From: Candidatus Saganbacteria bacterium
Lineage (GTDB): Bacteria; Margulisbacteria; WOR-1; XYC2-FULL-46-14; XYC2-FULL-37-10
NCBI GenBank assembly: GCA_016223245.1
Contig: JACRPL010000016.1
Span: 1,128-65,127 of the forward strand
DNA length: 64,000 nt
Direction of reading: 5' to 3'
Both the position numbers and the translations under genes were made by a program. Within the stretch, counting starts at the first letter, position 1. The number at the start of each line of letters is the position of its first letter. The notes beneath the pieces were generated by a model. The model searched no databases, had not been told where the DNA came from, and saw only the letters and a list, made by a program, of their open reading frames with translations. Of the stretch, positions 1 through 64,000 are shown one piece after another.

Positions 1-16
1 TAATTCGGTAAGCCTT

Positions 17-931
17 ATGCCAAGCGGGGCTGTTGGAGCATTGACAAGTACTACTTTTACAAATCCCTTGGTTCTTGGAGCCGACGGCAGTTTTAATTTT
101 TGGGATGGAAGATCGTCTTTAACGGTCGGCATGTTGGCGGTTGAAGGCGTGGACATTGCATCGGTAATCACGGCAAAAGGATATTATGGATTTGGATCGT
201 ATAGCCTTGGCGCCGTTACAAGTACGCCAACAACGCCTACGGTCAATATCAAATGCAATTATAAGGCGGATTCTCCGTATGCCCCTTCGATCACTAAATT
301 CGAAGAAGTATCGGCGACCGATCCGGTAAAAAATACTAAAACTTCATCGTTAAAGGTTACGGCGAACGAAGGTTCGGGTTCTACAGGCGATAGGGAGATT
401 AAATCTCATGGATGGAAGTATTGGATCCCAGCCGATCCCGCCAACGCGATGGCCTCTGCTCCGCCAACTGAAGTTGCGGGTGCTACATCGACTGTATTGG
501 ATCTGGATTCGACAAAGGTTACACCCGGCAAACAATACGCATTTATCTGTAAAACCATAAATCAATGGGGGGAGACTTGGAGTAGCCCGCAACTTTACAC
601 AATCGGCTCCGGCGGCACTGGCGGCGTTGCGACATCTTTCACCTATGACCTGTTAAAATCGGAAGCCGGGAAAGTTGTTATTAACGCAATTTCTTCTCCA
701 AAAGATATACAGGCATTCGAATTGGCTAAATTGATAAATGCGGCAAAGTCGGGCGATCCGGCAAAGCCGGCGAACGTCGTTATTGCGATCGGGCACTGGA
801 CAGGCGCCGCCTCCGAAGCATTTATAGTAGACGACAAGTCCGGCGCGAGCAAAGGATTTACGATACGAGCCGGCGAAGGCGTCCAGGTTTATGTTAATGA
901 CGATGTTAAGGGGTTTAAGCTAAGTAACTAA
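17..931 (+). CDS. Hypothetical secreted/surface protein, C-terminal part; the ORF probably continues upstream of the window
   Basis: The ORF is open to the window edge, has Thr/Ser/Gly-rich segments and no recognisable catalytic motif. Confidence 0.35.
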   Translation: MPSGAVGALTSTTFTNPLVLGADGSFNFWDGRSSLTVGMLAVEGVDIASVITAKGYYGFGSYSLGAVTSTPTTPTVNIKCNYKADSPYAPSITKFEEVSATDPVKNTKTSSLKVTANEGSGSTGDREIKSHGWKYWIPADPANAMASAPPTEVAGATSTVLDLDSTKVTPGKQYAFICKTINQWGETWSSPQLYTIGSGGTGGVATSFTYDLLKSEAGKVVINAISSPKDIQAFELAKLINAAKSGDPAKPANVVIAIGHWTGAASEAFIVDDKSGASKGFTIRAGEGVQVYVNDDVKGFKLSN

Positions 932-946
932 AGAGGAGGAGTGAGC

Positions 947-1051
947 ATGGAGCCGTTGTCAATTGTATATCTTTCACTAATAATTATATCAATAATAATG
1001 CTAGTCGTTTATTTTTTGTTCGGCAAAAATACGCCAAAAGGGATCTTGTAG
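947..1051 (+). CDS. Small hydrophobic peptide (34 aa) ending ...GKNTPKGIL; one of three paralogs in the window
   Basis: It follows a strong RBS (aagaggagga) and has a single TM-like core. Its C-terminal motif matches the peptides at 18776 and about 3244. Confidence 0.35.
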   Translation: MEPLSIVYLSLIIISIIMLVVYFLFGKNTPKGIL

Positions 1052-1083
1052 GATAAAAATGGCATTAAAGAAAGGGTTTAAAT

Positions 1084-1272
1084 ATGAGCGATAGATATAA
1101 AGAATTTTTAATCGATCTAATAGCAAAATCATTCCAAATAATCTTTGCTGTTATGATCATTGCGCCTATCGCAACTAGATCGTTCGATATCCCGTTATTA
1201 ATTTCCGGCTCGGTTATAGCGATAATTTTGATATTATGGGGCGGGAGTATTTCCGCAAAAATGGAGGAATAA
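1084..1272 (+). CDS. Small membrane protein (62 aa), KEFLIDLI...two-TM family; paralogs at 3049 and 18580
   Basis: Three copies share KE(Y)F(I/V)D..I......Q(I/V)(I/V)F near the N-terminus followed by two hydrophobic segments. Confidence 0.4.
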   Translation: MSDRYKEFLIDLIAKSFQIIFAVMIIAPIATRSFDIPLLISGSVIAIILILWGGSISAKMEE

Positions 1273-1273
1273 A

Positions 1274-1381
1274 ATGAGCGAAATGGCATGGTACTGGGTT
1301 TTTATCGGAATATTTCTTGTTGTTTTATTCGGTTTTATGACTTTTGTTTTTCCAAATCTTGTCGCGAGAAGGAAGCATTAG
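1274..1381 (+). CDS. Small hydrophobic peptide (35 aa, MSEMAWYWVFIGIFLVVLFGF...)
   Basis: A short ORF lies immediately after the 62-aa membrane protein and has a single TM segment. Confidence 0.2.
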   Translation: MSEMAWYWVFIGIFLVVLFGFMTFVFPNLVARRKH

Positions 1382-1443
1382 CGAGTCAATTTTGGCGGGG
1401 TTAAAAGTTCCGAGAGAGAAGACCGAAAATTAAAAGTCGGAAT

Positions 1444-2649
1444 TTGAATAATATGAAAAAATTATTATATATTTTAATATTTACATTGTTGGTCATTGGA
1501 AATTGGTCATTGGTCATTTGCGCAGCGTCTCACGCGGCGTATTATTACCCCCAGTATTGGATCGGCGGGACAATACAAGACCCTGACGCGAAAGCGACGG
1601 GCATGGCCGTTTATTTTTATGAATTCCTGAACAAACTTCAGGATGGGAGCGGGTTTGCCTATGGGCTAGCTGAAAAAGATAAATATTTATTAAATGCCGG
1701 CAGTACGCCGATGACCGATCCGTTCTTGTTCCTCGGCGGGACCGACTATCACGTCTTTATCCCGAACAGCAATCAAGCCGATCCGGCAAACGGATATGGC
1801 GCAGATAAAGTCGATGTGAAATTATCAAGGTCGGGGATCGATTATGCGAACCTTGTGCTTACCAAAGGCGGCGGCAAGATTGACGGCAATTATGTATTTC
1901 CTCCGGCTCCGGCGGCAGGCCCGGGGGCTGGCATAGCGTATCCTCCGCCGTTATTCGATTATATAAAATTCGGCAACCGAATTTACCAAAAGGCGTTGGT
2001 TGAAAAGGGTGATAAGTTCATAGTGCCTGCGACGCCAAAAATATTGGCGAAAGTCCAAAGCGAGCTTGCCTTAAAATCCGGGTCATTATCGATCAAGATC
2101 AACGAATCCGGCGGGCCTACGCCAGCACTCACAATTGGCGAGACAAAAATAACCAACAAAGAGCTGTCTGCATCGGGTGTTGGCGCAAAAAGCGTAAATG
2201 CCCTGTCTTTTTCATACGATGTGCCTGAGGAAAACAAATTGGGCGAAGGGGTTAATACTATAAAGATATACGTCGAGAACGCCGACGGCACAGCTACGTT
2301 TGAGGTCGCGACAGTTACCGTCATGTCAGGCCCCGCGTCGATACTGGGGCCAGTGCTTACGTTCCCATCGCCTTTCTCCCCGACAAAAGATAAGACGGTT
2401 ACGATCCAATATACCCTTTCGACGGCAGCCGACATCGATGTCCATATCTTCTCGCCGACAGGCGAAATTGTCAAAAAATTCATACTGCTTTCGGGGCAGG
2501 AAGGCGGCAACGCGGGCGTCAACAAGATAACCTGGGACGGCGTGAAGCCAACAGGCCTGACGCTCGGCAATGCTATATATTCCGGCGTCGTTGTAAGCCA
2601 TGCGCAGGGAAAGATCCTTGGCAAGTTCATGTTGAGCGTTGTTGATTGA
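1444..2649 (+). CDS. Secreted protein with LLVIGNWSLVI-type signal peptide and FlgD-Ig-like C-terminal domain
   Basis: The signal peptide is encoded by (TTGGTCA)n heptamer repeats. The C-terminal ...ITWDGVKPTGLTLGNAIYSGVV resembles a FlgD Ig-like / secretion-tail domain. Confidence 0.55.
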   Translation: MNNMKKLLYILIFTLLVIGNWSLVICAASHAAYYYPQYWIGGTIQDPDAKATGMAVYFYEFLNKLQDGSGFAYGLAEKDKYLLNAGSTPMTDPFLFLGGTDYHVFIPNSNQADPANGYGADKVDVKLSRSGIDYANLVLTKGGGKIDGNYVFPPAPAAGPGAGIAYPPPLFDYIKFGNRIYQKALVEKGDKFIVPATPKILAKVQSELALKSGSLSIKINESGGPTPALTIGETKITNKELSASGVGAKSVNALSFSYDVPEENKLGEGVNTIKIYVENADGTATFEVATVTVMSGPASILGPVLTFPSPFSPTKDKTVTIQYTLSTAADIDVHIFSPTGEIVKKFILLSGQEGGNAGVNKITWDGVKPTGLTLGNAIYSGVVVSHAQGKILGKFMLSVVD

Positions 2650-2668
2650 TCTTTGAGGAGACAATTAA

Positions 2669-2992
2669 ATGGCCGAAGAAAAATTAAAAAAAGAATATTT
2701 TGAAATACTCTTAGAGGGCATAAGAAGCGATGTTAAGCTTGTTCTTGAAGGACACGCCGTATTAAATAAAAAGATCGATAATGGGTATGCTGTATTAAAT
2801 CAAAAGATCGATAATGGGTATGCTGTATTAAATAAAAAGATCGATGATGTTAAAGAGCTGGTAAAAGCGGTGGACAAAAAAGTGGACCAGAATTACAAGA
2901 TGCTGGATTATGATATCAAACAAGTGGGAAAGAGCGTCGGCGAAGTCAAAGAAAAGCTTAACGAGCATATACGTATGCCGGCTCATGCGTGA
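2669..2992 (+). CDS. Hypothetical repeat-containing protein (AVLN(K/Q)KIDNGY x3)
   Basis: It is preceded by an RBS (ggagacaat) and contains a 33-bp tandem repeat encoding an 11-aa unit. Confidence 0.4.
   Translation: MAEEKLKKEYFEILLEGIRSDVKLVLEGHAVLNKKIDNGYAVLNQKIDNGYAVLNKKIDDVKELVKAVDKKVDQNYKMLDYDIKQVGKSVGEVKEKLNEHIRMPAHA
2759..2849 (+). repeat. 33-bp tandem repeat (about 2.7 units) inside the CDS at 2669..2992
   Basis: gtattaaat[a/c]aaaagatcgataatgggtatgct is repeated head to tail. Confidence 0.8.
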
Positions 2993-3048
2993 AATGGTTA
3001 TCAGGCCGGTTTCAGGTTGTTGGTCGATATTATAGGGAGAAATTGCAA

Positions 3049-3240
3049 ATGAACAAGGAAGCAAAAAAATATTTTGTCGATATATTTGCGAGAATGTCCC
3101 AAGTAATATTTACGCTTGCAATAGTTTCCCCTTTTTTCATAAATCTTTTTAGCTTAACAACGTTTATTTTTGGCGGAGTGTTTTTTGGTGTTATAGTTTT
3201 TTTGGGGTATCTTATTTCCAATTCAATATCGGAGGGATAG
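3049..3240 (+). CDS. Small membrane protein, paralog of 1084..1272 (start at MNKEAKKYFVDIF)
   Basis: It is preceded by an RBS (gggaga) and shares the KKYFVDIF....Q(V)IF motif and two-TM layout with its paralogs. Confidence 0.4.
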   Translation: MNKEAKKYFVDIFARMSQVIFTLAIVSPFFINLFSLTTFIFGGVFFGVIVFLGYLISNSISEG

Positions 3241-3243
3241 ATC

Positions 3244-3354
3244 ATGGTTAATGAGGCCGCTTTATATTCATTTTTGTCTATTGTCATATTAGGGGCTATC
3301 GTAGTAACGATATTTTCTGTATTTTCCGGCAAGCCTCCAAAAGGGATGTTGTAG
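3244..3354 (+). pseudogene. KG(M/I)L-type small peptide paralog carrying a +1 frameshift
   Basis: The start MVNEAALYSFLSIVILGAI is in one frame and the conserved end VVTIFSVFSGKPPKGML* is in the +1 frame, with an extra C near 3300. Confidence 0.3.
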
Positions 3355-3438
3355 GGGAAAATGGATATAAGGAGATCAGGTAAAAAACCTGATTATCTGA
3401 TCATCAGATATTCTGCCTACTGATAATCTGATACTCTG

Positions 3439-3509
3439 GAGACTAGTTAGGAACCTGCGAGTGAACCCTGCCTGCCGGCAGGCACGGTTCGCGGTTCCTA
3501 ACTAGTCTC
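3439..3509. repeat. About 70-bp near-perfect palindromic element (arms actagttaggaacc, core gcctgccggcaggc); second copy at 39238
   Basis: The sequence gagactagttaggaacctgcgagtgaaccctgcctgccggcaggcacggttcgcggttcctaactagtctc is present. Confidence 0.85.
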
Positions 3510-3620
3510 ATATTGGCAGTTAGATAGAGTTGCCATTCGTAAGGAATGATTTTTGGCAAGTTTTTGTTATCGGTTGTTGATTGATGAAAAAGGGGGAAAA
3601 TTGATGAAAAAGGGGGGAAT

Positions 3621-5306
3621 ATGAAAAATAAAATACTAGTTTATTCGCTGTTAGTTGTAAGCTGTATGTTCCTGCTGTCTGCTGTCTCATTAGCGGAAAT
3701 ACCGAGGACTATTAATGTCCAGGGGCGTGTTAGCGATAAAGGCATTCCAATTTCTGACGGGAAATATCAAATGTCTGTTGACTTTACGGACAAAGATGGG
3801 AACACGATCGCAGATGGCACGGAAAAAATATTTAATGATAAAGAAATAAAGAATGGCATGTTTAATTTGCAAATTAATTTGACTGGTGCCAATGATTGGC
3901 AATTAAAATTTGATAAGCCTTATTGGGTTCTTGTTGAACTTCCGAACTTAGGCTTGAAGTTTTTGCAACCCTTAACCTCCGTTCCATACGCCTTAAACGC
4001 GGATAGCCTTGGCGGCCTCCCTGCGACTTCGTATGCCACAAAAGATGCAAGTGGAAAGATCATTGGCGCATCGGGAGATTTTGTGAAAAAGAGCGGGGAT
4101 GATATGAGCGGGGTACTTGGGATTTCAGCTAAGGATGAAACAGCGGCTTTACGCGTTACGGACGACAGGACGACTATTACTCCTCCATGGTTTGGAATAC
4201 CTTTTGGTGCTATTGCCGCCAAGGGCGATGGAACGGTTGGCTTAAGCGCATATAGTAAAAACAATATGGGGATTTATGCTAAATCAGATTCAAAGGCAGG
4301 AATATTTGGAGTTGGGAAAGAAGCAGGCGTACATGGTGAAAAATCCAATGATGTCTTTGGCGAGCTTGGGACTGCTCGTTATTTCGCAGGCGTTTATCCG
4401 CCCATGGGCGTTTTTGGAACATCAACGGATATAGGTATTTATGGCTCAGTGGGGGAATCCTCCAAAGCGACGACATTGTCAGGCAAAAAGATCCCGTCAA
4501 TTGGTGTTGCAGGCTGGTCGCCTGATGGGAGAGGGGTTAGCGGTGGAAGCTCCACTGGGAGTGGCGTCTATGGAAGTAGCTGGTATGAATTTCCGGATAC
4601 TAGCTTATGGGTAAACAATAAGGATTACGCAGCAGGTGGATATTTTGAAGCACAAAAAGGATTTGGAGTAATTGGAACTTCTTTTTCGAATAATGGCGGA
4701 AATGGTGGCGGAGTTTTGGGAAGAAGTTTGGATACAAACGATGTTGTATCAGGCTTTTTTGCGAAAAATTTTGGTGTTGCAGGAATTAGCAATAAAGGAA
4801 ATGGTGTTTTTGGCGTTAGCAGTATGAACGATGGAATTTATGGGTACTCGCATGATAAAAACCATGCTGGGGTCTACGCGACGAATGCTGCCGCCACAGG
4901 AAACGCGATAAAAGCAGATGGAAAAGTTCAAATTGGATCGACAAAGGACCAATATTATGCTGATGTTGTTTTGGAAATTAATAAAGGGAAAATACAAATA
5001 GATAACGAAAGTAAAACAACTACTGTTGGGCCTGCAGCTTATTCAATTCATAATGTGGAGATAAATAAAATCGTCGGGAAAGTAACATTAAACGCTTCCA
5101 ATTCCAATTCTTACAATGGCGTAACTGTAACTAATGGTTACGTGAAAAAAGATTCTATAATATTATTAACTATTTTTGACTCAAGCTTTTCTCCCGCATC
5201 GGCGCACGACCAAGCTCTAGTTATCACTAAGCAATATGATGGGGGCTTTGAAGTTGTTTTCAGGTCAAAGCCAATAGGTGGATTTAATTTTCTAGTGATC
5301 AATTAG
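3621..5306 (+). CDS. Glycine-rich fibre-like surface protein with signal peptide and tail-fibre-like KSGDDMSGVL motif (paralog family, subfamily B)
   Basis: It has a signal peptide, a PRTINVQGR motif, PYALNADSLGGLPATSY...KKSGDDMSGVLGI, GVxGxS-type glycine repeats and the C-terminal GGFNFLVIN shared with the 19375 gene. Confidence 0.6.
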   Translation: MKNKILVYSLLVVSCMFLLSAVSLAEIPRTINVQGRVSDKGIPISDGKYQMSVDFTDKDGNTIADGTEKIFNDKEIKNGMFNLQINLTGANDWQLKFDKPYWVLVELPNLGLKFLQPLTSVPYALNADSLGGLPATSYATKDASGKIIGASGDFVKKSGDDMSGVLGISAKDETAALRVTDDRTTITPPWFGIPFGAIAAKGDGTVGLSAYSKNNMGIYAKSDSKAGIFGVGKEAGVHGEKSNDVFGELGTARYFAGVYPPMGVFGTSTDIGIYGSVGESSKATTLSGKKIPSIGVAGWSPDGRGVSGGSSTGSGVYGSSWYEFPDTSLWVNNKDYAAGGYFEAQKGFGVIGTSFSNNGGNGGGVLGRSLDTNDVVSGFFAKNFGVAGISNKGNGVFGVSSMNDGIYGYSHDKNHAGVYATNAAATGNAIKADGKVQIGSTKDQYYADVVLEINKGKIQIDNESKTTTVGPAAYSIHNVEINKIVGKVTLNASNSNSYNGVTVTNGYVKKDSIILLTIFDSSFSPASAHDQALVITKQYDGGFEVVFRSKPIGGFNFLVIN

Positions 5307-5375
5307 TAAACTGTAATCTTAGCCGCAAACGCCTATCCGCTTGACAATTATACTTAAATAAACTATACTTTATAT

Positions 5376-6608
5376 ATGCAAGGTAAAAATAATGTTCTAA
5401 TTAGAAGCTTGGAAGAAGTAATTAATAATACAATAAAAGAGAAGCACTCCGCTCTTGTGTTCGGGCCGCGCCAGGTAGGGAAGACAACGCTAATAAAAAA
5501 GTGCCTATCAAAAACAGAAAATCTGGGATCGTATTATCTGCAAAACCCCGAAATACGGGAACAATTTGAGAAAGACCCTTCTTTGCTAATCCGCCAGGTT
5601 GAAGCTATTGACGGGAACCCGTATATTTTTGTCGATGAAGCCCAGAAGGTGCCGGAACTTTTTGACTCGATGCAGTACTTGATCGACGACAAAAAAGCGC
5701 AATTCTTGATCACGGGGTCTTCCGCTAGAAAATTGCGGAGGAAGGGAGCAAATATGCTTCCTGGCAGGGTGAAATCCTGCCGCTTAGACCCGCTAAATTG
5801 GGGCGAATTCGGATGGATAAAAGGAAGCCATATCAAGGAATTAAAAATTGACAATATCAATTCGAGAGTTGACTATTCGCTGGAAAAAATGCTTGTTTTC
5901 GGAGCCCTGCCCGGCATTGTATTGATCGAAGATGAAGAAGAAAGAAAGGATATCCTGAAATCGTATTCGAATATTTATTTGGAAGAAGAGATCAGGGCGG
6001 AATCCTTGAGCAGAAAGATCGGGGCATTTTCAAGGTTCCTGGAACTGTCGGCAAACGAATCGGGGACAAGCCCGAATCTGTCGAAGCTTTCAATGGAAGC
6101 AGGGGTAAGCGCTCCTGCCATCAAAGAATTTTATAACCTGCTTGTTGATACGCTTGTGGCTGAAAAAGTCGAACCATACCTGAAAAATGCGAGAAAAAGG
6201 ATACTATCATCGCCAAAATATTATTTCTTCGATATCGGGGCAAGAAATGCCGTGTCCAGGATGCCATTGAAAATGGAATTGGTAAATACGCAAAAAGGGA
6301 CGCTTTTTGAGCATGCTGTAATTCTGGAAATCATCAGAAGAATAAGAGTATTAGGCGAAAATTATAAAGTTTGTTTCTGGAGGACAAGTGGAGGGGCTGA
6401 AGTGGATTGTATCCTCGATCTTGGGGATAGAGTTGTACCTATAGAAATCAAGGCCAGCAAGAAGGTCGCATTATCCGAGGTTAAAGGCTTGGAAATATTT
6501 TTGAATGATTATCCCGAGGCCGAAAATATTGGTTTTGTAATTACCATGGGGGATAGGCCGGAGAAAATAACAGATAGAATAATTGCTGTTCCGTGGGATT
6601 ACATATAG
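5376..6608 (+). CDS. AAA-type ATPase of the COG1373 / DUF4143 family
   Basis: It has a Walker A motif (GPRQVGKTTL) and a Walker B motif (FVDEAQ), and its length and architecture are typical of COG1373. Confidence 0.6.
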   Translation: MQGKNNVLIRSLEEVINNTIKEKHSALVFGPRQVGKTTLIKKCLSKTENLGSYYLQNPEIREQFEKDPSLLIRQVEAIDGNPYIFVDEAQKVPELFDSMQYLIDDKKAQFLITGSSARKLRRKGANMLPGRVKSCRLDPLNWGEFGWIKGSHIKELKIDNINSRVDYSLEKMLVFGALPGIVLIEDEEERKDILKSYSNIYLEEEIRAESLSRKIGAFSRFLELSANESGTSPNLSKLSMEAGVSAPAIKEFYNLLVDTLVAEKVEPYLKNARKRILSSPKYYFFDIGARNAVSRMPLKMELVNTQKGTLFEHAVILEIIRRIRVLGENYKVCFWRTSGGAEVDCILDLGDRVVPIEIKASKKVALSEVKGLEIFLNDYPEAENIGFVITMGDRPEKITDRIIAVPWDYI

Positions 6609-6650
6609 TCGCTCACTTTTAATTGATCGGCGCATCATCCATCCCTATAA

Positions 6651-6806
6651 CGATCTAATAATAGATATTTTATTTTTGATTCAAGTTTTAAAGCTTCACC
6701 GGCACAGGATCAAGCGCTTGTCATCGCAAAACAATATGATGGCGGCTTTGAAGTTATGTTTAGGCCAAAGCCCACGGGCGGCTTTAATTTTCTTGTTATA
6801 AATTAA
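6651..6806 (+). pseudogene. C-terminal remnant (about 51 codons, no start) of a subfamily-B fibre paralog
   Basis: It translates to ...FDSSFKASPAQDQALVIAKQYDGGFEVMFRPKPTGGFNFLVIN*, which matches the C-terminus of the 3621 gene, and there is a stop immediately upstream. Confidence 0.6.
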
Positions 6807-6928
6807 ATTCATAGGCCCGTATTTGTAGTTTCTTTATCCGCCCAAAGTAATTTTTGGGCGAGGTTTTTTTGAGTATGAGGAATGTAAATACTTGAAACTT
6901 GACAAATACAAGGAATATGGTATGATTA

Positions 6929-8062
6929 TTGCAAATGTTGCCACGCTATTATCAGAATTTAGAGGAATATCTACATCCCAATAAGGTTTTGGTGATATAT
7001 GGTGCAAGGCAAGTTGGCAAAACTACGCTTCTCCAAACTTTTTTCAAGAATACTAAGCTTAAATATAAAATAGACTCTGGTGATAATATTAAGGTTCAGG
7101 AAATATTGGGTTCACAAGATTTTTCAAAAATATTGGATTACGCGTCAGGGTATCAGCTTATAGTATTGGATGAAGCGCAAAGGATCCCGAATATCGGAAT
7201 GGGGCTCAAGATTCTTGTCGATCAAATCCCGGGGATTCTAGTGATCGCTACAGGGTCTTCTTCTTTCGAGCTTTCCGGCCAAATTGGCGAGCCGCTAACC
7301 GGACGGAAAAGAACCCTTACAATGTATCCATTGTCCCAAATAGAGCTGCTCAAGCTATTTAATGCCCATGAATTAAATGAAAAGCTAGGCGAATGGCTCA
7401 TTTTCGGAGGATATCCAGCAGTCATTACTTCAAAAACAAGAGAAGAGAAAATTAGCGTACTTGAGGAATTGGTGAATTCCTATTTGTTGAAAGATATACT
7501 TGAACTCGAGAAAGTTAAAGGAGCCCAGGTGCTAGTTAATCTTCTCAGATTGCTTGCTTTTCAGGTTGGGAACGAGGTTTCTTTGTCCGAACTCGCGAAT
7601 AAATTGAATATTGATTATAAAACCGTGGCTCGGTATATAGACCTTTTTGAAAAAGCTTTTGTCCTATTTGGCTTGTCTGGATTTTCGAGGAATTTAAGGA
7701 AGGAAGTTACAAGGAAGAAGAAATATTATTTTTATGACAATGGCATCCGAAATGCCATCATTTCAAATTTTAATAATCTTGATATGCGCGATGACATAGG
7801 AAAATTGTGGGAGAACTTTTTAGTCTTAGAAAGGCTTAAAACACAGGAATATATGCAGGTACACGCAAATAACTATTTTTGGAGAACTTGGGACGGGAAG
7901 GAAATTGATTGGATCGAAGAGAGAGAAGGGAAACTCTTCGCTTATGAATTTAAATACAAAAAAGATAAAGTTGGCTTGCCTAAAGATTTTATAACCTCAT
8001 ATCCAAATTCGGCATGGGAAATAATAACATCTGATAATTATTTGCATTTTCTCCTGACTTAG
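6929..8062 (+). CDS. AAA-type ATPase of the COG1373 / DUF4143 family (second copy)
   Basis: It has Walker A (GARQVGKTTL) and Walker B (VLDEAQ) motifs. Confidence 0.6.
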   Translation: MQMLPRYYQNLEEYLHPNKVLVIYGARQVGKTTLLQTFFKNTKLKYKIDSGDNIKVQEILGSQDFSKILDYASGYQLIVLDEAQRIPNIGMGLKILVDQIPGILVIATGSSSFELSGQIGEPLTGRKRTLTMYPLSQIELLKLFNAHELNEKLGEWLIFGGYPAVITSKTREEKISVLEELVNSYLLKDILELEKVKGAQVLVNLLRLLAFQVGNEVSLSELANKLNIDYKTVARYIDLFEKAFVLFGLSGFSRNLRKEVTRKKKYYFYDNGIRNAIISNFNNLDMRDDIGKLWENFLVLERLKTQEYMQVHANNYFWRTWDGKEIDWIEEREGKLFAYEFKYKKDKVGLPKDFITSYPNSAWEIITSDNYLHFLLT

Positions 8063-8142
8063 GACACCCCCACTAATTGTGCAAAAGGCCGCGCATAAAA
8101 AAACCGTGCGAGGCGTTTCAATTATTCCTGCTGCACAATGGC

Positions 8143-8171
8143 TTGCCCCCCCCCCAGAAATATGCTATTAT
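8143..8171 (+). promoter_or_regulatory. Sigma70-like promoter TTGCCC-N17-TATTAT whose spacer contains a C10 homopolymer (8146..8155)
   Basis: The sequence ttgccccccccccagaaatatgctattat sits about 12 bp upstream of ATG 8183. Confidence 0.45.
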
Positions 8172-8182
8172 TTGCCAATAAG

Positions 8183-9874
8183 ATGAAAAGAGTATTGTAT
8201 ATTTTATTGGTCATATTATTGGCAATTAGCTCAAGCGCTTTTGCAGCTACCCCGCATATTATAACTGTCCAAGGCAGATTGTTGCGATCTGGCGGCATCC
8301 CCGTCAACGGAATTAAAACCGCGACCTTTATGATAATCGAGGAGCCAAATTTGTTATTATGGTTGAGCGATCCAATGCAAGTAACCCTAATAGCGGGTGT
8401 TTTTTCAGTTGATCTCGACTTGGATAAGGTTGATGACGAAAGCTTGAGCTCCCCGAATCTATTAACTTTTGATAAGCCTTGTAAAATAATTACTAATATT
8501 GATGGAACGGTTTTTGAACAAAAGATCGCTGCGGTTCCTTACGCCTTAAACGCGGAGAAACTTAACGGTATGAATATCACGAAATTTGCAACACTGGATG
8601 CGAGCGGCAATATTATCGGCGCGAAGGCGGAAAAGTATGTAAAAAAGACTGGCGATGTAATGAGCGGCGGGCTTATTATATCAAGCGGCGGGGCAGATTT
8701 TGGGCTAGTGGCGAGCGGTGAAATCGGGGGTGTTAAAGGAACATATCTGGACAATAGCGATGCTATTGGGATGCTTGGTTACGGCAAAAAGCTGGGATTT
8801 GCAATTGTTGAGGGGAAAAAAATCAGCAAGGGAACCGAATTTTATGGCGCATACGGTAAATTCACCGATCTCGCGCAAGGAGGTCTTGGCGTCCAATTCC
8901 CCGGGAAAAAATCGTTCGGAGCCTGGGGTGTCGGCGGCGTTGCTGGGGGTTATTTTGAAAGCCAAAGCGGATATGGCTTGATTGCGATCGCAAGCAATGG
9001 GTCCGAAGGCGGGGCTTTGGGCGGCTATAATGTATTTGATACATCTGATACTAAGTTTGGAGTTGCAGGAATAAGCGATTCTGGCAATGGAGTTTATGGC
9101 GATGGCGACGCGGCCTATGGCGGGGAAATAAACGGGATATTTAAGAAAGCCGGTGTTTTTGGAAAAGGCGGGGCTAAGACGAGCGGTGTTCTGGGGTATT
9201 CTGAAGTCGACAACCCAAATCGCGCAGGAGTTGTCGGTATCAATCCTAACGGATACGCGGGGATATTCTCCGGCATTAAAGGCATGAATGTATCAGGGTC
9301 TCTTGAGGTAAAAGGTGATATCCGAGGAATTGATTGGATAAGCTTTGCACCATTTGATAAAAATTGGCCTGCACCTTTCCCGACCGACCTGGCCGACACC
9401 GTGATAGGTTATTCGAGCGGCGGCATGTTTGAAGAAGCTGTTCAGGTTGTTTCTCCAACAGAATCAATGGACCCGTATATTGTCTTTGCAAGCTCCTATC
9501 TTAACACTCCTAAGAGAGGAAAGATATTGATCAAGGCAACAGGGACTGTTCAGACTTCGGATGACGGCAACTCTCCATTTTGGGTTTCGGTCAAGCTTTT
9601 ACAGACAACTTACCAAGGAACGACGAAGAAAGAATTGCCAGGCGATCTTATTACAGTGGCAGGCACAAAAGCCAGCAAGATATTCAAGTATCCGTTCACT
9701 GTACAGGGGATGTTTGATGTTTCATCTGGTTTCCCAACCTTGTTTAACCCTAATAACTACGCCGCGCTTATTAGCAATCAATTTACTTTATCTTGCGCCA
9801 TGAAAACTTACGGCGGAAAGCCTTTAAATATTACGGGAAACATTCAGGCAATTTATATGCCGAATATTAATTAA
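8183..9874 (+). CDS. Glycine-rich fibre-like surface protein (paralog family); likely start MKRVLYILLVILLAISSSAFA
   Basis: It has a signal peptide, TPHIITVQGRL, PYALNAEKLNG...KKTGDVMSGGLII and glycine repeats. The track ORF start at 8138 crosses the poly-C tract and lacks a signal peptide. Confidence 0.55.
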   Translation: MKRVLYILLVILLAISSSAFAATPHIITVQGRLLRSGGIPVNGIKTATFMIIEEPNLLLWLSDPMQVTLIAGVFSVDLDLDKVDDESLSSPNLLTFDKPCKIITNIDGTVFEQKIAAVPYALNAEKLNGMNITKFATLDASGNIIGAKAEKYVKKTGDVMSGGLIISSGGADFGLVASGEIGGVKGTYLDNSDAIGMLGYGKKLGFAIVEGKKISKGTEFYGAYGKFTDLAQGGLGVQFPGKKSFGAWGVGGVAGGYFESQSGYGLIAIASNGSEGGALGGYNVFDTSDTKFGVAGISDSGNGVYGDGDAAYGGEINGIFKKAGVFGKGGAKTSGVLGYSEVDNPNRAGVVGINPNGYAGIFSGIKGMNVSGSLEVKGDIRGIDWISFAPFDKNWPAPFPTDLADTVIGYSSGGMFEEAVQVVSPTESMDPYIVFASSYLNTPKRGKILIKATGTVQTSDDGNSPFWVSVKLLQTTYQGTTKKELPGDLITVAGTKASKIFKYPFTVQGMFDVSSGFPTLFNPNNYAALISNQFTLSCAMKTYGGKPLNITGNIQAIYMPNIN

Positions 9875-9877
9875 ATC

Positions 9878-11452
9878 ATGAAAAAATTATATAAATTAAT
9901 AATTACATTGTTGGTCATTGGCCATTGGTCATTGGTCATTATCGCACCGGCGGCCGCTATTCCCAACAAAATAATTAACATCCAGGGAAAACTGACGGAC
10001 GATCACAATAAGATCGTCAAAAGTGTAAAACAGATCCGTGTCAGCATGGTTGATTCGAACAATCAAAGCATTTGGATTTCGCCTGTTATCACCATAACGG
10101 TAAATAATGCCGGAATATTCAATGCTGAATTTGACCTATCTTCCGCAACAGGCGTTGATTTTAATTCGCCTTACAGCCTTATTATTAATGTTATCGATGA
10201 TGCCGACAAAGTTACGACTCTCAATCCGCAGTCTTTGACCTCTGTTCCTTATGCTTTAAATAGTGACAAATTTAACGGCCTTTCATCTTCGAGTTTTGTC
10301 GTGCTCGATGATTTTGGGGAAATTGCTGGTGAACTTGCGGGCAATGTTAAAAAATCCGGGGATTCAATGTCCGGGAGCCTCAAGATAACAGGCGGTGAAA
10401 GCGATGATTATGGCGTCGAGGCAAGCGGGTAGTCGGGCGCAGTGAAAGGGACATGGATAGGGGATAATAATTTCTTCGGGGTATTAGGCGGCTATAGTTA
10501 CAAATATGGGGACGATGTGTCTTTGCCCGGGGTGTATGGGCAGCATTCAAGTTATACTGGCGCTGCCAGAGGAGGCCTTGGCGTTATAAGAAATATTCTA
10601 TGGTCTTTTGGTGTTTGGGGAAAAGGGCTGACCGCGGGCGGATATTTTTCTAGCGCGAACGGGACAGGTGTCCTTGGAAAATCTACGGGAACCGGCGGAA
10701 TATTTGGCGCTTATAATTCAAATTCGACAACTGACAAGTATTATGGAGTCGCAGGTGTTAGCGTTGCAGGCAACGGGGTGTATGGCGAGATAACTAGCGA
10801 TACGTTTAGCAGCGAGTGGAAAGCAGGGGTTTACGGCAAAGGAGGCGCAAAAACCTCTGGAGTTATGGGATACACAACAACAGATAAAGACAATGCGGCG
10901 GCAATTGTCGGGATCAATCCAAAAGGATACGGAGGGGATTTTACAGGAAAAAACGGCGTAAAAATAAATGGGCCGCTTGAAGTTTCGGGCGGGATACAAG
11001 GCAAGGGGCTTCACTGGGCGGAAAAAGGAATTACCGCATCTAATTTTTTTACCAAGACAAGCATTGGCGGTTATTATTACCATAAAATGATCAAGCATAT
11101 ATATGTGACATTCCCATATTCAGGCTATGCCCTTGTTCAAGCAAGCGGCATATTCTCAAACAATGACGAAAGTTTTTCCCAAATGTCCGCGCAAATAACC
11201 GACAACGAGTATTTGGATCCTGACGGAAAAAACTTTATTATTGATGGATCGGTCGCTGTTGTGGGATTAACAAATCCAACTGGGCAAGGATTCTATCCAT
11301 CGTTTCCATTTGCGTCATCAAGGGTTTTTGGAGTGGAAGGAGGCAAGTCGTATCATTTTCATTTGATCGGATTTCTAAAAACAACGAAAAGCGACGTTAA
11401 ATTTAATTTTGATGGCGCCCTTAATTGCATGTTCTTCTCGAGGAAATACTGA
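9878..11452 (+). pseudogene. Fibre-like surface protein paralog interrupted by an in-frame TAG at 10430..10432
   Basis: The ORFs 9878..10432 and 10442..11452 are in the same frame and the paralog alignment runs straight through the stop (GVEASG*SGAVKGTWIG versus GIESSGKTAGVKG). Confidence 0.5.
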
Positions 11453-11453
11453 T

Positions 11454-13007
11454 ATGAAAAGATTATCTATGAATATAATTATTACATTGTTGGTCATTTA
11501 TCATTGGTCATTTGTCATTTGTGCGCCTGCGCGCGCGGATGTCCCCAAAATAATGAATATCCAAGGCAAATTGACCGATCCGAATTCCAAGGCTGTTTCC
11601 GGGGCCAAAAAATTAAGATGTTCTCTGGTTGACAATAAAGGCGCGGCTGTTTTCAATTCTAAGGTTTATGATATCCCGCTAAATAGCGACGGAGTGTTCA
11701 ATGTGGATATTGACATATCTTCCACTCTCGCAGATTTTAATTCGCCATATACTTTGAATATTATTATTATCAATGAAGACGGGTCGACTTCTATTCTTGA
11801 GCCTAAGGCTCTAACTTCCGCACCATATGTATTAAATGCCGGAATGCTCGGAGGGCTTAAGCCCGCCTCTTTTGCGGCAAAAGATGCGGATGGCAAAATA
11901 GTCGGGTCGGTCGCCGGTTATGTCAAAAAAAGCGGGGATGAAATGAGCGGGGGCTTAAAAGTGAACGCCGGTAAATCTAATTTCGGGATCGAATCAAGCG
12001 GAAAAACGGCAGGGGTCAAAGGTTTATCGGCTTCAAGCGGCGATAGGTGGGGAGCGCTTGGCGGAGAGAATTATGGCGTTTACGGTCAGTCAACGGCTAA
12101 TGCGATAGGCATAATAGGCGTTTATGGCGTTTATGGCGTTTATGGCTCTGGAAAAACGTTTGGAGGGTATTTTCAAAGTTCAACAGGTATTGGCGCTATC
12201 GGGAAAACAACCGGCGCTAATGGCGGAGTGTTTGGCGGATACAACACCGCAGAGGCTAATGATAAATGGTTTGGGGTTGCAGGGGCAAGCGATTCGGGAA
12301 ACGGGATATATGGCGAAGTAGCCAGTAATACTTTGGACAGCGATTGGAAGGCCGGAGTTTACGGCAAGGGGAGCAATACGACGAGCGGAGTTTTTGGATA
12401 TACTGATTCAACGAGTGGCGCAGGCGTTAAGGGCGTAGATAATAGCGGATATGGGGCGATATTTTCGGGGGAAAAGGGCGTAAAAGTCGACGGACCTGTA
12501 AATATTTCAGGGACAATTACCGCAAACAATTTGCCGGGAATTGCTTACGATAACTATTTTAATTTTTCTAATACCAATCTAAAGTCGAGCACGGCAGTAA
12601 TCATTAAATCTGTTGAAATAGATGTGCCTGCTCCCGGGTATATATTGGTCCAATCAAGCGGAACCTTGTATTCATACGCCACTACCGATGTTTTAATTGG
12701 CTTAGGAATACTTAATATTGATAATTTCTCTTCTCAAGTCTTTTATGATGTATACTTTGGGACAAATCCATTGGTTTCGTATGTTTTTCTAGCGGATAAT
12801 TCGAAATTTAATTTTTCATGCCAGTTTGAAGCAAAAAAATCGATGGGCCCCAATATATATTTCCCATTTTCTACAAGCAATGTATTTGAAACGAAAACTG
12901 CCGGCAAACAAAAGTTTTATTTGACGGGATATCTTAAACATTCTGCTTCTTCCGGCCGATTAGATGTTTCAGGCTCGATACAAGCTATCTATTTCCCAAG
13001 CAAGTAG
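11454..13007 (+). CDS. Glycine-rich fibre-like surface protein (paralog family, subfamily A)
   Basis: It begins MKRLSMNIIITLLVIYHWSFVICAPARA, then PKIMNIQGKL, PYVLNAGMLGG...KKSGDEMSGGLKV and repeats such as GVYGVYGVYG. Confidence 0.6.
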   Translation: MKRLSMNIIITLLVIYHWSFVICAPARADVPKIMNIQGKLTDPNSKAVSGAKKLRCSLVDNKGAAVFNSKVYDIPLNSDGVFNVDIDISSTLADFNSPYTLNIIIINEDGSTSILEPKALTSAPYVLNAGMLGGLKPASFAAKDADGKIVGSVAGYVKKSGDEMSGGLKVNAGKSNFGIESSGKTAGVKGLSASSGDRWGALGGENYGVYGQSTANAIGIIGVYGVYGVYGSGKTFGGYFQSSTGIGAIGKTTGANGGVFGGYNTAEANDKWFGVAGASDSGNGIYGEVASNTLDSDWKAGVYGKGSNTTSGVFGYTDSTSGAGVKGVDNSGYGAIFSGEKGVKVDGPVNISGTITANNLPGIAYDNYFNFSNTNLKSSTAVIIKSVEIDVPAPGYILVQSSGTLYSYATTDVLIGLGILNIDNFSSQVFYDVYFGTNPLVSYVFLADNSKFNFSCQFEAKKSMGPNIYFPFSTSNVFETKTAGKQKFYLTGYLKHSASSGRLDVSGSIQAIYFPSK

Positions 13008-13024
13008 TTTAATGTTCTACGATT

Positions 13025-13288
13025 TTACCGATAAATATCTTTCCGATGCCCAATTCGAAGTATTATTATAGTTTTGCTTTTTTGCTCAACGTCGTACAGC
13101 ACCCTATAATCCCCGATACGGATACGGAATTGTGCTACATCGTCAGCAATAAGGCGTTTCACTCCATCAGGAAAAGGGATTGATTCCAGTTTCATAATTG
13201 CCGCATCAATACGTTTAACCTCAAAATGATCAATTTTTTTAAGATCTTTCTTGGTGCGAGGAGTGATAAGTATCTGATAAGCAGACAT
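13025..13288 (-). CDS. RelE/ParE-family type II toxin
   Basis: It is 87 aa with a RelE/ParE-like sequence (…RIRIGDYRVLYDVEQKSKTIIILRIGHRKDIY). Confidence 0.65.
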   Translation of the reverse strand: MSAYQILITPRTKKDLKKIDHFEVKRIDAAIMKLESIPFPDGVKRLIADDVAQFRIRIGDYRVLYDVEQKSKTIIILRIGHRKDIYR

Positions 13289-13504
13289 TTAGTTCCGTCC
13301 GACTAAAAGACGATATTTACGATAGGGAACGGCTTTTCCTCTATTGTGATCTTTTCTGCCTTGACGAATAGATTTTTTTAGCTGTTTGGAAGTTGTCTCA
13401 AGGATTATATCCTCCACCAGCGACCAGTCCTTCAATATCTCTTCTTGGAGTCTTTCTATTCTGCCCAATTTCTTTAAAATAAGATTTTTTGACGCTTCCG
13501 TCAT
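13289..13504 (-). CDS. Putative antitoxin partner of RelE (about 71 aa, start MTEASKNLILKKLGRIE)
   Basis: It sits immediately upstream of the toxin with the stop/start adjacent. The longer track ORF 13289..13738 is extended by antisense ilvD-fragment sequence. Confidence 0.4.
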   Translation of the reverse strand: MTEASKNLILKKLGRIERLQEEILKDWSLVEDIILETTSKQLKKSIRQGRKDHNRGKAVPYRKYRLLVGRN

Positions 13505-13620
13505 TTTTTCACCCAAAATAATTTTAGCATATATTTCTGATCGAGTCAAAAAGGGATTGGAATTGAGTCCATCCGTCCCTATCTTTTTTATGTTATAATT
13601 TATAGACTTAGGAGCTGATT

Positions 13621-13890
13621 TTATGCGAAGCGATAATATTAAAAAAATGGGGCCGCCCCGCGCCTTAGTCCACCGGCCTTCCTGCCATTTGTGATTGGAT
13701 CGCCATGGGACACAAGGGGATGCATTATTCTCTGCCATCGAGAGAACTCATAGCAGACACAGTTGAAACAGTAGCCGAAGCCCATCAATTAGATGGTCTT
13801 ATTTTGCTAACTGCTTGCGACAAGATAACACCCGGGATGCTTATGGCGGCGGCACGGTTGAATATCCCTTCTATGTTAATCATTGTTGTA
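13621..13890 (+). pseudogene. Degenerate duplicated 5' fragment of ilvD ([11 protein letters not shown]... fused to ...[66 protein letters not shown])
   Basis: It is about 90% identical at the DNA level to 15129..15183 and 15337..15540, and the atgttataatt promoter motif upstream is also duplicated. Confidence 0.8.
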
Positions 13891-14233
13891 GCCAGGCTTG
13901 ATAAAGTTATGGGAGAGTTGGAGAAATTCCGCGAAGATAGGGTTCTCGCAAAGAAAAAAGACGACGACCAGGACGAGAAATTGGCGGCGCATGAAAAGAG
14001 ATTGCTTCGCGTTGAGTCAAAGGTTGGAGTTTAGAACCGGATACCCAGGGAATTTGGATAATAGGAACAATAATTTTTTCCAAATAACCTAATCTCCCAA
14101 TTCCCAGTCGCAAATTTCCCAATTACCAAATTTCCTCGACAACGCGATTGCCCAAAAACCGCATCATTATGGTATAATTCACAAAAGAAGAGAAAAAAGG
14201 TATGACGCTATTAGTTGAGGCCAGGGCTTCAGC

Positions 14234-14587
14234 GTGATTTGTTCAGCCGCGCTCGGGGTAAAGGAAAAAAAGATGGACGAAGAAATAAAAAATATAACAA
14301 AGCGGATCGCCGAAAAATTTAATCCCAGAAAACTCATTCTCTTTGGCTCGTCTGCTTTAGGTGCGAGAAAAGAAAATAGCGATGTGGATTTATGCGTAGT
14401 TAAAGACTATATCCAAGATCGGACAATGGATTCAGTCGCGATCAGGAAAATTATTGGGAAAAATTTGATACCTTTTGATATTGTAGTTTTAGGCAGAGAT
14501 GAATATGACAGCCGGAAAAATATTTGGGGAACTTTGCAGTATGAGATAGATAAAAAGGGAATAGTTCTTTATGAGCGCAGAGATTGA
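14234..14587 (+). CDS. Nucleotidyltransferase-domain protein (MNT-type antitoxin/toxin component)
   Basis: It has the LILFGSSALGARKENSDVDLCVV motif (GS...D.D). Confidence 0.6.
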   Translation: MICSAALGVKEKKMDEEIKNITKRIAEKFNPRKLILFGSSALGARKENSDVDLCVVKDYIQDRTMDSVAIRKIIGKNLIPFDIVVLGRDEYDSRKNIWGTLQYEIDKKGIVLYERRD

Positions 14588-14957
14588 AAAAGAGAAAGCC
14601 GTAATAATAGGCGAATGGGAGCGGAGAGCGCTTGATGACCTTGTATCGGCGGAAATCATATTGAAGGAGAGCGATAAATATGAGATTTCCGTCTATCATT
14701 CGCATCAGGCAGTTGAAAAATTTTTGAAAGCAAACCTGTTAAAACTGGGGCAAACATTTAAATTCACCCACGATATTGATGTTTTGTTCGAACAAGTTTT
14801 TGGCGATGATAAAGATAAGGCGGCAGCCGAAAAAATCGCCCATCTTAACGCTTTATATCCGTCTTTAAGATATCCCTTTGGGGAAAAGATAACCAAGGAC
14901 CAGGCGATTAATTGCCTGGCGATAGCAAAAGAAGCGATTAGCCGGTTGCGAAAATAG
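14571..14957 (+). CDS. HEPN-domain protein (partner of the MNT at 14234)
   Basis: It overlaps the MNT gene and carries HSHQAVEKFLKANL, matching the HEPN R/H..EK.LKA signature. Confidence 0.55.
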   Translation: MSAEIEKEKAVIIGEWERRALDDLVSAEIILKESDKYEISVYHSHQAVEKFLKANLLKLGQTFKFTHDIDVLFEQVFGDDKDKAAAEKIAHLNALYPSLRYPFGEKITKDQAINCLAIAKEAISRLRK

Positions 14958-15128
14958 TCGTGGCGGTGGAAGGCTATGGGAAATAAGGGGGTTAGACATA
15001 GAAGATAGAAGCTTGTTTCAAGAATCCACAGTCCAGCATCCAATTTCATAATTAGCTTCCGAAACTATGGCCAAGATAACCTCAAACGATTATTTCATGT
15101 TATAATTGCTTCCTCAGGGGGTATCATC

Positions 15129-16772
15129 ATGCGAAGCGATAATATTAAAAAAATGGGGCCGACCCGCGCCTTAGTCCACGCGACAGGCGTTTCTGATAAA
15201 GAACTTTCAAAACCATTTATCGGCCTTGCTTCCTCATTTACCGACTTGGTGCCGGGGCATGTTGATATGCGATCGCTTGAAAGAGTTATAGAAAAAGGGA
15301 TACATGCCGGCGGCGGAGTTTCATTCACATTCGGCCTTCCTGCCATTTGTGATGGGATCGCCATGGGACACAAGGGGATGCATTATTCTCTGCCATCGAG
15401 AGAACTCATAGCAGACACTGTTGAAACAGTCGCAGAAGCCCACCAATTGGATGGTTTAATATTGCTCACCGCTTGCGACAAGATAACACCCGGAATGCTA
15501 ATGGCGGCCGCGCGATTAAATATCCCTTCTATTATAGTTACAGCAGGCCCAATGCTCGCAGGTTGTTATAAAGGCGAGAGGCTTGATCTTGTCCACGACG
15601 CTTTCGAGGCAGAAGCGGCTTACAAGCAGAAAAAAATATCAAAAAAAGATTTCGATAGTTTAATTTTAAGCGCGTGTCCCGGAGCCGGTTCGTGTTCCGG
15701 TTTATTTACCGCAAATACTATGGCCTGTGCGACGGAAGCGATGGGAATGTCCTTGCCATTCTGCGGGACATCCCTTGCCGTATCTTCCAAGAAAAAAATG
15801 ATCGCCTATGAAAGCGGCAAAAGGATAGTTGAGTTGGTATCCGAAAATCTTACTCCAAGAAAGATCATGAACATGAACTCATTCATGAATGCGATACGCA
15901 TCGATATGGCGCTTGGCGGATCGACGAATGCTGTATTGCATCTGACAGCGATCGCGCAGGAAGCGGGGATCGATCTGACGCTTGATATATTTGACAAGAT
16001 AAGCCGTGAAACCCCGCATATTACAAATATCCGCCCCGGCGGAAACCATTTTATGGAGGATTTTGAGAATGCCGGCGGCATTCCCGCCGCTTTTTCCGTC
16101 CTTCAAAAACTCTTGAAAGATAATCCAACAGTTTCAGGGATGTCGGTCAAACAGATCGCAAAATCTGGAGTTGTTTATGATCGCGAAGTCATAAAAACAT
16201 TGGACAATCCGTATCATAAGCAAGGAAGCCTCGCCGTTCTTAAAGGAAACATCGCTCCTGAAGGGGCAGTTGTAAAACAAACCGCGGTTTCACAGAAAAT
16301 GATGAAATTTTCGGGAGAAGCGATTGTTTTTGATTCCGAAGATGCGGCGCAAAAAGCGATCGTTTCCGGTAAAGTCAAAAAAGGGCATGTTGTTGTCATA
16401 AGATATGAAGGGCCAAAAGGCGGACCCGGGATGCGGGAGATGCTTTATCCAACATCGGCTATCGCCGGTATGGGGCTTTCTGATTCAGTCGCATTAATTA
16501 CTGATGGGCGATTTTCCGGTGGAACAAGAGGTCCATGCATTGGCCACGTCGCGCCGGAAGCCGCTTTAGGCGGACCGATCGCGGCTGTAAAAAATGGGGA
16601 CGTTATTGATATAGATATTCCGAACAGGAGAATAGAGTTGCGGGTAACGAGCAGCGAGTTGAAAAAACGATTGGCGGCTGTAAAACCGCATGAGCCGAAG
16701 ATCAAAGCCGGGTGGCTTGCGAGATATCAGAAGCTTGTAACTTCGGCAAGTGTGGGCGCTATACTTAAGTAG
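15129..16772 (+). CDS. ilvD: Dihydroxy-acid dehydratase
   Basis: It contains [19 protein letters not shown] and [11 protein letters not shown], and is the length of a full IlvD/Edd enzyme. Confidence 0.9.
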
Positions 16773-16800
16773 GATAGCAGGAGGTCACTCTGAAGGGAAA

Positions 16801-17127
16801 ATGAAAACAGATAAAATTGATGAAAGTTTAATTAAAGATGCCGCGGCTAAGATAGCGGCAAAGCTTAATCCTAAAAAAATTATTCTTTTTGGGTCGCATG
16901 CATGGGGGAAAGCTTCGGGAAGCAGCGATTTAGACCTTTTTATAATAGCACCTTCGGTTTTACGTCGAGATGAAAGGGGGGTTGAAGTTTCCAAACTTTT
17001 TCCAGATAGGTTGTTCCCACTCGACGCGCTTGTATATACCCCGGAAGAAGTTGAGCAAAGTTTAAGGCGAAAAAATCCGTTTGTGAAAGAAATTTTGGAA
17101 AAAGGGAAAATTCTCTATGGCGCCTGA
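16801..17127 (+). CDS. Nucleotidyltransferase-domain protein (MNT-type)
   Basis: It has the ILFGSHAWGKASGSSDLDLFIIAP motif. Confidence 0.6.
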   Translation: MKTDKIDESLIKDAAAKIAAKLNPKKIILFGSHAWGKASGSSDLDLFIIAPSVLRRDERGVEVSKLFPDRLFPLDALVYTPEEVEQSLRRKNPFVKEILEKGKILYGA

Positions 17128-17530
17128 TTCTTTAAATTTTGAGGATTGGTTTTTAAAAGCGGGAAATGAGATAAAAGCCGCTGATGGGATTTTCTTCTAT
17201 TATGAAGATCCGCCGACGGACATGATCTGTTATCATGCCCAACAGGCGGCGGAAAAAACGCTTAAAGCTTTTTTGATCTATAAGTCCGAACTGGCCCCCA
17301 AAACGCATGATTTGGTTGAACTTGTAAATTTGTGTATTAAGCAGGACAAGGATTTTTTAAGCCTGAAAGAGCTTATTGAAGTTTTAAATAAGTATTATAT
17401 TGAATCAAAATATCCACCGGACAATCCTATTATTTATTCTAAAGACGAAGCAAAGAGCGCTATAGCGCTAGCAAAAAACATTTTGAAATTTTCAAAAAGC
17501 AAGGTCTCAAAAGGGGCGGTGTTAAGATGA
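17117..17530 (+). CDS. HEPN-domain protein
   Basis: It has YHAQQAAEKTLKAFL and overlaps the upstream MNT gene. Confidence 0.55.
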   Translation: MAPDSLNFEDWFLKAGNEIKAADGIFFYYEDPPTDMICYHAQQAAEKTLKAFLIYKSELAPKTHDLVELVNLCIKQDKDFLSLKELIEVLNKYYIESKYPPDNPIIYSKDEAKSAIALAKNILKFSKSKVSKGAVLR

Positions 17531-17769
17531 GCCTCCCAAAATATTTCAAAGGAATATTGTGGTTCGCAGATTTCAATAAACTCTCCCTAAAAGAGGACAG
17601 AAATATTATTTTGTTCCAAGCGCTTGAGAAGGGTAGAATGGAGCACCTCAAATATCTGAAAAACAAGCTTGGCGCAAAAGCGATCGTTGATTTTGCAAGA
17701 AAAAATTCGAATAAATTCAGCAGGAAAAGCGTATTAACTTTCGCGGAAACGGTTTTTGGTGGCAAATAG
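17527..17769 (+). CDS. Small hypothetical protein, probable partner (AbiEi-like antitoxin role) of the downstream AbiEii-type gene
   Basis: It overlaps the start of the 17756 gene and is 80 aa. Confidence 0.3.
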   Translation: MSLPKYFKGILWFADFNKLSLKEDRNIILFQALEKGRMEHLKYLKNKLGAKAIVDFARKNSNKFSRKSVLTFAETVFGGK

Positions 17770-18415
17770 GATGCAGCCGCTTCACTTTGAGGTCCTTGAT
17801 GAGAAAAGAATTAAAGCGTTCAAGGATATTTCCGCTATATTGGACGAAAAATATTATCTTGCCGGTGGCACAGCGCTGGCTCTTCAGCTCGGGCATAGAA
17901 AATCCTATGATTTTGATGTTTTCGGGAACAAAGATATAACTTTTGCCGTTAAAAAAAAGATTATAAAAGGGCTTAGCGGCTATAAGATCAAAACGCTTGT
18001 AGATTCCTCCGATGAATTAAGCCTTATCCTTAATGAAGAGATCAAACTTACAGTCCTGAATTATTATTGGGATCCGATAAAGTCGCTTGTAAAGCTTAAA
18101 GGCTATCTTCCTCTTCTTTCAATATTGGATATCGCGGCAACAAAAGCATACGCACTTGGAAGAAGAGGCAATTACAGAGACTATTTCGACCTTTATATTA
18201 TCATAAAAAATGAGTATGCGACTTTAAGAGCCATAATTTCTTGCTGTAAAAAAAAGTATGGAGAACTCTTCAGCGAAAAGATGCTTCTTGAGCAATTGAC
18301 CTATATTGGCGATCTGGACGAAAAAGAAAAACTCATGTTTTCTTCGGAGAAATTTGTTCCGTCGAGGAAAATAATAGAGTTCTTTAAAAATAAGATCAAG
18401 GGGAACTCGCATTAA
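17756..18415 (+). CDS. Nucleotidyltransferase AbiEii/AbiGii toxin family (DUF1814-like)
   Basis: Near its N-terminus it has YYLAGGTALALQLGHRKSYDFDVF, matching the GGTAL...R.S.D.D signature. Confidence 0.55.
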   Translation: MVANRMQPLHFEVLDEKRIKAFKDISAILDEKYYLAGGTALALQLGHRKSYDFDVFGNKDITFAVKKKIIKGLSGYKIKTLVDSSDELSLILNEEIKLTVLNYYWDPIKSLVKLKGYLPLLSILDIAATKAYALGRRGNYRDYFDLYIIIKNEYATLRAIISCCKKKYGELFSEKMLLEQLTYIGDLDEKEKLMFSSEKFVPSRKIIEFFKNKIKGNSH

Positions 18416-18579
18416 AGAAGCGTGCTATACTTAGGAAGGCGTAATGCGTAACGCGCGATGCGGGATGCGAGGGGGAATTATATGAAAGACGCAGCTGTTA
18501 ATTGGTTTGCAAAGGCAGATCTGACAAAATATGCGCAAGCAGGAGATATTGTTGATCGATTTGTAAAATAAATGTTAAA

Positions 18580-18774
18580 ATGAAAATAACAAAAAGATCG
18601 AAAGAATATTTTATAGATAATATTTCGCGGACAAACCAGGTTGTTTTTACAGTGCTCATAGTCGGCACATTTGTAACAGGGTTCAATATTATTGTTTTTA
18701 TTATCGGCAGTATTATTTTTCTTTTACTTTTGCTTGCAGGAACTTTTTTAACATCAAAAACGGAGGATCAATAA
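18580..18774 (+). CDS. Small membrane protein, paralog of 1084..1272
   Basis: It begins MKITKRSKEYFIDNISRTNQVVFTVLIVG followed by a second TM segment. Confidence 0.4.
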   Translation: MKITKRSKEYFIDNISRTNQVVFTVLIVGTFVTGFNIIVFIIGSIIFLLLLLAGTFLTSKTEDQ

Positions 18775-18775
18775 T

Positions 18776-18883
18776 ATGAACCAATATTTAAGCTTGGTGC
18801 CGATGGTGATATTTTTAGTTGTAGTTTTGATCTTTGTGGCTATTGTTGCGTTTAGCGGCAAGCCGCCGAAGGGGATACTATAG
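18776..18883 (+). CDS. Small hydrophobic peptide (35 aa) ending ...FSGKPPKGIL
   Basis: It follows an RBS (ggagga) and is a paralog of the 947 peptide. Confidence 0.35.
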   Translation: MNQYLSLVPMVIFLVVVLIFVAIVAFSGKPPKGIL

Positions 18884-18927
18884 GGGCTATCGGCGCAAGC
18901 AGGAGATCAGGCAAAAAATCTGATAAA

Positions 18928-19269
18928 GTGAAGGCAGGGCATAATATGGCAAAAGAATATGAATTAGTTGTAAATAATTTTTTGGATAGGATAAGCGCCT
19001 TAAGGCCAAGCATCAGCAGCATGTATCTTTTCGGTTCGCATGCAAGAGGGACCGCTCGACCGGATTCTGATTATGATATTCTCATTGTTGCGCCTAAAAA
19101 AAATAAGGAATTAAAAAGCAAGCTGTATGACGCTGTAATGGATATTGAGTTGGAAAAGGGCGCGGACATTTCGTTGAAAGTGTTAAAACAGGACCAATTT
19201 GACAGGCTTCGGGAATTTAACACGCCATTCATTAAAAATGTTTTAAAAGAAGGGATTAAAATTGCATAA
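18928..19269 (+). CDS. Nucleotidyltransferase-domain protein (solitary MNT)
   Basis: It has the LFGSHARGTARPDSDYDILIVAP motif. Confidence 0.55.
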   Translation: MKAGHNMAKEYELVVNNFLDRISALRPSISSMYLFGSHARGTARPDSDYDILIVAPKKNKELKSKLYDAVMDIELEKGADISLKVLKQDQFDRLREFNTPFIKNVLKEGIKIA

Positions 19270-19374
19270 CAGCGCGTTAATAAAAGAATTTATTTCGGAA
19301 ACTAAGAAGATTTTAAAGATCTAGAAAGAAGTTCCTGTTGACTGTTGTTGATTGATAATTAGGAGGAAATAATC

Positions 19375-21225
19375 ATGAAAAAATTAATATTGTTCCTGGC
19401 CCTGTGCTCTGCTTTCTGCTTTCTGCTGTCTGCTGTCTTATTTGCCGATGTGCCGAGGACAATAAATATCCAGGGGCGATTGACGCAAAAAGATGGCGCG
19501 CCGATAAAAGACGGCCACTATGATTTCACGTTTTTCTTGGTAGATGAAAATAACAACTTCATGTCAACGATACTTAACGGTATAAACCCGATAGTAAATA
19601 ATACAAACAAGCAAACTCTTACTATAGATAAAAATGGGATATTCAATGCAATCCTTGAATTTGATCCAACATTTAGTTTTGATCCCGCTGTTTATCAGAT
19701 CAAAAAAATTGTTTTGGTTTCCAATGTCATAATTGACCCAGGTCAGCCCAAGGGGGTTGGCTTTGCGCAAGATATTACAGCTGTCCCTTATGCGATAAAT
19801 GCTGCAAATGCCGATAAGATCGGCGGAAAAACTTTTGATGAAGCGCTAAAAGCAAGTGGTGTTTCCGTAGGCGGTGGAGGCGTTGTTAACGAAAAATTTG
19901 ATCATTTGTATGTTGGCGATCAAAACAAAAATCATATAACTATGGTACCGCAAGGCAATAGTCTGGCTATATATGCTAAAGGAAATTATGTTGGCATTAA
20001 TGCTGTTGGTTATAGTTTTGGCGGAACATTTGAAGCTGATCCTGTTAAAGGAGTAGGGGTTTCTGGAGCTGGTGGAATTGGCGTGCAGGGCATTGGCGCA
20101 ACATATGCTGGTGGTATTTTTTATGGGCCAAATATAGGCGTTTTCGGTGCGTTATCTAGCGGACCACAAAATGGAAATAATTATGGCGTCTTAGGTGTAA
20201 CGTCTATTGCTGCTGGGAAGTATCTTCCTGGCACCATTAATTCTTATGGGGTTGCAGGAGTATCAGATACGGGAACTGGCGTTTTCGGAAAGAGCGATCA
20301 ATGGATAGCGATAGATGCAAAAACTAACTCGACAAAAGTTGAAGTGGCGGCTGTACATGGAGAAGCATCCAATTTTAAAGTGTTTGGCGAACTTGGGGTA
20401 TCCCGTTATTTCGCAGGCGTTAATCCGCCCATGGGCGTATTTGGAACATCAACGGATATTGGCGTTTATGGTTCCGTCGGAGATTCCACCAAAGTGACGA
20501 CATTGTCAACAAAAAACATCCCATCAATTGGTGTAGCTGGCTGGTCGCCAGATGGGAGAGGCGTGAGCGGGGGCAGCAGTAGCGGGACGGGGGTGTTTGG
20601 GGTCTCACAAGATGGTCTAGGCGGCAAATTTGAAAGCAAAAGCAGTGATGGTATTCATGCTTCGGGTATTTATGGAGTGTATGGCCTAAGTACTTCAAAA
20701 GATGGGATAGGAATATATGGCGCAAATGTTAATGGTATTGGAGTTAGAGGATGGAGCAGTACATCTATTGGAGGAAAATTTGAAAGTGTGAATGATGCAG
20801 GAATTTCAGGATATAGCATGAAAAGCAATGGCGTCCATGGGATTAGCGATCAATCATACGGTGTCTATGGAATTAGCAAAAGCGATTTAACCGCCGGAGT
20901 GCGCGCGCAAAACCAAAATGGCGGCCCCGCATTGTTTGTTGACGGCCCAATTCAAATGCCTGCAGGCAACGCCTCTGTAACTAGCGGCTCGCCCACAGCG
21001 ACAATAAATAAGGCTGTTGGCAGGGTAAATATTTCCGGGACATCCCAGTTTGATGTAACGGTAAATAATTCTTATGTGCATAAGGATTCTATTATATTAT
21101 TGACTATAATAAATTCTAATTCTAATTATGATCAGGCTGTGACGATCAAAAATCAAGTTAACGGGGCATTTACTGTCGGGTTCCGCTCAATAACTCAAGG
21201 GTTCAATTTTCTTGTTATAAATTAA
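19375..21225 (+). CDS. Glycine-rich fibre-like surface protein (subfamily B paralog of 3621)
   Basis: Its signal peptide is encoded by (CTGCTKT)n heptamers. It has VPRTINIQGRL and VPYAINAANADKIGG, and shares 'ELGxxRYFAGVxPPMGVFGTSTDIGxYGSVG' and the C-terminal FNFLVIN with the 3621 gene. Confidence 0.6.
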   Translation: MKKLILFLALCSAFCFLLSAVLFADVPRTINIQGRLTQKDGAPIKDGHYDFTFFLVDENNNFMSTILNGINPIVNNTNKQTLTIDKNGIFNAILEFDPTFSFDPAVYQIKKIVLVSNVIIDPGQPKGVGFAQDITAVPYAINAANADKIGGKTFDEALKASGVSVGGGGVVNEKFDHLYVGDQNKNHITMVPQGNSLAIYAKGNYVGINAVGYSFGGTFEADPVKGVGVSGAGGIGVQGIGATYAGGIFYGPNIGVFGALSSGPQNGNNYGVLGVTSIAAGKYLPGTINSYGVAGVSDTGTGVFGKSDQWIAIDAKTNSTKVEVAAVHGEASNFKVFGELGVSRYFAGVNPPMGVFGTSTDIGVYGSVGDSTKVTTLSTKNIPSIGVAGWSPDGRGVSGGSSSGTGVFGVSQDGLGGKFESKSSDGIHASGIYGVYGLSTSKDGIGIYGANVNGIGVRGWSSTSIGGKFESVNDAGISGYSMKSNGVHGISDQSYGVYGISKSDLTAGVRAQNQNGGPALFVDGPIQMPAGNASVTSGSPTATINKAVGRVNISGTSQFDVTVNNSYVHKDSIILLTIINSNSNYDQAVTIKNQVNGAFTVGFRSITQGFNFLVIN

Positions 21226-21231
21226 TCTATA

Positions 21232-21639
21232 ATGAATAACACGTATATTAATAAGGAATTGCTTGCAATACTGGATAAATATAGCCCCATGCTAGTATAT
21301 TATTTTGGGTCGGCGTCAAGGGACAAGATGGGGCCCATGAGCGACATTGACCTGGCGGTTTTATGGCCTGAAAATGAAAATACCCCAATGGTAAAAAGCT
21401 TGATCCTGCAAAACGAGATCCAAAGCCGGCTAAATAATAAAAAATACGAAATTGGCTGCCTGAATAACCAATCTTTGAGCTTTTGCTATTCGGTAATATC
21501 AACAGGCAGATGCATATATGGTTCGGATCCGAACAGGGTCGCTTATGAAACAAAGATATTGGACGAATATCTTGATTTCGGATATTTGTCCGATATTTAT
21601 AACAAAGAATTCGACAAAAGGATACTTAAAAATGGATAA
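21232..21639 (+). CDS. Nucleotidyltransferase (MntA-like antitoxin)
   Basis: It has the YYFGSASRDKMGPMSDIDLAVLWP motif. Confidence 0.55.
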   Translation: MNNTYINKELLAILDKYSPMLVYYFGSASRDKMGPMSDIDLAVLWPENENTPMVKSLILQNEIQSRLNNKKYEIGCLNNQSLSFCYSVISTGRCIYGSDPNRVAYETKILDEYLDFGYLSDIYNKEFDKRILKNG

Positions 21640-21641
21640 TC

Positions 21642-22049
21642 ATGGTCAATATTGAAGAAATACACCATAGGCTCTCGGAAATAAAGGAAGCGCTCGATTA
21701 TCTTGAAAGCTCGCATGAACAAATGCGGTCGAGCAGGGATAAGTTTTTACTTGGAAGATATTTCTTGCAGGTAATGCTTGAGGCTGTATTCACGATAGGC
21801 AACCAAATAATATCCGATGCCGGGCTCAGAAAACCTTCAAATTATAAGGATATCCTGCTGATATTAAAAGAAAATGGCATAATAAGCGCAAATGAACACG
21901 AAACAATGATAAAATTTGCGGACCTAAGGAACCGGCTTGTGCATACTTACTGGAAAATTTCTTCAGAAGAACTTTTGGAAATAAGCTCTGATCTTATGAT
22001 ATTCCATAATTTTTCAGGAATTATAGTGAGATATATTTCAAAAAAATAA
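21642..22049 (+). CDS. HepT/DUF86-like HEPN toxin
   Basis: It has RNRLVHTYWKI, matching the R-X4-6-H-xY HEPN motif, and lies immediately downstream of the MNT gene. Confidence 0.5.
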   Translation: MVNIEEIHHRLSEIKEALDYLESSHEQMRSSRDKFLLGRYFLQVMLEAVFTIGNQIISDAGLRKPSNYKDILLILKENGIISANEHETMIKFADLRNRLVHTYWKISSEELLEISSDLMIFHNFSGIIVRYISKK

Positions 22050-22052
22050 CAA

Positions 22053-23732
22053 ATGGAAAGCTCAGGCGCAAAAGCGCTCCTCGAATCCCTAAAGCACGAA
22101 GGCGTGGATATCATATTTGGATATCCAGGCGGCACTGTCCTGCCTATCTACGACGCGCTCTACACTTTCAAAGATATTAAACATATCCTCGTTCGCCATG
22201 AGCAGGGGGCGGCGCATGAAGCTGATGGATATGCCCGCGCAACAGGCAAAGTTGGCGTGTGCCTTGCGACATCAGGACCAGGCGCTACAAATTTGGTTAC
22301 GGGAATTGCAACAGCAAACATGGATTCGGTTCCTATGGTTGCCATTACAGGCCAGGTTGCAACAAATTTAATAGGAAAAGATTCTTTCCAGGAAGCGGAT
22401 ATTACCGGCATCACAATGCCGGTCTCAAAGCATAGTTTTCTTGTAAAAAACGCGGATGACCTGCCAAGGATCGTAAAAGAAGCTTTTTATATAGCAAAGT
22501 CGGGAAGGCCGGGGCCGGTGATCATCGATATCCCAAAGGATATACAACTTAAGAAGATAAAATTTAATTATCCGGATAAAGTTGATATTCCAAGCTACAA
22601 GCCGAACATGGCCGGCCACCCGAAACAGATAAAAGAAGCCATCGCGCATATCGTGGCATCAAAAAAACCTGTCATTTATGCCGGAGGCGGGGTTATCTTG
22701 TCTAATGCCGCGCATGAATTGAAAGAGTTCGCAGAAAAATACAATATTCCTGTCACAACTACACTTTTGGGCAAAGGGGCTTTTCCCGAAACCCACGAGC
22801 TTTCCTTGGGGATGCTCGGGATGCACGGGACAGCATTTGCTAATTACGCCGTGACGGACTGCGATTTGCTAATTGCGATAGGTGCCCGTTTTGATGATCG
22901 AGTGACTGGGCATATTGAACATTTCGCGCCGAACGCAAAAATCATCCATATCGATATCGACCCTGCTGAAATAGGAAAGAATGTAAAGATCGATGTCCCG
23001 ATAGTCGGCGACGTTAAAAATGTGCTTAAAGCGATACTAGGAAAAGCCTCTCCAAAAGGAGCATGCGAAGAGTGGATGAGCCAAATTGCCGATTGGAAGG
23101 CCAAGTACCCGCTTTCTTATAAGCAAGTTGGCGGCAGTATTAAACCGCAATATATTATCGAACAGATATACGAATTGACAAAAGATAAAGATACAATAAT
23201 CTGCACAGAGGTTGGCCAGAATCAGATGTGGGCGGCAATGTTCTATAAATACACAAGGCCCAGGTCTTTCATAAGTTCCGGGGGACTGGGTACTATGGGA
23301 TTTGGACTTCCTGCGGCGGTTGGGGCGCAATTCGGGCGGCCGGACGCGATCGTCTGCGATATCGCGGGGGACGGTTCGATCCAAATGAATATCCAAGAGT
23401 TAACTACCGCGGTAAATAATAGATTGCCGATAAAAATTTTTGTTTTGGACAATTCTTTTTTAGGGATGGTCAGGCAATGGCAGGAAATTATCCACGGGAA
23501 AAGATATTGCGCGACAAACCTTTGCGCGAATCCCGATCTTGTGAAAATAGCTGAAGCGTATGGCGCCAAAGCTTTTCGCGTTGAGCAACCGGAAGAAGTA
23601 AAAGAGGCGATCAAGCGCGCGTTAGAGATAAAAGACGGGCCGGTCCTGGTTGACTTTGTTGTGGCAAAAGAGGAAAATGTTTTTCCTTTTGTCCAGCCGG
23701 GGCAAGCGATCAATCAGATGCTGATTGATTAA
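22053..23732 (+). CDS. ilvB: Acetolactate synthase large subunit
   Basis: It has ThDP-enzyme motifs (GYPGG...; GDGSIQMNIQEL) and is about 560 aa. Confidence 0.85.
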   Translation: MESSGAKALLESLKHEGVDIIFGYPGGTVLPIYDALYTFKDIKHILVRHEQGAAHEADGYARATGKVGVCLATSGPGATNLVTGIATANMDSVPMVAITGQVATNLIGKDSFQEADITGITMPVSKHSFLVKNADDLPRIVKEAFYIAKSGRPGPVIIDIPKDIQLKKIKFNYPDKVDIPSYKPNMAGHPKQIKEAIAHIVASKKPVIYAGGGVILSNAAHELKEFAEKYNIPVTTTLLGKGAFPETHELSLGMLGMHGTAFANYAVTDCDLLIAIGARFDDRVTGHIEHFAPNAKIIHIDIDPAEIGKNVKIDVPIVGDVKNVLKAILGKASPKGACEEWMSQIADWKAKYPLSYKQVGGSIKPQYIIEQIYELTKDKDTIICTEVGQNQMWAAMFYKYTRPRSFISSGGLGTMGFGLPAAVGAQFGRPDAIVCDIAGDGSIQMNIQELTTAVNNRLPIKIFVLDNSFLGMVRQWQEIIHGKRYCATNLCANPDLVKIAEAYGAKAFRVEQPEEVKEAIKRALEIKDGPVLVDFVVAKEENVFPFVQPGQAINQMLID

Positions 23733-23796
23733 TGACAAATTACAAATGCCATGCCTACCGGCAGGCAGGTCAAATGACAAATGATGGAGTTGTTTT

Positions 23797-24288
23797 ATGA
23801 AACACACTATTTCTGTAATTGTTGAAAATAAACCCGGGGTGCTCTCGAGAGTATCGGGTCTTTTCGCGCGAAGAGGTTTTAATATCGAATCTCTTGCGGT
23901 GGGAGTGACCGAAGATCCGCAGGTTTCCCGTATGACAATTGTTGCCGAAGGCGACGAAGCGGACCTCGAGCAGATAATTAAACAGCTCTACAAACTTATT
24001 GATACGGTAAGGGTTTTTGACCTGCCGGCAGATAGATCTGTCGAGCGGGAATTGGCATTGATAAAAGTTTCCGCTAACGACAAGACAAGATCGGAGATAA
24101 CCCAGATCGCAGACGTGTTTCGCGCAAGGATTGTCGATGTTTCGGACAATTCGATCATTATCGAGATCTCGGACGAACACTCGAATGTTGAAAGCATCGA
24201 AACAATGCTGCAAAAGTTTGGCATTAAGGAAATGGTAAGGACGGGAACGATCGGATTGCTGCGCGACTTGACACAAAATACAGTCTAG
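23797..24288 (+). CDS. ilvN: Acetolactate synthase small (regulatory) subunit
   Basis: It begins with an ACT domain (HTISVIVENKPGVLSRVSGLFARRGFNIESL). Confidence 0.85.
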   Translation: MKHTISVIVENKPGVLSRVSGLFARRGFNIESLAVGVTEDPQVSRMTIVAEGDEADLEQIIKQLYKLIDTVRVFDLPADRSVERELALIKVSANDKTRSEITQIADVFRARIVDVSDNSIIIEISDEHSNVESIETMLQKFGIKEMVRTGTIGLLRDLTQNTV

Positions 24289-24318
24289 AGTAAGCTACAT
24301 ACACTATGTGTTAGTTGA

Positions 24319-25323
24319 TTGCAGTATTGGCATATGGAAGGTGGAATGATGTATTTCAACCCGCAAGTAAAAGAAAAAAAAGAAGATTTTTATAATTATC
24401 AAATATTGCAGGAAGAGCTCAAAAAAGCTGTTTTAGATAAGTTGATCCCACTGATAGCAGTCTATGGGTTGAGGCGAACAGGGAAAACCAGCTTGATCCA
24501 TGTGGTTCTTAATTCGCTGAAAAAGAAATATGTGTGGCTAGATGGGCGGGATATAGAATCCAGAGAAGATTTTCAGGTAAAAATTGCGAATGAAGTTAGG
24601 AAAATGAAGCGATTCAGCATAAAAACCATTTCCATTAAAGGTTTGCAGGTGGATATCGGGCTATTCAAAGAAGGGCTGAATTATTTAAATCAACGCAAAA
24701 CGATCTTGGTAATAGATGAAGCCCAGTTATTAAAAAGAGCCCATTTAGATAAAATTGTCGCCTATATTTACGATAATTATCCGGATATTAAGATCATTCT
24801 ATCGGGATCCGAGATCGGCATGTTGATGGCTTTTCTTGGGAAAGAAGATGCGCAGGCGCCGCTTTTCGGCAGGGCTGTTTTTGATATCCATACCCATAGG
24901 TTGGAAAAGGAGAATTCATTAGGCTTTTTAAGTATTGGCGCAAAACAAGCTAAATTAAATTTCAAAGAAAATGAAATCATGGAAACGATCGCCAATCTGG
25001 ATGGAATAATCGGATGGCTTACAAAGTACGGCTGGTATCGGTTGAATTTTTCGCACAAAGAGGCCTTGCGCAAGACGATCCAAGACGGCAAGTATATCGC
25101 TAAAGAGGAATTCGGCAGGTTTTCGATCCGGTCGGAAAAGAAATATAATTCAATTTTAAGAACATTAAAAGGCGGGGCTGGATGGGAAGAGATAAAAAAG
25201 AAAACAAGGATTTCCGATAAACAACTCTCATCGATGTTAAAAAGAATGACAAGCTATGGTTTTATCGAAAAGCATGACCGGATATATACCATTGCGGACC
25301 CTCTTCTCGAGGCCGCTTTTTAA
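24319..25323 (+). CDS. ATPase of the archaeal-ATPase/AAA family (PF01637-like) inserted between ilvN and ilvC
   Basis: It has a Walker A motif (GLRRTGKTSL) and a Walker B motif (VIDEAQLL). Confidence 0.5.
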   Translation: MQYWHMEGGMMYFNPQVKEKKEDFYNYQILQEELKKAVLDKLIPLIAVYGLRRTGKTSLIHVVLNSLKKKYVWLDGRDIESREDFQVKIANEVRKMKRFSIKTISIKGLQVDIGLFKEGLNYLNQRKTILVIDEAQLLKRAHLDKIVAYIYDNYPDIKIILSGSEIGMLMAFLGKEDAQAPLFGRAVFDIHTHRLEKENSLGFLSIGAKQAKLNFKENEIMETIANLDGIIGWLTKYGWYRLNFSHKEALRKTIQDGKYIAKEEFGRFSIRSEKKYNSILRTLKGGAGWEEIKKKTRISDKQLSSMLKRMTSYGFIEKHDRIYTIADPLLEAAF

Positions 25324-25382
25324 GATTTAGAAAGATGTAAGGACGGGAACGATCGAATTATTAAGAGGAGGAGTGGAGTAAA

Positions 25383-26381
25383 ATGGCAAAAGTATACTAC
25401 GAAAAAGACGCGGATCTCAATGTTTTGAAGGGTAAAAAGATAGCGATAATCGGTTTTGGGTCGCAAGGAGCCGCGCAATCGCAAAATCTTAAAGACAGCG
25501 GACTCGATGTAGTTATAGGACTAAGAGAAGGTTCGGCTCATTGGGAAAAAGTTAAAGAAGCAGGATTAACCCCAATGACTATCGAAGAAGCCGCAAAAGC
25601 GGCCGATATCGTCCAAATTTTAACCCCTGACGAAACTCAAGCCGATGTGTATAAGCAGTCGATCAAAAAATATATGAAAAAAGGCAAAACTCTGGCTTTC
25701 TCGCATGGTTTCAATATCCATTTCAAATTAATTAAACCATCAAAAGATATCAATGTCATCATGATCGCGCCAAAAGGCCCCGGCCCAATGGTCCGCCAGA
25801 TGTATGTCCAGGGTGGAGGCGTTCCATCTCTCATCGCGATCCATCAAGATGCGACTGGCGATGCCAAACAAATAGCTTTAGCTCATGCCAAAGGGCTTGG
25901 AGGGGCTAGAGCCGGAGTTTTTGAAACAACTTTTAAAGAAGAAACAGAGACCGATCTTTTTGGCGAACAAACTGTCCTTTGCGGCGGCACAAGCTCGCTT
26001 ATTATGGCAGGGTTTGAAACTCTGGTTGAAGCGGGATATCAGCCCGAGATGGCATATTTCGAATGCTGCCATGAGCTAAAACTCATAGTCGATCTGATCT
26101 ATAAAGAGGGCATTGCAGGTATGCGCAAAGCGATCAGCAACACGGCTGAATACGGAGACCTGACCGTTGGCCCAAGGACAATCGACGCACGCGTCAAGAA
26201 AAATATGGCAAAAGCGTTAAAGAGGATCCAAACCGGAGCCTTTGCAAGAGAATGGATAAAAGAGAATAAAAATGGCTGCACCAATTTTAATGCCATGCGC
26301 GAAAAAGATAAAAACCATCAGATAGAAAAAGTCGGCACCAATCTTCGAGCTATGATGCCGTGGCTTAAGAAGTCCAATTAA
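25383..26381 (+). CDS. ilvC: Ketol-acid reductoisomerase
   Basis: It begins [22 protein letters not shown] (a Rossmann motif) and has the KARI C-terminal domain. Confidence 0.9.
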
Positions 26382-26393
26382 ATATAATGAAAT

Positions 26394-27620
26394 ATGGCAA
26401 TAATTGTTCATAAATACGGCGGGACATCCGTTGGGACTCCCGAAAAAATAAACAACGCCGCAAGGCGTGTCAAAAGATTGCATGACGACGGGAATCAGAT
26501 CGTCGTTGTCGTGTCGGCAATGGGCCATACGACGGATGAATTGATTGGCCTAATGGATAAAGTAACCTCAAACCCCAATCCTCGCGAATACGACATGCTT
26601 GTATCGACCGGGGAGCAGGTTTCGGCGGCACTTTTGGCCATGGCTCTTCAAGAATTGGGCTGTCCCGCTGTTTCATTGACCGGAGGCCAAGCAGGGGTTG
26701 AAACAGAGGACATTTATAAGAGAGCCCGCATAAAGGACATTAAGCTTAATCGCATCAAATCCGAACTAAAAGATGACAAAGTTGTCGTTGTAACCGGATT
26801 CCAAGGGATCGATAGTAAAGGCGATATCATAACGATCGGCCGCGGTGGATCGGATACCTCGGCGGTCGCAATTGCGGCGGCGCTTAAAGCGGATGTTTGT
26901 GATATCTATACGGATGTCGACGGCGTATATACGACTGATCCCAGGATCGAGCCCAATGCCCGAAAATTAAAAACAATTTCATATGAAGAAATGCTCGAGC
27001 TTGCTTCCCTTGGGGCGCAGGTCTTGCATCCTCGTTCTGTTGAATTGGCAAGCATCTATGGGATAGTTATTCATCTTAGATCCAGTATCAGTGAAATAGA
27101 AGGAACATATATCAAGGAGGCATCTGAAATGGAAAAGAAAGAAGCGGTGAGGGGGATAGCATTGGACGAGAATGTCGCAAAGATCGGCATCTTAAAAGTG
27201 CCGGACAAGCCCGGGACCGCCGCAAAACTCTTTTCCGCATTGGCCGACGATAAGGTAAATGTTGATATGATAGTCCAAAGTATCCATTCGGGCGGCGCTT
27301 TTGCCGATATGGCATTTACTGTTGAACGCCCCGATGTGAAAAAAGCCGTCGATGTCACACAAAAAATATCAAATACTCTTGGAGCCGAAAAAGTCGTTTC
27401 AGATCCGGGTGTTTGCAAGGTATCGCTTGTTGGCGTTGGGATGGTATCCCAGCCGGGCACCGCGTCACAAATGTTCAAAACGCTTTCCGACGAAAAAATA
27501 AATATTCAGATGATAACCACATCTGAAATAAAGATCTCATGTGTTGTGAAGCTTGAAGACGGCAAACGAGCAGTCAGAGCGCTGCATAAAGCTTTCAGAT
27601 TGGATAAAATTGTTCAGTAA
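26394..27620 (+). CDS. lysC: Aspartate kinase
   Basis: It begins VHKYGGTSVG and has two C-terminal ACT domains. Confidence 0.85.
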   Translation: MAIIVHKYGGTSVGTPEKINNAARRVKRLHDDGNQIVVVVSAMGHTTDELIGLMDKVTSNPNPREYDMLVSTGEQVSAALLAMALQELGCPAVSLTGGQAGVETEDIYKRARIKDIKLNRIKSELKDDKVVVVTGFQGIDSKGDIITIGRGGSDTSAVAIAAALKADVCDIYTDVDGVYTTDPRIEPNARKLKTISYEEMLELASLGAQVLHPRSVELASIYGIVIHLRSSISEIEGTYIKEASEMEKKEAVRGIALDENVAKIGILKVPDKPGTAAKLFSALADDKVNVDMIVQSIHSGGAFADMAFTVERPDVKKAVDVTQKISNTLGAEKVVSDPGVCKVSLVGVGMVSQPGTASQMFKTLSDEKINIQMITTSEIKISCVVKLEDGKRAVRALHKAFRLDKIVQ

Positions 27621-28212
27621 TCTTTTTTTTGCAATAGTAGTCTCGTATCTTATTGGTTCGATCCCCTTTAGTTTGATCTTTGCGAAATTATTTACGGATA
27701 CAGATGTTAGGCAAAAGGGCTCGGGCAACGTCGGCGCTACAAATGTCCTTGTCACGACCGGAAAAAAAAGAGCCGCGATCCTATCGGTGTTTTTTGATAT
27801 TCTAAAAGGATTTGTCGCTGTCGCAATTTCTAAGATATTATTTGGAGCCGATATTTATGCCTATACTGCCGGATTGTTTTCGATAATAGGACATGATTTT
27901 CCTGTTTTTCTTGGATTCAAAGGCGGGAAGGGCGTTGCGGCCACGACAGGGGTCTTGATCGCTCTTAATCCAATAGCAATTTGGTTTTGTCTGCTGATCT
28001 ATATTGTTTCGATCTCAATATCCCGCTATCTAATATTATCGAGCATAATTACGATCGGATTTATTCCCTTTATCTTGTGGTTTTTAGGTGAAGGGTTATT
28101 TGGCATAATATTTGGTATTTTGGCGTTTCTTTTAGCTTTATTCGTCCATCGTAATGATATAATAAGACTCCTTTCGGGCAAGGAAGCAAAATTTGATCGG
28201 GGCGTAGCTTAG
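27610..28212 (+). CDS. plsY: Glycerol-3-phosphate acyltransferase PlsY (probable TTG start; the track ORF begins at 27553)
   Basis: It contains LIGSIPFSLIF, GSGNVGATNV and the HDFPVFLGFKGGKGVA motifs. Confidence 0.75.
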   Translation: MFSNLFFAIVVSYLIGSIPFSLIFAKLFTDTDVRQKGSGNVGATNVLVTTGKKRAAILSVFFDILKGFVAVAISKILFGADIYAYTAGLFSIIGHDFPVFLGFKGGKGVAATTGVLIALNPIAIWFCLLIYIVSISISRYLILSSIITIGFIPFILWFLGEGLFGIIFGILAFLLALFVHRNDIIRLLSGKEAKFDRGVA

Positions 28213-28271
28213 CTTGGTGGAGCACTCGCTTGGGGTGCGAGAGGTCGGCCGTTCAAATCGGCTCGCCCCGA
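28198..28271 (+). tRNA. tRNA-Pro (anticodon GGG)
   Basis: The acceptor stem is cggggcg/cgccccg and the anticodon loop is ttGGGgt on a ctcgc/gcgag stem. Confidence 0.65.
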
Positions 28272-28285
28272 TTCTAATCTTTTTT

Positions 28286-28362
28286 CGGAGCGTGGCTCAG
28301 CTTGGTAGAGCGCCTGGTTCGGGACCAGGAGGTCGTGGGTTCGAATCCCGCCGCTCCGACCA
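28286..28362 (+). tRNA. tRNA-Pro (anticodon CGG), encoded CCA included
   Basis: The acceptor stem is cggagcg/cgctccg, the anticodon loop is ttCGGga on a cctgg/ccagg stem, and the T-loop is ttcgaat. Confidence 0.7.
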
Positions 28363-28439
28363 GACTGTACTCTGTGCGGTTTCGGCGGACGATGGGGAAA
28401 GGCCAGCAAAACAGCCCTGCGCGATTTTTCCCCTGTGTT

Positions 28440-28902
28440 CCGCCACAAAATTATACGGCTGCCGCCATTCCCATGAGCATATTGAGCAGTTATCGCCGCA
28501 CCACATTCACCACACCGCAAAAGACCAACAAAAGGGAAATTATGGCCGCTTTTTGTTTTTCTAGGTTTTGAGTTATCTTTTAACACTTTTTGAACGGCTT
28601 CAAAAGTCGCTCGGGAAACAATTGGATCAAACTTGCCTTCGTAAGCTTCGCCGTTGTGGATTATCACAACTCAGGCGATCACTTAAACTTGCTAATGTAT
28701 GCTTGCCATCTGCAAATTCTTCAAAGGCCAATTTGATAATTCTTGCTTTCACTGGATCTGGATCAATGTTTCTAGTTTTGGGATTATTCACATAGCCAAG
28801 CGGAGCCAATCCATTCCATTCACCGCGCCTGAGTTTTTGACGTTTCCCGCGCTTCACATTTTCAGATAAGTTATCTGAATAATAAGAAATAAGGGAGGGC
28901 AT
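28440..28902 (-). pseudogene. Remnant of a large serine recombinase (recombinase domain plus zinc ribbon; catalytic N-domain missing; internal frameshift)
   Basis: ...YYSDNLSENVKRGKRQKLRRGEWNGLAPLGY... lies in ORF 28627..28902 and ...LLRCGECGAAI... in the shifted ORF 28209..28667. The remnant abuts the tRNA-Pro genes. Confidence 0.6.
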
Positions 28903-28910
28903 TATAATTC

Positions 28911-31900
28911 CTAATCAGAAGAAATCATCTGCTTATCAATTCCACCATATTGATTTATAAAAGATAATACTCGAAGACCGCCGTTCACTCCTTCTTCTGG
29001 AAGTTGAAGGATATTAGGATTTTCTTGGGCAATGGTTCTGGCACGTGTCCCAACATTTATACTTAAGGCCTCAGGAAAAGTCATAAGTAGTTCGCGATCA
29101 ATTTGATGTGTTCTGGCTGAATCAGCCATAATAAGCGTGCTAGTCATATCTATTCCTAAGGTATTTATGCAGAATCTAGCAGCATCTTCTTTGTGTTGTA
29201 ATACAACCTTAACGCTGGTCCTGCCAGCTTTATAGAGTTTTACTTCAATTCCGGTATCAGACAGCATTTCTCTCGCTTTTTCAATAAAGTGGTTTCTCGG
29301 ACTTTTAACATGGCGTAAATCTATTCGAAACTCCGGGTTAATGCGGGGCGTTCTTTGGTCTATTTCAAATTGACCCTTAAAATTCTTATCTAGTAAAGCT
29401 ATAACTCTTTGGCGAAAATCAGTAGTTATGCGACTTTTGCGATTATATTCTTCCAGATAAACTTTTGACCCCGCAGCATCAAAGGTAAATCCTCTGGTGG
29501 CACCATCAGAAAAGATCACTAGTCTATGGCGCAATGCTGCAGGAATATATTGAACAACCCTTTCATCAACATTAGCCTCAAGGTCTTCAGTTTCTAAAAT
29601 GAATCGTTTACCATTCCCAAGAATATCAAGTATTTGCTTAAGCATGCTACCGGAGAGATGCTCATCGGTTACGACTAATACTCCGTCAAGGTCAGCAATG
29701 ACATTATCAATTTTAGTAATTTTAGAAGGTTTATCTGTTTTTGTTTCTATTGCTACCCCTAACATGTTGGCTAGTTCCCTGTAATAAAAACGGGATAGAT
29801 TGGCAAACCTTTTTGATCTAACCACCCCGTATCCTTCTTGGTAAGCCAAGTGGAACTCTTTGAAGTGATCTTTATCATCAAAAAATGCAGGGGTATGTCT
29901 GTCACCATACATAAATTTTTGTCTTATTTGATGAGGAACTGCATCGGGTTCCGCGGCCGCTTGGACAAATATCACTGCCGGACCTTCTATTTTAGAAATG
30001 TCATCCAACCTGGCCGCTTGTGTATTCTTCTTTTTCCCCACTCGTAAATAAAGGTACTTATTGCCAGGGTACCAGAAATATAAACGATATGGCTGAGCCT
30101 CTTTAGGTTTATCTGCTTCCTTTTTTATGGTACTCACCAATTTGTTAAATCCATTTGTGCGGGTTAACCCATCCAAGAAATCTCTATCTTCTCCAAAATC
30201 CTCAGGAACCACATTGCCCAAGAGAGCCCTATTTAGTGCCATAAAATAATTACGGTAACCTTTAAAGGCATCCGGTATGTGCGGTGATGTCCTATGCGGA
30301 TCACTAACTGAAGTAGAAGCGTCAACTACGATGACAATCGGGTTTTGTTGAACCAATGTTCTTAATTGAGAAGAAGTAAAAAGATTAAGATTTAAAACAT
30401 ATTCATTAGTATGGCTTTCGGTGGAGCCAACTTTTGTACTTACAACCGGGATATTTGTACCTACAATTGTCTTCCTGCCATGCCGTTCCTGCAAAATTGG
30501 TGTTAAGGCTACCTCGCCATAAGAAAGATTTGCAACGACCATCACTTTTCGCCCAATTGTTTCAGCATGTTTTTGAATTTCAAGGATTTTTTCTCTTAGA
30601 AGATGTGCCTCATAAGCAACTGCGCGAACCTGAAGTTTCAGCTCTGTGGGAATATCTCTTCTATAGAAACGCCCTTTTTCGCCTTCTTCTACCATAACCA
30701 GATATTCTTCAAAGGTTAGTTCTTTTGGTGAAGATCCTTCCACCACTTTAATAGCATCAAAATAATTTAGGAGTAGGTGCAAGGGATTATTTTTATCAAA
30801 ACTACCATGTATAATTTCTCTTTCGGCTTCAAATGACGGAGAAATCGGCAATAAAGAGTCGAGCATGTTATGATCGGCCAAAACATTTAAGGCCTGGAAA
30901 AGCTTGTCCATTTTATTCCCAGCTATTTCTCTCAGCCCTTTTATGTCCCCAGGTTTAATTTTCTCCAATACTTTTGCATTTAAACTAGACGTAATTGCCT
31001 TTACATAATCCAAGTAACTCTTAACACGTTTTCTTTTCGTATCGTCAGGGAAATTTACCAGTATCATCCCACCAGGGCGGCTATTGTCCGTGAAATACTC
31101 ATATTCTTCAAAATAATCAATAAATTCTTTTATTAATACCAATTGTCCTATGCTTTCTGCCCCCCTAAGAAGCTCTGGCACAACATTTGATCCCAATGCC
31201 TTAGTTTCGCCCTTCCACCATTCCTCATCATGCGTAGGTAATTCGGGTAACAACGTCGCTTTTAAATAGGCCATTTCGTCCGTTATACTTTCATGAGACT
31301 TGCAAATAGCCGCAAGCAGTGCTTTTAACCCCATGTGCCACTCGCTCAATTCTTTCGTGCTTTTTGCTTTCGAGATTAATATAGAAAGAGCAGATTGAAC
31401 GTATGAACCAACAGCATCAGATGCGCCAAGGATAAACCAGCTATTGTTGTCATATATCCTAACTTCTTTATCAGCAATTATAGCTTTTGCTTCATTGTCC
31501 CATTCTTTCAGTTCCGCAGTGTTTTTTACCTTCCCAAGCAAAATTGGAAGTGTATACTCTAAGTGCCAATCGGGCGATCCAAATTTCTCAAAATAATCAA
31601 CAAGCAGGGTCATGATTTCTTTATTCCATTCTTCTAGTTCTTTAACATTTTCAACTTTTGAAAGCAAAACTTTCAAAAGTTTTACGCTGTCATTGATTAC
31701 ATCCTCAATTCTAGAAAGGGAAGATTTTTCGAATTTTTGAAAATAATCAGTAATCAGTAATAGAATTTCTCTGTTCCATTCTTTTAATTCATCAAAGCTT
31801 TTTACCTTCCCAACTAAAATGGGAAGAACTTCTTTTGCATAGGTATCGGCCGTAAATAGTTGACGGCAATCAGCAACCAGAGACTTTATGCTTTTTAATT

Positions 31901-33644
31901 CTTCAATACTTCCTACCGCTTTAATTAAAGTTAGAAGGGCGCTATTTTTGTAAATATACGGCTCTCCAGCAATCAGGGATAGGATTTCTTTACTCCATTC
32001 TTTTAACTCCTCGATGCTTTTCACCTTTTCAAGTAAAGCGGGAAGAATTTCTTTTATATAATGATCGGACTTTTCGTTGGGTGGCCAATGATATTCTGGA
32101 CCAAGTAAATTAATAAGTCTGAATACAAGATTCATTGTTTCATAATTTGTTTTATTCTTTTCTTTAATAATTTCGGGCCACAATTTAGATAACTTTTGAG
32201 ATGCAATCCGGGATATAGTCTGAGCACATGATCTCTCCATCTCTTCTCTTTGTGCTTCTTTTTCTTTACTACCCCATAAGTCGCCAATAATTCTGAAAAG
32301 CCCAACTTCGATTGGTGCATATTTCATTAATGTTGGTTTGCTATCTCTTGTTGCATGGAATTCAAGGCTGATATATTGCTTTGAAAATTCAATAAATTCT
32401 TCTACATTTGAAAATTCATCGGCGTTCCTGCTCGCTATTTTAATCTTTAGTGCTTCTATTAGCCGATTCCTAATTTGTTCCCCATCTTCATGATCGTAAA
32501 GGGCAATTTGAAGCCATAGATAAGCCAATAAATATGACACCTCGATGTTTTCACCGCTTAATAGATACGGCAATAAATTATAAAATAGAGGCCTACAAAT
32601 AGTAGCAAGCTTATCTTTTTTGCTATTTTCCTTACAGATGTACGCAAAGGTAATAAATGCTCTCTCTGATAATAATGGTGCATTAAGTGCTAGTGTTTTT
32701 AAAAATTCAAGACATTCTTCTGAACTGCTTTCAAGCATAAAAAGACCTAACGTCTGGATGAAAAATCCATTTTCTTTAAGATTTGGCTTACCAGCGGCTT
32801 CTTTAATCAATATCCCGGCAAATTCTGCTTTTTGCTCAGGGCTGATATTATGATAAATATAAGACATAATATTGTAAATATCTTTATTAATTTCACGAAA
32901 TATATCCCGATGATATCCGCATGAATCTAACGGCATAACGATCCCTAGCTCAAGTATCTTTCTTGCAAATTCTATTTTTTGGTCAGAAGGGAGATTATAT
33001 GCAATCTGATGCATAAGATATGTCAGCCCCTTCTCGATAGATAGGAAGGGAATGCCTAATTTCCCCTTTGTTTTTTCGCCAAAGCCTGCATATAAAAGAC
33101 GATTCCAACAAAACTCTTTCGTAAACTTGAGAAAATCAATCAAAGTCCCTGCAAGTAAAAAGCTTTTTCCTGTGCTGAGAAAAGGCATAACCCTACTTAT
33201 CTTAATCATGTTTTGATAGATCTTTAGATGTGTTTTTAATGCAATCTTGTCTTGAGATGAGTGATATAATTCTTTATCTCCAACCTTTGCAAGCAATTCT
33301 TGCAATCTTCCGATCAGTCTCAGCCCTTTTCTTTCTTTGCCGAAAGGCAAACTCAAGCATTGAGAAGTAAATGTTTCTGGGATTACGCTAAGGTCAAATG
33401 CTATGTTTGTTGCCTCTTTTACTCGGATTGGGTTAATTTTCAGTCTTCCAGTAAATCTACATAGAACATCTCTTCCCTTTAGTGCAGTCATGGTTTCATC
33501 AACCAAATGAGTTCTTTCAGCTTCTGTCTGAGCAACGGAAGATTTAATTAGAGCATTTCTTAAAAAAGGATTACCTCTTCCAAAATGATAGCCAATAAAG
33601 CCGCGTGTTCGATAAAAGATAGGGCTACTGACCATTTTTAACAT
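28911..33644 (-). CDS. Giant (1577 aa) multidomain hypothetical protein with an N-terminal helical-repeat region, a central alpha/beta domain of unknown function and a C-terminal HAD-like domain
   Basis: There is a five-fold tandem repeat of about 38 aa (KVKSxEELKEWxKEIxxLIxDYFxKF). The C-terminal region carries VIADLDGVLVV, resembling HAD motif I, and IFSDGATRG, resembling Cof-type motif II. Its DNA is AT-rich relative to its neighbours. Confidence 0.5.
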   Translation of the reverse strand: MLKMVSSPIFYRTRGFIGYHFGRGNPFLRNALIKSSVAQTEAERTHLVDETMTALKGRDVLCRFTGRLKINPIRVKEATNIAFDLSVIPETFTSQCLSLPFGKERKGLRLIGRLQELLAKVGDKELYHSSQDKIALKTHLKIYQNMIKISRVMPFLSTGKSFLLAGTLIDFLKFTKEFCWNRLLYAGFGEKTKGKLGIPFLSIEKGLTYLMHQIAYNLPSDQKIEFARKILELGIVMPLDSCGYHRDIFREINKDIYNIMSYIYHNISPEQKAEFAGILIKEAAGKPNLKENGFFIQTLGLFMLESSSEECLEFLKTLALNAPLLSERAFITFAYICKENSKKDKLATICRPLFYNLLPYLLSGENIEVSYLLAYLWLQIALYDHEDGEQIRNRLIEALKIKIASRNADEFSNVEEFIEFSKQYISLEFHATRDSKPTLMKYAPIEVGLFRIIGDLWGSKEKEAQREEMERSCAQTISRIASQKLSKLWPEIIKEKNKTNYETMNLVFRLINLLGPEYHWPPNEKSDHYIKEILPALLEKVKSIEELKEWSKEILSLIAGEPYIYKNSALLTLIKAVGSIEELKSIKSLVADCRQLFTADTYAKEVLPILVGKVKSFDELKEWNREILLLITDYFQKFEKSSLSRIEDVINDSVKLLKVLLSKVENVKELEEWNKEIMTLLVDYFEKFGSPDWHLEYTLPILLGKVKNTAELKEWDNEAKAIIADKEVRIYDNNSWFILGASDAVGSYVQSALSILISKAKSTKELSEWHMGLKALLAAICKSHESITDEMAYLKATLLPELPTHDEEWWKGETKALGSNVVPELLRGAESIGQLVLIKEFIDYFEEYEYFTDNSRPGGMILVNFPDDTKRKRVKSYLDYVKAITSSLNAKVLEKIKPGDIKGLREIAGNKMDKLFQALNVLADHNMLDSLLPISPSFEAEREIIHGSFDKNNPLHLLLNYFDAIKVVEGSSPKELTFEEYLVMVEEGEKGRFYRRDIPTELKLQVRAVAYEAHLLREKILEIQKHAETIGRKVMVVANLSYGEVALTPILQERHGRKTIVGTNIPVVSTKVGSTESHTNEYVLNLNLFTSSQLRTLVQQNPIVIVVDASTSVSDPHRTSPHIPDAFKGYRNYFMALNRALLGNVVPEDFGEDRDFLDGLTRTNGFNKLVSTIKKEADKPKEAQPYRLYFWYPGNKYLYLRVGKKKNTQAARLDDISKIEGPAVIFVQAAAEPDAVPHQIRQKFMYGDRHTPAFFDDKDHFKEFHLAYQEGYGVVRSKRFANLSRFYYRELANMLGVAIETKTDKPSKITKIDNVIADLDGVLVVTDEHLSGSMLKQILDILGNGKRFILETEDLEANVDERVVQYIPAALRHRLVIFSDGATRGFTFDAAGSKVYLEEYNRKSRITTDFRQRVIALLDKNFKGQFEIDQRTPRINPEFRIDLRHVKSPRNHFIEKAREMLSDTGIEVKLYKAGRTSVKVVLQHKEDAARFCINTLGIDMTSTLIMADSARTHQIDRELLMTFPEALSINVGTRARTIAQENPNILQLPEEGVNGGLRVLSFINQYGGIDKQMISSD

Positions 33645-33882
33645 CTCCCTTTAAAAATAGACAACACGAGTTCAATAAGCAAGTATATACTGTGCTGATT
33701 TATTTTACATCCTTTTCTGTCGACCCTCTCAGCGGACCCACATATACATCGTGAAATTTCTGCCGAAATTTCAATATTTTTCTATAACTCTCTTTGGTAT
33801 TTGTGTTCAACGTTTTAAAAAGTGGGAATGAAGATATAAAGCGCCGCGTGGGAATTATTGGCTTGCTATCGTCCTGTTGACT

Positions 33883-34110
33883 TTAATGGGTGTTCCTTTT
33901 CTTCTTTTTAGGCACAAATTCCAGAATATCCCCAACGGAGCAGTCTAATAAGGCGCAGAGTTTTTCCAGCGTCTCAAATTTAATGCCGGAAACTTCCTCA
34001 TTGTAAAGACTAGATAGGGTATTTGGATTTATTCCTGTTTTTCTGGCAATCTCAGCGGCGCGCATTTTTCGCTCCCCTAGCAATTTCCCCAAATGAATTT
34101 TTATTGGCAT
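33883..34110 (-). CDS. XRE-family helix-turn-helix transcriptional regulator
   Basis: It has a Cro/C1-type HTH (MRAAEIARKTGINPNTLSSLYNEE) and is 75 aa. Confidence 0.7.
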   Translation of the reverse strand: MPIKIHLGKLLGERKMRAAEIARKTGINPNTLSSLYNEEVSGIKFETLEKLCALLDCSVGDILEFVPKKKKRNTH

Positions 34111-34206
34111 TCCCCCTTTTCCTTTGTTGTTATCAAATTATACGCCCACAATAATACTTCAGTCAAATGCAATAATAGAAAGTACCATTTTGGGCATAAA
34201 AAGCTC

Positions 34207-34236
34207 TTGACATTTATACTACTATATTGGTATAAT
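34207..34236 (+). promoter_or_regulatory. Near-consensus sigma70 promoter (TTGACA-N18-TATAAT) upstream of the DprA-like gene
   Basis: The sequence ttgacatttatactactatattggtataat is present, with the ATG at 34275. Confidence 0.5.
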
Positions 34237-34274
34237 ATATTATCGGAAGCATATAAATATGGAGGGGGGTAGAT

Positions 34275-34835
34275 ATGAAATGTGTTGGTATCGAGGGTTC
34301 AAGAAGTCTGCCAGATAATTTTCGCTTTCATGTTCGCGAGGTTGTTTCACATCTTCTGGCAAAAGGGTGTTACATAAATTCTGGCGGCGCAATGGGAGCT
34401 GATTCATATGTAATTGCCGCGCTTCTCAGATACGGCAAGGCATACAGAGGAGTGATCTATTCGGCATGGAGTTATTTCTCTGGTTTTCCCTATTCGGTAA
34501 GGCAGGAAATCGGCGAGTTCGCCAAAAGAGGCGGGAGAATAGATTGGGGTACGGTTCAGCCCGACCCGATGGGAAAAGAAGTAATCGCTGGTCTTTTGGG
34601 AAGAAATAGAAAATTAGTGCAAAATTCTGATGCGCTAATTGCGTATTTTTATGGAGAATCCAGAGGAACAATATATACGATAAGGGAAGCAAGAAAAAAG
34701 AACCTCCCGATAATTGTTTTTGTTTGCGATCCTGTTTCATCCCGATTATATCAAAATCTCGACAGACAAATCGGTGGCCAAATCAAAATCTTCGAGATCA
34801 GCACACAATCTATGCCGGATAAACTTTTTGTTTGA
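34275..34835 (+). CDS. Short DprA/Smf-like Rossmann-fold (SLOG-family, DUF2493-like) protein
   Basis: It has GIEGSRSLP..., SGGAMGADSYVIAALL and LLGRNRKLVQNSDALIAYF...TIYTIREARKKNLPIIVF, which match the DprA core motifs. Confidence 0.55.
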   Translation: MKCVGIEGSRSLPDNFRFHVREVVSHLLAKGCYINSGGAMGADSYVIAALLRYGKAYRGVIYSAWSYFSGFPYSVRQEIGEFAKRGGRIDWGTVQPDPMGKEVIAGLLGRNRKLVQNSDALIAYFYGESRGTIYTIREARKKNLPIIVFVCDPVSSRLYQNLDRQIGGQIKIFEISTQSMPDKLFV

Positions 34836-35536
34836 TGAATATTGTAAAATCGCTTATAATAATGTTTGTTCTCAGCCAGAGGCTGATCCGCCTTTGGCGG
34901 AAAAATAGGTTCGAGCATCGTTCAGTATGTTCGATGTGCCTTTTTCATGGTATAATAACAATTATGTTCATTCCCCATGACACTCACGGGAAGCCAATTC
35001 GCTTCGCGATCCTACTTATTGTCGTATTTGCCGCTTTATTTTCATTTTACGGCTTAAAAGAAACCCGGGACAAGCAGCAGACAAGAGAACTTGAAGCAAA
35101 GGTCAAGAAGATCCAAAAAAAGCTCGATTCAACCCCTTCCGGCTGGCCGTTGCGCGGCGCGATCAATTCCGGATATGGATATCGGTATTCCCCATGGCGC
35201 GGAATGCATACAGGCATAGATATCAAGGCATCATATGGGGATCCTGTCAGGGCTACTGCCCCAGGCTTTGTTTCTTATTCGGGATGGATGCAGGGTTATG
35301 GGAAAACCGTAGAGATCGACCATAAAAATGGTTTCAAAACTTTGTACGGGCATAATAGCGTACTCGCTGTCAATGTCGGAGAAAAGATTGAGAAAGAGCA
35401 AATTATTTCTTATGTCGGCCTGACCGGCTTTTCAACCGGAGCCCATCTGCATTATGAAGTCAGGAAATATGAAAGCCCGATCAATCCGGTCGCTTTCTTA
35501 AACTTAAGCGTATTATCTGCCGGCAAGTATTTCTGA
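34832..35536 (+). CDS. M23-family metallopeptidase (LytM-like); exact start uncertain
   Basis: It has HTGIDIKASYGDPV, YGKTVEIDHKNGFKTLYGHNS and GAHLHYEV. Confidence 0.75.
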   Translation: MMNIVKSLIIMFVLSQRLIRLWRKNRFEHRSVCSMCLFHGIITIMFIPHDTHGKPIRFAILLIVVFAALFSFYGLKETRDKQQTRELEAKVKKIQKKLDSTPSGWPLRGAINSGYGYRYSPWRGMHTGIDIKASYGDPVRATAPGFVSYSGWMQGYGKTVEIDHKNGFKTLYGHNSVLAVNVGEKIEKEQIISYVGLTGFSTGAHLHYEVRKYESPINPVAFLNLSVLSAGKYF

Positions 35537-35539
35537 TCG

Positions 35540-36241
35540 ATGGGAACCCTGTATATTGTTGCAACGCCTATCGGCAACCTTGAAGATATAACTTTCCGCG
35601 CGGTCAGGCTCCTCTCCGAAGTTGATCTAATTGCCGCAGAAGATACAAGAAAAACAAAGATACTCCTTGATCGGTATAATATCAACAAACCTCTTACTTC
35701 TTATCATAAATTCAATATCAGGACAAAAACCAGCCATATTATTGGATTATTGAATGAAGGGAAAAATATCGCGTTGGTGTCCGATGCCGGAAGCCCTGGG
35801 ATCTCGGACCCGGGATTTGAGCTTATCAGGGAATCAGTTAATCAGGGCATCAATGTTGTTCCAATACCCGGGCCATCAGCTGTGATTACCGCTCTTTCAG
35901 TGTCCGGTTTAAATACCGACAAATTTATTTTCTTGGGATTTCTTCCGAGAAAACCGGGGAAGCAAAGAAAAATATTTACCGGATTGATTAATTTCGACGG
36001 AACGATTATAATCTATGAGTCGCCGTTCAGGGCCGTTAAGACTTTAAAAGAAATACTTAATATTTTTGGCGACAGGAATGTTGTCGTGGCGCGTGAGCTT
36101 ACAAAAAAATTCGAGGAGGTGGTGCGAGGGAAAATATCACATGTTTTGGGACACTTTACTGCGAAAGATGTTCGCGGCGAAGTTACGGTCTTGATCGAAG
36201 GAAAACGATCCAAGCAAGCGGCTCAATCGGGAGAGATATAA
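35540..36241 (+). CDS. rsmI: 16S rRNA (cytidine1402-2'-O)-methyltransferase
   Basis: It has the N-terminal tetrapyrrole-methylase-like motif GTLYIVATPIGNLEDITFRA and DLIAAEDTR. Confidence 0.8.
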   Translation: MGTLYIVATPIGNLEDITFRAVRLLSEVDLIAAEDTRKTKILLDRYNINKPLTSYHKFNIRTKTSHIIGLLNEGKNIALVSDAGSPGISDPGFELIRESVNQGINVVPIPGPSAVITALSVSGLNTDKFIFLGFLPRKPGKQRKIFTGLINFDGTIIIYESPFRAVKTLKEILNIFGDRNVVVARELTKKFEEVVRGKISHVLGHFTAKDVRGEVTVLIEGKRSKQAAQSGEI

Positions 36242-36314
36242 ACGGTACGCAGGTTCTAATCCTGCCTTGCGTGGAATAGAGTAACCCGGAGCTCTACTTA
36301 TAAGGAGTAGAGTT

Positions 36315-38141
36315 GTGAAAAAAGTTATTAGGTTGGTTTTGTGTCTCTGTGTCGCTATGTCTCTATGTCCAATGGTTAATGCTATCGAGCTTCCCTCCTT
36401 TTACAGCGAAGAAATCGTTGTTACCGCTGCAAGGATGCTTCAGCTCAAAACAAGCATTCCGTGGAGCGTTTCGATAATAAACAGCGATGACCTCAGATTG
36501 AAGGGCGCGAAATACTTATCGGATGCCTTGAACGGAGAAATTGGGACAGATATTGTCAACTATGGGGGCCTGGGCGCCCTCTCTTCTGTAAGGCTTAGGG
36601 GCTCTTCATCCCAGCAAGTTTTGATCCTGGTTGATGGAAAACGAGTGAATTCGCCATTGAACGGCGGAGCTAACCTTTCGAATTATCCAGTGGATGAGAT
36701 CGAGAAGATAGAGGTTGTCCGAACGCCTCTTTCGGCGGTTTATGGGGCGGATGCGGTGGGCGGGGTAGTTAATATAATCACAAAGAAGCCGGTTGGCGGG
36801 GAAAAAGCCGTAATTGTTTCTCTGGGTTCTTTTAACGAACAGAAAATCAGGTTGTCTTATAATTATTCCGATGATAAATGGCGAACATATTTTAATGCCG
36901 GACTAAACAGGGCTGACGGATCCCGCGCTAACAGCCAATTTGCGGAATCGGATTATAATGTAAAACTCAGCAGGCTTCTAACCGATATAACTGATCTTGA
37001 ACTGGAGTATTCCAATTTCTCAGCCGATAAAAGGATTCCCGGATCGGCATCTTCCCCTTCGCCAAACGCGTTGCAGGAAGACAGGAATAACATCCTTGGT
37101 GTTTCGCTTAGGTCTTCGCCCGACCCAAAATCAAGCTATCTTGCAAAGATTTATCAAAGGGGAGAAAACAGCCGTTACAAAGATCCCAATCAATTAACCG
37201 ACAACCCCTATCAGGCAATAATTTCAGGAATTGAAATTGAAAAGCGCGCGGATAAATTAGTCGTTGGGATTGATGCAAGGCAGGACGCCGCGGACGGCAG
37301 CGCAATTTCAGGTTATAAAGCAGTCAGGAATATAGCGATATTCGCTGAAAATACTTTTGGTCCGTTGTCGCTTGGGTTAAGGGAGGATTTGCATTCAACT
37401 TTTGGCTCAATTTTAACGCCGAGAGCCGGAGTCGTAAAGCAAATAAACCAAAATACTTCTATTTCATTAGCATATTCCGGCGCATTCAGAGCTCCTGTCT
37501 TAAACGAGCTTTACGGCAATTATCCCGCTTATTACGCAGGAGGGCTCCCCTATCTGGGGAATCCCAATCTTAAGCCGGAAAAAGGGTATTTAGCTGAAAT
37601 TTCAGTCGAATACTCTCAACAAGCCCGCATAACCGTATTTTCTGGAAAAACTTCCGATCTTATAACGCCCAGCTGGCCGGTTAATGCTTCGTTTACGGCT
37701 TATTCTCCAGTAAATCTCAATTCTATCACCCGGCAGGGAATAGAGCTCGAGTATAAACAAGCAATTACCCCATTGCTAAGAAGTGTTTTTAATTATACGT
37801 ATCAAAATTGCGTAGACGACAGCAACGGAGATAAAATTGTTTACCTGCCGAACAATAAAGCCAATCTGAGTTTGTTGATTGGCGATAGTATTGGTGGTGG
37901 AAGTTTCGTTGCCAAATATGTAGGGGAAAGACCTTATTTTGCTTACCCTGCACCAACTTATGCGGCAACTAAAGCCCTTTTACCAGACTTTTCTACAGTA
38001 GATCTTCATTTGTTTAGGAAAATAGGGATGGCAGAAGCTTATTTGGGAGTCGAGAACCTTTTTGATAGAAGCTATCAGTTGATAGCCGATTATCCTCAGC
38101 CTGGTCGGAGATTTTCATTTGGAATGAAATATGGGTTTTAG
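36315..38141 (+). CDS. TonB-dependent outer-membrane receptor
   Basis: It has a signal peptide and a plug domain (EEIVVTAAR...; [28 protein letters not shown]), and the barrel ends with a terminal F. Confidence 0.8.
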   Translation: [608 protein letters not shown]

Positions 38142-38144
38142 ACA

Positions 38145-38810
38145 ATGAAAGCTTTCGTCTCCTGGAGTGGCGGAAAAGACAGCGCCTTCGCTTGTTACAA
38201 GGCGATAAGGCAAGGATTAGAAATAAGTTGCTTGCTTAACGCAGTGAGAAAACGCTATGGTCGCGTTGCTTTTCACGGCGTACGCAGAGAACTGATTAAG
38301 CTGCAAGCGGAAGCCATTGGCATGCCGCTCCATCAATTTATGGTCAATAAGGATAATTATGAGGGAAAATATAAGGAAGCGGTTTCCGCCGTTAAAGCTT
38401 GGGGGATCAAGGGTGGGGTGTTTGGCGATATATTTTTAGAGGATGGCCGCCAATGGGTGGAGAAAGTTTGTCGGGCGATGAGGATCAAGCCGGTTTTTCC
38501 TCTTTGGAAAATAAAGACCGAAAAGTTGATCAAGGACTTTGTTGCCGCTGGTTTTGAAGCTTACGTCGTTAGCACCCAAGCCAATCTTTTAGGTAAAGAA
38601 TGGGTAGGCCGAAGGGTGGATAAAAGTTTTATCAACGATCTTAAAAGGTTAAAGAATGTGGATATTTGCGGGGAGAATGGGGAATTCCATACTTTTGTTG
38701 TAGACGGTCCGATCTTTAACAAACGGATCAAGTTAATGAAAACCCGCAAAGTCCTTATTCGAGGATACTGGTTCTTGGATATTAGAAAATACGTATTGAT
38801 CGATAAATAA
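38145..38810 (+). CDS. Dph6/MJ0570-related N-type ATP pyrophosphatase
   Basis: It begins with the PP-loop SWSGGKDS. Confidence 0.65.
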   Translation: MKAFVSWSGGKDSAFACYKAIRQGLEISCLLNAVRKRYGRVAFHGVRRELIKLQAEAIGMPLHQFMVNKDNYEGKYKEAVSAVKAWGIKGGVFGDIFLEDGRQWVEKVCRAMRIKPVFPLWKIKTEKLIKDFVAAGFEAYVVSTQANLLGKEWVGRRVDKSFINDLKRLKNVDICGENGEFHTFVVDGPIFNKRIKLMKTRKVLIRGYWFLDIRKYVLIDK

Positions 38811-38887
38811 TTTCCTGAGTGCCCGGGTGGCGATATTCTTTTGATGTGAAATGTGAGTTATAATTTGGTATAATCTGGATAGGAGGG

Positions 38888-39148
38888 ATGCAAATGATTA
38901 TCGATTATATCGAAGCCGCATTAAAGAAAGCGCACTACGACATGATCCAGGATCAAGAGCCGTTTTATGCCGAGGTGCCTGGGCTTGACGGGGTCTATGC
39001 CAGCGGTAAAACATTGGAGGACTGCCGCAAAAATCTGGCAGAAGTAATTGATGATTGGATCGTTGTTCGGCTGAGAAGGGGATTGTCGATTCCGCCAATT
39101 GAAGGGCATAAGATCGAAGAATTGAAGGAATTGAAAATTAATGCCTAA
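38888..39148 (+). CDS. hicB: HicB-family antitoxin (UPF0150-like)
   Basis: It has YYAEVPGLDGVYASGKTLEDCRKNLAEVIDDWI. Confidence 0.55.
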   Translation: MQMIIDYIEAALKKAHYDMIQDQEPFYAEVPGLDGVYASGKTLEDCRKNLAEVIDDWIVVRLRRGLSIPPIEGHKIEELKELKINA

Positions 39149-39230
39149 ACTTGGCCCAATCTCCTGGAAAGAGCTCGTCCGTCGACTCCGAGAGTTCGGT
39201 ATCGCGGAGAGATTGGAGTTGATCTTTTAA
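39141..39230 (+). pseudogene. hicA: Truncated HicA-like toxin (29 codons, MPKLGPISWKELVRRLREFGI...)
   Basis: The N-terminus is HicA-like but the conserved GSH core is missing. The ORF ends just before the palindromic element at 39238. Confidence 0.4.
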
Positions 39231-39237
39231 ACAGGAT

Positions 39238-39300
39238 GAGACTAGTTAGGAACCTGCGAGTGAACCCTGCCTGCCGGCAGGCACGGCTCGCGGTTCCTAA
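39238..39300. repeat. Second copy of the about 70-bp palindromic element (right arm truncated)
   Basis: gagactagttaggaacctgcgagtgaaccctgcctgccggcaggcacggctcgcggttcctaa is nearly identical to 3439..3500. Confidence 0.85.
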
Positions 39301-39366
39301 AATCTACGAGGAAACCGCGACGCTTGTCCCGATTCCCACATCGGGATTTAGTCGCTGGTTTCCGAG

Positions 39367-39846
39367 TTGCTAACTGGTTTGATCGCGGCGTCTTTTAGTG
39401 TTGTTTTCATGGTAAATCACAAAGCAAGGACAACACAGGCCCCGTTGTTTGTTTATGATGAGATGGTAGCGACAAAGGCAAGCATCGCAAAACCTGCGGC
39501 TGAACGCCGCGGTTTAGAAGCGGCAGTGGGAACCGATACGTTTAGTGTCGGGGGTCCCGCCTCAGCTCCTTTGCCCATCATTCCTCCCCGTATTATTTCG
39601 CAGGTATTGCCAATATATCCCGAGTCTGCTATACAAAGCGGCGCAGCTGGCGTTGTAATTATCGAAGCGGCGATCCTCTCCACTGGAAATTTGGGACCCC
39701 TCAAAGTTAACACGACATCCGGCATCGCCGAATTGGATCAAGCAGTTGTAACGGCTGTTTCACAATGGAAATTTTCTGCGGCAACGCAGGGCGGAGCCGC
39801 TATCGCGTCGGTGTTTAAGATACCGATTAGGTTCGTATTGCGTTAA
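39367..39846 (+). CDS. TonB C-terminal-domain protein with an N-terminal TM anchor
   Basis: Its C-terminal part (...VLPIYPESAIQSGAAGVVIIEAAI...GIAELDQAVVTAVSQWKF...) resembles the TonB CTD fold. Confidence 0.5.
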   Translation: MLTGLIAASFSVVFMVNHKARTTQAPLFVYDEMVATKASIAKPAAERRGLEAAVGTDTFSVGGPASAPLPIIPPRIISQVLPIYPESAIQSGAAGVVIIEAAILSTGNLGPLKVNTTSGIAELDQAVVTAVSQWKFSAATQGGAAIASVFKIPIRFVLR

Positions 39847-39973
39847 GCGGCAGCGATACGAGAAACGGAATGCGATACGCGAAACGTTTCGCATTTCTCA
39901 GCCGCATAACGGAGGACTCAGTTAAGTGGCTTTAGAAGGACTAGGCAGGTTACGAATATTCATTGGGGAATAA

Positions 39974-40345
39974 ATGGCAAAAAATAAAATCATTAAAATC
40001 TTAATCGTTTCTCCGAAGCCGGACCAGATTTTTGAGCTTAATGCCTCTCCAGTAGAAACGGATCCCATCATTTTAAGCGCCAATATAATCCAGGATGGCA
40101 CAGATATTACTGGGAAAGTTAATATAAACTGGAAGTTAAGGTTAAGTTGGGCGACAGGATACAAAACTTATCAAACGCTATTTGAAATTTCTGGTAATCC
40201 CGCGGAAGTGAAGGTTGAAACCGGGGGAATATTGAGGGTTCGGGCGGCTGTTGTTATTGATGGAAAGGAATATTCGTCAAGAATCAAAGCCAATATTGTC
40301 GGAACTAATCCAACGCGAGACGAGACCAGATCAATAATATGCTAG
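39974..40345 (+). CDS. Hypothetical protein
   Basis: It is an ORF with no recognised motif. Confidence 0.3.
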   Translation: MAKNKIIKILIVSPKPDQIFELNASPVETDPIILSANIIQDGTDITGKVNINWKLRLSWATGYKTYQTLFEISGNPAEVKVETGGILRVRAAVVIDGKEYSSRIKANIVGTNPTRDETRSIIC

Positions 40346-40770
40346 AAAGCGATATTCTTAAGGCACTTGCCTGGCAAGAAAGCACTTGGTTGCAATTTAA
40401 AGATGATGGGCAGCCATTATTGCCTAAGATCAAAATAAAAAAAGGCCAAAAAATTCCTGCGATGAGAGGACTTTTTCAAATCAGCGAGTATTGGTGGGGG
40501 AGAGATAAAAGGATAGAGCATCAAGATCATAATCGGGTTGCCTGGCAATGGGATTATAATATCGCAACGGCTAAAGAAATTCTAAATCTGTTGCATGGTT
40601 TAGTTCTGGCCGCATATCCAGATGAAAGCGAGGAAAGAAAATGGAATAGAACTATTAAAGCTTTTCACGAAGGCGGAAGCAGCATTAATACAAAAAGAAT
40701 CCCCGATGATTTTTGGTATGTTTTAGAAGTCAGAGAAAAGCTGAAAGGGAAATTATGGGAAAAGCATTAG
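40339..40770 (+). CDS. Lytic-transglycosylase (SLT/lysozyme-like) domain protein
   Basis: It has ALAWQESTW ... MRGLFQIS, consistent with the SLT catalytic E-S and GLMQ motifs. Confidence 0.45.
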   Translation: MLESDILKALAWQESTWLQFKDDGQPLLPKIKIKKGQKIPAMRGLFQISEYWWGRDKRIEHQDHNRVAWQWDYNIATAKEILNLLHGLVLAAYPDESEERKWNRTIKAFHEGGSSINTKRIPDDFWYVLEVREKLKGKLWEKH

Positions 40771-41318
40771 GCTGTTTTCTTTTCCTAGCGTTGTTTTTTT
40801 GTTCAACTGGTATAGCCGGTGCGTCAAATAAGGCTATTAAGGAAAAATTAACAGCCCAATATTATACTGATATCAACGGAGACGGCAAAAGAGAATTACT
40901 GGTACATGATTTTTATGGCGGGACAGCCGGTTTTGGCGAACTAAGAATTTATAATTCAAAAGGCATTCTTATTTTTCGTAAAAAAGTTGAGGGCGATCCT
41001 TATCTCTGGCATCCAGTCAAACATGTTCAAGCCCTTAACCCTGATTTTTTTCCAGATTTAGATAAGGATGGCATAGTAGAAATTCTTGTTGGATATCGCG
41101 GTGAAGATGGCCATGTTTCCCATGTTGACGAACCCTGGTGGTTTGATATATATAAATGGAATGGGAAAGCTTATATTTTGGCGGATGATCAATTTCCTGG
41201 ATTTTATAAAGAAGAATTGTCCGGATATAAATCTTTTGCCAAAGAAAAAGGCGAATGTGAATTAATCAGGGAATATATTAGAAGGGCAGAAAGATTTGCA
41301 GGTCTGGAAGAGGATTAG
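40713..41318 (+). CDS. Hypothetical secreted protein with FG-GAP/VCBS-like Asp-rich repeats
   Basis: It has a signal peptide and the repeats DINGDGKRELLV and DLDKDGIVEILVGY. Confidence 0.4.
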   Translation: MVCFRSQRKAEREIMGKALGCFLFLALFFCSTGIAGASNKAIKEKLTAQYYTDINGDGKRELLVHDFYGGTAGFGELRIYNSKGILIFRKKVEGDPYLWHPVKHVQALNPDFFPDLDKDGIVEILVGYRGEDGHVSHVDEPWWFDIYKWNGKAYILADDQFPGFYKEELSGYKSFAKEKGECELIREYIRRAERFAGLEED

Positions 41319-41326
41319 GAGATAGC

Positions 41327-41548
41327 ATGGCATTAGAAGGCTTAGGTAGATTACTTATCTATATAGGCGTCATAATCGTAATGATAGGCGCCTTCCTTCT
41401 TTTGGTCTCAAAGCTTCCGTGGTTTGGAAGGCTGCCAGGGGACATCGCGTGGCAAAAAGACGGCTGGACGATCTACGTGCCCTTGACGACTATGGTACTG
41501 GTTTCTATTGTAATAACAATAATCTTAAATTTTGTTTTTCGTAAATGA
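41327..41548 (+). CDS. DUF2905-family small membrane protein
   Basis: It has PWFGRLPGDI...GWTIYVPLTT and is 73 aa. Confidence 0.55.
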   Translation: MALEGLGRLLIYIGVIIVMIGAFLLLVSKLPWFGRLPGDIAWQKDGWTIYVPLTTMVLVSIVITIILNFVFRK

Positions 41549-42723
41549 TCCCAATCGACCTTAAAACATCCGACTTCGATTATGATCTTCCCCAAAGTTT
41601 GATCGCTCAAACACCGACCAATAAACGCGACGAATCGCGATTGATGGTCCTCAACCGAAAAGAAAAAACAATCGAACACAGGCTATTCAAAGATATTATT
41701 GACTATCTAATGCCCGAGGATCTTCTGGTATTAAACGACACAAAAGTAATGCCCGCGAATCTTATTGGGAAGAAGGCTGATGGGACGGCGAGGATTGAAG
41801 TTCTTCTTGTTCAGCGATGGAAACCTGCGACTAAATCCCGATGTGGGAATCGGGACAAGCGTCGCGGTTTCCAAAAATGGACATGTCTTGTGAAACCCGG
41901 CAAACGATTAAAAATAGGATCGAAAATAGTTTTCTCGGGAAAATTAACAGGTACGATCCGTGAGAAATTAGAATCCGGAGAACAAGTTATCGAGTTTATA
42001 GGCGAACTTCAGGGATTTATGCGTGAGCATGGGGAGATACCATTGCCGCCTTATATAAAAGTAGCTAACTCACCCCCTCAATCCCCCTCTCTTATTAAGA
42101 GAGGGGGAAGCCCGAAGGGCGGGGGTGAGTTGATCGCTAGATATCAGACAGTCTACGCCGAGAAAGAAGGCGCCTCGGCGGCGCCAACGGCGGGGCTTCA
42201 CTTTACCTCCGAACTTTTGGATCAAATAAAAGCAAAAGGCGTCAACATCGCGAAAATAACCCTTCACACTGGGCTTGGGACCTTTAAACCAGTTTATGCC
42301 GAATATATTAAAGACCATAAGATGTTCGAGGAAGAATACGAGGTGTCTGCGGAAACAATACGCGCGATATCCCGATGTAACATCGGGATGAAACGCGTGA
42401 TCGCGGTCGGAACAACGAGTGTTAGGACATTGGAAACCATTTACCCACACTTACATCTCCCTCTTATCAAGGGGGAGAACGAGAGGGGGTCAACCGACAT
42501 CTTTATCTATCCAGGATTTAAATTTCAAATAGTTGATGCCATGATTACGAATTTTCACATTCCAAGATCAACTTTGCTGATGCTTGTTTCCGCCTTCGCA
42601 CAGAATGCTTCGGCGGACAAGTCCGCCTTCGCAGGGAGAGATTTTATTTTTCGTGCTTATAAAGAAGCGATAGATAAGGAATATAGATTTTTCAGCTTTG
42701 GCGATGCGATGCTTATTATTTAA
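41545..42723 (+). CDS. queA: S-adenosylmethionine:tRNA ribosyltransferase-isomerase, with two in-frame palindromic-element insertions
   Basis: It begins DFDYDLPQSLIAQTP and has the QueA core. It is longer than usual because of the inserts SPPQSPSLIKRGGSPKGGGE and HLPLIKGENERGSTD. Confidence 0.8.
   Translation: MIPIDLKTSDFDYDLPQSLIAQTPTNKRDESRLMVLNRKEKTIEHRLFKDIIDYLMPEDLLVLNDTKVMPANLIGKKADGTARIEVLLVQRWKPATKSRCGNRDKRRGFQKWTCLVKPGKRLKIGSKIVFSGKLTGTIREKLESGEQVIEFIGELQGFMREHGEIPLPPYIKVANSPPQSPSLIKRGGSPKGGGELIARYQTVYAEKEGASAAPTAGLHFTSELLDQIKAKGVNIAKITLHTGLGTFKPVYAEYIKDHKMFEEEYEVSAETIRAISRCNIGMKRVIAVGTTSVRTLETIYPHLHLPLIKGENERGSTDIFIYPGFKFQIVDAMITNFHIPRSTLLMLVSAFAQNASADKSAFAGRDFIFRAYKEAIDKEYRFFSFGDAMLII
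42068..42130. repeat. GC-rich nested palindromic element inserted in-frame in queA
   Basis: actcaccccc-tcaat-ccccctctcttattaagagaggggg-aagcccgaagggc-gggggtgagt is present. Confidence 0.75.
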
Positions 42724-42732
42724 TTGCTATAA

Positions 42733-44769
42733 TTAAAAGAAAATAATCCTTTTTACCTCGTTTAACAAATCGCAAAATTTTTCGTAGGATGCCTCAAATT
42801 CTTCAGAGTTTTGAATAGAGTCTTCCAATGCTTTCAATTGGCCCAATATCTTCTCTTTTAATTCGGGTCGCAGTTTTCCAATGCTTGCGGCAAATAGGTT
42901 TCGCGTCTCCGATATTTTCTTTTTAAGCCTTAAAACTCTTGATCCAGCCATCTCAAGGTCGGAAATAAAAGAATAAATATATACTTGCGCCTCTGTCAAG
43001 AGCGCTTCATATTCTTTCCTTTCCGCGGGAATGATTGAAAATCTTTCAATCCTCCCGATAAGGGCCGCTAAATCGCCATTTGGCCTTTTATTTATTTTTT
43101 CAAACTCCTCTTTGATCTTTAGCAATTCTTTTATTATTTGGGGCCTTTGGCGCCTGTAATTTTCTATTAGCGCAGAAGCCTCGAGGCTGTAGTCCGATTT
43201 TATTTCAGCGTCAATTTCCGCCTTAAGGCGCGATATCCTTGCCTTAACTTGCGGCATTAAATTCGCTTCGTCGCGCTTCACCGGGTATGCCCATCTTCCA
43301 TAAGCGGCAAGTTTCTCGTGCGCCAAAAAAGGAGAGGCTTCGCCTTCGGCTTTTTTTGCGAGTTGAGCCTGCTCTAAATAAAGCTTTAATCTTATGAATT
43401 GCAAGTCGCTAAAATCTCCCGGGATCAAAGATGCCCCCTTAAGGGCCATGATTGCCTCCGCAATAAGCTCTGCCGCAACAGATTTAAGAACGCTGTTATT
43501 TTCTTTCTTATAATCCTTGCTGAAAACCAAGGCGGTTTTTACGGAGCTCAAGATGGAATATAAGCACCTGTAGCCAACTAATACGTCATCGGGTATCTTA
43601 TTAAAAATTTCACGGATAATTTTATCCAGGTCTTCGTGGGATTTAGCGTCTTCAAGCAGGGCATTGGACAAAGCAAACCCTAAAACGGCAAAATCGCGGA
43701 TAAAGCTTTTTTTGCTTTTGGCTGATGTTTCAAGGATTTTCAAAGCCGTCGCAAGATAAGTTGCGTCTCTTTTCCCTTTTCTCGAATTGATAAGCTCTTT
43801 TGTCAGGGCAACAAAATCTTTGAGACTAGTCCAAGCATGGGCTTTTGTTTCATCCGGCATAATATCAGATGTTGGCAGGGATGGTTTTCGTGTTGTTCTT
43901 AAGGATTCGGGGATATTAGGATTTGGCACTGCTTCAGAATCGACAGCTTGGGCCCAAGCCTTCAAGCTTTCAAAATCCATCTGCCCGCGATATTTTTGTT
44001 TAATTGGGTAAGATAGGTTAAAGATTGTTCTTTGGAAGGATTCGCTCCATTGGGAGGCAATTGCAATCTTAATTAAAAAGCCTGCAACTTTTTTTCTCAT
44101 TCCATCACTCATCTGCCAATCTTCAATATAACCAAAAAAGCCCAATAATATTGGGTTGCCGTTGTTTTTGATATTTAGCTCATTTTTTACCACAAGAAGA
44201 AATGCGATGGCATCCGTAATGCCTTTTGTCTTATCGGCGAGAAAAGCTTCAACAAATTCGATATTCTTGTCCCAATTCCCCATTTCTTCGGTGCGGAGCT
44301 CTAATTTTTGGCTTCCCAAAGTAAAGGCATTTAGAGCCTCATCATAAGCCATCCGCCTTGATCTTGCATATTCCTTTACAGCATTGTCAAATTTCAAAAG
44401 ATCGACGTCGTCAATGTTTGACGCTTCTGGTTCTTTTTGCGCTGTCTTATCCCCATCAAGATGCCATCCCCTGGCAATTGTCCTAACAAGAACAAACTGT
44501 TTCGGGTCTATTCCTAATGCCATAAGCTCTTCAAAGCTTAAGCCGTCGCTTAGATCGATTTTTGTAAATGTTTGGTCGGCAGATTTGTCATTTTTATCTT
44601 TTATGACAACAACATTTCCTGAAAACTTTGCGTAAACAAAGGTATCGGCGCTTCCATCGCCTTTATCGTTAGTGTCGCCGATCTTCTTCAGTTCATCTTT
44701 TTTAAGGAACAGATTCCAAGAAGAAATAAGGCGCACATAAAGATTTGTATTTGTTTTTAATTCCGCCAT
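42733..44769 (-). CDS. Large hypothetical protein (678 aa)
   Basis: It is a long ORF with no recognised motif and is predicted mostly helical. Confidence 0.4.
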   Translation of the reverse strand: MAELKTNTNLYVRLISSWNLFLKKDELKKIGDTNDKGDGSADTFVYAKFSGNVVVIKDKNDKSADQTFTKIDLSDGLSFEELMALGIDPKQFVLVRTIARGWHLDGDKTAQKEPEASNIDDVDLLKFDNAVKEYARSRRMAYDEALNAFTLGSQKLELRTEEMGNWDKNIEFVEAFLADKTKGITDAIAFLLVVKNELNIKNNGNPILLGFFGYIEDWQMSDGMRKKVAGFLIKIAIASQWSESFQRTIFNLSYPIKQKYRGQMDFESLKAWAQAVDSEAVPNPNIPESLRTTRKPSLPTSDIMPDETKAHAWTSLKDFVALTKELINSRKGKRDATYLATALKILETSAKSKKSFIRDFAVLGFALSNALLEDAKSHEDLDKIIREIFNKIPDDVLVGYRCLYSILSSVKTALVFSKDYKKENNSVLKSVAAELIAEAIMALKGASLIPGDFSDLQFIRLKLYLEQAQLAKKAEGEASPFLAHEKLAAYGRWAYPVKRDEANLMPQVKARISRLKAEIDAEIKSDYSLEASALIENYRRQRPQIIKELLKIKEEFEKINKRPNGDLAALIGRIERFSIIPAERKEYEALLTEAQVYIYSFISDLEMAGSRVLRLKKKISETRNLFAASIGKLRPELKEKILGQLKALEDSIQNSEEFEASYEKFCDLLNEVKRIIFF

Positions 44770-44829
44770 GCATAATGATCGAAAATAATTTAAGCGGATT
44801 TCAGGCGGGCAACATTTATTTTTTAATTT

Positions 44830-45789
44830 TTACAAGTATTCGGGCGAAAAAGAAATGGATATATATTGGCTGGTCAGCTCCGATTGGAACGCATCCGCCA
44901 TGTATGCGTAATCGAACGAAAAACCCGATGCTTTTAGCCCCAAGCCAAAAGTATAATTGTTCGCTATATTACTTTGGCCGATCGCTTTTTGACTAACGCC
45001 CGCCCTAAATGATAAATTTTGAGCTACTTTCCACTCCGTCCCAAAATGTAAAAGCAACGGCTTTTGTTCCGATAATGAGCTTTCGCTGTCCGCGGCAATA
45101 AGGATACTGGATCCTATCAATTTATATGATCCGCCGAGCCTCAATGCCGCCGGGAGCTTATCGGCGTTGCTCGATCCCCAAGAAATATTGCCTCTCAAGA
45201 AATTCTGGAAGCTTAATCCAAAATTAAAATCTTTTGGCCCGGCTAATATCAGCCCGAAATCGCAATCTATCCCGGAGCCGTTTCCGTCAACAACGCCTCC
45301 CAGGAAATTCCTCATATATTTGACATTGAGGCCAATAGACAAGTTTCCCATGGCAGGGCTTACTTTCATGATCTTATTCATATTTTGCGCGGCGGTCAAA
45401 ATAAACATCGAGCTTGAATATGAAATAGGGGAGGCGGAAGCCATGCTTGCCTTATCTGTCGTGCCGAATCCCGCAGGGGATAATGCGGAAATATAATTGA
45501 GGCCGAAAAACCCGTTCATTGCGGCGATTGTCCCGCCATACAATTTATAATCGACAGTGTTCAGGGCCTTTGTCTGCATGGTAGTTGCTTCAAAGGTCTT
45601 CGTTTGTGAAATTCCAGCGGGATTGAACGCGATCGAATTTGAATCCCCAAAGATCGCCGTGAACGAATTGCCCATGGCAAGGGGTCTTGCGCCGACGCTT
45701 GAATTTAGGATATCGGTTGACAAACCCGCGAGACATATCTTGGGAAATATTGCCAAAAGACAAATGCTTATTAATAATTTATTAGTCAT
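44830..45789 (-). CDS. Outer-membrane beta-barrel protein of the FadL/PorV-like superfamily
   Basis: It has a signal peptide and the N-terminal motif GARPLAMGNSFTAIFGDSNSIAFNPAG. Confidence 0.45.
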   Translation of the reverse strand: MTNKLLISICLLAIFPKICLAGLSTDILNSSVGARPLAMGNSFTAIFGDSNSIAFNPAGISQTKTFEATTMQTKALNTVDYKLYGGTIAAMNGFFGLNYISALSPAGFGTTDKASMASASPISYSSSMFILTAAQNMNKIMKVSPAMGNLSIGLNVKYMRNFLGGVVDGNGSGIDCDFGLILAGPKDFNFGLSFQNFLRGNISWGSSNADKLPAALRLGGSYKLIGSSILIAADSESSLSEQKPLLLHFGTEWKVAQNLSFRAGVSQKAIGQSNIANNYTFGLGLKASGFSFDYAYMADAFQSELTSQYISISFSPEYL

Positions 45790-46504
45790 AGACAGCTATT
45801 TGCCCATATTTAATGACTTTTCCCTGATAAATAATGATATATGGATAAGCGCCGTTGCCGACTTGCGATCCAAAATCGGTATTTCCGTTCCATGAGACCT
45901 CGTTGTATCCCTGTCTGCCGCCGAGCCCAACACCCGCCGAGTCCTGTGCTCCTGCAGTTCCGGTCAGGCGCTTTACCATATTTCCGTTAAGATCATAGAT
46001 ATTTATTGATGTGTCGCCGTCGTCGGTCAAAGTATATGTGATCTTTGTTGTTTCGCCGTGAAGCGGCTTAAAAGGGTTTGGATAATTCATTGCATTGCCG
46101 GTGACAGTTACAGTTCCTAGGACCGAAACCGAAAATGTCGACGTGGAAGTTTCGGCCCCAAGGTTATTTGCGCTAACTTGGATTATATGGGAGCCTTTAT
46201 CGAGCGCCGAAGTTACAGTATACGTTGCCTCATAGGATGTTTGTCCTTCGGTTGTGGGAGATATTGTGAAAGTTTTAATGCCGCCATCGATCGTAAGAGA
46301 GATCGTCATTTTATTAATGCCTGTCGCGTCTGAAATTTTTGCGGAAATTATTGGGAGCCGTCTTACCGTTGTGCCGGCGGAAAGAGTTACTCCGTCCGTA
46401 TAAATTGTTATAGTTGGAGCGGCGACCGCTTGCGCGGTAATGACCAATGACCAATAACCAATGACCAATAATGAAAATATTATAATAGCAAATATCTTTT
46501 TCAT
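45782..46504 (-). CDS. Secreted protein with LLVIGYWSLVI signal peptide and FlgD-Ig-like C-terminal domain
   Basis: A (TTGGTCA)n heptamer repeat encodes the signal peptide, and the C-terminus reads ...YNEVSWNGNTDFGSQVGNGAYPYIIIY. Confidence 0.5.
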   Translation of the reverse strand: MKKIFAIIIFSLLVIGYWSLVITAQAVAAPTITIYTDGVTLSAGTTVRRLPIISAKISDATGINKMTISLTIDGGIKTFTISPTTEGQTSYEATYTVTSALDKGSHIIQVSANNLGAETSTSTFSVSVLGTVTVTGNAMNYPNPFKPLHGETTKITYTLTDDGDTSINIYDLNGNMVKRLTGTAGAQDSAGVGLGGRQGYNEVSWNGNTDFGSQVGNGAYPYIIIYQGKVIKYGQIAVYD

Positions 46505-46570
46505 TTGAAGACATTATACATCAAGACATGGAAACCTGCGACAATATCGTCGCGGTTTCCAATATGGTAG

Positions 46571-48450
<1,880 letters not shown>

Positions 48451-48600
48451 TACAATTAACTCACAGTTAGCATGAAAAACACAAATCAATTCCGCCTGCT
48501 CATAATTTTTGCCATTCTAGGCGCTTCAATTGATTCCATGGCTGGAGTTATTGCGAGAGGGAATCGGAACGAATTGCCAACAAGGCTATTTTGAAGCCAT

Positions 48601-49266
48601 TTAAGGCTTAATGATCCTATCTTTTAGCGCTTTTGCTTCTGATTCATAATAGCTTTGCCAATCCGACTCGTTCAATTTTTCAAGCAATTTTGGATAATCT
48701 TTTAATTCTTTTGCAAGCAATAACTGCGCTCCCAGTTTCAATAGGTCTATATGCCAATCAAACTTAATCCTTGCTTTTTTTAGGAGATCGTTGATTTGGA
48801 AATTGTATTTTTTATTTATCATAAATAGATCCATAAAATCCCTGGAACGGGGGTTCTGATAAATAGTAAAGATTTTATTGACCGCGATATCCAAAACACT
48901 GTCAATCCTTATCCCGCCGATAGTTTTTGGCTTTTCAATTGACGGGAACGGAAAATATGTGAATTCCGATTTCAGCATCTTATTATTGCCGAATCTCAAG
49001 ACGATAATATTGCGATTATAGCTTGTATTTAAGTCGAACTTTTCAAACCCCAGGCTGGTTTTAATGGATTTTAGGAAAACAATAATGGAATTAATGTCGA
49101 TCTCATTTTCAGAGAAAAAATCCAGATCTTCGGAAAAGCGGTAGGGAATATAGTATTCAGCCAAAGCTGTGCCGCCGGAAAGATAAAAATCGTTGACTAT
49201 ATTTTTGTTTTTTGACAACAGGCCAAGAAAAACCTTTTGCCTGCCGCTTAAAATAGATTTTTTCAT
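48601..49266 (-). CDS. Nucleotidyltransferase AbiEii/AbiGii toxin family (second copy)
   Basis: It has FYLSGGTALAEYYIPYRFSEDLDFF. Confidence 0.55.
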   Translation of the reverse strand: MKKSILSGRQKVFLGLLSKNKNIVNDFYLSGGTALAEYYIPYRFSEDLDFFSENEIDINSIIVFLKSIKTSLGFEKFDLNTSYNRNIIVLRFGNNKMLKSEFTYFPFPSIEKPKTIGGIRIDSVLDIAVNKIFTIYQNPRSRDFMDLFMINKKYNFQINDLLKKARIKFDWHIDLLKLGAQLLLAKELKDYPKLLEKLNESDWQSYYESEAKALKDRIIKP

Positions 49267-49460
49267 GAAGAGTGCAAAAGAAATCCTAAATATTTCTTCT
49301 TTAAAGGATCGATGTGAAGTTTTCCTATGTTTGCTTCAAGCTCTTTTTGATCAAGTTTTTCGCCTGAAAGGCCGTAATTTATAAGCTGTTCTAAACGCCA
49401 AATGGCATATTTTTCGGGGTATTTTTTGAGTTTTTTAACATCAACTGACCAATTGTACAT
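49263..49460 (-). CDS. Small partner protein of the AbiEii-type gene (putative antitoxin)
   Basis: It is 65 aa and overlaps the AbiEii gene by 4 nt. Confidence 0.3.
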   Translation of the reverse strand: MYNWSVDVKKLKKYPEKYAIWRLEQLINYGLSGEKLDQKELEANIGKLHIDPLKKKYLGFLLHSS

Positions 49461-49551
49461 AATATTATTATATCACATTTAGTGAGCATTTTGGCGCAAA
49501 TTTCAGTTGGACAAAAAAAATATTCTTTGATACAATTAACTCACAGTTAGC

Positions 49552-50883
49552 ATGAAAAACACAAATCAATTCCGTCTGCTCATAATTTTTGCCATTCTAG
49601 GCGCTTCCATTTTTGTACTTTCACAAATGCCGATCACGCTTGGCCTCGATCTCCAGGGCGGGACCCGTTTGGTTTTTGTGGGAGAGGAAACCGCAAAAGT
49701 AAAAGTTTCCGATGATTCAATGGCAGGCGTTGTCGCGGTAATAAGGAACAGGATCGACGCGCTTGGGGTAGCAGAGCCTGTCATCCAAAGAAAAGGCCGC
49801 GACCAAGTTATTGTCGAACTTCCCGGGATCAAAGATCCCGATCGTGCGATCAAACTTATCGGAGATACCGCGCTTTTGGAATTTGTCGAAGCCGAATGGG
49901 CGCCGGGATCCGAATCCACTCTTACTCCGGAAAAAGTCAAAGAATTTTATGGCGCCGATGCAAGGCTCGACAAAGTATCCGATATCAAAGATGGCCAAGT
50001 TGTTTCATCCAGATTAATTATCCTCAAGAAAACAGCATTATCCGGCGGCGACCTTAAAGCCGCTTATCCGCAAGTCGACGAATACGGCAACCCCTCGGTC
50101 GGGTTTGAATTGAATTCCGAAGGCGCGAAAGCTTTCGCCGACCTTACGACGAGGCACATAGAAAAGCCTATCGCAATAATCTTGGATAAAAAAATTATTT
50201 CCGCCCCGAACGTTAAAACCCCTATCACAGAAGGTAAAGGCATTATAACCGGCAACTTTTCTGCGACCGAGGTGCGCGATATGATAATTAAGCTTAAGGC
50301 CGGCTCTCTTCCAATTCCTGTAAAGCTTATTGAAACGAGGATAGTTGGCCCGACCTTAGGTAAAGATTCGGTAGATAAAAGCAAAATCGCGGGCGCAATA
50401 GGTTTTATCTTTATATTTTTCTTTATGATCCTTTATTATCGCCTGCCAGGGCTTATCGCAAATATCGCGCTATTCCTTTACATATTCTTGACCCTAGCCG
50501 TTCTTTCTATCCTGCATTCAACTTTAACTCTTCCAGGAATTGCAGGGTTCTTGCTTTCGGTGGGTATGGCTGTTGATGCCAATGTTATCATTTTTGAGCG
50601 CCTAAAGGAAGAATTGAGAATCGGGAAAACCATTAAAGCGGCTATCGACACCGCCTTCGAAAGGGCATGGGCCGCGATATTAGATGCGAATGTGACAACC
50701 ATTATTGCCGCAGTGACCCTGTTTTTTGTCGGAACAGGGACTATCAAAGGTTTTGCGGTAACGCTTACGGCAGGCATATTGGTTTCCATGTTCACAGCGA
50801 TCACTCTTACAAAAATGATGTTAAATATGATGGCGGACAGCAAGATCATCCCGAATTCGGATTCGAAGCTGGTGTACAAATGA
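49552..50883 (+). CDS. secD: Protein translocase subunit SecD
   Basis: It has the SecD periplasmic and TM regions (...LGLDLQGG...; AGAIGFIFIFFFMILYYRLPGLIA). Confidence 0.85.
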   Translation: MKNTNQFRLLIIFAILGASIFVLSQMPITLGLDLQGGTRLVFVGEETAKVKVSDDSMAGVVAVIRNRIDALGVAEPVIQRKGRDQVIVELPGIKDPDRAIKLIGDTALLEFVEAEWAPGSESTLTPEKVKEFYGADARLDKVSDIKDGQVVSSRLIILKKTALSGGDLKAAYPQVDEYGNPSVGFELNSEGAKAFADLTTRHIEKPIAIILDKKIISAPNVKTPITEGKGIITGNFSATEVRDMIIKLKAGSLPIPVKLIETRIVGPTLGKDSVDKSKIAGAIGFIFIFFFMILYYRLPGLIANIALFLYIFLTLAVLSILHSTLTLPGIAGFLLSVGMAVDANVIIFERLKEELRIGKTIKAAIDTAFERAWAAILDANVTTIIAAVTLFFVGTGTIKGFAVTLTAGILVSMFTAITLTKMMLNMMADSKIIPNSDSKLVYK

Positions 50884-51755
50884 GCTTTCACATAATTAAA
50901 AAAACAAGGCTATGGTTCATGATATCCGGGCTGCTTATAATATTATCTCTTGGGGGGTTGGTATTTAATTCTGTCAGCCGCGGCCGCGCAATGAACTTCG
51001 GCATCGATTTTACAGGCGGGACTTTGATCAATATCCGCTTTGCAAGCCCGACATCCGTCGCTCAAGTAAGGGCCGTTTTAAATGATTTCAAGCTTGCGGA
51101 AACTGTTATCCAGCGATCAGGTGAAAATGATATTTTTATAAGGACCGAGCCTCTTGAGACAGAAGTACGGCAAAAGATAGTCGCCGCGCTTTCCGAAAAA
51201 TACGGTGGCGCGGAACTTTTGGAAGCCGATACGATAGGCCCTATCATCGGTTCGGAATTAAGGACGCAGGCTTTTTGGGCCTTAGTCCTCGCGTCTTTAG
51301 GCATCGCGATATACGTAGCTTTCCGTTTTGAAATGGTATTCGCGGTAGCGGCGCTGTTCGCCTTATTCCATGACGCGATAATTACTACTGGATTTATGGC
51401 CATTCTTTGGAGGAATATTGATATAACTTTCATAGCAGCCTTGCTTACCATCTTGGGGTATTCAATAAACGATACGATCGTAATATTCGACAGGGTCCGC
51501 GAGAACTTGAAAAAACCTGGAGCCTCAAAAAAGTCTTTTGGCGAACTTGTGAACGCAAGCCTTTGGGAAACGATGGCCCGTTCAATAAACACCGTCCTAA
51601 CTGTTGTCGTCATGGTGCTTGCGTTGTTGTTTTTTGGCGGAGCCCCGCTGCGCGAATTCTGTTTGACGCTGCTTGTTGGTTTTACGCTGGGCGCATATTC
51701 ATCGGTCTTTGTTGCATCTCCCCTTATCGTCCTATGGCATCACGGCAAAAAATAG
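50880..51755 (+). CDS. secF: Protein translocase subunit SecF
   Basis: It begins MSFHIIKKTRLWFMISGL and has NFGIDFTGGT. The ATG overlaps the secD stop, and the track ORF 50667.. is an upstream in-frame extension. Confidence 0.8.
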   Translation: MSFHIIKKTRLWFMISGLLIILSLGGLVFNSVSRGRAMNFGIDFTGGTLINIRFASPTSVAQVRAVLNDFKLAETVIQRSGENDIFIRTEPLETEVRQKIVAALSEKYGGAELLEADTIGPIIGSELRTQAFWALVLASLGIAIYVAFRFEMVFAVAALFALFHDAIITTGFMAILWRNIDITFIAALLTILGYSINDTIVIFDRVRENLKKPGASKKSFGELVNASLWETMARSINTVLTVVVMVLALLFFGGAPLREFCLTLLVGFTLGAYSSVFVASPLIVLWHHGKK

Positions 51756-51770
51756 TGATATAATACTCGC

Positions 51771-53930
51771 GTGGCCCGCAAAAAAAACAATGAACCATCT
51801 CCGTTCGCGCAAGACCTTACAGGGATACTGCTTGTCGCCTTGGCTGTTTTTATCCTGGTCTCGAATTTTTCGTCCGGGACCGGGCTTGTAGGGTTGTATG
51901 TGATAAAGCTGGCCTTCAGGTCGATCCTAGGGATAGGCATTTACTTGCTTCCTTTTATCCTTGCCGCATACGGAGTGATCCTTCTCTTCAGGCATGAAGT
52001 AAAAGAGCTTGCGACAAGGCTGACCGGGCTTTTGATCTTGTTTTTCACTTTTATCACTGCAGTCCAATTTTATGCTCCAAATTATTTTGAGACGAATGCC
52101 CAATATAATATTGTCCAAGGAGCCGGCGGATTTTTGGGGTATATTTTCAAATTCGCCCTGGAGCGGAGCATTGGCGCCATGGGCGCATATATTGTAATTT
52201 CCGCATTTGCGCTGATCTCGCTCCTATTGGTATTCAACATAACTTTTTTAGATATTTTCTCAAGATTAAAACTTTGGCTTTCGCTCGCGCCCAATAAAAA
52301 GGCGCAAATAAGCAAAAAACCAGCAATTCCTGTAAAAACAATGGACGAAAGGTCTATTCCGGCGCAAATACCTCTTATAATAGAATCTTTTCCTATGAAC
52401 GAGCCTGAGCCGCCAAAGGACGAAACAGAAATTGTGATCGAAGAAAAAAAACCTGGCCTGCCGGCAGGCAGGGAAAAACAGTCCTACAATAAATACAAAC
52501 TTCCGCCATTGAGCCTTCTCGACGACCCGACAGCCAAAGAAAAGCAAAAACAGGACAAGCTTAAGGAAACCACAGAATACAGGAGAAAATTGCTTGAAGA
52601 TACTTTGAAGAATTTCGGCGTCGGCGCCCGGGTTGTTTCGACAAACCAGGGGCCGGCGGTGACAAGATACGAGCTCCAGCCCGATCCCGGCGTCAAGATA
52701 AGCAGGATCGCATCTCTTTCGGATGATATTGCATTGAACCTAGCGGCACAGGGCGTTCGAATAGAGGCTCCGGTGCCTGGAAAATCGGTTATCGGTATCG
52801 AGGTCCCCAATGTTTCTGTAACTCCTGTAAGGCTAAAAGAGATCGTAAAAACAAATGAATTCATTAACAACCAGTCAAAATTATTCATCGCTTTGGGAAA
52901 AGACCTGTCGGGGACCCCGATTTACGGCGATCTTGCGAAAATGCCCCATTTGCTTATAGCGGGTACGACAGGGTCAGGTAAATCCGTATGCATAAATTCA
53001 TTGATCATTAGCCTTCTTTTGCGGGCGCGCCCCGATGAGCTGAAATTCATCATGATCGATCCCAAAATGGTCGAGCTTTCCGTTTATGATGATATTCCGC
53101 ACTTATTGGCGCCTGTTGTTACTGATGCCATGCGCGCGGCTCTTACCTTGAAAGAATGGGTAATGAAAGAAATGGAGCGCAGGTACAAACTTTTTTATGA
53201 TGTCGCCGCCAGGAATATTTTTGCCTATAACAGCAAGAAGCCTGATGAAAAGATCCCGCATATTGTAGTAGTAATAGACGAATTGGCTGACCTCATGATG
53301 CTTGCGGCATCGGAGGTTGAAACGACGATATGCAGGCTTGCCCAAATGGCGCGCGCTACAGGAATCCATCTGGTGATAGCCACGCAGAGGCCGTCGGTTG
53401 ACGTCATTACGGGCCTTATCAAAGCGAATATCCCGTCCCGCATAGCTTTTGCTGTTGCAACACAGATCGATTCGCGCGTCATTCTCGACGCGTCAGGGGC
53501 CGAAAAACTGCTTGGCCGCGGCGATATGCTTTATAATCCTGTAGGAGCCATGAAGCCGATCCGCCTGCAGGGATCATATGTTACGGACAAAGAAACTGAA
53601 AAAATAATTGATTTCATAAAAGAGCAGGCCGCACCCGAATATTTGGAAGAGCTTGTGTCATTAAAAGTTGCTGAAGGCGATACTGTATTCAAGGACAAGG
53701 AAGAGAACGGCCGCGATGCGCTGTTCATTGAAGCGGTGAAGCTTATTATTGAAGCCCAAGTAGCGTCGACATCATACTTGCAGCGCAAGATGAGGATAGG
53801 ATACAATCGCGCGGCAAGGCTTATGGACGATATCGAAGCCGCAGGAGTAGTTTCAAAACCCGAAGGCGAGCAAAAGACTAGGCGCATCGTTGCTACTATG
53901 GACACACTTGTTTCTTTAGGCGTTAAGTGA
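51771..53930 (+). CDS. ftsK: DNA translocase FtsK
   Basis: It has N-terminal TM segments, a linker, the motor domain with Walker A AGTTGSGKS and a C-terminal gamma domain. Confidence 0.85.
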   Translation: MARKKNNEPSPFAQDLTGILLVALAVFILVSNFSSGTGLVGLYVIKLAFRSILGIGIYLLPFILAAYGVILLFRHEVKELATRLTGLLILFFTFITAVQFYAPNYFETNAQYNIVQGAGGFLGYIFKFALERSIGAMGAYIVISAFALISLLLVFNITFLDIFSRLKLWLSLAPNKKAQISKKPAIPVKTMDERSIPAQIPLIIESFPMNEPEPPKDETEIVIEEKKPGLPAGREKQSYNKYKLPPLSLLDDPTAKEKQKQDKLKETTEYRRKLLEDTLKNFGVGARVVSTNQGPAVTRYELQPDPGVKISRIASLSDDIALNLAAQGVRIEAPVPGKSVIGIEVPNVSVTPVRLKEIVKTNEFINNQSKLFIALGKDLSGTPIYGDLAKMPHLLIAGTTGSGKSVCINSLIISLLLRARPDELKFIMIDPKMVELSVYDDIPHLLAPVVTDAMRAALTLKEWVMKEMERRYKLFYDVAARNIFAYNSKKPDEKIPHIVVVIDELADLMMLAASEVETTICRLAQMARATGIHLVIATQRPSVDVITGLIKANIPSRIAFAVATQIDSRVILDASGAEKLLGRGDMLYNPVGAMKPIRLQGSYVTDKETEKIIDFIKEQAAPEYLEELVSLKVAEGDTVFKDKEENGRDALFIEAVKLIIEAQVASTSYLQRKMRIGYNRAARLMDDIEAAGVVSKPEGEQKTRRIVATMDTLVSLGVK

Positions 53931-54739
53931 GCAACGCATCCCGCATCACGCTTCTCGCGTTACTTTTTATTCTTATCGTTTCCCCCGCGTTCGCTTTTCC
54001 CCAAAGGATCATCTCAACTATGCCCTCTATTACTGAAACTTTGTTCGCGTTGGGTTTGGGGGACAGGGTAGTTGGTGTTACAACCAATTGCGATTATCCG
54101 CCAGAGGCCAAGAAAAAAGAAAAAGTGGGACAGATGGTCATGAATTTAGAGAAGATCGTATCACTTAAGCCCGATCTCATAATAATGCTCCAGGATGCCC
54201 AACAGTATGATATATGGCGGCTAAAGGGCAGGGGATTGCCGGTCGTCACAATAAATCCCCATTCTGTTTCAGACGTTATGGATTCCATAAAATATATCGG
54301 ATCGATCACAGGCGTTACATATGAAGCGCAGTCGCTGGTCAATAGATTGAATTATCGGCTGGATCGGATCGGATATTTAACAAAAGGAAGAGTTCCTAAG
54401 TCCGCATTTGTCATGGTGGGATATAGGCCGCTTGTTACGACCGGTAAAAGCACTTTTGTGAACGATATTATCACTCGAGCCGGTTTCCAAAACAGCATGC
54501 AGGGCGGCGGAGAGTATCCTCAAGTCAATTTTGAGGAGCTTTACAGGATGAACCCTGATATCGTCATTATTCCGGTAGGGTTAGTCTCATCGTACGAGGT
54601 AATAAATGACGCAAAATTATCGAGGCTAACGGCCGTCACATCTGGTAAAATACTATGGATCGATCCGGATATCTTCTTTAGGCCGGGACCAAGGATAGTT
54701 GATGCCGTTGAAGAGATATCGGGATTTTTATTCCAATGA
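53927..54739 (+). CDS. Periplasmic substrate-binding protein of a cobalamin/Fe-siderophore (BtuF/FecB-type) ABC transporter
   Basis: It has a signal peptide and RIISTMPSITETLFALGLGDRVVGVT. Confidence 0.65.
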   Translation: MSNASRITLLALLFILIVSPAFAFPQRIISTMPSITETLFALGLGDRVVGVTTNCDYPPEAKKKEKVGQMVMNLEKIVSLKPDLIIMLQDAQQYDIWRLKGRGLPVVTINPHSVSDVMDSIKYIGSITGVTYEAQSLVNRLNYRLDRIGYLTKGRVPKSAFVMVGYRPLVTTGKSTFVNDIITRAGFQNSMQGGGEYPQVNFEELYRMNPDIVIIPVGLVSSYEVINDAKLSRLTAVTSGKILWIDPDIFFRPGPRIVDAVEEISGFLFQ

Positions 54740-55698
54740 GAAAAAGAACAGCAATATATTTTGTTCTAGCCGGACTTGTGGTCGCTTCGATCATTTCCCT
54801 TTTTCTTGGCCCTGTCTTTGTCCCCCCCCAATATATTTTAAAAAGCGAGATCTTGTGGCAAATAAGAATCCCACGCGTTCTTCTTTCGGCGCTAGTCGGC
54901 ATGATGCTTGGCCTCTCCGGTGTCATGCTTCAAGGGATATTGCGAAATCCGTTAGCCGATCCATATATTCTTGGGGTATCGTCTGGCGCAGGAGTTGGAG
55001 CAGCAACTGCATTAGCGCTAAAACTTAATTTTGTATTTCTCGGGATGAGCTCGGTCCCGATCCTTGCTTTTATTTTTGCGATCATCGCGGTTCTCGTGGT
55101 TTATAGGTTATCTTACGTTTCCGATCGGAGCTCTCCTGAAGCCTTGATACTTGGCGGCGTAGCTGTCTCCGCTTTTGCATCGGCAATACTTGCTTTAATA
55201 ATTATCGTTTCAGGCCAGCTTCAATCGATCTATTTCTGGCTTTTAGGATCGTTATCAATGGCCTCATATGTTGATGTTGCGACTTTGATACCGTATTTGT
55301 CAATTGGTTTGGTAGTAGCGTATTTTCACTCAAAAGAATTAAATGTTCTTCTGCTTGGCGAAGATATGGCTCTCACTATGGGCGTCGAAGTTTCAAAGAT
55401 AAGATTTCTAATGATAGTTACCGCAACACTTATGACTGCGGCGGCAGTTTCGGTTTCAGGTCTTATCGGATTTGTCGGACTTATCGTCCCACACTTTGTA
55501 AGGCTAACAATTGGCCCCAACCATAGGTCTTTGATCCCGATGTCGGCCCTTGGCGGCGCATTGCTCATGGTGGTTGCCGATTCAATAGGCAGAACGGTTT
55601 TCACTCCGGTTGAAATGCCGATAGGGATCGTAATGGCGCTTGTCGGAGCGCCATTTTTTCTATATATCCTGAAAAAGCGGAGACTTGGCAAGAAATGA
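54736..55698 (+). CDS. FecCD/BtuC-family ABC transporter permease
   Basis: It is a multi-TM protein with LGPVFVPPQYIL...RIPRVLLSALVGMMLGLSG. Confidence 0.7.
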   Translation: MRKRTAIYFVLAGLVVASIISLFLGPVFVPPQYILKSEILWQIRIPRVLLSALVGMMLGLSGVMLQGILRNPLADPYILGVSSGAGVGAATALALKLNFVFLGMSSVPILAFIFAIIAVLVVYRLSYVSDRSSPEALILGGVAVSAFASAILALIIIVSGQLQSIYFWLLGSLSMASYVDVATLIPYLSIGLVVAYFHSKELNVLLLGEDMALTMGVEVSKIRFLMIVTATLMTAAAVSVSGLIGFVGLIVPHFVRLTIGPNHRSLIPMSALGGALLMVVADSIGRTVFTPVEMPIGIVMALVGAPFFLYILKKRRLGKK

Positions 55699-56474
55699 GC
55701 GCATTAAACGCACTTGAAGTGATAAATTTGCACTGCGGTTATGAAGATAAAGTTGTTATCCAAGGCGTTTCATTCACCGTAAAGACAGGAGAATTTGTCG
55801 GCATCGTCGGAGCCAATGGTTCCGGTAAAACAACTCTTTTAAAAGCAATTACAGGCATTCTGCCGATCACCGCAGGCGAGGTCAAAGTTACTGCAAAAGA
55901 AATGCTTTTATTTTCAAGAAAAGAAATGGCAACGCTCGTAGCTTTTGTCCCCCAGCTTATGGAGCCGATCCAAGGTTTTTCGGTCCTTGAAATGGTGCTG
56001 CTTGGACGGACCCCATATTTGGGAAGGTTCGAGTTTGAATCGGAGGAAGATTATAACGTCGCAAAGTGGGCCATAGACGAGCTTGAAATAGGCGATCTAT
56101 CACAAAAAGATGTGACGCAATTATCAGGTGGTGAATTCCAGAGAGTTGCGATAGCAAGAGCTTTGGCGCAAGAGCCAAAAATTATGCTATTAGACGAGCC
56201 GATCTCGCATTTGGACCTGCGGTATCAAATAAAAATACTTAAGCTCCTGCGCAAGATAAGGCAGCAGAGGACCGTTATTGCCACTTTTCACGATCTTAAT
56301 ATGGCGTCGCGCTTTTGCAACAGGCTTATTTTATTAAAGAAGGGCGAACTAATTGCCGCGGGCTTACCTGACGAGGTTGTAACTGCTGAGAATATTTGGA
56401 AGGCGTATAGAGTGAGGGCTCAAGTTAAGAAAAATCCTCGTACAAAGCACGCGAGCTTAGTCTTTTTGCCTTAA
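55695..56474 (+). CDS. ABC transporter ATP-binding protein (FecE/BtuD-type)
   Basis: It has Walker A GANGSGKTTL, the signature LSGGEFQR and Walker B LLDEP. Confidence 0.8.
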   Translation: MSALNALEVINLHCGYEDKVVIQGVSFTVKTGEFVGIVGANGSGKTTLLKAITGILPITAGEVKVTAKEMLLFSRKEMATLVAFVPQLMEPIQGFSVLEMVLLGRTPYLGRFEFESEEDYNVAKWAIDELEIGDLSQKDVTQLSGGEFQRVAIARALAQEPKIMLLDEPISHLDLRYQIKILKLLRKIRQQRTVIATFHDLNMASRFCNRLILLKKGELIAAGLPDEVVTAENIWKAYRVRAQVKKNPRTKHASLVFLP

Positions 56475-56975
56475 AACGAATCTGTAAGGCTTCTTTGCCC
56501 AACTACCTGCATAGCCAACACCAATTCTTGGGGTTCGTTTTATTTGTTTTTTTGATATTCTAACGCCACGATCCTCAAACCAAAGCCCCGACCTGGGTTC
56601 AGCCTTTTTTCCATTCAGTTTCTTGTCGATTTTTAATGCTTTGGTCAAACGAGCAGGGCCGGATATCCCTTCAACGCCTCTTATGAGGATTGCCGCGGGA
56701 TAATCTTTCTTCCCGGTCACAATATTAAGCATCCAGTGGATGCCGTAAGTGAAGTAAACATAGAAATATCCAGCTTCTCCGAACATGATCTCGTTTCTTT
56801 TCGTTTTTCCTCGGCTTGCGTGGGAAGCTTTATCAAGAAAGCCATCATATGCTTCGACTTCTGTTATCATAAAAGCTTTTGTCTTTCCTCTAAAACGGCG
56901 AACAAGATATTCTCCTATGAGAGATTGCGCGACTTTGAGAGTGGGCTTATTGAAAAAATGGGATTTTATAACCAT
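56457..56975 (-). CDS. mpg: DNA-3-methyladenine glycosylase (AAG/Mpg family)
   Basis: It has ITEVEAYDG...SHASRGKTKRNEIMFGEAGYFYVYFTYGIHWMLN. Confidence 0.75.
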   Translation of the reverse strand: MVIKSHFFNKPTLKVAQSLIGEYLVRRFRGKTKAFMITEVEAYDGFLDKASHASRGKTKRNEIMFGEAGYFYVYFTYGIHWMLNIVTGKKDYPAAILIRGVEGISGPARLTKALKIDKKLNGKKAEPRSGLWFEDRGVRISKKQIKRTPRIGVGYAGSWAKKPYRFVLRQKD

Positions 56976-57424
56976 TATTTATACGGAAGGATTATGGAGT
57001 TGATCTCTTTATTTAGCGATTCAAATTCCGGGTCCCGGTGGACCAAGATGGCATTATATTTTTTTGCCGTAGCGGCTATCCAGGAATCAGCCAGTGAAAT
57101 CTCATGCGCGGCTTTCATTTCCGCGGCGATAAGCCTTAGGTCTTCATTGCTTTCGATTATTTCTAACGGCAGGAGCGTCATTTCCAGATATGCTTTATGT
57201 CCTGCTTCTTCTCCGTAGCGAATAAAATTAATATATAAAAATTCCATCGCCGTCATAAAAGAAATGATCACTTTGCAGTGTTTAATTCGTGCCGCCTCTA
57301 AGATAGCTTCAACCTTGGCGGCCCCGTCCTCATCGTCTTTAAGGCAAAAAACAGCCGAAGTATCTAGGACGTAAAGCTTATCTTTTTCCACTTTCTTTTT
57401 CCCGTTCTTTTTTCCTTTCAGCAA
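56975..57424 (-). CDS. PIN-domain protein (VapC-like toxin)
   Basis: It has YVLDTSAV near the N-terminus and acidic residues later in the sequence. Confidence 0.5.
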   Translation of the reverse strand: MLKGKKNGKKKVEKDKLYVLDTSAVFCLKDDEDGAAKVEAILEAARIKHCKVIISFMTAMEFLYINFIRYGEEAGHKAYLEMTLLPLEIIESNEDLRLIAAEMKAAHEISLADSWIAATAKKYNAILVHRDPEFESLNKEINSIILPYK

Positions 57425-57617
57425 GCAGGGTCTTTAGCAGTCCTTTGGAACTTCCACGGAAAGCCTTTATCGGGTTATGCGGCAAAGGGAGGATTGTGAC
57501 CATATTGCCCAGATCGAGCCATGCGATCTTTTGGCCGGCCTTGATGTGATACTTTTTGCAGATCTCGGATGGCACCGCGGTTTGCCCTCTTTTTGATACC
57601 GTTGTTTCTATCGTCAT
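57378..57617 (-). CDS. AbrB/MazE/SpoVT-family antitoxin (VapB-like)
   Basis: It has TIETTVSKRGQTAVPSEICKKYHIKAGQKIAWL. Confidence 0.5.
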   Translation of the reverse strand: MTIETTVSKRGQTAVPSEICKKYHIKAGQKIAWLDLGNMVTILPLPHNPIKAFRGSSKGLLKTLLAERKKEREKESGKR

Positions 57618-57696
57618 ATCGGCACCTCTTAAGGCATTATACAAGGCGAAAGCATGCACTGTCAAGTCGTATTATAATATTGACTTGTAAGGATGG

Positions 57697-57769
57697 TGGG
57701 CGCCGTTGGGATTGAACCAACGACCTCCTGCGTGTGAAGCAGGCGTTCTACCACTGAACTAGGCGCCCG
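57697..57769 (-). tRNA. tRNA-Val (anticodon CAC)
   Basis: The acceptor stem is gggcgcc/ggcgccc, the anticodon loop is ttCACac and the T-loop is ttcaatc. Confidence 0.7.
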
Positions 57770-57818
57770 CATTTGAAAAAAAGAATGGACAGTACCCCGA
57801 TGGAAAATAAATTTTCAA

Positions 57819-57890
57819 TGGGCGCCGTAGGGATTGAACCTACGACCTTCTCGGTGTAAGCGAGACGTTCTACCACTGAACTAGGCGCCC
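57819..57890 (-). tRNA. tRNA-Val (anticodon UAC)
   Basis: It has the same acceptor stem and D arm as the neighbouring tRNA, with anticodon loop ctTACac. Confidence 0.7.
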
Positions 57891-57896
57891 ATAAAG

Positions 57897-57966
57897 CACT
57901 TCTTTCCCATCGGGGTGACCTGTCCGATGTAACATCGGACCATTCTACCGCTGAACTAACTGCCCT
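57897..57966 (-). other. tRNA-like fragment / pseudo-tRNA (acceptor 5' strand, D arm and an odd anticodon arm; no T arm or 3' acceptor)
   Basis: The minus strand reads gggcagttagttcagcggtagaatggtccgatgttacatcggacagg... and then loses the cloverleaf. Confidence 0.3.
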
Positions 57967-58160
57967 TGTTTATGTAATTATATCTTATAAAGCTCCCTCC
58001 GTCGATAGGTTGGGGTAGCGGGTAGCGTCGGGAGAAACGGCAGAGTGATGCGTTTTGCGTCATATTATTGCGTACTTTCGGTATTTATTCAGGCTCTCCC
58101 AGCACGCAACCTCTCAACTCCCAACGTTTCCCCCGACGCAGCCTCTTCCGCCCAACCTGT

Positions 58161-59006
58161 TTAGTGAATTTTCTGAAGGAGATGGATCCGGTAGGTGAGG
58201 TGCTTCTTAAAGGTATCCCGATCTAGGGGCACCACATTGTTTATTATCGTCTGTTTTAAACTTTTCCCGTTGATCCTAATTTTCAATAATTGCATCAAGA
58301 TCCAATGGATAGGCCGGAGATGAACTTCTAGAGTTGTTAGGATACAATCAAGTACGGGTTTTATATAATTCCTGTAAACAATATTGCCGTAGTCAAGCGT
58401 TGGGAGAATTTTATCTGTTATCTCGAGCTCTTTTACTACTTTAAACCCTTGTCTTTCGGCCTCATTCAGGAAATCTGAAAGAGGGTGGCCAGGCAAATTC
58501 TTCTCATTTCGTGACGCTTCATATTTATAATAATCCGAAGCCAATAAATAACCGTTTTCATTTAATAATTGATCCGCTTTCGTGAGAATATCTTTTTCGG
58601 CGATATATTGGACAGATTCGGAACAAAGCATAAGATCATATTTTTTATCGGTGGTGAAATTCTCGAGCGTTGTAAGATAAAACTGGATCTTCCCGTTTGA
58701 ATTCTTTGTAAAAAGCTCCTGCTGGTAAGGGTCTGGGCTCATCGACTCAACTTTAAAGCCTGCTTTTGTAAGAGCGATCGCGTTCCCGCCAACCCCGCAG
58801 CCAACATCAAGGATCGTTTTAACGCCGGACGGCATTAAACTGATGAGTGTTTGCGCGTAATTTTCTTGCGCTTTCTGGAAATTTAGAAGATTTAATTCGG
58901 CGCCTTCATCCCACATCCCGAAATGAAGATAGTTTGTTTTTGACAGGTCCAAATAGAGTTTCAAGACGGGTTGGACCTGGACTTTTGTTTGTACGAAATC
59001 AGGCAT
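58161..59006 (-). CDS. Class I SAM-dependent methyltransferase
   Basis: It has motif I ILDVGCGVGGNAIALTKAGFKV. Confidence 0.7.
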   Translation of the reverse strand: MPDFVQTKVQVQPVLKLYLDLSKTNYLHFGMWDEGAELNLLNFQKAQENYAQTLISLMPSGVKTILDVGCGVGGNAIALTKAGFKVESMSPDPYQQELFTKNSNGKIQFYLTTLENFTTDKKYDLMLCSESVQYIAEKDILTKADQLLNENGYLLASDYYKYEASRNEKNLPGHPLSDFLNEAERQGFKVVKELEITDKILPTLDYGNIVYRNYIKPVLDCILTTLEVHLRPIHWILMQLLKIRINGKSLKQTIINNVVPLDRDTFKKHLTYRIHLLQKIH

Positions 59007-59469
59007 GCTGTTATTTTATCATAATTTTCATTTGTGTTATAATTTATATATGCCAAGCAATACTTACGCCTTCATTATAAAAGGCGGATATTTTGAGGAT
59101 ATGCTTTATGCTTTTAATTTCGCGAGCATTCTGGCAGTATCGCATAAAAAAGTCAGGATCCTTTTTGTGGGGTGGGCGGCAAGCAAGCTCAAGAAAGGAA
59201 ATCTTGATAAAATTGACATCCCAAGCTCGCTTCATGACCAAAAAAGCTTTTTTGTCGATCAATTGAAGAAACATAAGACTCACAACCTCGAGGATTTATT
59301 GAAGCTTGTAAAATCCGCAGGCGATGTGAAGATATATATCTGTTCTTTAGCCGCAAGCGTTTGGGGAGTTACCCGCGAGAACATGATACCCGAAGTCGAC
59401 GATCTAATGGGGTCGCCGAATTTTCTCTTAAGCGAAGCAAAAGACGCCGCGCATATTTTGACTTTTTGA
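59005..59469 (+). CDS. DsrE/DsrF-like family protein (tentative)
   Basis: It is about 150 aa with a ...KIYICSLAASVWGV Cys-containing motif. Confidence 0.3.
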   Translation: MLLFYHNFHLCYNLYMPSNTYAFIIKGGYFEDMLYAFNFASILAVSHKKVRILFVGWAASKLKKGNLDKIDIPSSLHDQKSFFVDQLKKHKTHNLEDLLKLVKSAGDVKIYICSLAASVWGVTRENMIPEVDDLMGSPNFLLSEAKDAAHILTF

Positions 59470-59533
59470 AAGGATAGGATTTTCACTGCGGATCTCGCTA
59501 TCTTCTGACATCTTTTAATGCCATAATGTTTTC

Positions 59534-60613
59534 ATGTGTTTCTCGCCAGAAGGAAGCTTTATCATTGGAACAGCTCTAACGGCAACAGGAGCCCTCTGCG
59601 TCGATCGATCCGCCCGTACCGACAGGAATTTTATTCTATTTGCTTTGATGCCGTTATTTTTTGGTATCCAGCAGATCTTCGAGGGATTTGTTTGGATCGG
59701 GCTTTTAAGAAATATCCCTTGGATGGCCCATATCTTCTCGCACGCTTTTGTCTTTTTCGCTTTCAGTTTTTGGCCGGCATATGTCCCTGTGGCTGTTTAC
59801 TTGGTTGAAAAGCACGAGAATCAAAGGACAAAACAATTGCTGCTGCTTGCAATGATCTTTGGCGTTGGCGCCGGTATTGCCGCATTTTTCTTGCTTATGC
59901 CGGGTTATATCACTCTGACGGCAAAGATCGTTGGGAGCTCTATCAGCTATGATACGCAAAGCCCGCAGAGGCTTAAAGAATTATTTACTTTTACTTATCT
60001 TTTGGCGGTTATACCTCCTTTTCTCATTATCTCCGATATCAGGCTTAAGGTCTTTGGGTATCTACTGCTTTTTTCCGCGATCGTGTCGCAAGTTATTTTT
60101 GAGTACGCGTTCGTGTCGGTCTGGTGCTTCTTTGCAGGGTTGTTGTCTTTTTACATAGCATCAGTTATATTTAGGCTGAGGAGTTGTTGTCATGAAAAAG
60201 CGGTTAGCATGAGCAATAAGATCAAGATATTATTTGTTTGTGTTGAAAATACCGGACGCTCGCAAATGGCTGAGGGTTTTGCCAAGAAATACGCAGGAGA
60301 CAAAATTGAGGTGTTTTCCGCGGGATCAAAGCCATTGGGAAAGCTGAATCCGGTTGCTATCCAGGTTATGCAGGATATCGGCATTGATATTGCAAAACAG
60401 GTTTCGAAAGGATTTGATTCGCTTCCTTACAAGAAATTTGATTATGTTGTCACAATGGGCTGCGGCGATGCTTGCCCTTTTATTCCCTCAACAGAACATT
60501 TGGATTGGAAGATCGAAGACCCAAAAGGAAAGCCTATATCCGAGGTCGCAAAAATAAGGGACGAGATCGGCTTAAAGGTCAAAGAATTGATCGATAGGAT
60601 TTTAGAAAAATAG
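59534..60613 (+). CDS. Multi-TM membrane domain fused in-frame to a C-terminal ArsC/LMW-PTP-family arsenate reductase-like domain (or two genes, with the arsC-like start at ATG about 60209)
   Basis: The C-terminus has KILFVCVENTGRSQMAEG (the CX5R P-loop) and GCGDACP. The N-terminal 220 aa form hydrophobic helices. Confidence 0.55.
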   Translation: MCFSPEGSFIIGTALTATGALCVDRSARTDRNFILFALMPLFFGIQQIFEGFVWIGLLRNIPWMAHIFSHAFVFFAFSFWPAYVPVAVYLVEKHENQRTKQLLLLAMIFGVGAGIAAFFLLMPGYITLTAKIVGSSISYDTQSPQRLKELFTFTYLLAVIPPFLIISDIRLKVFGYLLLFSAIVSQVIFEYAFVSVWCFFAGLLSFYIASVIFRLRSCCHEKAVSMSNKIKILFVCVENTGRSQMAEGFAKKYAGDKIEVFSAGSKPLGKLNPVAIQVMQDIGIDIAKQVSKGFDSLPYKKFDYVVTMGCGDACPFIPSTEHLDWKIEDPKGKPISEVAKIRDEIGLKVKELIDRILEK

Positions 60614-60682
60614 CCCCACGGGGATTCGAACCCCGGCCGTTAGCTTGAAAAGCTAATGTCCTAACCCCTAGACGATGGGGCC
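60611..60682 (-). tRNA. tRNA-Glu (anticodon UUC)
   Basis: The minus strand reads ggccccatcgtctaggggttaggac...ttagc-ttTTCaa-gctaa...ccggggttcgaatccccg. Confidence 0.65.
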
Positions 60683-61032
60683 ATAACGCGCTGCGCTCGT
60701 AATGACCAATGACAAATTTCCAATGACCAACATTGTATCGCTTCGCGATAATTATAATAAATACATTGTTGGGATTTGGTCATTAATAAGTATATCAGAA
60801 TTTCTTTTACAATTCACCCTGCGCCTCGATTGCTCATGCAATGGTCAGGGCTTTTTCGAGTCTGGTTTCCTCGTTGGTAACTGGGCCTCAAGCAGAATAT
60901 ATCTTCGCCAAATTGATTATCTTATCATATCCTTCGACATTCAGGTTGACACATGAAGCAACAACATTTTTTAAGGTTTTTACGTGATATTCGCTTGACA
61001 AAATCGCGGACTCGAGGGCGGCTTTATAAATT

Positions 61033-61199
61033 ATTATTCTTTAGGCCATTTGTTTGTGTCGGAGCCGTAGGCTTCTTTGTTCTTGAGTATTTTAGCCCTT
61101 AATGTCGCGATATTTTTAACAAGTTCGTTCACGGTTTTCTCGAAATCATCGATTTGCTTCAACAATTCATCAACAGATGTTTTATTTTGATCAGGCATA
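61033..61199 (-). CDS. Small hypothetical protein (55 aa, MPDQNKTSVDELLKQIDDFEKTVNELVKNIATLRAKILKNKEAYGSDTNKWPKE)
   Basis: It has a good RBS (ggaggaact) and is a predicted coiled-coil protein too short for the ORF track. Confidence 0.35.
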
Positions 61200-61307
61200 A
61201 TAGTTCCTCCAAATTGTAGTTTTCTATTTGATTATACAGAATGGCATGAGCGGGGGCAAGGCGTAATTTGACTAAGGGCTCGTTTATAAGATAAACTAGT
61301 AGAATAC

Positions 61308-61379
61308 GGGCCCATAGCTCAATGGTGGAGCAATCGACTCATAATCGACAGGTTGTAGGTTCGAACCCTACTGGGCCCA
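61308..61379 (+). tRNA. tRNA with CAU anticodon (Met/fMet or Ile2)
   Basis: The acceptor stem is gggccca/tgggccc, the anticodon loop is ctCATaa and the T-loop is ttcgaac. Confidence 0.7.
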
Positions 61380-61383
61380 TTTT

Positions 61384-62436
61384 TCAATCCCTCAAATATT
61401 CGCGAAGTTTCTTTGCCCTGGTAGGGTGTTTGAGTTTGCGTAAAGCTTTGGCTTCGATCTGTCTTATTCTTTCTCGAGTGACATGGAATTCGCGTCCCAC
61501 CTCTTCTAGTGTCCTTGGGTGGCCGTCATCGATACCAAATCGCATTTTAAGAACTGTTCGTTCCCGTTCGGAAAGCGACGACATTACTTCTTCAAGATCT
61601 TCCCTCAATAATCCGTGCATGACTATCTCATCAGGCGCTACAACCCCCGCATCTTCCACGAAATCGCCTAGTTTTGAAGATTCTTCGTCCCCAACTGGCA
61701 TTTCAAGTGATAATGGAACTTGGGAGATCTTTATTATCTCGCGTACTTTATCAACGGATATACGAGACCTTCTCGCTATTTCTTGTTCTGTAGGTTTTCT
61801 TCCCAATTCCTGCAAAAGCTGTCGGCTTGTTTTTCTTAAACGGTTTATTGTTTCAACCATATGGACAGGTATTCTTATTGTACGGGCTTGGTCGGCTATA
61901 GCTCTAGTTATTGCTTGTCTTATCCACCAAGTGGCGTAAGTCGAAAATTTGTAGCCTTTCCTGTGGTCGAACTTTTCAACCGCTCGAATAAGACCTAGGT
62001 TGCCTTCTTGTACCAGATCCAAGAATAGCATTCCGCGGCCGGTATATTTTTTTGCGATCGAAACCACAAGCCGAAGATTTGAATTTACTAGCTTATGCTT
62101 TGCCGCGCGTTCGTTCAATTTTACTTTTTTTGCAAGATATACTTCTTCCTCGCCGGTTAAAAGTGGGAATCGCCCGATCTCGCGCAGGTACATCCTGACA
62201 GTGTCGTCAACGCCGATGCCGTGCATTTCGGTGACGCCGCCTGTCAGTTCGTCTTCTTTAAGATATGGGGTCTTCGCCGGTTTTTCTTCCGCGATCTTAA
62301 AGCCGTGCGACAAGAGCTCCTCTATCTCGTCGATGTTCTTTTCGGGTTCAGGATATATTTGGAGCAATTGCTCGGGGGTTATCGAGCTTCTTCTCCCGGC
62401 CCGCAAATGTTCGATCATTTCTTTTTTATCTATCAC
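61384..62436 (-). CDS. rpoD: RNA polymerase sigma-70 factor (short RpoD-type)
   Basis: It has region 2 ([27 protein letters not shown]), region 3 and region 4 ([27 protein letters not shown]). Confidence 0.85.
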
Positions 62437-62453
62437 GTTGCCCCTCCTTAATT

Positions 62454-64000
62454 CTATCGTGCAAGGGACCTAAAAATTTCATTTAGGCCCAAATATTCTT
62501 TATTCATGGAAGCAATGGCTTCCGCCCCCCCCTTTTTTTCAGAGTCAGAAAACGCATTTCGGAGCGCTTCCATCTTGTTCTTTATAGCCTCCGCTTTGAG
62601 GGAATTGATGCAGTCGGAGAGTATGAGTTCCCGGTCTTCCAAGGGTTCCTCGCTTAACATTATCTCCCGTAATATTTTGCCTTCATCAGTATTCGCCAGG
62701 TTTTCCAAGACAACATTTGCCGGGCTTTCAAATATTTTCTTTGCGAGTTCTTCGTATCGTCCAAAATTCTCTAACTGCAATTCATCTTTTATCCTAACGG
62801 TTGCTTCATCCCACTCGATCATTAATCTGATCAATTTTTTCTGTGCTTCAATAACTTTTGAAGATGGCTTTGCCGTTGTCCGCCGCAGACTGCTTCTTGC
62901 CCTATAAAAAGAATATTTGCTTTTAACTTCGCCTTCAAGCAATTCGGCCGAAATCCCGATCAACTGTGACGCTAGCTTTATGTATTCGCTTTGCAGTATC
63001 TTGTCTTTTTCGTCCGATAGGATCGCGGATGCTTCATGGGCTGCGCGCGCGCGAGCTTCCGCTTCATTCAAATTAAAGCGCCCGATAACGCGCCTAAGTT
63101 TAAATTCAAGGGCAGGGCATGATGCTTTTACGCTTTCGATAAAGGCTTCTTTTCCGGATCTCTTTATCATCTCATCTGGATCTTTAGCGTCTTTTAGTTG
63201 AGCAATTCTTATTCGAACATCAGCTTCTTTTAGGATTTCTTGTGCGCGTTCGGTTGCCGCAACTCCCGCGGGATCCGCATCAAAAGCCAAGACCACCATA
63301 TCGGAAAATCTCTTTATAAGCTTTGCCTGCCTTGGCGTGAAGGCCGTCCCAAGAGGCGCTATGACATTTTTTATTCCCGCCTCATAAATTGATATGACAT
63401 CCACGTTGCCTTCAACCACAAGCGCGAACTTTTGCTGTTTTATCGCATCTTTTGCAAGCCCCAAATTGTACAAGTTGTCCCCTTTGACAAAAATTTCCGA
63501 ATCGGGAGAGTTCAAATATTTCGGCTCCTCGTTATTAAGAGCGCGTCCCGAAAATCCGACGACTCTGTTCCTATGGTCTGTTATCGGGAATATCAGGCGA
63601 TCGCGAAAACGGTCGTAATATCCTTGAGCGTTCGGCCTCGGGATTATAAGCCCAAGTTTTAACAGATCCTCAAGTTTCGCACCGCGGGACAATAAATATT
63701 TGGAGATTGCGTCCCAAGAATTCGGCGCGAACCCGAGCCTGAACAATTTTGGATCGGCGATCCCGCGTTTTTTTATATATTCATTAGCCCCATCGATATT
63801 TAATTCAAAGAACTCGCATGCCGCTTCCGCAAGAGCGTATAAATGATTTTTTTGTTCCCTGTTTTTTTCGTCGTAAGCCGATCTTTCGATATGGACCCCG
63901 ATCTTGTCGCCTATGATCTCTGCCGCCTGCAAAAAATCGGTATTTTCCATCTTCATGACGAAAGTAAAGACATTTCCTCCTGCGCCACAGCCGAAGCAAT
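62454..64000 (-). CDS. dnaG: DNA primase DnaG (the N-terminus runs off the window end)
   Basis: It has the TOPRIM region (...[15 protein letters not shown]...), and zinc-finger residues [13 protein letters not shown] are encoded at the window edge. Confidence 0.8.

Follow-up and report, generated by a model that had tools for sequence, protein, structure and literature searches.

In the 64,000-nucleotide stretch of Saganbacteria DNA analysed here (the window), the gene ilvD is preceded by a truncated second copy of its own 5′ end, and the two copies bracket a small MNT/HEPN gene pair. We propose, with moderate confidence, that in this stub (13586–13874) the 5′ end of an ilvD allele formerly adjoining a ParE-like module has been displaced, and that DNA from a related lineage, carrying MNT/HEPN together with its own ilvD start, recombined in. 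The features concerned are the following:

13025–13288, minus strand: ParE/RelE-family toxin gene, left neighbour of the stub (Pfam PF05016, E=1.3e-12)
13289–13510, minus strand: putative antitoxin partner of the ParE-like toxin, so named by position only, abutting the toxin gene
13586–13600, plus strand: upstream copy of the ilvD extended −10 motif (TTTTATGTTATAATT), 14/15 identical to 15093–15107
13601–13622, plus strand: stub leader and ribosome-binding site, of ancestral (L002-like) type, 18/25 identical to the L002 leader
13623–13673, plus strand: stub block 1, codons 1–17 (ilvD nt 1–51), 50/51 identical, Pro versus Thr
13674–13758, plus strand: stub block 2a (ilvD nt 204–288), putative gene-conversion tract, 84/85 identical
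13759–13874, plus strand: stub block 2b (ilvD nt 289–404), diverged allele, 16 differences in 38 codons
13875–14233, plus strand: left part of the insert, with an open frame from the stub to 14034, palindromes and a promoter-like site
14273–14587, plus strand: MNT gene, minimal nucleotidyltransferase, putative antitoxin (Pfam PF18765, PF01909)
14571–14957, plus strand: HEPN-domain gene, putative toxin (Pfam PF05168, E=6e-23)
15093–15128, plus strand: −10 motif (15093–15107) and unrelated leader (15108–15128) of intact ilvD
15129–16772, plus strand: intact ilvD, encoding a dihydroxy-acid dehydratase of 547 aa (full-length matches to Pfam PF00920 and PF24877)

Comparing the region with itself, by means of a repeat finder and alignments, recovers both ilvD copies. 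The original prediction had placed a copy of the ilvD promoter and of about 270 bp of coding sequence at 13585–13890. The promoter copy is real: 13586–13600 aligns with 15093–15107 (TTTyATGTTATAATT, 14/15), and the motif YATGTTATAATT is found at two sites only in the 64 kb, one in the stub and one at intact ilvD, for an expectation of 0.08. The coding part amounts to 252 nt, the whole copy ending at 13874. These 252 nt, which span ilvD nt 1–404, form two segments: (i) 13623–13673, identical to 15129–15179 at 50 of 51 positions and ending at the joint 13673|13674; (ii) 13674–13874, identical to 15332–15532 at 184 of 201 positions, with ilvD homology stopping at 13872–13874. The 152 bp in between (15180–15331) are absent from the stub, as the predicted internal deletion required; this length is not a multiple of 3, and the frame read from the stub's own ATG is shifted and meets a stop after 23 codons. 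The sole difference in block 2a (83/84 identical if counted as ilvD nt 204–287) replaces an invariant Gly by Trp. The stub itself is most likely without function, except perhaps that transcription from its promoter extends into the cargo.

The identity between the two copies, put earlier at about 90%, is not uniform but shifts sharply at ilvD nt 287/288. Up to nt 287, 133 of 135 positions are identical and both differences are non-synonymous; over nt 288–402, 99 of 115 positions are identical and all 16 differences are synonymous. The mosaic is significant (2/135 versus 16/115 differences, Fisher p=1.3e-4), and comparisons with other species give an even divergence along ilvD, with 75–81% in all three blocks. 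In nt 288–402, pS is 0.56 and dS about 1; of random changes in this tract, only 27% are expected to be synonymous. The leaders (21–22 nt from the −10 motif to the ATG) differ too: the stub leader matches that of the intact copy at 11/23 positions and that of another species (L002) at 18/25, and the leader of intact ilvD resembles neither. An all-synonymous divergence with a dS of about 1 implies that both sequences evolved as working genes, in separate lineages. Since this divergence goes along with unrelated leaders, the comparison shows the stub to be, in all probability, the relic of a different, once-functional ilvD allele, and a second allele to have been brought in by recombination.

These data bear on an alternative, a true in-place long target duplication, in which widely staggered breaks or a replication template switch would have copied the locus's own segment from the −10 motif to nt 404 and the outer copy would then have decayed. 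The near-identity of nt 1–287, both differences being non-synonymous, is what one expects of a decaying redundant copy, the two secD copies described below are almost identical, and such an event is the literal sense of 'insertion with long target duplication' (PMC2853133). Unconstrained decay is, however, incompatible with 16 synonymous differences out of 16 at a dS of about 1: under duplication plus decay, P is about 7e-4 even with half of the changes placed on a constrained copy. The outer leader moreover matches that of another species, and the intact gene would later have had to undergo allelic replacement twice, in the leader and from nt 288 onward. Duplication in place is therefore improbable, and the two copies appear to be more than its simple product.

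The −10 motif also lies directly 5′ of ilvD at related loci (L002, L010 and L089–L093). The TGTTATAAT sites were not listed by a consensus promoter scan and have no −35 match; their putative role as promoters rests on this conservation 5′ of ilvD in several species. An Rfam search over 12900–15400 found no RNA family, so that duplication of a leader or riboswitch was rejected as an explanation.

The insert itself is 1218 bp long (13875–15092), and its only genes are MNT and HEPN, which are adjacent and overlap by 17 nt, as in an MntA/HepT-type module. The Pfam matches agree with the predicted MNT/HEPN pair at 14234–14957 followed by intact ilvD at 15129, except that the MNT frame, open from a GTG at 14234 (14234–14587), likely starts at the ATG at 14273, giving 105 aa, because its relatives (L094, L095) are 105 aa long and align from this ATG. 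The NCBIfam MntA equivalog model scores 32 bits with MNT, below its cutoff of 60; the HEPN protein, without any NCBIfam match, falls into Pfam family PF05168 and not into HepT-like PF01934, and its translation contains no visible R-x4-6-H motif. Consequently, the 'toxin–antitoxin' label holds at the family level only. Two HEPN relatives were found (72–73% identity), on contigs of about 1 kb with uninformative flanks, and viral contigs yielded neither a cargo relative nor a match to the ilvD 24-mer. The GC content of the cargo is about 37–40% and that of ilvD 45–50%; since a higher AT content is common to all accessory genes here, GC cannot be used to separate donor and recipient. Upstream of the two genes, the insert contains imperfect palindromes at 14047–14136 (inverted-repeat search), more likely an operator or terminator than element ends, and, as read from the sequence, a TGGTATAAT promoter-like site at 14171–14179.

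An ORF at 13705–14034 runs out of the stub into unrelated sequence, and its tail is possibly the end of a truncated donor gene; a homologue search with this tail (13876–14031) found none. Note that annotation pipelines may call stubs of this kind as short ORFs, this 109-aa ORF being an example. Such a frame would also be explained if two complete ilvD genes of different origin had stood side by side, for instance once a foreign ilv segment had been acquired, a deletion having then removed most of the older one and part of a neighbouring gene; the foreign-allele signature and the different leaders would be explained as well. This scenario calls for a longer series of steps (acquisition, deletion and conversion besides the 152-bp deletion), two ilvD copies are present in none of the relatives examined, and the recurrence of gene-end stubs beside small cargo (secD, ilvN, dxr, 3′ end of ilvD) would be left unexplained, making it quite improbable.

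On the far side of the stub, the RelE/antitoxin pair noted earlier is upheld for the toxin, which also scores 31 bits with NCBIfam RelE_StbE (cutoff 27.9); its partner has no Pfam or NCBIfam family match and is assigned by position. The toxin gene is part of the resident flank. The protein encoded by intact ilvD is 100% identical to an NCBI Saganbacteria protein and 83–87% identical to those of the nearest species. In the closest relative (L088, 87% aa identity), the order is geneB–ilvD–ilvB, with neither stub nor MNT/HEPN, and a single promoter–ilvD arrangement lacking both is likewise found in the other species represented by L002 and L089–L093. The context 5′ of ilvD differs in every relative, a GTDB scan (relatives at most 83% identical at the amino-acid level) revealed an upstream context common to none, and a scan of JGI metagenomes with a 24-mer common to both copies returned distant ilvD genes only (65–74% nucleotide identity). 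The NCBI, GTDB and JGI comparisons contained no same-species genome, and exact-protein look-ups gave no match for the intact IlvD, for the 109-aa ORF of the stub or for a partial product assumed at 13729–14034. A stub without cargo, named in the original prediction as the arrangement that would speak against an insertion, was seen at none of the related loci examined, all from other species.

The contig belongs to a MAG, and two ilvD variants from different strains or species might have been stitched in series without belonging to one molecule. Logan contigs of run SRR12113407 provide an independent assembly, which confirms both edges: L082 (window 9811–13652) covers the ParE/RelE toxin gene and continues into the stub, L001 (14096–15158) links the HEPN gene to the promoter and first 30 nt of intact ilvD, and L083 covers 15783–18019. 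Both L082 and L001 stop 30 nt into a shared 33-mer, as expected for a k=31 graph. The graph thus branches at this 33-mer and breaks at 14096 and 15783, two or more contexts or alleles may be present in the sample, and 13653–14095 is not covered by the Logan contigs of this run, all of which are in keeping with an artefact. Against it, no repeat or microhomology is apparent in the contig at the joints 13673|13674 and 13874|13875, whereas graph chimeras form at shared k-mers; a dS of about 1 is a species-level and not a strain-level distance; the stub, with its frame broken by a deletion and an invariant Gly changed to Trp, is a genuine pseudogene at whatever position it lies; and a complete genome curated by hand (L005) displays this architecture too. 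We regard an assembly artefact as highly improbable.

As predicted, the duplication brackets the cargo: stub and intact gene flank an insert devoid of transposase, integrase and terminal inverted repeats. More broadly, no integrase or transposase family was detected (Pfam and other searches) in any ORF between 2.6 and 26 kb of the window, and a search for terminal inverted repeats or att-like cores found none. The earlier argument against simple transposition is also sound, a target repeat of about 290–450 bp being unexplained by transposition. In e14, inserted in icd, and in islands at tRNA genes, a gene-end stub is left on the far side and differs mostly at silent sites, and the displaced gene end with synonymous differences seen here is typical of such elements. 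A site-specific integrative element hitting the 5′ end of ilvD and bringing a replacement end is nonetheless barely credible: the 1.2-kb insert and about 10 kb on either side contain no recombinase family, no attachment core is common to the junctions 13874|13875 and 15092|15093, the secD and ilvN junction sequences are different again, and the several unrelated targets and the repeat lengths vary from case to case.

The preferred reading, displacement of an older allele by DNA of a related lineage, would involve the following steps. The incoming DNA would have carried the end of some gene, MNT/HEPN, and an ilvD 5′ region of its own (promoter, leader and beginning of the coding sequence). Host recombination would have integrated it without a dedicated recombinase, through one exchange via ilvD homology, the second end being joined illegitimately at ilvD nt 404, to give the order old ilvD start, cargo, promoter and complete ilvD. 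Later, nt 1–287 of the two copies would have been homogenised, either by gene conversion or as the outcome of patchy recombination, and the redundant stub would have decayed (152-bp frameshifting deletion, Gly to Trp, Pro versus Thr). The designation of the stub as resident and of the intact copy as foreign is drawn solely from the leader comparison and is provisional. Integration by one homologous end is an established process (PMC3240628), and discontinuous donor segments are reported to be common after natural transformation (PMC13344027).

The original prediction gave as an example a circular element entering by a single crossover. In insertion-duplication of the Campbell type, the inserted DNA ends up between direct repeats of the segment of homology, and a promoter-bearing 5′ fragment leaves the downstream copy intact. 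Here, a non-replicating circle carrying the cargo and ilvD from the −10 motif to nt 404 would have duplicated this segment by a single crossover in ilvD; recombination between the repeats could later free the circle, making the cassette mobile without a recombinase of its own. Such an event predicts the observed layout, with a truncated outer copy, the cargo and a complete gene, needs no recombinase gene and accounts for the foreign-allele signature; in addition, only circles with a terminal gene fragment would spare the gene, which would explain the gene-end bias of all cases, and for restriction-modification units lying between long repeats, a cycle of release and reinfection has been put forward (PMC2853133). 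However, both repeats should then be chimeras of even divergence, while 99% and then 86% identity are observed; the circle would first have to be closed by an illegitimate join between ilvD nt 404 and unrelated DNA, an extra step; no circular junction or free form is visible; and the only two cargo relatives lie on the short contigs mentioned above, which carry no flank information, with none in viral or plasmid-like contigs. Of the prediction, entry by recombination is retained, a second ilvD allele having been brought in, the circle and the single crossover receiving no specific support, and we consider a circle rather unlikely. A linear fragment with one homologous and one illegitimate end gives the same architecture with fewer assumptions, and linear integration would account for the stub keeping an ancestral-type leader beside the outer flank. 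Note that the near-identity of nt 1–287 next to a dS of about 1 is predicted by neither the linear nor the circular model alone, and that an extra event is needed in both.

The same pattern, sought elsewhere as suggested in the original prediction, recurs at no fewer than three more loci in the window, namely at least secD, ilvN and a surface-protein gene, and three further instances occur in other Saganbacteria MAGs, among them dxr and the 3′ end of ilvD. At secD, the promoter and first 59 nt are copied (102/104 identical including the leader), with an internal deletion and AbiEii cargo; at ilvN, a 3′ stub retains the ancestral junction to ilvC; at dxr (L004), a 5′ stub adjoins an MNT gene; and in the curated genome L005, an ilvD 3′ stub with 5 synonymous differences out of 5 flanks an ORF6N gene. 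Stubs at the recurring loci (secD, ilvN, dxr and ilvD 3′ end) are only 40–105 nt long, the cargo types include AbiEii, DUF4143 ATPases and ORF6N, and every case found involves the 5′ or 3′ end of a gene.

Among known phenomena, insertion with long target duplication comes closest; it was reportedly described by Nobusato et al. (2000, Gene 259:99) for restriction-modification gene complexes. To our knowledge, the life cycle of invasion, amplification and release envisaged for restriction-modification systems has been proposed but never demonstrated. Insertions of restriction-modification units without mobility genes and with repeats of 46–423 bp are documented (PMC2853133). The criteria used by Furuta, Abe and Kobayashi (2010) were direct repeats of more than 30 bp derived from the target, an insert of less than 20 kb, the absence of linked mobility genes, restriction-modification cargo, and a related empty site aligning once with the repeat; the repeats were not always identical (384/412 and 368/393 in their Table 3) (PMC2853133). 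The ilvD locus has the repeat length, insert size and lack of mobility genes of this definition, and shares with these insertions a small 'addiction-type' unit between direct repeats copied from the target, repeats of variable length (tens to hundreds of bp; here about 290 bp kept of a 440-bp segment) that often overlap gene ends, and the absence of transposase or integrase. It differs in its cargo, MNT/HEPN instead of restriction-modification, so that the likeness is one of architecture only, in that one repeat bears a clearly foreign allele, with a dS of about 1 and another leader, and in its host, an uncultured Saganbacteria MAG for which comparison genomes come from other species only.

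Other known processes share parts of this architecture. Homology-facilitated illegitimate recombination would yield foreign DNA anchored in a conserved gene, with a random joint truncating the resident copy and no need for element-encoded enzymes; it is known from experiments with competent bacteria and from E. coli conjugation, whereas here it is only proposed from the sequence. Campbell-type insertion would likewise produce ilvD direct repeats flanking the insert and an intact downstream copy, but leaves the uneven repeat divergence unpredicted, and the far-side stub with mostly silent differences recalls e14 and tRNA islands, which, unlike the present 1.2-kb cargo, have an integrase and an attachment core. 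Chromosomal toxin–antitoxin islets, for instance ccdO157, which have been called 'genomic islets by themselves', are similarly two-gene units standing alone between housekeeping genes without a carrier, although the review mentions no flanking gene-end repeats (PMC2654758), whereas at ilvD the insertion scar is preserved.

The ilvD locus would thus preserve, in an uncultured lineage, the scar of one gene-acquisition event, from which it can be read that a foreign allele arrived with the cargo and that no element-encoded enzyme was involved. The essential ilvD gene would have survived whole, since a promoter and a gene start came in with the foreign DNA. Gene-end stubs of this kind are pseudogenes and also sites where metagenome graphs branch. 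A more speculative idea, which we consider unlikely, is that small toxin–antitoxin or defence modules in Saganbacteria act as recombinase-free 'homology hitch-hikers' that each carry a spare end copied from a conserved housekeeping gene (such as ilvD, secD, dxr or ilvN), loop out when the two gene-end copies recombine, re-enter the orthologue of another lineage through the homologous recombination of the host, always rebuild the gene and leave a stub; if true, they would be the toxin–antitoxin counterpart of the restriction-modification cycle. Because the scar recurs both in the window and in other MAGs, our results suggest that homology-anchored recombination, and not the action of transposons or integrases, regularly brings small toxin–antitoxin and defence genes into operons here, which would extend insertion with long target duplication from restriction-modification to toxin–antitoxin-type cargo.

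The ilvD locus contains, in order:

13025–13288, minus strand: gene of a ParE/RelE-family toxin
13289–13510, minus strand: small ORF without an assigned family
13586–13874, plus strand: ilvD-like fragment, hereafter the stub
14234 (open frame; likely start 14273), plus strand: MNT ORF, assigned by Pfam
14571–14957, plus strand: HEPN gene, assigned by Pfam and overlapping the MNT gene
15129–16772, plus strand: complete ilvD, encoding a 547-aa IlvD

The stub is separated from the complete ilvD and its promoter motif by 1218 bp of DNA (13875–15092) that is unrelated to ilvD and carries the MNT gene and the overlapping HEPN gene. In a repeat search and alignments, three pieces of the stub correspond to the intact locus: (i) the motif TTTyATGTTATAATT (13586–13600 versus 15093–15107, 14/15 identical); (ii) ilvD nt 1–51 (50 of 51 positions identical); (iii) ilvD nt 204–404 (184/201). 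Between pieces (ii) and (iii) the stub lacks 152 bp, a gap that shifts the frame, so that the stub's own ATG opens a frame of 23 codons only. Since the three pieces match and the 12-nt core of the motif has no further occurrence in the 64 kb (0.08 expected), the duplicate of the ilvD promoter and 5' end described in the original prediction is real and far exceeds chance.

The inserted pair belongs to the MNT and HEPN families according to Pfam. The MNT protein scores well below the cutoff of the MntA equivalog model (32 bits versus 60), the HEPN protein falls in PF05168 and not in the HepT-like family, and no R-x4-6-H motif was seen in its translation. Given these features, the term toxin–antitoxin module is, for this pair, a putative, family-level designation, and a role of the HEPN protein as a ribonuclease toxin is uncertain. 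Only two relatives of this HEPN protein, with 72–73% identity, were found in a collection of 5.8 billion proteins, and each lies on a contig about 1 kb long.

Comparing the two ilvD copies codon by codon and block by block revealed a sharp change in the pattern of divergence. Within nt 1–287, 135 nt of which are retained in the stub, there are two differences, both non-synonymous: a Pro/Thr exchange at a variable position, and a Trp that replaces a Gly invariant across all relatives. Within nt 288–402 (115 nt), there are 16 differences, all synonymous. The shift is significant (Fisher p = 1.3 × 10−4) and is not due to uneven conservation, because other species are 75–81% identical to the window ilvD in each of the three blocks compared. 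Random substitutions in the 38 codons concerned would be silent in 27% of cases only, so that the probability of 16 silent changes out of 16 is about 10−9 if every change hit an unconstrained copy, and still about 7 × 10−4 if half of them did. Together with a pS of 0.56 and a dS of about 1, this indicates that both versions of nt 288–402 evolved for a long time inside functional genes of different lineages. The stub turned into a pseudogene only recently.

The sequences between the −10 motif and the ATG (the leaders, 21–22 nt) point the same way: those of the stub and of the intact ilvD are unrelated (11/23), whereas the stub leader resembles that of L002, a locus from another species (18/25). 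The −10 motif itself lies directly upstream of ilvD in the related loci L002, L010 and L089–L093, and is therefore a conserved ilvD promoter element carried by both copies. Although duplication in place followed by decay would account for nt 1–287, the unlike leaders and the silent-only divergence contradict it. What is new here is clean silent-site evidence for the stub being an allele of foreign or displaced origin.

An assembly artefact is unlikely: there is no shared k-mer at the deletion joint or at the 13874/13875 junction, a dS of about 1 exceeds strain-level variation, the junctions between the ParE side and the stub and between HEPN and ilvD are also present in independent Logan contigs (the stretch 13653–14095 lying outside that confirmation), and a curated complete genome shows this pattern too (see below). 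As a separate observation, k = 31 Logan contigs from run SRR12113407 end at 14096 (L001; within the insert, upstream of MNT) and at 15783 (L083; within ilvD). These ends are not accounted for by any repeat in the window; they may reflect a second context or allele in the sample, or low coverage.

The nearest ilvD (87% amino acid identity, Logan contig L088) is flanked by homologues of window genes 17–931 and 1444–2649 on one side and by ilvB on the other, with neither stub nor MNT/HEPN pair at the locus. In the window, gene 1444–2649 and ilvD are about 12.5 kb apart, and 5.3 kb of accessory genes (16750–22049) split ilvD from ilvB. This second insert contains another MNT/HEPN pair, a DUF6922-like/AbiEii pair, a lone MNT, a 616-aa protein and an MNT/HepT pair; its first MNT ORF overlaps the ilvD stop. 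The ilvD–ilvB junction is contiguous in L088 and in L003 and L063, where ilvD, ilvB, ilvN and ilvC all adjoin one another; it is also interrupted, by about 2–2.5 kb, in the other species L004, L005, L006 and L008. In addition, an ATPase gene is interposed between ilvN and ilvC in the window.

The layout recurs elsewhere in the window and in three other Saganbacteria MAGs:

Window, 48427–48570 and 49507–49727: secD repeat, with core 48427–48530 matching 49507–49610 (102/104, both differences silent)
Window, 48601–49460, minus strand: cargo of the secD repeat, a 65-aa ORF and an AbiEii toxin gene
Window, 24223–24288 and 25310–25382: ilvN 3'-end copies, with cargo at 24319–25323
Window, 5171–5305 and 6671–6805: last 135 nt of the surface-protein ORF 3621–5306 (77% identity)
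L004, 18902–20063: 5' stub of dxr (47 nt, 40/47) upstream of an MNT gene and a small ORF, then intact dxr
L005, 11607–12340: 3' stub of ilvD, its last 41–56 nt being repeated past a minus-strand ORF6N gene
L003, 653–2051: DUF4143 ATPase gene between 55-nt hairpin-containing repeats (52/55)

The secD repeat takes in the final 24 nt of the peptidase-C39-like gene upstream, followed by a promoter (TTGGACA/TACAAT) and secD up to nt 59. Beyond this point the stub lacks about 102 nt and then has roughly 15–45 nt more of secD-like sequence; this layout matches that of ilvD, including the internal deletion shortly after the start codon. Taken by itself, the secD case would also fit duplication in place. 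At ilvN, a decayed 3'-end copy directly precedes ilvC with the same GGAG..TAAAATGGCA junction as in L003, and retains the ancestral ilvN–ilvC junction; the intact ilvN lies across the inserted AAA ATPase gene (AAA_14/ATPase_2) and has a C-terminus unlike that of its relatives. The surface-protein copies flank a DUF4143/AAA_14 ATPase gene (5376–6608), directly followed by a second DUF4143 ATPase gene (6929–8062). In L005, a manually curated complete genome, the 41-nt copies differ at five positions, all of them silent. In every recurrent case, the insert lies at a gene end, the gene is intact and the truncated copy is on the far side. That the stub pattern recurs across several genes and genomes is, likewise, new here.

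The window contains further repeats. Genes for paralogous large secreted/surface proteins lacking Pfam hits are nearly identical in the region upstream and in the start of the coding sequence, which encodes a signal peptide (TTGGTCATTGG repeats; 1428–1527, 9850–9949 and 11429–11528, also 3558–3611 and 19329–19382). One family member, the 616-aa paralogue (19375–21225), lies inside the ilvD–ilvB insert, and 4353–4573 matches 20380–20600 at 81%. A 63-nt GC-rich hairpin-forming sequence occurs twice, 36 kb apart (3439–3501 and 39238–39300, 98% identity); it could represent a terminator or a short intergenic repeat element. Two 72-nt sequences with 86% identity, 122 nt apart (57697–57768 and 57819–57890), look like a putative pair of minus-strand tRNA genes.

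How did the ilvD layout arise? A site-specific element is very improbable, as neither an integrase nor a common core was found; more generally, no ORF between 2.6 and 26 kb belongs to an integrase or transposase family, and the ilvD insert showed no terminal inverted repeats and no Rfam match. That the stub is the remnant of a second full-length ilvD is improbable too: this scenario takes more events and leaves the recurrence with very short stubs unexplained. Given different alleles, different leaders and no recombinase, the simplest and most likely account is that recombination by the host integrated DNA of a related lineage. The incoming DNA would have been linear, with the tail of some gene followed by MNT, HEPN, promoter, leader, and the 5' part of ilvD and beyond. 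One end would have exchanged homologously, within or beyond ilvD, and an illegitimate joint would have linked the other to nt 404 of the resident ilvD. Resident DNA would be replaced without topological problem; the resident promoter and leader, together with nt 1–404, would remain as a stub beside the resident flank, and the incoming promoter would maintain ilvD expression. The near-identity of nt 1–287 would need an extra step, either gene conversion between the copies, with the unrelated leaders marking the left boundary of the tract, or a patchy recombination outcome. We infer that the 152-bp deletion and both non-synonymous differences reflect subsequent decay of the redundant stub.

Integration of this sort has been termed homology-facilitated illegitimate recombination (PMC3240628). 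As to a patchy outcome, a 2026 study reports that natural transformation frequently yields multiple discontinuous donor segments close together (PMC13344027). The product of the proposed event with one homologous end resembles the 'insertion with long target duplication' defined by comparative genomics of restriction-modification systems, where repeats of 46–423 bp occur without mobility genes, mostly in naturally competent species (PMC2853133). The phenomenon is of a type already described, as long target duplication or as homology-anchored illegitimate integration; the ilvD locus differs in its toxin–antitoxin-type cargo and its uncultured phylum.

The original prediction was on the right track in invoking insertion through ilvD homology, but its circular molecule, integrated by a single crossover in ilvD, is unproven. 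That model yields the same layout, but under it the repeats should have diverged evenly; it also requires earlier circularisation and has no direct support, and the linear event is an at least equally good explanation. Were the circular model true, the cassette would be re-mobilisable. The finding would be of greater interest should cassettes cycle between genomes through gene-end repeats.

What the first reader, a model, noticed from the sequence alone, without database searches (positions are those of the whole stretch)
28198..34835. AT-rich genomic island beside tandem tRNA-Pro genes with a decayed serine recombinase, a giant orphan protein, an XRE regulator and a DprA/SLOG-like protein
Two tRNA-Pro genes are followed immediately by a frameshifted serine-recombinase remnant that lacks its N-terminal catalytic domain. 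Next comes a 4.7-kb single ORF of 1577 aa on the opposite strand, visibly more AT-rich than the flanking ilv/lysC/plsY block. An XRE HTH gene is transcribed divergently from a short DprA/Smf-like (SLOG-type) gene that sits behind a consensus promoter. This is the classic footprint of a tRNA-targeting integrative element that has lost mobility but kept its cargo. SLOG/DprA-like proteins and XRE switches are recurrent components of phage-defence and conflict systems, so the giant protein is a plausible effector of an undescribed system.
Basis: partly seen in the sequence, partly recalled or inferred. Interest (0 to 1): 0.8.

Follow-up and report, generated by a model that had tools for sequence, protein, structure and literature searches.

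The report
Variable locus with giant ribosyltransferase-like protein
Next to two proline tRNA genes, a Saganbacteria genome carries an inserted stretch made of at least three unrelated pieces, and its "giant orphan" gene in fact belongs to a widespread unstudied family whose conserved end pairs a previously undescribed enzyme-like domain with a phosphatase.

Summary
There are two tRNA-Pro genes, a two-frame internal fragment of a large serine recombinase, a 4.7-kb AT-rich ORF, an XRE gene and a divergent DprA-like gene behind a 12/12 promoter. Two distant relatives have plsY–tRNA-Pro–M23–rsmI with none of these four genes, so the block is an insert.

It is not one element with one cargo:
- Only the giant gene is compositionally foreign (GC3 0.31 vs 0.44±0.05).
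- XRE plus DprA-like is a separate two-gene module that recurs elsewhere. The DprA-like gene overlaps the start of the core M23 gene, which suggests translational coupling.

My best reading is PRPP-dependent phosphoribosyl transfer followed by dephosphorylation, on a helical-repeat scaffold. This chemistry is inferred, not shown.

Linkage of family members to DprA-like genes was absent in 23 other loci, so the "defence system" reading is unsupported. A resemblance to ShosTA remains a minority possibility.

The parts
28197..28272 (+). tRNA-Pro (anticodon GGG). Its 5' end overlaps the plsY stop codon.
   Evidence: ARAGORN; Rfam RF00005, 56.6 bits.
28286..28362 (+). tRNA-Pro (anticodon CGG). It marks the left border of the insert relative to L002 and L003.
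   Evidence: ARAGORN; Rfam, 67.2 bits; alignment with the L002 and L003 tRNA-Pro genes.
28455..28902 (-). Pseudogene fragment of a large serine recombinase. It covers the end of the resolvase domain, the recombinase domain and the first half of the zinc ribbon. It is frameshifted, and it lacks both the catalytic N-terminal domain and the C-terminal third.
   Evidence: phrog_95 integrase 5e-14 and 2e-15, profile positions 217-277 and 321-402 of 651. XisF, CcrA and CcrB partial hits. Pfam Zn_ribbon_recom.
28911..33644 (-). Giant gene: 1577 aa at most, with a likely start at 33635 giving 1574 aa. The protein is predicted soluble (no TM segment). It has helical N-terminal regions followed by a conserved C-terminal enzymatic module.
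   Evidence: ORF list. Identical public call P0001 of 1574 aa. Maximum Kyte-Doolittle score 1.21. GC3 0.309.
31245..32072 (-). Five '(E/D)L(K/S/E)EW' helical repeats of about 45-75 aa (aa ~525-800).
   Evidence: DNA direct-repeat families D1 and D2. Motif positions 546, 619, 669, 711 and 765. Multi-stretch hits to this region (P0086, P0126, P0138).
29775..30662 (-). Domain A (aa 995-1290), a sequence-novel alpha/beta domain with a helical insert. Conserved loops follow three beta-strands: N1039-LSYG, TK-x-G1073-S1074-TE-x-H, and VVD1108-ASTS. There is also a D1256-D1257 pair. It is proposed to be phosphoribosyltransferase-like.
28929..29732 (-). Cof-type (C2B-cap) HAD phosphatase domain (aa ~1305-1572). 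Motif I is intact (D1318-L-D1320-G); K1485 and the A-D-S...D1516 motif IV are present.
   Evidence: Profile against PDB sequences: PfHAD1 1e-6, alpha-phosphoglucomutase 4e-5. Foldseek 4bnd 2e-11; IMP nucleotidase, PMM2 and sucrose-phosphatase follow. Homologues reach Pfam S6PP or Hydrolase_3. Residues checked.
33883..34110 (-). XRE-family regulator (75 aa, HTH_26). It is the partner of the DprA-like gene and may read through into the giant gene.
   Evidence: Pfam 4e-22. Homologues sit next to DprA-like genes in L036-L038 and L045-L053.
34137..34236 (.). Back-to-back promoter region. The minus-strand site is TTGACT-18-TATAAT (34166-34137). The plus-strand site is TTGACA-18-TATAAT with a TG extension (34207-34236).
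   Evidence: Scan (11/12 and 12/12). The -35 and -10 boxes, the SD and the start of the plus-strand promoter are conserved across six loci.
34275..34835 (+). DprA-like protein consisting of the Rossmann domain only (186 aa). It has no SAM domain and no C-terminal domain.
   Evidence: Pfam DNA_processg_A 33.3 bits. TIGR00732 dprA 22 bits against a cutoff of 191. PADLOC ShosA 1.6e-6 (aa 2-54 only) and PsyrA 1e-3. 19 homologues at 56-81% identity.
34835..35536 (+). M23 peptidase, a core gene that marks the right border. Its ATG overlaps the DprA-like TGA (TGATG), so the two are probably in one operon with rsmI (35540-36241).
   Evidence: Sequence. Pfam 9e-33. The junction is conserved in L038 and L039; the catalytic part is conserved in L002 and L003.

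Best explanation
The region is a composite variable locus downstream of the tRNA-Pro pair in a Candidatus Saganbacteria genome. It is not a single element. It holds three independent pieces.

1. A dead internal fragment of a large serine recombinase gene, the scar of an earlier mobile element.

2. A compositionally foreign 4.7-kb gene for a soluble 1574/1577-aa protein. About 900 aa of helical repeats form a scaffold. This is followed by a conserved bipartite module: a sequence-novel alpha/beta domain with a phosphoribosyltransferase-like core (domain A), then an intact Cof-type HAD phosphatase. The protein belongs to a large, uncharacterised family of mostly very long HEAT-repeat proteins found in Omnitrophota, Gracilibacteria, Auribacterota and unnamed metagenomic lineages.

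Proposed mechanism (inferred): domain A binds PRPP and transfers ribose-5-phosphate to an acceptor held by the repeat scaffold. The HAD domain then removes the 5-phosphate. This is the same two-step logic as the glycan ribofuranosyltransferases (Bcs3 CriT plus CrpP). The acceptor is unknown.

3. A separate, recurrent two-gene module: an XRE repressor and a Rossmann-only DprA-like protein, expressed from back-to-back near-consensus promoters. Here the DprA-like gene has become the first gene of the core M23-peptidase/rsmI operon.

The confidence of 0.5 is a blend: about 0.85 for the composite-locus and family-membership parts, and about 0.4 for the PRPP-transfer chemistry.
For: Insertion:
- L002 and L003 keep lysC/plsY-tRNA-Pro-M23-(bactofilin)-rsmI without the four genes.
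- The giant gene is the compositional outlier of the window.
- The recombinase fragment is truncated at both ends.

Family:
- phmmer against 1.84 billion representatives gave 213 hits at E<=1e-3 and 76 at E<=1e-30, all to aa ~927-1574.
- Domain A and the HAD domain are separable. Domain A is sometimes duplicated, and HEAT repeats are common.
- Taxa are given.

HAD:
- Sequence and fold match Cof-type sugar and nucleotide phosphatases, and the DxD nucleophile motif is intact.

Domain A as PRT-like:
- The AF2 model is confident.
- Invariant Ser/Thr/Gly/Asp-rich loops follow three predicted beta-strands. One is 'hhhhVD-[AG]-S-T-S', in the position and style of a PRPP loop.
- In homologue P0077, a canonical Pfam Pribosyltran domain sits directly before the homologous HAD domain, the position that domain A occupies in the giant protein.
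- CriT/CrpP chemistry is described in PMC10299916.

XRE/DprA-like as an independent module:
-.
- The coupling to M23 is shown.
Against: - Foldseek found nothing (best E 0.07).
- Profile searches found no PDB sequence at E<=10, and hhalign against P0077 found nothing.
- Domain order (PRT-like then HAD) is the reverse of Bcs3.
- No polysaccharide-synthesis genes are nearby.
- No acceptor can be named.
- The empty-site genomes are distant (PlsY 41-48% identical), so loss in them rather than gain here is not excluded.
- The giant gene's low GC is partly shared by family members in other genomes (L043, L044). It could therefore be partly gene-intrinsic rather than a sign of recent transfer.
Confidence: 0.5

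Rival explanations
1. ShosTA-like toxin-antitoxin or anti-phage pair. The giant protein would be the toxin: its PRT-like domain consumes PRPP or makes an aberrant phosphoribosylated product, and the HAD hydrolase drives or completes the reaction. The neighbouring DprA-like protein would be a type IV antitoxin that counteracts the damage at the DNA level. The XRE protein would control both.
For: - ShosT is a HAD-like (type III pyrophosphatase) hydrolase fused to a PRTase. ShosA is a DprA-like ssDNA- and RecA-binding antitoxin that does not bind the toxin (PMC11961720; PMC12961424).
- The window's DprA-like protein hits PADLOC ShosA (1.6e-6) and PsyrA (1e-3).
- The canonical PRTase of family member P0077 hits ShosT (1.9e-8) and PsyrT (1.8e-8) and is fused to the HAD domain homologous to the giant's.
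- P0062 carries a borderline SLOG-cluster4 domain after the module (26.2 bits against a cutoff of 26.3).
Against: - The giant's own domains hit no PADLOC model at E<=1.
- The ShosA hit covers only aa 2-54. The protein lacks ShosA's SAM domain and is about half its size.
- The two genes lie on opposite strands with the XRE gene between them.
- 0 of 23 other family loci have a DprA-like gene of this family nearby.
- DprA-like/XRE modules elsewhere have unrelated neighbours.
- The closest giant homologues sit in housekeeping synteny.
- The HAD domain here is the C2B-cap sugar/nucleotide phosphatase type, not the pyrophosphatase type.
- The family was not found in phage, plasmid or IMG/VR collections.
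Confidence: 0.12
2. A single tRNA-Pro-targeting integrative element lost its integrase activity but kept the giant gene, the XRE gene and the DprA-like gene as one cargo or one system.
For: - All four genes lie between the tRNA-Pro pair and the first conserved core gene, and all are absent from L002 and L003.
- The recombinase remnant abuts the tRNA.
- Another family member (P0046, in L040/L041) lies about 7 kb from a large serine recombinase, near PLD-like and GIY-YIG genes.
Against: - Composition separates the giant gene from the other three.
- No att repeat was found.
- The recombinase fragment is truncated on the side facing the giant gene, so the two were joined by a later deletion or insertion.
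- The DprA-like-M23 junction is conserved in relatives whose upstream genes differ.
- The XRE/DprA-like module occurs on its own elsewhere.
Confidence: 0.12
3. Domain A is not a phosphoribosyltransferase. It would be a different Rossmann-like phospho-ligand-binding or regulatory domain. The module would then act simply as a sugar-phosphate or nucleotide phosphatase or mutase tethered to a scaffold.
For: - Foldseek and all sequence and profile searches are negative.
- The best HAD matches include phosphomannomutase, alpha-phosphoglucomutase and IMP nucleotidase.
Against: - There is a PRPP-loop-like motif at D1108.
- P0077 has a canonical PRTase at the equivalent position.
Confidence: 0.25
4. 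The block is ancestral in this lineage and was deleted from L002 and L003, rather than inserted here.
For: - The comparison genomes are distant (PlsY 41-48% identity; L003 has 58% GC against 43% here).
- DprA-like-M23 linkage is seen in several relatives.
Against: - There is a recombinase scar.
- The giant gene has a GC3 deficit.
- The genes upstream of DprA-like differ between relatives.
Confidence: 0.08

Closest known systems
PRPP-dependent glycan ribofuranosyltransferase plus HAD phosphatase pairs: Bcs3 CriT/CrpP of Haemophilus influenzae type b (PDB 8a0c) and the Thermobacillus composti enzyme (PDB 7shg)
   Same: - One polypeptide combines a PRTase-like alpha/beta domain carrying helical insertions with a HAD phosphatase.
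- The two-step logic (transfer of ribose-5-P, then removal of the 5-phosphate) fits an intact HAD nucleophile.
   Different: - No sequence similarity was detectable.
- Foldseek is negative.
- The domain order is reversed.
- The HAD domain is the C2B-cap Cof type.
- There is no capsule or O-antigen gene cluster, and no GT or SH3b domains.
- The module is attached to about 900 aa of helical repeats.
ShosTA (Shosta) type IV toxin-antitoxin defence system, and the related PsyrTA
   Same: - A PRTase(-like) domain combined with a HAD-superfamily hydrolase lies next to a DprA-like gene.
- The DprA-like protein hits the PADLOC ShosA and PsyrA models.
- The PRTase of homologue P0077 hits ShosT and PsyrT.
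   Different: - The giant's own domains do not match ShosT.
- The DprA-like protein lacks the SAM domain and matches ShosA only over aa 2-54.
- The genes are not in one operon, and the pairing is not conserved (0 of 23 loci).
- The putative toxin would be 1574 aa, against about 424 aa for ShosT.
HEAT-repeat-rich giant proteins of Omnitrophota ('Archaeovorins', bioRxiv 10.1101/2023.11.21.568195)
   Same: - Homologues include 4,000-7,400-aa Omnitrophota proteins with many HEAT repeats.
- That study lists HEAT_2, HAD_2, NUDIX and Lysine_decarbox (LOG/SLOG) among the most frequent domains of such proteins.
   Different: - The window's protein is far smaller.
- It has no transmembrane segment or signal peptide.
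- It lies in a Saganbacteria genome.
- Domain A is not mentioned in that paper: the word 'phosphoribosyl' has 0 occurrences.
Large serine recombinases (phage and ICE integrases, Ccr, XisF)
   Same: The recombinase domain and the start of the zinc ribbon are recognisable.
   Different: The catalytic serine domain and the C-terminal coiled-coil part are missing, and the reading frame is broken. It is a pseudogene.
DprA/Smf (TIGR00732), the recombination mediator of natural transformation
   Same: The hallmarks of the Rossmann-fold core are present: GSR, SGGAxGxD, RNRxL and ESRGTxYT.
   Different: It scores 22 bits against the equivalog cutoff of 191. It has no SAM or DML1/winged-helix domain, is only 186 aa, and is paired with an XRE regulator.

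Membership tests
Large serine recombinase (functional integrase) | N-terminal resolvase catalytic domain with the nucleophilic serine. | tested here: not met
   The remnant begins at profile position ~217 of 651 (phrog_95) or ~130 of CcrB. The stop codon of the giant gene lies 9 bp upstream of it.
Large serine recombinase (functional integrase) | Continuous recombinase domain plus a complete zinc ribbon and coiled coil. | tested here: not met
   It lies in two frames with about 44 profile positions missing. The zinc ribbon stops after the first CxxC, and nothing homologous follows ~28455.
tRNA-targeting integrative element | Direct repeat of the tRNA 3' end (attL/attR) bounding the element. 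| tested here: not met
   The repeat finder over 28150-36300 found no copy of the tRNA-Pro 3' end.
tRNA-targeting integrative element | Empty site in related genomes. | tested here: met
   L002 and L003 have tRNA-Pro followed directly by M23-bactofilin-rsmI. These relatives are distant.
HAD superfamily phosphatase, Cof/IIB type | Motif I DxD nucleophile, a motif III lysine, motif IV acidic residues, and the HAD fold with a C2B cap. | tested here: met
   D1318-L-D1320, K1485 and ADS...D1516 are conserved in the family. The profile hits PfHAD1 at 1e-6. Foldseek gives 4bnd at 2e-11, TMt 0.69.
Type I phosphoribosyltransferase | Sequence match to the Pfam Pribosyltran model and the PRPP-binding motif. 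| tested here: not met
   There is no Pfam hit on the giant protein or on 10 or more homologues of domain A. hhalign against P0077 found nothing. Only a motif-like 'VVD-ASTS' is present.
Type I phosphoribosyltransferase | PRTase alpha/beta core fold. | tested here: inconclusive
Type I phosphoribosyltransferase | PRPP binding and PPi release. | not testable with these tools
   This needs biochemistry.
Glycan ribofuranosyltransferase (CriT/gPRT plus CrpP) | PRT-like domain and HAD phosphatase in one protein or operon. | tested here: met
   Domain A (aa 995-1290) is followed directly by the HAD domain (aa 1305-1572). The order is the reverse of Bcs3.
Glycan ribofuranosyltransferase (CriT/gPRT plus CrpP) | Homology to CriT or the 7shg enzyme. 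| tested here: inconclusive
Glycan ribofuranosyltransferase (CriT/gPRT plus CrpP) | Location in a polysaccharide biosynthesis and export cluster. | tested here: not met
   The neighbours here are a recombinase remnant and an XRE gene. Neighbours elsewhere are housekeeping or miscellaneous genes.
ShosTA | The toxin matches the ShosT model (hydrolase plus PRTase). | tested here: not met
   The giant protein and its two domains have no PADLOC hit at E<=1. Only the homologue P0077 hits ShosT.
ShosTA | Antitoxin with a SAM domain plus a DprA Rossmann domain. | tested here: not met
   The protein is 186 aa and has the Rossmann domain only. The ShosA hit is limited to aa 2-54 (profile positions 116-168 of 303). 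ShosA architecture is from PMC11961720.
ShosTA | Conserved two-gene operon. | tested here: not met
   The genes lie on opposite strands with the XRE gene between them. 0 of 23 family loci have a DprA-like gene.
DprA (TIGR00732 equivalog) | Score above the curated cutoff, and a multi-domain architecture. | tested here: not met
   It scores 22 bits against 191. The Pfam DNA_processg_A domain is met at 33.3 bits against 29.6.
XRE/Cro-C1 HTH regulator | HTH_26 / HTH_3 domain. | tested here: met
   HTH_26 scores 78.6 bits.

The most novel reading that the evidence does not exclude
Domain A defines a new, sequence-unrecognisable branch of PRPP-dependent transferases. Coupled to a HAD phosphatase and mounted on huge HEAT/helical scaffolds, it would ribosylate a macromolecular target such as a protein, a nucleic acid or a cell-envelope polymer. 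This would be a previously unknown modification activity shared by the giant proteins of Omnitrophota, CPR bacteria and Saganbacteria. In this genome it would have been captured next to a DprA-like/XRE module and would work as a ShosTA-like conflict pair.
Probability: 0.1. Interest if true: 0.8.

Novelty: new variant of a known kind. Interest (0 to 1): 0.45.

Why it matters
The island itself is ordinary. The value lies in the giant gene.

The finding turns an apparent orphan into the shortest member seen here with the complete module in a single ORF of its own (window and P0001, 1574-1577 aa), within a family of more than 200 clusters. This family includes some of the very long HEAT-repeat proteins of Omnitrophota and candidate phyla, whose functions are an open question.

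The conserved core contains a roughly 300-aa domain with no Pfam or PDB sequence match and a confident predicted structure. It also yields a testable chemical hypothesis: PRPP-dependent ribosyl transfer followed by dephosphorylation. A 660-aa soluble module with named catalytic residues (D1108, D1318) is a practical entry point for biochemistry on that family.

The work also documents a recurrent XRE plus mini-DprA module with a conserved strong promoter. Its role is unknown.

Tried and rejected
- **Word-index homology search with the full giant protein** returned only itself.
- **Pfam, NCBIfam, PADLOC and PHROGs on the giant protein** gave nothing beyond a faint sucrose-phosphatase hit.
- **Sequence searches against PDB** gave spurious hits with the whole protein and nothing with the domain A profile, even at E<=10.
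- **hhalign of domain A against the P0077 PRTase** found nothing.
- **Foldseek against PDB on domain A** found nothing significant. The afdb50 library was unavailable.
- **Search for attR or a tRNA repeat** found none.
- **Phage, plasmid and IMG/VR collections**, searched for the module and for the DprA-like protein, gave no match. A phage or plasmid origin therefore has no support.
- **Search for conserved partners** around 23 family loci found none. There was only close-relative synteny (Zn-peptidase/miaA) and an AAA_14/DUF4143 ATPase in three loci, two of them closely related.
- **Neighbours of XRE/DprA-like modules** were checked for toxin-like genes. They were unrelated: an EamA fragment, a wHTH regulator and unknowns.
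- **Rejected: that all four genes share a foreign composition.** Only the giant gene does.

Full report
**1. What is there**

The window comes from a Candidatus Saganbacteria MAG. The DprA-like protein is 100% identical to an NCBI protein of that name on a 91.6-kb contig.

The layout is as follows:
- lysC 26394-27620 and plsY 27553-28212, both on the + strand.
- tRNA-Pro(GGG) 28197-28272 and tRNA-Pro(CGG) 28286-28362.
- A recombinase fragment on the minus strand, ~28455-28902.
- The giant ORF 28911-33644 (-).
- An XRE gene 33883-34110 (-).
- A 164-bp intergenic region with back-to-back promoter-like sites: 11/12 on the minus strand, and 12/12 with a TG extension on the plus strand.
- A DprA-like gene 34275-34835 (+).
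- M23 peptidase 34835-35536 and rsmI 35540-36241.

**2. Is it an island?**

Composition: the giant gene is the lowest-GC 4.7-kb stretch of the window, at 37.3% against 42.8±1.4% (z = -3.8). Tetranucleotide distance peaks over it, at 0.283 against 0.11-0.18 elsewhere.

Gene by gene, only the giant gene is anomalous. Its GC3 is 0.309, against 0.443±0.050 for 29 long ORFs. The recombinase fragment (GC 0.43), the XRE gene (0.41) and the DprA-like gene (0.43) look native.

Synteny: a scan of one genome per GTDB species with PlsY found no close relative; the best hit is 48% identical. The two nearest loci are informative all the same.
- L002 has lysC-plsY-tRNA-Pro(CGG)-M23-bactofilin-rsmI.
- L003, another Saganbacteria MAG, has plsY-tRNA-Pro(CGG)-M23-131-aa ORF-rsmI-630-aa ORF.

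The interval 28363-34834 is therefore extra here. No repeat of the tRNA 3' end bounds it.

The recombinase fragment matches only the middle third of large serine recombinases. It is frameshifted and truncated on both sides.

**3. The XRE/DprA-like pair is its own unit**

The 186-aa protein has 19 homologues at 56-81% identity. All come from short metagenomic contigs.
- In L038, L045-L051 and L053 an HTH_26 gene lies divergently upstream, about 165 bp away. In L052 a cut minus-strand ORF occupies the same position, but its family was not looked up.
- The -35 and -10 boxes, the SD and the start codon are conserved.
- In L036 and L037 the XRE gene (77% identical) is co-directional instead, and the DprA-like gene appears frameshifted.
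- The genes beyond the XRE gene differ between loci: a 151-aa plus a 217-aa unknown, an EamA fragment, and a wHTH regulator. L039 has an FGE-sulfatase gene and no XRE gene.

On the other side, the DprA-like TGA overlaps the M23 ATG (TGATG, 34833-34837). The first 34-38 aa of this M23 N-terminus are conserved directly after the DprA-like gene in L038 and L039.

In this clade, then, the DprA-like gene heads the M23-rsmI operon, and the variable DNA lies upstream of it.

The protein is only the Rossmann core of DprA. It reaches Pfam DNA_processg_A at 33.3 bits but scores 22 against a cutoff of 191 for the DprA equivalog.

**4. The giant protein is not an orphan**

The word-index search found only itself. 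An exhaustive phmmer search with aa 378-1577 against 1.84 billion cluster representatives found 213 proteins at E<=1e-3 and 76 at E<=1e-30. These matches cover aa ~927-1574.

The hits are 350-7391 aa long and often rich in HEAT repeats. Named sources are Omnitrophota, Gracilibacteria and Auribacterota, annotated as 'hypothetical' or 'HEAT repeat'.

The conserved part splits into domain A (aa ~940-1290) and a HAD domain (aa ~1305-1572).
- In more distant members the two are separated by about 370 aa.
- Some proteins carry two copies of domain A, and many carry domain A alone.

The N-terminal ~900 aa are helical. They contain five 'ELKEW' repeats and no transmembrane segment. Apart from repeat-level matches, they have no detected homologues.

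**5. What the module looks like**

The HAD domain:
- The family profile hits Cof-type HAD-IIB phosphatases in PDB (PfHAD1 at 1e-6).
- The AF2 model of the module (pLDDT 86) matches alpha-phosphoglucomutase, IMP nucleotidase ISN1, phosphomannomutase and sucrose-phosphatase (Foldseek 2e-11 downward).
- The nucleophile motif D1318-x-D1320, K1485 and the motif IV acidic residues are conserved.

Domain A:
- It has no hit in Pfam, NCBIfam, PADLOC or PDB sequences, even at E<=10.
- Its AF2 model from a 24-sequence alignment is confident, with pLDDT 92.8 and pTM 0.92.
- Foldseek finds nothing significant, so the similarity is distant.
- The invariant residues sit in loops after three predicted strands: N1039-LSYG, G1073-S1074-TE-x-H, and VVD1108-ASTS, plus D1256-D1257. 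The third loop resembles a PRPP loop in both position and composition.

In homologue P0077, a canonical Pfam Pribosyltran domain lies immediately before the homologous HAD domain. That PRTase matches the PADLOC ShosT and PsyrT models.

**6. Mechanism proposed**

In Bcs3, the PRTase-like CriT transfers ribofuranose-5-phosphate from PRPP to the growing polymer, and the HAD-like CrpP removes the 5-phosphate (PMC10299916).

The same two fold types, fused and conserved together across more than 40 family members, suggest the same two-step chemistry here. The helical repeats would hold the acceptor.

What is shown:
- family membership;
- an intact HAD catalytic motif;
- a confident domain A model;

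What is inferred:
- use of PRPP;
- the order of the two reactions;
- the role of the scaffold.

The acceptor is unknown.

**7. Is it a defence system?**

ShosT is a HAD-like pyrophosphatase fused to a PRTase. ShosA is a DprA-like type IV antitoxin (PMC11961720, PMC12961424).

The window places a PRT-like plus HAD protein next to a DprA-like protein that hits ShosA and PsyrA weakly. The parallel is therefore real.

Every membership feature I could test fails, however:
- there is no ShosT match for the giant protein;
- the antitoxin candidate has no SAM domain;
- the genes do not form an operon;
- none of 23 other family loci has a DprA-like gene nearby;
- there is no recurrent partner of any kind;
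- the closest homologues, P0021 and P0170, share Zn-peptidase-miaA synteny;
- the phage, plasmid and IMG/VR collections contain no relative.

I keep this reading as a minority rival.

**8. Caveats**

- The empty-site genomes are distant.
- Most comparison contigs are 1-3 kb long.
- The DprA-like co-occurrence test used a close-family profile, so divergent SLOG proteins could have been missed.
- Family genes are also GC-poor relative to their flanks in L043 and L044, but not in L040. Part of the AT-richness may therefore be intrinsic to these genes.

**9. Verdict**

The locus is a layered variable region, not one element or one system. Its most interesting content is a compact member of an uncharacterised giant-protein family. 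That family carries a new domain for which a PRPP-dependent ribosylation-dephosphorylation mechanism is the best available hypothesis, though it is unproven.

Noticed in passing
window 28197-28212; L002 4252-4267; L003 10591-10609: The plsY reading frame ends inside the 5' acceptor/D-arm of the adjacent tRNA-Pro gene, an overlap of 16-19 nt. The arrangement is present in all three genomes, even though the tRNA in L003 is on the opposite strand.
   Followed up: partly
L003 10591-15540: In the Saganbacteria MAG L003, the two tRNA-Pro genes (CGG and GGG) are 4.8 kb apart and in opposite orientation. They flank M23, a 131-aa ORF, rsmI, a 630-aa ORF and a 167-aa ORF. In the window the two tRNA genes are in tandem. 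This suggests rearrangement between the tRNA-Pro copies.
   Followed up: partly
window 35536-35540 vs L002 5404-5832 and L003 11638-12033: The window lacks the small gene (a bactofilin in L002) that lies between M23 and rsmI in both relatives. The window's M23 also has a different N-terminal ~70 aa.
   Followed up: partly
L036 3975-4478; L037 2895-3398: The DprA-like homologue P0020 matches in two different frames, so it is frameshifted or mis-assembled. Its XRE partner (77% identical to the window's) is co-directional rather than divergent.
   Followed up: partly
L040/L041 2000-12760: Family member P0046, which carries domain A only, sits in a region with a PLD-like nuclease, GIY-YIG and HTH genes. 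A full-length large serine recombinase there is 36% identical to the window's remnant.
   Followed up: partly
P0062 (aa 1460-1601); P0077 (aa 457-592): One homologue carries a borderline SLOG-cluster4/LOG-like domain after the module (26.2 bits against a cutoff of 26.3). Another has a ShosT/PsyrT-type canonical PRTase in place of domain A.
   Followed up: partly
L043 5502-8597; L044 5923-10311: Family genes are 6-7 GC points below their flanks in two other genomes as well, but not in L040. Low GC may therefore be partly a property of the gene family.
   Followed up: partly
L058 15643-17010; L063 840-2147; L071 3635-4942: An AAA_14/DUF4143 ATPase gene lies next to family genes in three loci. 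Two of these loci are closely related to each other.
   Followed up: partly
window ~6934-8060 (+) and 17000-22000: Other low-GC stretches exist in the window: a 375-aa ORF at 37.3% GC, and 1-kb bins at 0.37-0.38.
   Followed up: no
window 33645-33882: The 238-bp gap between the XRE gene and the giant gene contains no promoter-like site on the minus strand and no terminator-like site after the XRE gene. The giant gene may therefore be transcribed by read-through from the XRE promoter.
   Followed up: partly

What the first reader, a model, noticed from the sequence alone, without database searches (positions are those of the whole stretch)
28911..33644. Giant protein architecture: five-fold 38-aa helical tandem repeats, an unknown central domain and a C-terminal HAD-like phosphatase signature
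The repeat units are LLEKVKSIEELKEWSKEILSLIAGE, LVGKVKSFDELKEWNREILLLITDYFQKF, LLSKVENVKELEEWNKEIMTLLVDYFEKF, LLGKVKNTAELKEWDNEAKAIIAD and LISKAKSTKELSEWHMGLKALLAAI. The C-terminal 280 aa carry VIADLDGVLVV, which resembles HAD motif I (hhhDxDGxL), and IFSDGATRG, which resembles the Cof-type (S/T)GR motif II; motif IV looks degenerate (IMADSARTHQID). The central segment (...IVIVVDASTSVSDPHR...) is an alpha/beta block I cannot place. A helical-repeat scaffold joined to a possible phosphatase is not an architecture I recognise.
Basis: partly seen in the sequence, partly recalled or inferred. Interest (0 to 1): 0.6.

Follow-up and report, generated by a model that had tools for sequence, protein, structure and literature searches.

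The report
Scaffold protein with PRTase-like/HAD enzyme pair
A 1,577-residue orphan protein in a Saganbacteria genome joins a helical-repeat scaffold to a conserved pair of enzyme domains: an undescribed domain with a distant phosphoribosyltransferase-like fold, then an intact HAD phosphatase. This pair also occurs in large and giant proteins of Omnitrophota and related uncultivated microbes, and may be a new sugar-phosphate transfer-then-dephosphorylation machine.

Summary
The ORF is real (28911-33644, minus strand; NCBI MBI5701437.1, "hypothetical protein", Candidatus Saganbacteria). The repeats are real: five strong copies and one degenerate copy, but the unit is about 42 aa with 42-73 aa spacing, not 38. 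The C-terminal HAD call is confirmed by the AlphaFold model, by Foldseek matches to Cof/SPP/PMM-type HADs (E 3.7e-11), and by all four catalytic motifs being intact. Motif II is T1352, not "IFSDGATRG".

Domains A and B form a fixed A-then-B module in 46 of the 150 best relatives (900-7,391 aa; Omnitrophota, Elusimicrobiota, Auribacterota). One relative has a canonical Pribosyltran domain where A normally sits.

My best reading (confidence about 0.4) is PRPP-dependent phosphoribosyl transfer followed by dephosphorylation, analogous to CriT-CrpP but not homologous to it. The gene has low GC3 and sits beside tRNA-Pro and a decayed integrase, so it was probably acquired horizontally.

The parts
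28911..33644 (-). Whole ORF, 1577 aa (probably 1574 aa from the second ATG at 33635). NCBI MBI5701437.1, hypothetical protein, Candidatus Saganbacteria.
   Evidence: No transmembrane-like hydrophobic segment.
32073..33644 (-). N-terminal region, aa 1-524. No detectable homologue and no curated family. Lowest GC3 in the gene (0.29).
   Evidence: The word-index search found nothing, but it also missed the protein itself, so the negative is weak.
31290..32072 (-). Repeat array, aa 525-785. Five strong copies of a roughly 42-aa unit (aa 525-564, 598-639, 648-689, 690-725, 744-785) and one degenerate copy (565-592). Consensus: Y.kevLPiLl.KVks..ELkEW..Ei..Li.dYf.kf.
   Evidence: The same repeat family makes up whole proteins elsewhere: P0067, P0107, P0119, P0135, P0138, P0143.
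30816..31289 (-). Linker, aa 786-943. Its C-terminal part (from aa 927) is modelled as helices packing onto domain A.
   Evidence: helices at model residues 8-103.
29748..30815 (-). Domain A, aa 944-1299: an undescribed conserved alpha/beta domain with a distant PRTase-like core. Invariant or near-invariant residues: E1012, N1039 (NLSYG loop), S1074 and H1078 (KVGSTESH loop), D1108 (end of the VVVD strand, followed by ASTS), D1125, N1132, H1250, D1256-D1257.
28938..29720 (-). Domain B, aa 1309-1569: HAD-superfamily phosphatase with a C2B-type cap (Cof/SPP/PMM-like). Motif I D1318-L-D1320-G-V; motif II T1352; motif III K1485; motif IV D1508...D1516.
   Evidence: AF2 pLDDT mostly above 90 in this part. 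Foldseek against PDB: 4bnd E 3.7e-11, 1s2o SPP, YbiV, SupH, T6PP, ISN1, all at probability 1.00. Conservation across 52 homologous domains. Hydrolase_3 or S6PP Pfam hits in homologues.
33883..34110 (-). 75-aa XRE-family helix-turn-helix gene, same strand, 238 bp upstream of the large gene. Probable regulator, possibly co-transcribed.
   Evidence: The relative P0013 carries two XRE HTH domains inside the polypeptide.
34137..34166 (-). Sigma-70-like promoter match (11 of 12) just upstream of the HTH gene. No comparable match lies in the HTH-to-large-gene gap.
   Evidence: This is a consensus match only, and the number of matches in the region does not exceed the shuffles.
28440..28902 (-). Frameshifted, truncated remnant of a large serine integrase. 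It matches positions 217-402 of a 651-position profile, so the catalytic N-terminus is missing. It abuts the 3' end of the large gene.
   Evidence: phrog_95, E 4.9e-14 and 7.3e-15.
28197..28362 (+). Two tandem tRNA-Pro genes (GGG, CGG) marking the edge of the low-GC islet.

Best explanation
The protein is a cytoplasmic, horizontally acquired scaffold enzyme. The N-terminal roughly 900 aa appear to be a helical scaffold that includes a 42-aa repeat array. I infer that it selects a partner or substrate. The C-terminal roughly 650 aa are a conserved two-enzyme module.

Domain A has a core shaped like a type I phosphoribosyltransferase. I propose that it binds PRPP, or a related phosphorylated sugar donor, in the loops that follow its first three parallel strands (NLSYG, KVGSTESH, VVVD-ASTS). 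It would then transfer the 5-phosphoribosyl group to an acceptor.

Domain B is an intact HAD phosphatase: D1318 nucleophile, D1320 acid/base, T1352, K1485, and D1508/D1516 for Mg2+. I propose that it removes the phosphate from that product.

The logic is the same as in the PRPP-dependent ribofuranosyltransferases (gPRT-PRP; CriT-CrpP of Haemophilus Bcs3). It is built from non-orthologous parts and in the opposite domain order.

Shown: the ORF, the repeats, the conservation and fixed order of the module, the HAD fold and its motifs, and the absence of domain A from every curated family scanned (Pfam, NCBIfam, PADLOC and PHROGs; the only A-region entries were chance-level PDB sequence matches, TraK E 0.2-0.25).
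Inferred: the PRTase-like chemistry of A, PRPP as donor, the coupling of A to B, the acceptor, the role of the scaffold, and regulation by the upstream XRE gene.
For: (1) A and B behave as one unit. Of the 150 best representatives, 46 carry both domains. The order is A then B in 48 of 51 cases, with a linker of 37 aa or less in 38.
(2) B is a bona fide HAD. Foldseek gives E down to 3.7e-11 at probability 1.0 to HAD-IIB phosphatases and mutases. The catalytic residues are 92-100% conserved and all present in the window protein. Homologues reach the Pfam Hydrolase_3 or S6PP thresholds.
(4) Invariant polar residues sit in the loops after strands 1, 2 and 3 (secondary structure). CriT and classical PRTases bind PRPP in the equivalent loops (PMC10299916).
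(5) Domain swap: P0058 has a canonical Pfam Pribosyltran domain (E 4.5e-12, aa 475-590) fused directly to a family-B HAD domain (aa 581-862), in the position A normally occupies.
(6) In five fetched Omnitrophota loci (about four non-redundant) the module gene lies directly upstream of pyrR (PRTase)-pyrB-pyrC, which are PRPP/pyrimidine genes.
(7) One relative fuses the module to a SLOG cluster-4 domain. From general knowledge, that is a nucleotide/ribose-phosphate-binding family.
(8) The PRTase-plus-HAD two-step precedent is established biochemically (PMC10299916, PMC11231755).
Against: Foldseek finds no significant PDB match for A (best E 0.087).
Profile comparisons of A with the P0058 PRTase and with PyrR find nothing. 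A sequence profile against PDB chains also finds nothing.
The canonical PRPP motif (two acidic residues followed by TG.T) is absent. There is a single Asp followed by A/G-S/T.
Most family members (87 of 133) carry A without B, so dephosphorylation is not obligatory.
HAD-IIB also includes phosphomutases, and the top hit, 4bnd, is one. B might therefore not be a phosphatase.
No glycan-synthesis or other informative operon partner is conserved. The pyr synteny could simply be inherited gene order within Omnitrophota.
I could not inspect model coordinates to check that the conserved residues cluster in one pocket.
Confidence: 0.4

Rival explanations
1. Generic enzymes-on-a-scaffold metabolism. Domain A is an enzyme or ligand-binding domain unrelated in chemistry to PRTases, for example a new glycosyl- or phospho-transferase. 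Domain B is a sugar-phosphate phosphatase or phosphomutase, as in synthase/phosphatase pairs such as SPS-SPP or TPS-TPP. The protein would be a small relative of the multi-enzyme HEAT-scaffold proteins of Omnitrophota.
For: The HAD hits are to sugar-phosphate enzymes: SPP, T6PP, PMM, alpha-PGM, YbiV, SupH. There is a weak SPP NCBIfam hit (E 0.051) and S6PP Pfam hits in two homologues. Relatives carry HEAT repeats and are very large. Published descriptions of Omnitrophota giants list sugar-metabolism enzymes tiled on HEAT scaffolds. The PRTase signal for A is weak.
Confidence: 0.28
2. Conflict or defence effector carried on a mobile islet. The PRTase-like/HAD module depletes or modifies PRPP or nucleotides, or modifies an invader's or host's macromolecule, under control of the adjacent XRE regulator. 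This would be comparable in spirit to the PRTase effectors of Shosta and some retrons.
For: The setting is an islet: tRNA-Pro, a decayed serine integrase, low GC3 (0.31 against 0.40-0.48 in neighbours), and an XRE gene directly upstream. Several relatives lie in variable or mobile contexts: a tyrosine integrase next to P0063, a HigB/HigA-like pair next to P0058, PLD and GIY-YIG nucleases near P0027, a YhcG nuclease in L025 and an AAA_14/DUF4143 ATPase in L019. The neighbouring 186-aa DprA-like protein gives a weak ShosA match (E 1.6e-6). The ISN1 IMP-nucleotidase is among the best HAD matches.
Against: The large protein has no PADLOC hit. No relative was found on viral contigs. The DprA-like gene is divergently oriented and heads an operon with an M23 peptidase and rsmI. 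It is unrelated in sequence to the SLOG protein near the Omnitrophota homologue. Many relatives lie among housekeeping genes such as rpoB, pyrBC and miaA. Sizes up to 7,391 aa are untypical of defence effectors.
Confidence: 0.17
3. Domain A is catalytically inert: a structural or ligand-sensing domain. The only enzyme in the protein is then the HAD phosphatase, tethered to a binding scaffold.
For: A has no sequence-detectable relation to any enzyme family. Foldseek finds nothing.
Against: A has about ten invariant or near-invariant polar residues (E, N, S, H, D, D, N, H, DD) across 135 sequences at only 23-61% identity. That pattern is typical of an active site. A also occurs without B in 87 of 133 proteins, usually as the C-terminal domain, so it has a function of its own.
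Confidence: 0.1

Closest known systems
PRPP-dependent glycan ribofuranosyltransferases: the gPRT-PRP dual-domain enzymes, i.e. CriT-CrpP of Haemophilus influenzae Bcs3 (PDB 8a0c) and the Thermobacillus composti enzyme (PDB 7shg)
   Different: There is no detectable sequence homology. The domain order is reversed: here PRT-like then HAD, there HAD then PRT. The HAD here has a C2B alpha/beta cap (Cof/SPP-like) rather than the helical cap inserted in the flap of CrpP. The gene has no polysaccharide gene cluster, glycosyltransferase or ABC-transporter context. The module sits on a roughly 900-aa helical scaffold. The acceptor is unknown.
HAD superfamily, subfamily IIB (Cof-type phosphatases, sucrose-6-phosphate phosphatase, trehalose-6-phosphate phosphatase, phosphomannomutase, ISN1 IMP-nucleotidase)
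   Same: Fold, cap type and all four catalytic motifs match. Homologues reach the Pfam Hydrolase_3 and S6PP thresholds.
   Different: The window protein itself scores below every Pfam HAD model and far below the SPP equivalog (13 bits against a cut-off of 183.65). Motif IV has an unusually long D...D spacing. The domain is always embedded in large multidomain proteins.
Type I phosphoribosyltransferases (HGPRT, UPRT, PyrR, APRT)
   Same: The core of parallel strands and flanking helices superposes over 117-140 residues at 3.0-6.2 A rmsd. A hydrophobic strand ends in an invariant Asp followed by small hydroxyl residues, like the PRPP loop.
   Different: The canonical motif (two acidic residues followed by TG.T) is absent and there is no Pfam Pribosyltran hit. 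Profile-profile similarity is nil. The domain is twice the size, with an N-terminal helical bundle, a helical insertion and an extra beta-rich part.
Large and giant HEAT-repeat multi-enzyme proteins of Omnitrophota ('Archaeovorins' and 'multi-enzyme metabolic clusters')
   Same: Enzyme domains are tiled on alpha-solenoid scaffolds. The A+B module is found inside Omnitrophota ORFs of 1,760 to more than 5,800 aa. HAD, NUDIX and LOG-like domains are listed for those giants.
   Different: The window protein is only 1,577 aa. It has no transmembrane segment, SecA_DEAD or peptidase domain. It comes from a different phylum (Saganbacteria). The module described here is not mentioned in those papers.

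Membership tests
HAD superfamily (phosphatase/mutase) | Motif I DxDx(T/V), carrying the nucleophile and the acid/base Asp | tested here: met
   D1318-L-D1320-G-V1322. D1318 is 100% and D1320 92% conserved in 52 homologous domains.
HAD superfamily (phosphatase/mutase) | Motif II Ser/Thr, motif III Lys, motif IV acidic residues | tested here: met
   T1352 (92%), K1485 (100%), D1516 (96%), plus D1508. The spacing of the motif IV acids is longer than the usual GDxxxD.
HAD superfamily (phosphatase/mutase) | Rossmannoid HAD fold | tested here: met
   AF2 model m6d15846a9bfc (pLDDT 88.6, and above 90 across domain B). Foldseek against PDB gave 119 hits with E<=0.001, and all 50 listed are HAD-family phosphatases or mutases.
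HAD subfamily IIB (Cof/SPP/PMM type) | Alpha/beta C2 cap inserted between motifs II and III, with no C1 cap after motif I | tested here: met
   Only 34 aa lie between motifs I and II, and 133 aa of mixed helices and strands lie between motifs II and III. The best structural matches are all IIB members.
HAD subfamily IIB (Cof/SPP/PMM type) | Score above the curated threshold of Pfam Hydrolase_3/S6PP or NCBIfam SPP | tested here: not met
   The window protein has no Pfam hit at E<=1. SPP_plant-cyano scores 13.1 bits against a cut-off of 183.65. Homologues do pass Hydrolase_3 or S6PP.
Type I phosphoribosyltransferase | PRPP-binding sequence motif (hydrophobic strand, two acidic residues, then a T/S-G-x-T loop) and a Pfam Pribosyltran match | tested here: not met
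   The sequence is IVIVVD1108-ASTSVS, with a single acidic residue and no TGxT. There is no Pfam hit. hhalign against two PRTase sets gave probability below 1%.
Type I phosphoribosyltransferase | PRTase core fold | tested here: inconclusive
gPRT-PRP ribofuranosyltransferase (CriT-CrpP type) | Sequence or structural homology of the transferase domain to CriT/7shg | tested here: inconclusive
gPRT-PRP ribofuranosyltransferase (CriT-CrpP type) | Adjacent HAD phosphatase of the CrpP type (helical cap, N-terminal to the transferase) | tested here: not met
   A HAD domain is adjacent, but it is C-terminal to the transferase-like domain and has a C2B cap.
gPRT-PRP ribofuranosyltransferase (CriT-CrpP type) | Location in a polysaccharide (capsule or O-antigen) biosynthesis cluster | tested here: not met
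   The window neighbours are tRNA-Pro, an integrase remnant, an XRE gene, a dprA-like gene, M23, rsmI, and ilv/lysC/plsY. Homologue loci show no GT or ABC-transporter partners.
gPRT-PRP ribofuranosyltransferase (CriT-CrpP type) | PRPP-dependent transfer of ribofuranose-5-phosphate followed by 5-dephosphorylation | not testable with these tools
   Needs biochemistry.
HEAT/ARM repeat proteins | Match to Pfam HEAT-type repeat models | tested here: not met
   The window protein has no hit. Several relatives have strong HEAT_2/HEAT_PBS hits. The 42-aa repeat is a family of its own.
Shosta (ShosT PRTase + ShosA DprA-like) defence system | Matches to the PADLOC ShosT and ShosA models in adjacent genes | tested here: not met
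   The large protein has no PADLOC hit. The 186-aa neighbour gives only a partial ShosA match (E 1.6e-6, 53 aa) and belongs to another operon.
Omnitrophota giant proteins (Archaeovorin type) | More than 30,000 aa, numerous transmembrane regions, SecA_DEAD domains | tested here: not met
   1,577 aa, no hydrophobic segment above threshold, no Pfam hit. The definition is taken from bioRxiv 10.1101/2023.11.21.568195.

The most novel reading that the evidence does not exclude
Domain A founds a new family of PRPP-dependent (phospho)ribosyltransferases. They would act on a macromolecule or an unusual metabolite selected by the attached alpha-solenoid scaffold, with or without a dedicated HAD 5'-phosphatase. 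The family would be exchanged horizontally among ultra-small, host-associated lineages (Omnitrophota, Elusimicrobiota, Auribacterota, Saganbacteria, Woesearchaeota), possibly as part of their interaction with host cells.
Probability: 0.2. Interest if true: 0.8.

Novelty: new variant of a known kind. Interest (0 to 1): 0.55.

Why it matters
Domain A is a well-folded, strongly conserved and apparently catalytic domain. No curated library describes it, and Foldseek finds no match for it in the PDB.

It marks about 200 protein clusters (213 representatives at E<=1e-3) that appear confined to uncultivated lineages, including the giant-protein-bearing Omnitrophota and DPANN archaea. If it is a PRPP-dependent transferase, it would be a third, independent solution to "ribosylate, then dephosphorylate" chemistry. 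It would also give a first functional handle on a recurring block within the largely unannotated giant proteins of Omnitrophota.

The 650-aa module from this window is a compact version suitable for direct biochemical testing.

Tried and rejected
- Pfam, NCBIfam, PADLOC and PHROGs scans of the whole protein found nothing useful. phmmer against PDB sequences gave only chance-level hits.
- The word-index homologue search found only the protein itself with the whole protein as query, only 8 proteins with the module profile, and nothing for aa 1-524. That last search did not even return the self-hit, so it has low sensitivity and is not evidence of absence.
- Tandem Repeats Finder on the DNA found no array, because the repeat is too diverged and irregularly spaced. 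The repeat finder did recover it.
- A profile of the domain A alignment against PDB sequences returned only spurious helical hits, from N-terminal columns of the alignment.
- Foldseek against PDB with domain A alone gave no significant hit. The AFDB library was not available.
- hhalign of domain A against the canonical PRTase of P0058 and against PyrR showed no similarity.
- I looked for att-like direct repeats flanking the islet and found none convincing.
- I tested whether the window's DprA-like neighbour is related to the SLOG protein near the Omnitrophota homologue or to any fused domain. It is not.
- The viral contig scan gave no relatives.
- Clustering of neighbouring genes over about 30 loci found only the pyrR-pyrB-pyrC block in a subset of Omnitrophota, and Zn_peptidase_2-miaA next to the two closest homologues. 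Nothing is conserved family-wide.
- I rejected an ORF artefact or pseudogene, because homologues reach E 4e-247 and the catalytic motifs are intact.
- I rejected "a fusion of known metabolic enzymes", because only the HAD part is known.
Full report
**1. Observation**

The window carries a single long ORF at 28911..33644 on the minus strand, 1577 aa.

The repeats are real. Ungapped 24-residue self-comparisons score 55-88, against at most 37 in shuffled sequence. A profile of the units finds five strong copies (aa 525-564, 598-639, 648-689, 690-725, 744-785; 63-78 bits each) and one degenerate copy (565-592). The repeat is still visible in the DNA at 60-77% identity. The unit is about 42 aa and the spacing is irregular (42-73 aa), so "38-aa tandem" is not accurate.

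The GGGAG Shine-Dalgarno-like element abuts the first ATG, so the second ATG (M4) is the likelier start. An independent gene call gives 1574 aa.

**2. Where it is**

Exact look-ups place the window in a Candidatus Saganbacteria MAG. The protein is MBI5701437.1, "hypothetical protein".

The flanks are housekeeping genes: ilvB, ilvC, aspartate kinase and plsY on one side, and rsmI, an M23 peptidase and a TonB receptor on the other.

The gene itself lies in a small islet:
- Two tRNA-Pro genes.
- A frameshifted remnant of a large serine integrase lacking its catalytic N-terminus.
- The large gene.
- A 75-aa XRE helix-turn-helix gene 238 bp upstream on the same strand.

GC3 of the large gene is 0.31, against 0.40-0.48 in the neighbours. 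The best promoter-like match on the minus strand lies upstream of the HTH gene, and none lies in the gap before the large gene. These are consensus matches only. Together this suggests horizontal acquisition and possibly an HTH-plus-large-gene transcription unit.

**3. Homologues**

Curated libraries and the word-index search were blind to the protein.

The exhaustive HMMER search with aa 378-1577 found 213 cluster representatives at E<=1e-3, and 76 at E<=1e-30. Similarity is confined to two blocks: domain A (aa ~944-1299) and domain B (aa ~1309-1569).

Among the 150 best representatives:
- 133 carry A, 53 carry B and 46 carry both.
- The order is A then B in 48 of 51 cases.
- The linker is 37 aa or less in 38 cases. 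In 8 cases a HEAT-repeat spacer of about 330 aa separates the two.
- 87 proteins have A alone. In 68 of these A is at the extreme C-terminus. Their median length is 919 aa.
- Some proteins carry two copies of A.

Host proteins range from about 900 to 7,391 aa. Named sources are Omnitrophota and Elusimicrobiota MAGs, Candidatus Auribacterota and, for an A-only protein, a Woesearchaeota archaeon. There were no relatives on viral contigs.

The 42-aa repeat is a separate family. It builds whole proteins elsewhere, such as P0067, P0107 and P0119. P0067 and P0119 have lipoprotein-like N-termini, and P0067 lies next to a further 749-aa unannotated ORF and TPR genes.

The first 524 aa have no detectable relative. 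The protein has no hydrophobic segment.

**4. Domain B**

The module (aa 927-1577) was modelled with a 20-sequence alignment at mean pLDDT 88.6, and above 90 throughout domain B. Foldseek against the PDB returned 119 hits with E<=0.001, and all 50 listed are HAD-family phosphatases or mutases. They include alpha-phosphoglucomutase/PMM 4bnd (E 3.7e-11), ISN1 IMP-nucleotidases, SupH, YbiV, sucrose-phosphatase 1s2o and trehalose-6-P phosphatase.

Across 52 homologous domains the catalytic positions are D1318 (100%), D1320 (92%), T1352 (92%), K1485 (100%) and D1516 (96%). All are present in the window protein. The 133-aa alpha/beta insertion between motifs II and III is a C2B cap.

Pfam Hydrolase_3 or S6PP is reached by several homologues but not by the window protein. 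Its motif II assignment ("IFSDGATRG") is not: that segment opens the cap.

**5. Domain A**

No Pfam or NCBIfam model matches domain A in the window protein or in any of the more than 50 relatives scanned.

A 54-sequence alignment gave a confident model (pLDDT 92.5, pTM 0.89). Its layout is an N-terminal helical bundle, three parallel strands each followed by a conserved loop, a helical insertion, and a further beta-rich part.

The invariant residues of the family are E1012, N1039, S1074, D1108 and D1256. Near-invariant are G1043, H1078, D1125, N1132, H1250 and D1257. N1039, S1074/H1078 and D1108 sit in the loops after strands 1, 2 and 3. PRTases and CriT hold the pyrophosphate, ribose and 5-phosphate of PRPP in those loops (PMC10299916).

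The sequence does not carry the canonical PRPP motif. Profile comparisons with real PRTases are negative. The fold assignment is therefore a consistent but weak signal.

**6. Independent support for a PRTase-HAD partnership**

- P0058 (1189 aa) has a canonical Pfam Pribosyltran domain (E 4.5e-12, aa 475-590) running directly into a family-B HAD domain (aa 581-862). A bona fide PRTase thus occupies the slot normally held by A.
- In five fetched Omnitrophota loci (about four non-redundant: L008/L009, L010/L033, L018, L019), the module-bearing gene is immediately followed by pyrR (a PRTase), pyrB and pyrC. The proteins in these loci are very different in size. This may reflect a link to PRPP/pyrimidine metabolism or merely inherited synteny.
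- P0010 fuses the module to a SLOG cluster-4 domain. P0013 fuses it to two XRE HTH domains, echoing the XRE gene upstream in the window. P0011 fuses it to a Methyltransf_28 domain.

No other neighbour is conserved. Several relatives sit beside integrases, toxin-antitoxin genes or nucleases.

**7. Mechanism proposed**

By analogy with the biochemically established gPRT-PRP/CriT-CrpP enzymes, I propose the following:
- Domain A transfers a 5-phosphoribosyl group from PRPP to an acceptor.
- Domain B removes the 5-phosphate.
- The N-terminal helical scaffold, including the 42-aa repeats, provides partner or substrate recognition.

In the known enzymes a PRTase-like transferase moves ribofuranose-5-phosphate from PRPP onto an acceptor, and a fused HAD phosphatase then removes the 5-phosphate (PMC10299916, PMC11231755).

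Confidence in the HAD assignment is high, about 0.95. Confidence in the PRTase-like fold is about 0.6. Confidence in the full two-step PRPP mechanism is about 0.4.

The main caveats:
- The structural score is weak.
- The PRPP motif is missing.
- Most family members carry A without B.
- HAD-IIB also includes mutases.
- The acceptor is unknown.

**8. Rivals**

- (a) A generic synthase/phosphatase or other multi-enzyme metabolic module on a scaffold, with A having different chemistry (0.28).
- (b) A conflict or defence effector carried on a mobile islet (0.17). Variable-region contexts and the XRE gene support this. The absence of PADLOC hits, the frequent housekeeping contexts and the very large relatives count against it.
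- (c) A is non-catalytic (0.10). Its invariant polar residues and its stand-alone occurrence argue against this.

**9. Comparison and novelty**

The protein works most like the gPRT-PRP ribofuranosyltransferases, but it is not a member of that family. There is no sequence homology, the domain order is reversed, the HAD cap type differs and there is no glycan-cluster context.

Domain B is a member of HAD subfamily IIB by fold and motifs, though it scores below the curated thresholds.

The overall design, enzymes on alpha-solenoid scaffolds, matches what has been described for large and giant Omnitrophota proteins. Those papers do not mention this module.

I rate it a new variant of a known kind. 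It is a conserved, undescribed domain family paired with a HAD phosphatase, found here in compact and probably horizontally acquired form in a Saganbacterium.

Noticed in passing
window 28209-28902 (-), overlapping tRNA-Pro at 28197-28362 (+): Two ORF fragments match positions 217-277 and 321-402 of a 651-position large serine integrase profile (phrog_95). The catalytic N-terminus and the C-terminus are missing, so this is a decayed integrase. The distal part of the second ORF is just the antisense of the tRNA genes.
   Followed up: partly
window 34275-34835 (+): A 186-aa protein annotated as DprA contains only the Rossmann-like core (Pfam DNA_processg_A, 33 bits) and gives a weak ShosA/PsyrA PADLOC match. 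It overlaps the start of an M23 peptidase gene and is followed by rsmI. It has a perfect 12/12 sigma-70-like promoter match at 34207-34236. An Omnitrophota homologue locus (L010) also has rsmI immediately upstream and a small SLOG/DprA-like gene downstream of the module gene, but the two small proteins share no sequence similarity.
   Followed up: partly
window 24319-25323 (+): A 334-aa AAA_14/ATPase_2 ('archaeal ATPase') gene with an MCM-like winged-helix C-terminus lies between the acetolactate synthase genes and ilvC. Its GC (0.39) is lower than that of the ilv genes. It may be an inserted gene. A related AAA_14/DUF4143 gene sits next to the module gene in locus L019.
   Followed up: no
L008, L009, L010/L033, L018, L019 (Omnitrophota loci): pyrR-pyrB-pyrC lie directly downstream, on the same strand, of module-bearing genes of very different length (1,760 to more than 5,800 aa).
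   Followed up: partly
L026 1028-17121: The module gene is flanked by an inverted duplication of four genes (379, 223, 434 and ~512-542 aa) on each side. This is either a large inverted repeat or a fold-back assembly artefact.
   Followed up: no
L041 4298-8700; proteins P0067 and P0119: Proteins made almost entirely of the same 42-aa repeat have lipoprotein-type N-termini (for example ...LAAGSLALSAC). P0067 sits directly upstream of a further 749-aa unannotated ORF and TPR-repeat genes. In other organisms the repeat family therefore appears to be extracytoplasmic, unlike its setting in the window protein, which lacks a signal peptide.
   Followed up: partly
L036 and L014: The two closest homologues (P0002 at 55% and P0151 at 52% identity) share downstream synteny: a Zn_peptidase_2 gene followed by miaA. 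This suggests the module gene is vertically inherited there, in contrast to the islet context in the window.
   Followed up: no
L037 185-824: P0058 has the canonical PRTase fused to the family-B HAD. It lies next to a Gp49/HigB-like toxin gene and an HTH_3 antitoxin-like gene.
   Followed up: no
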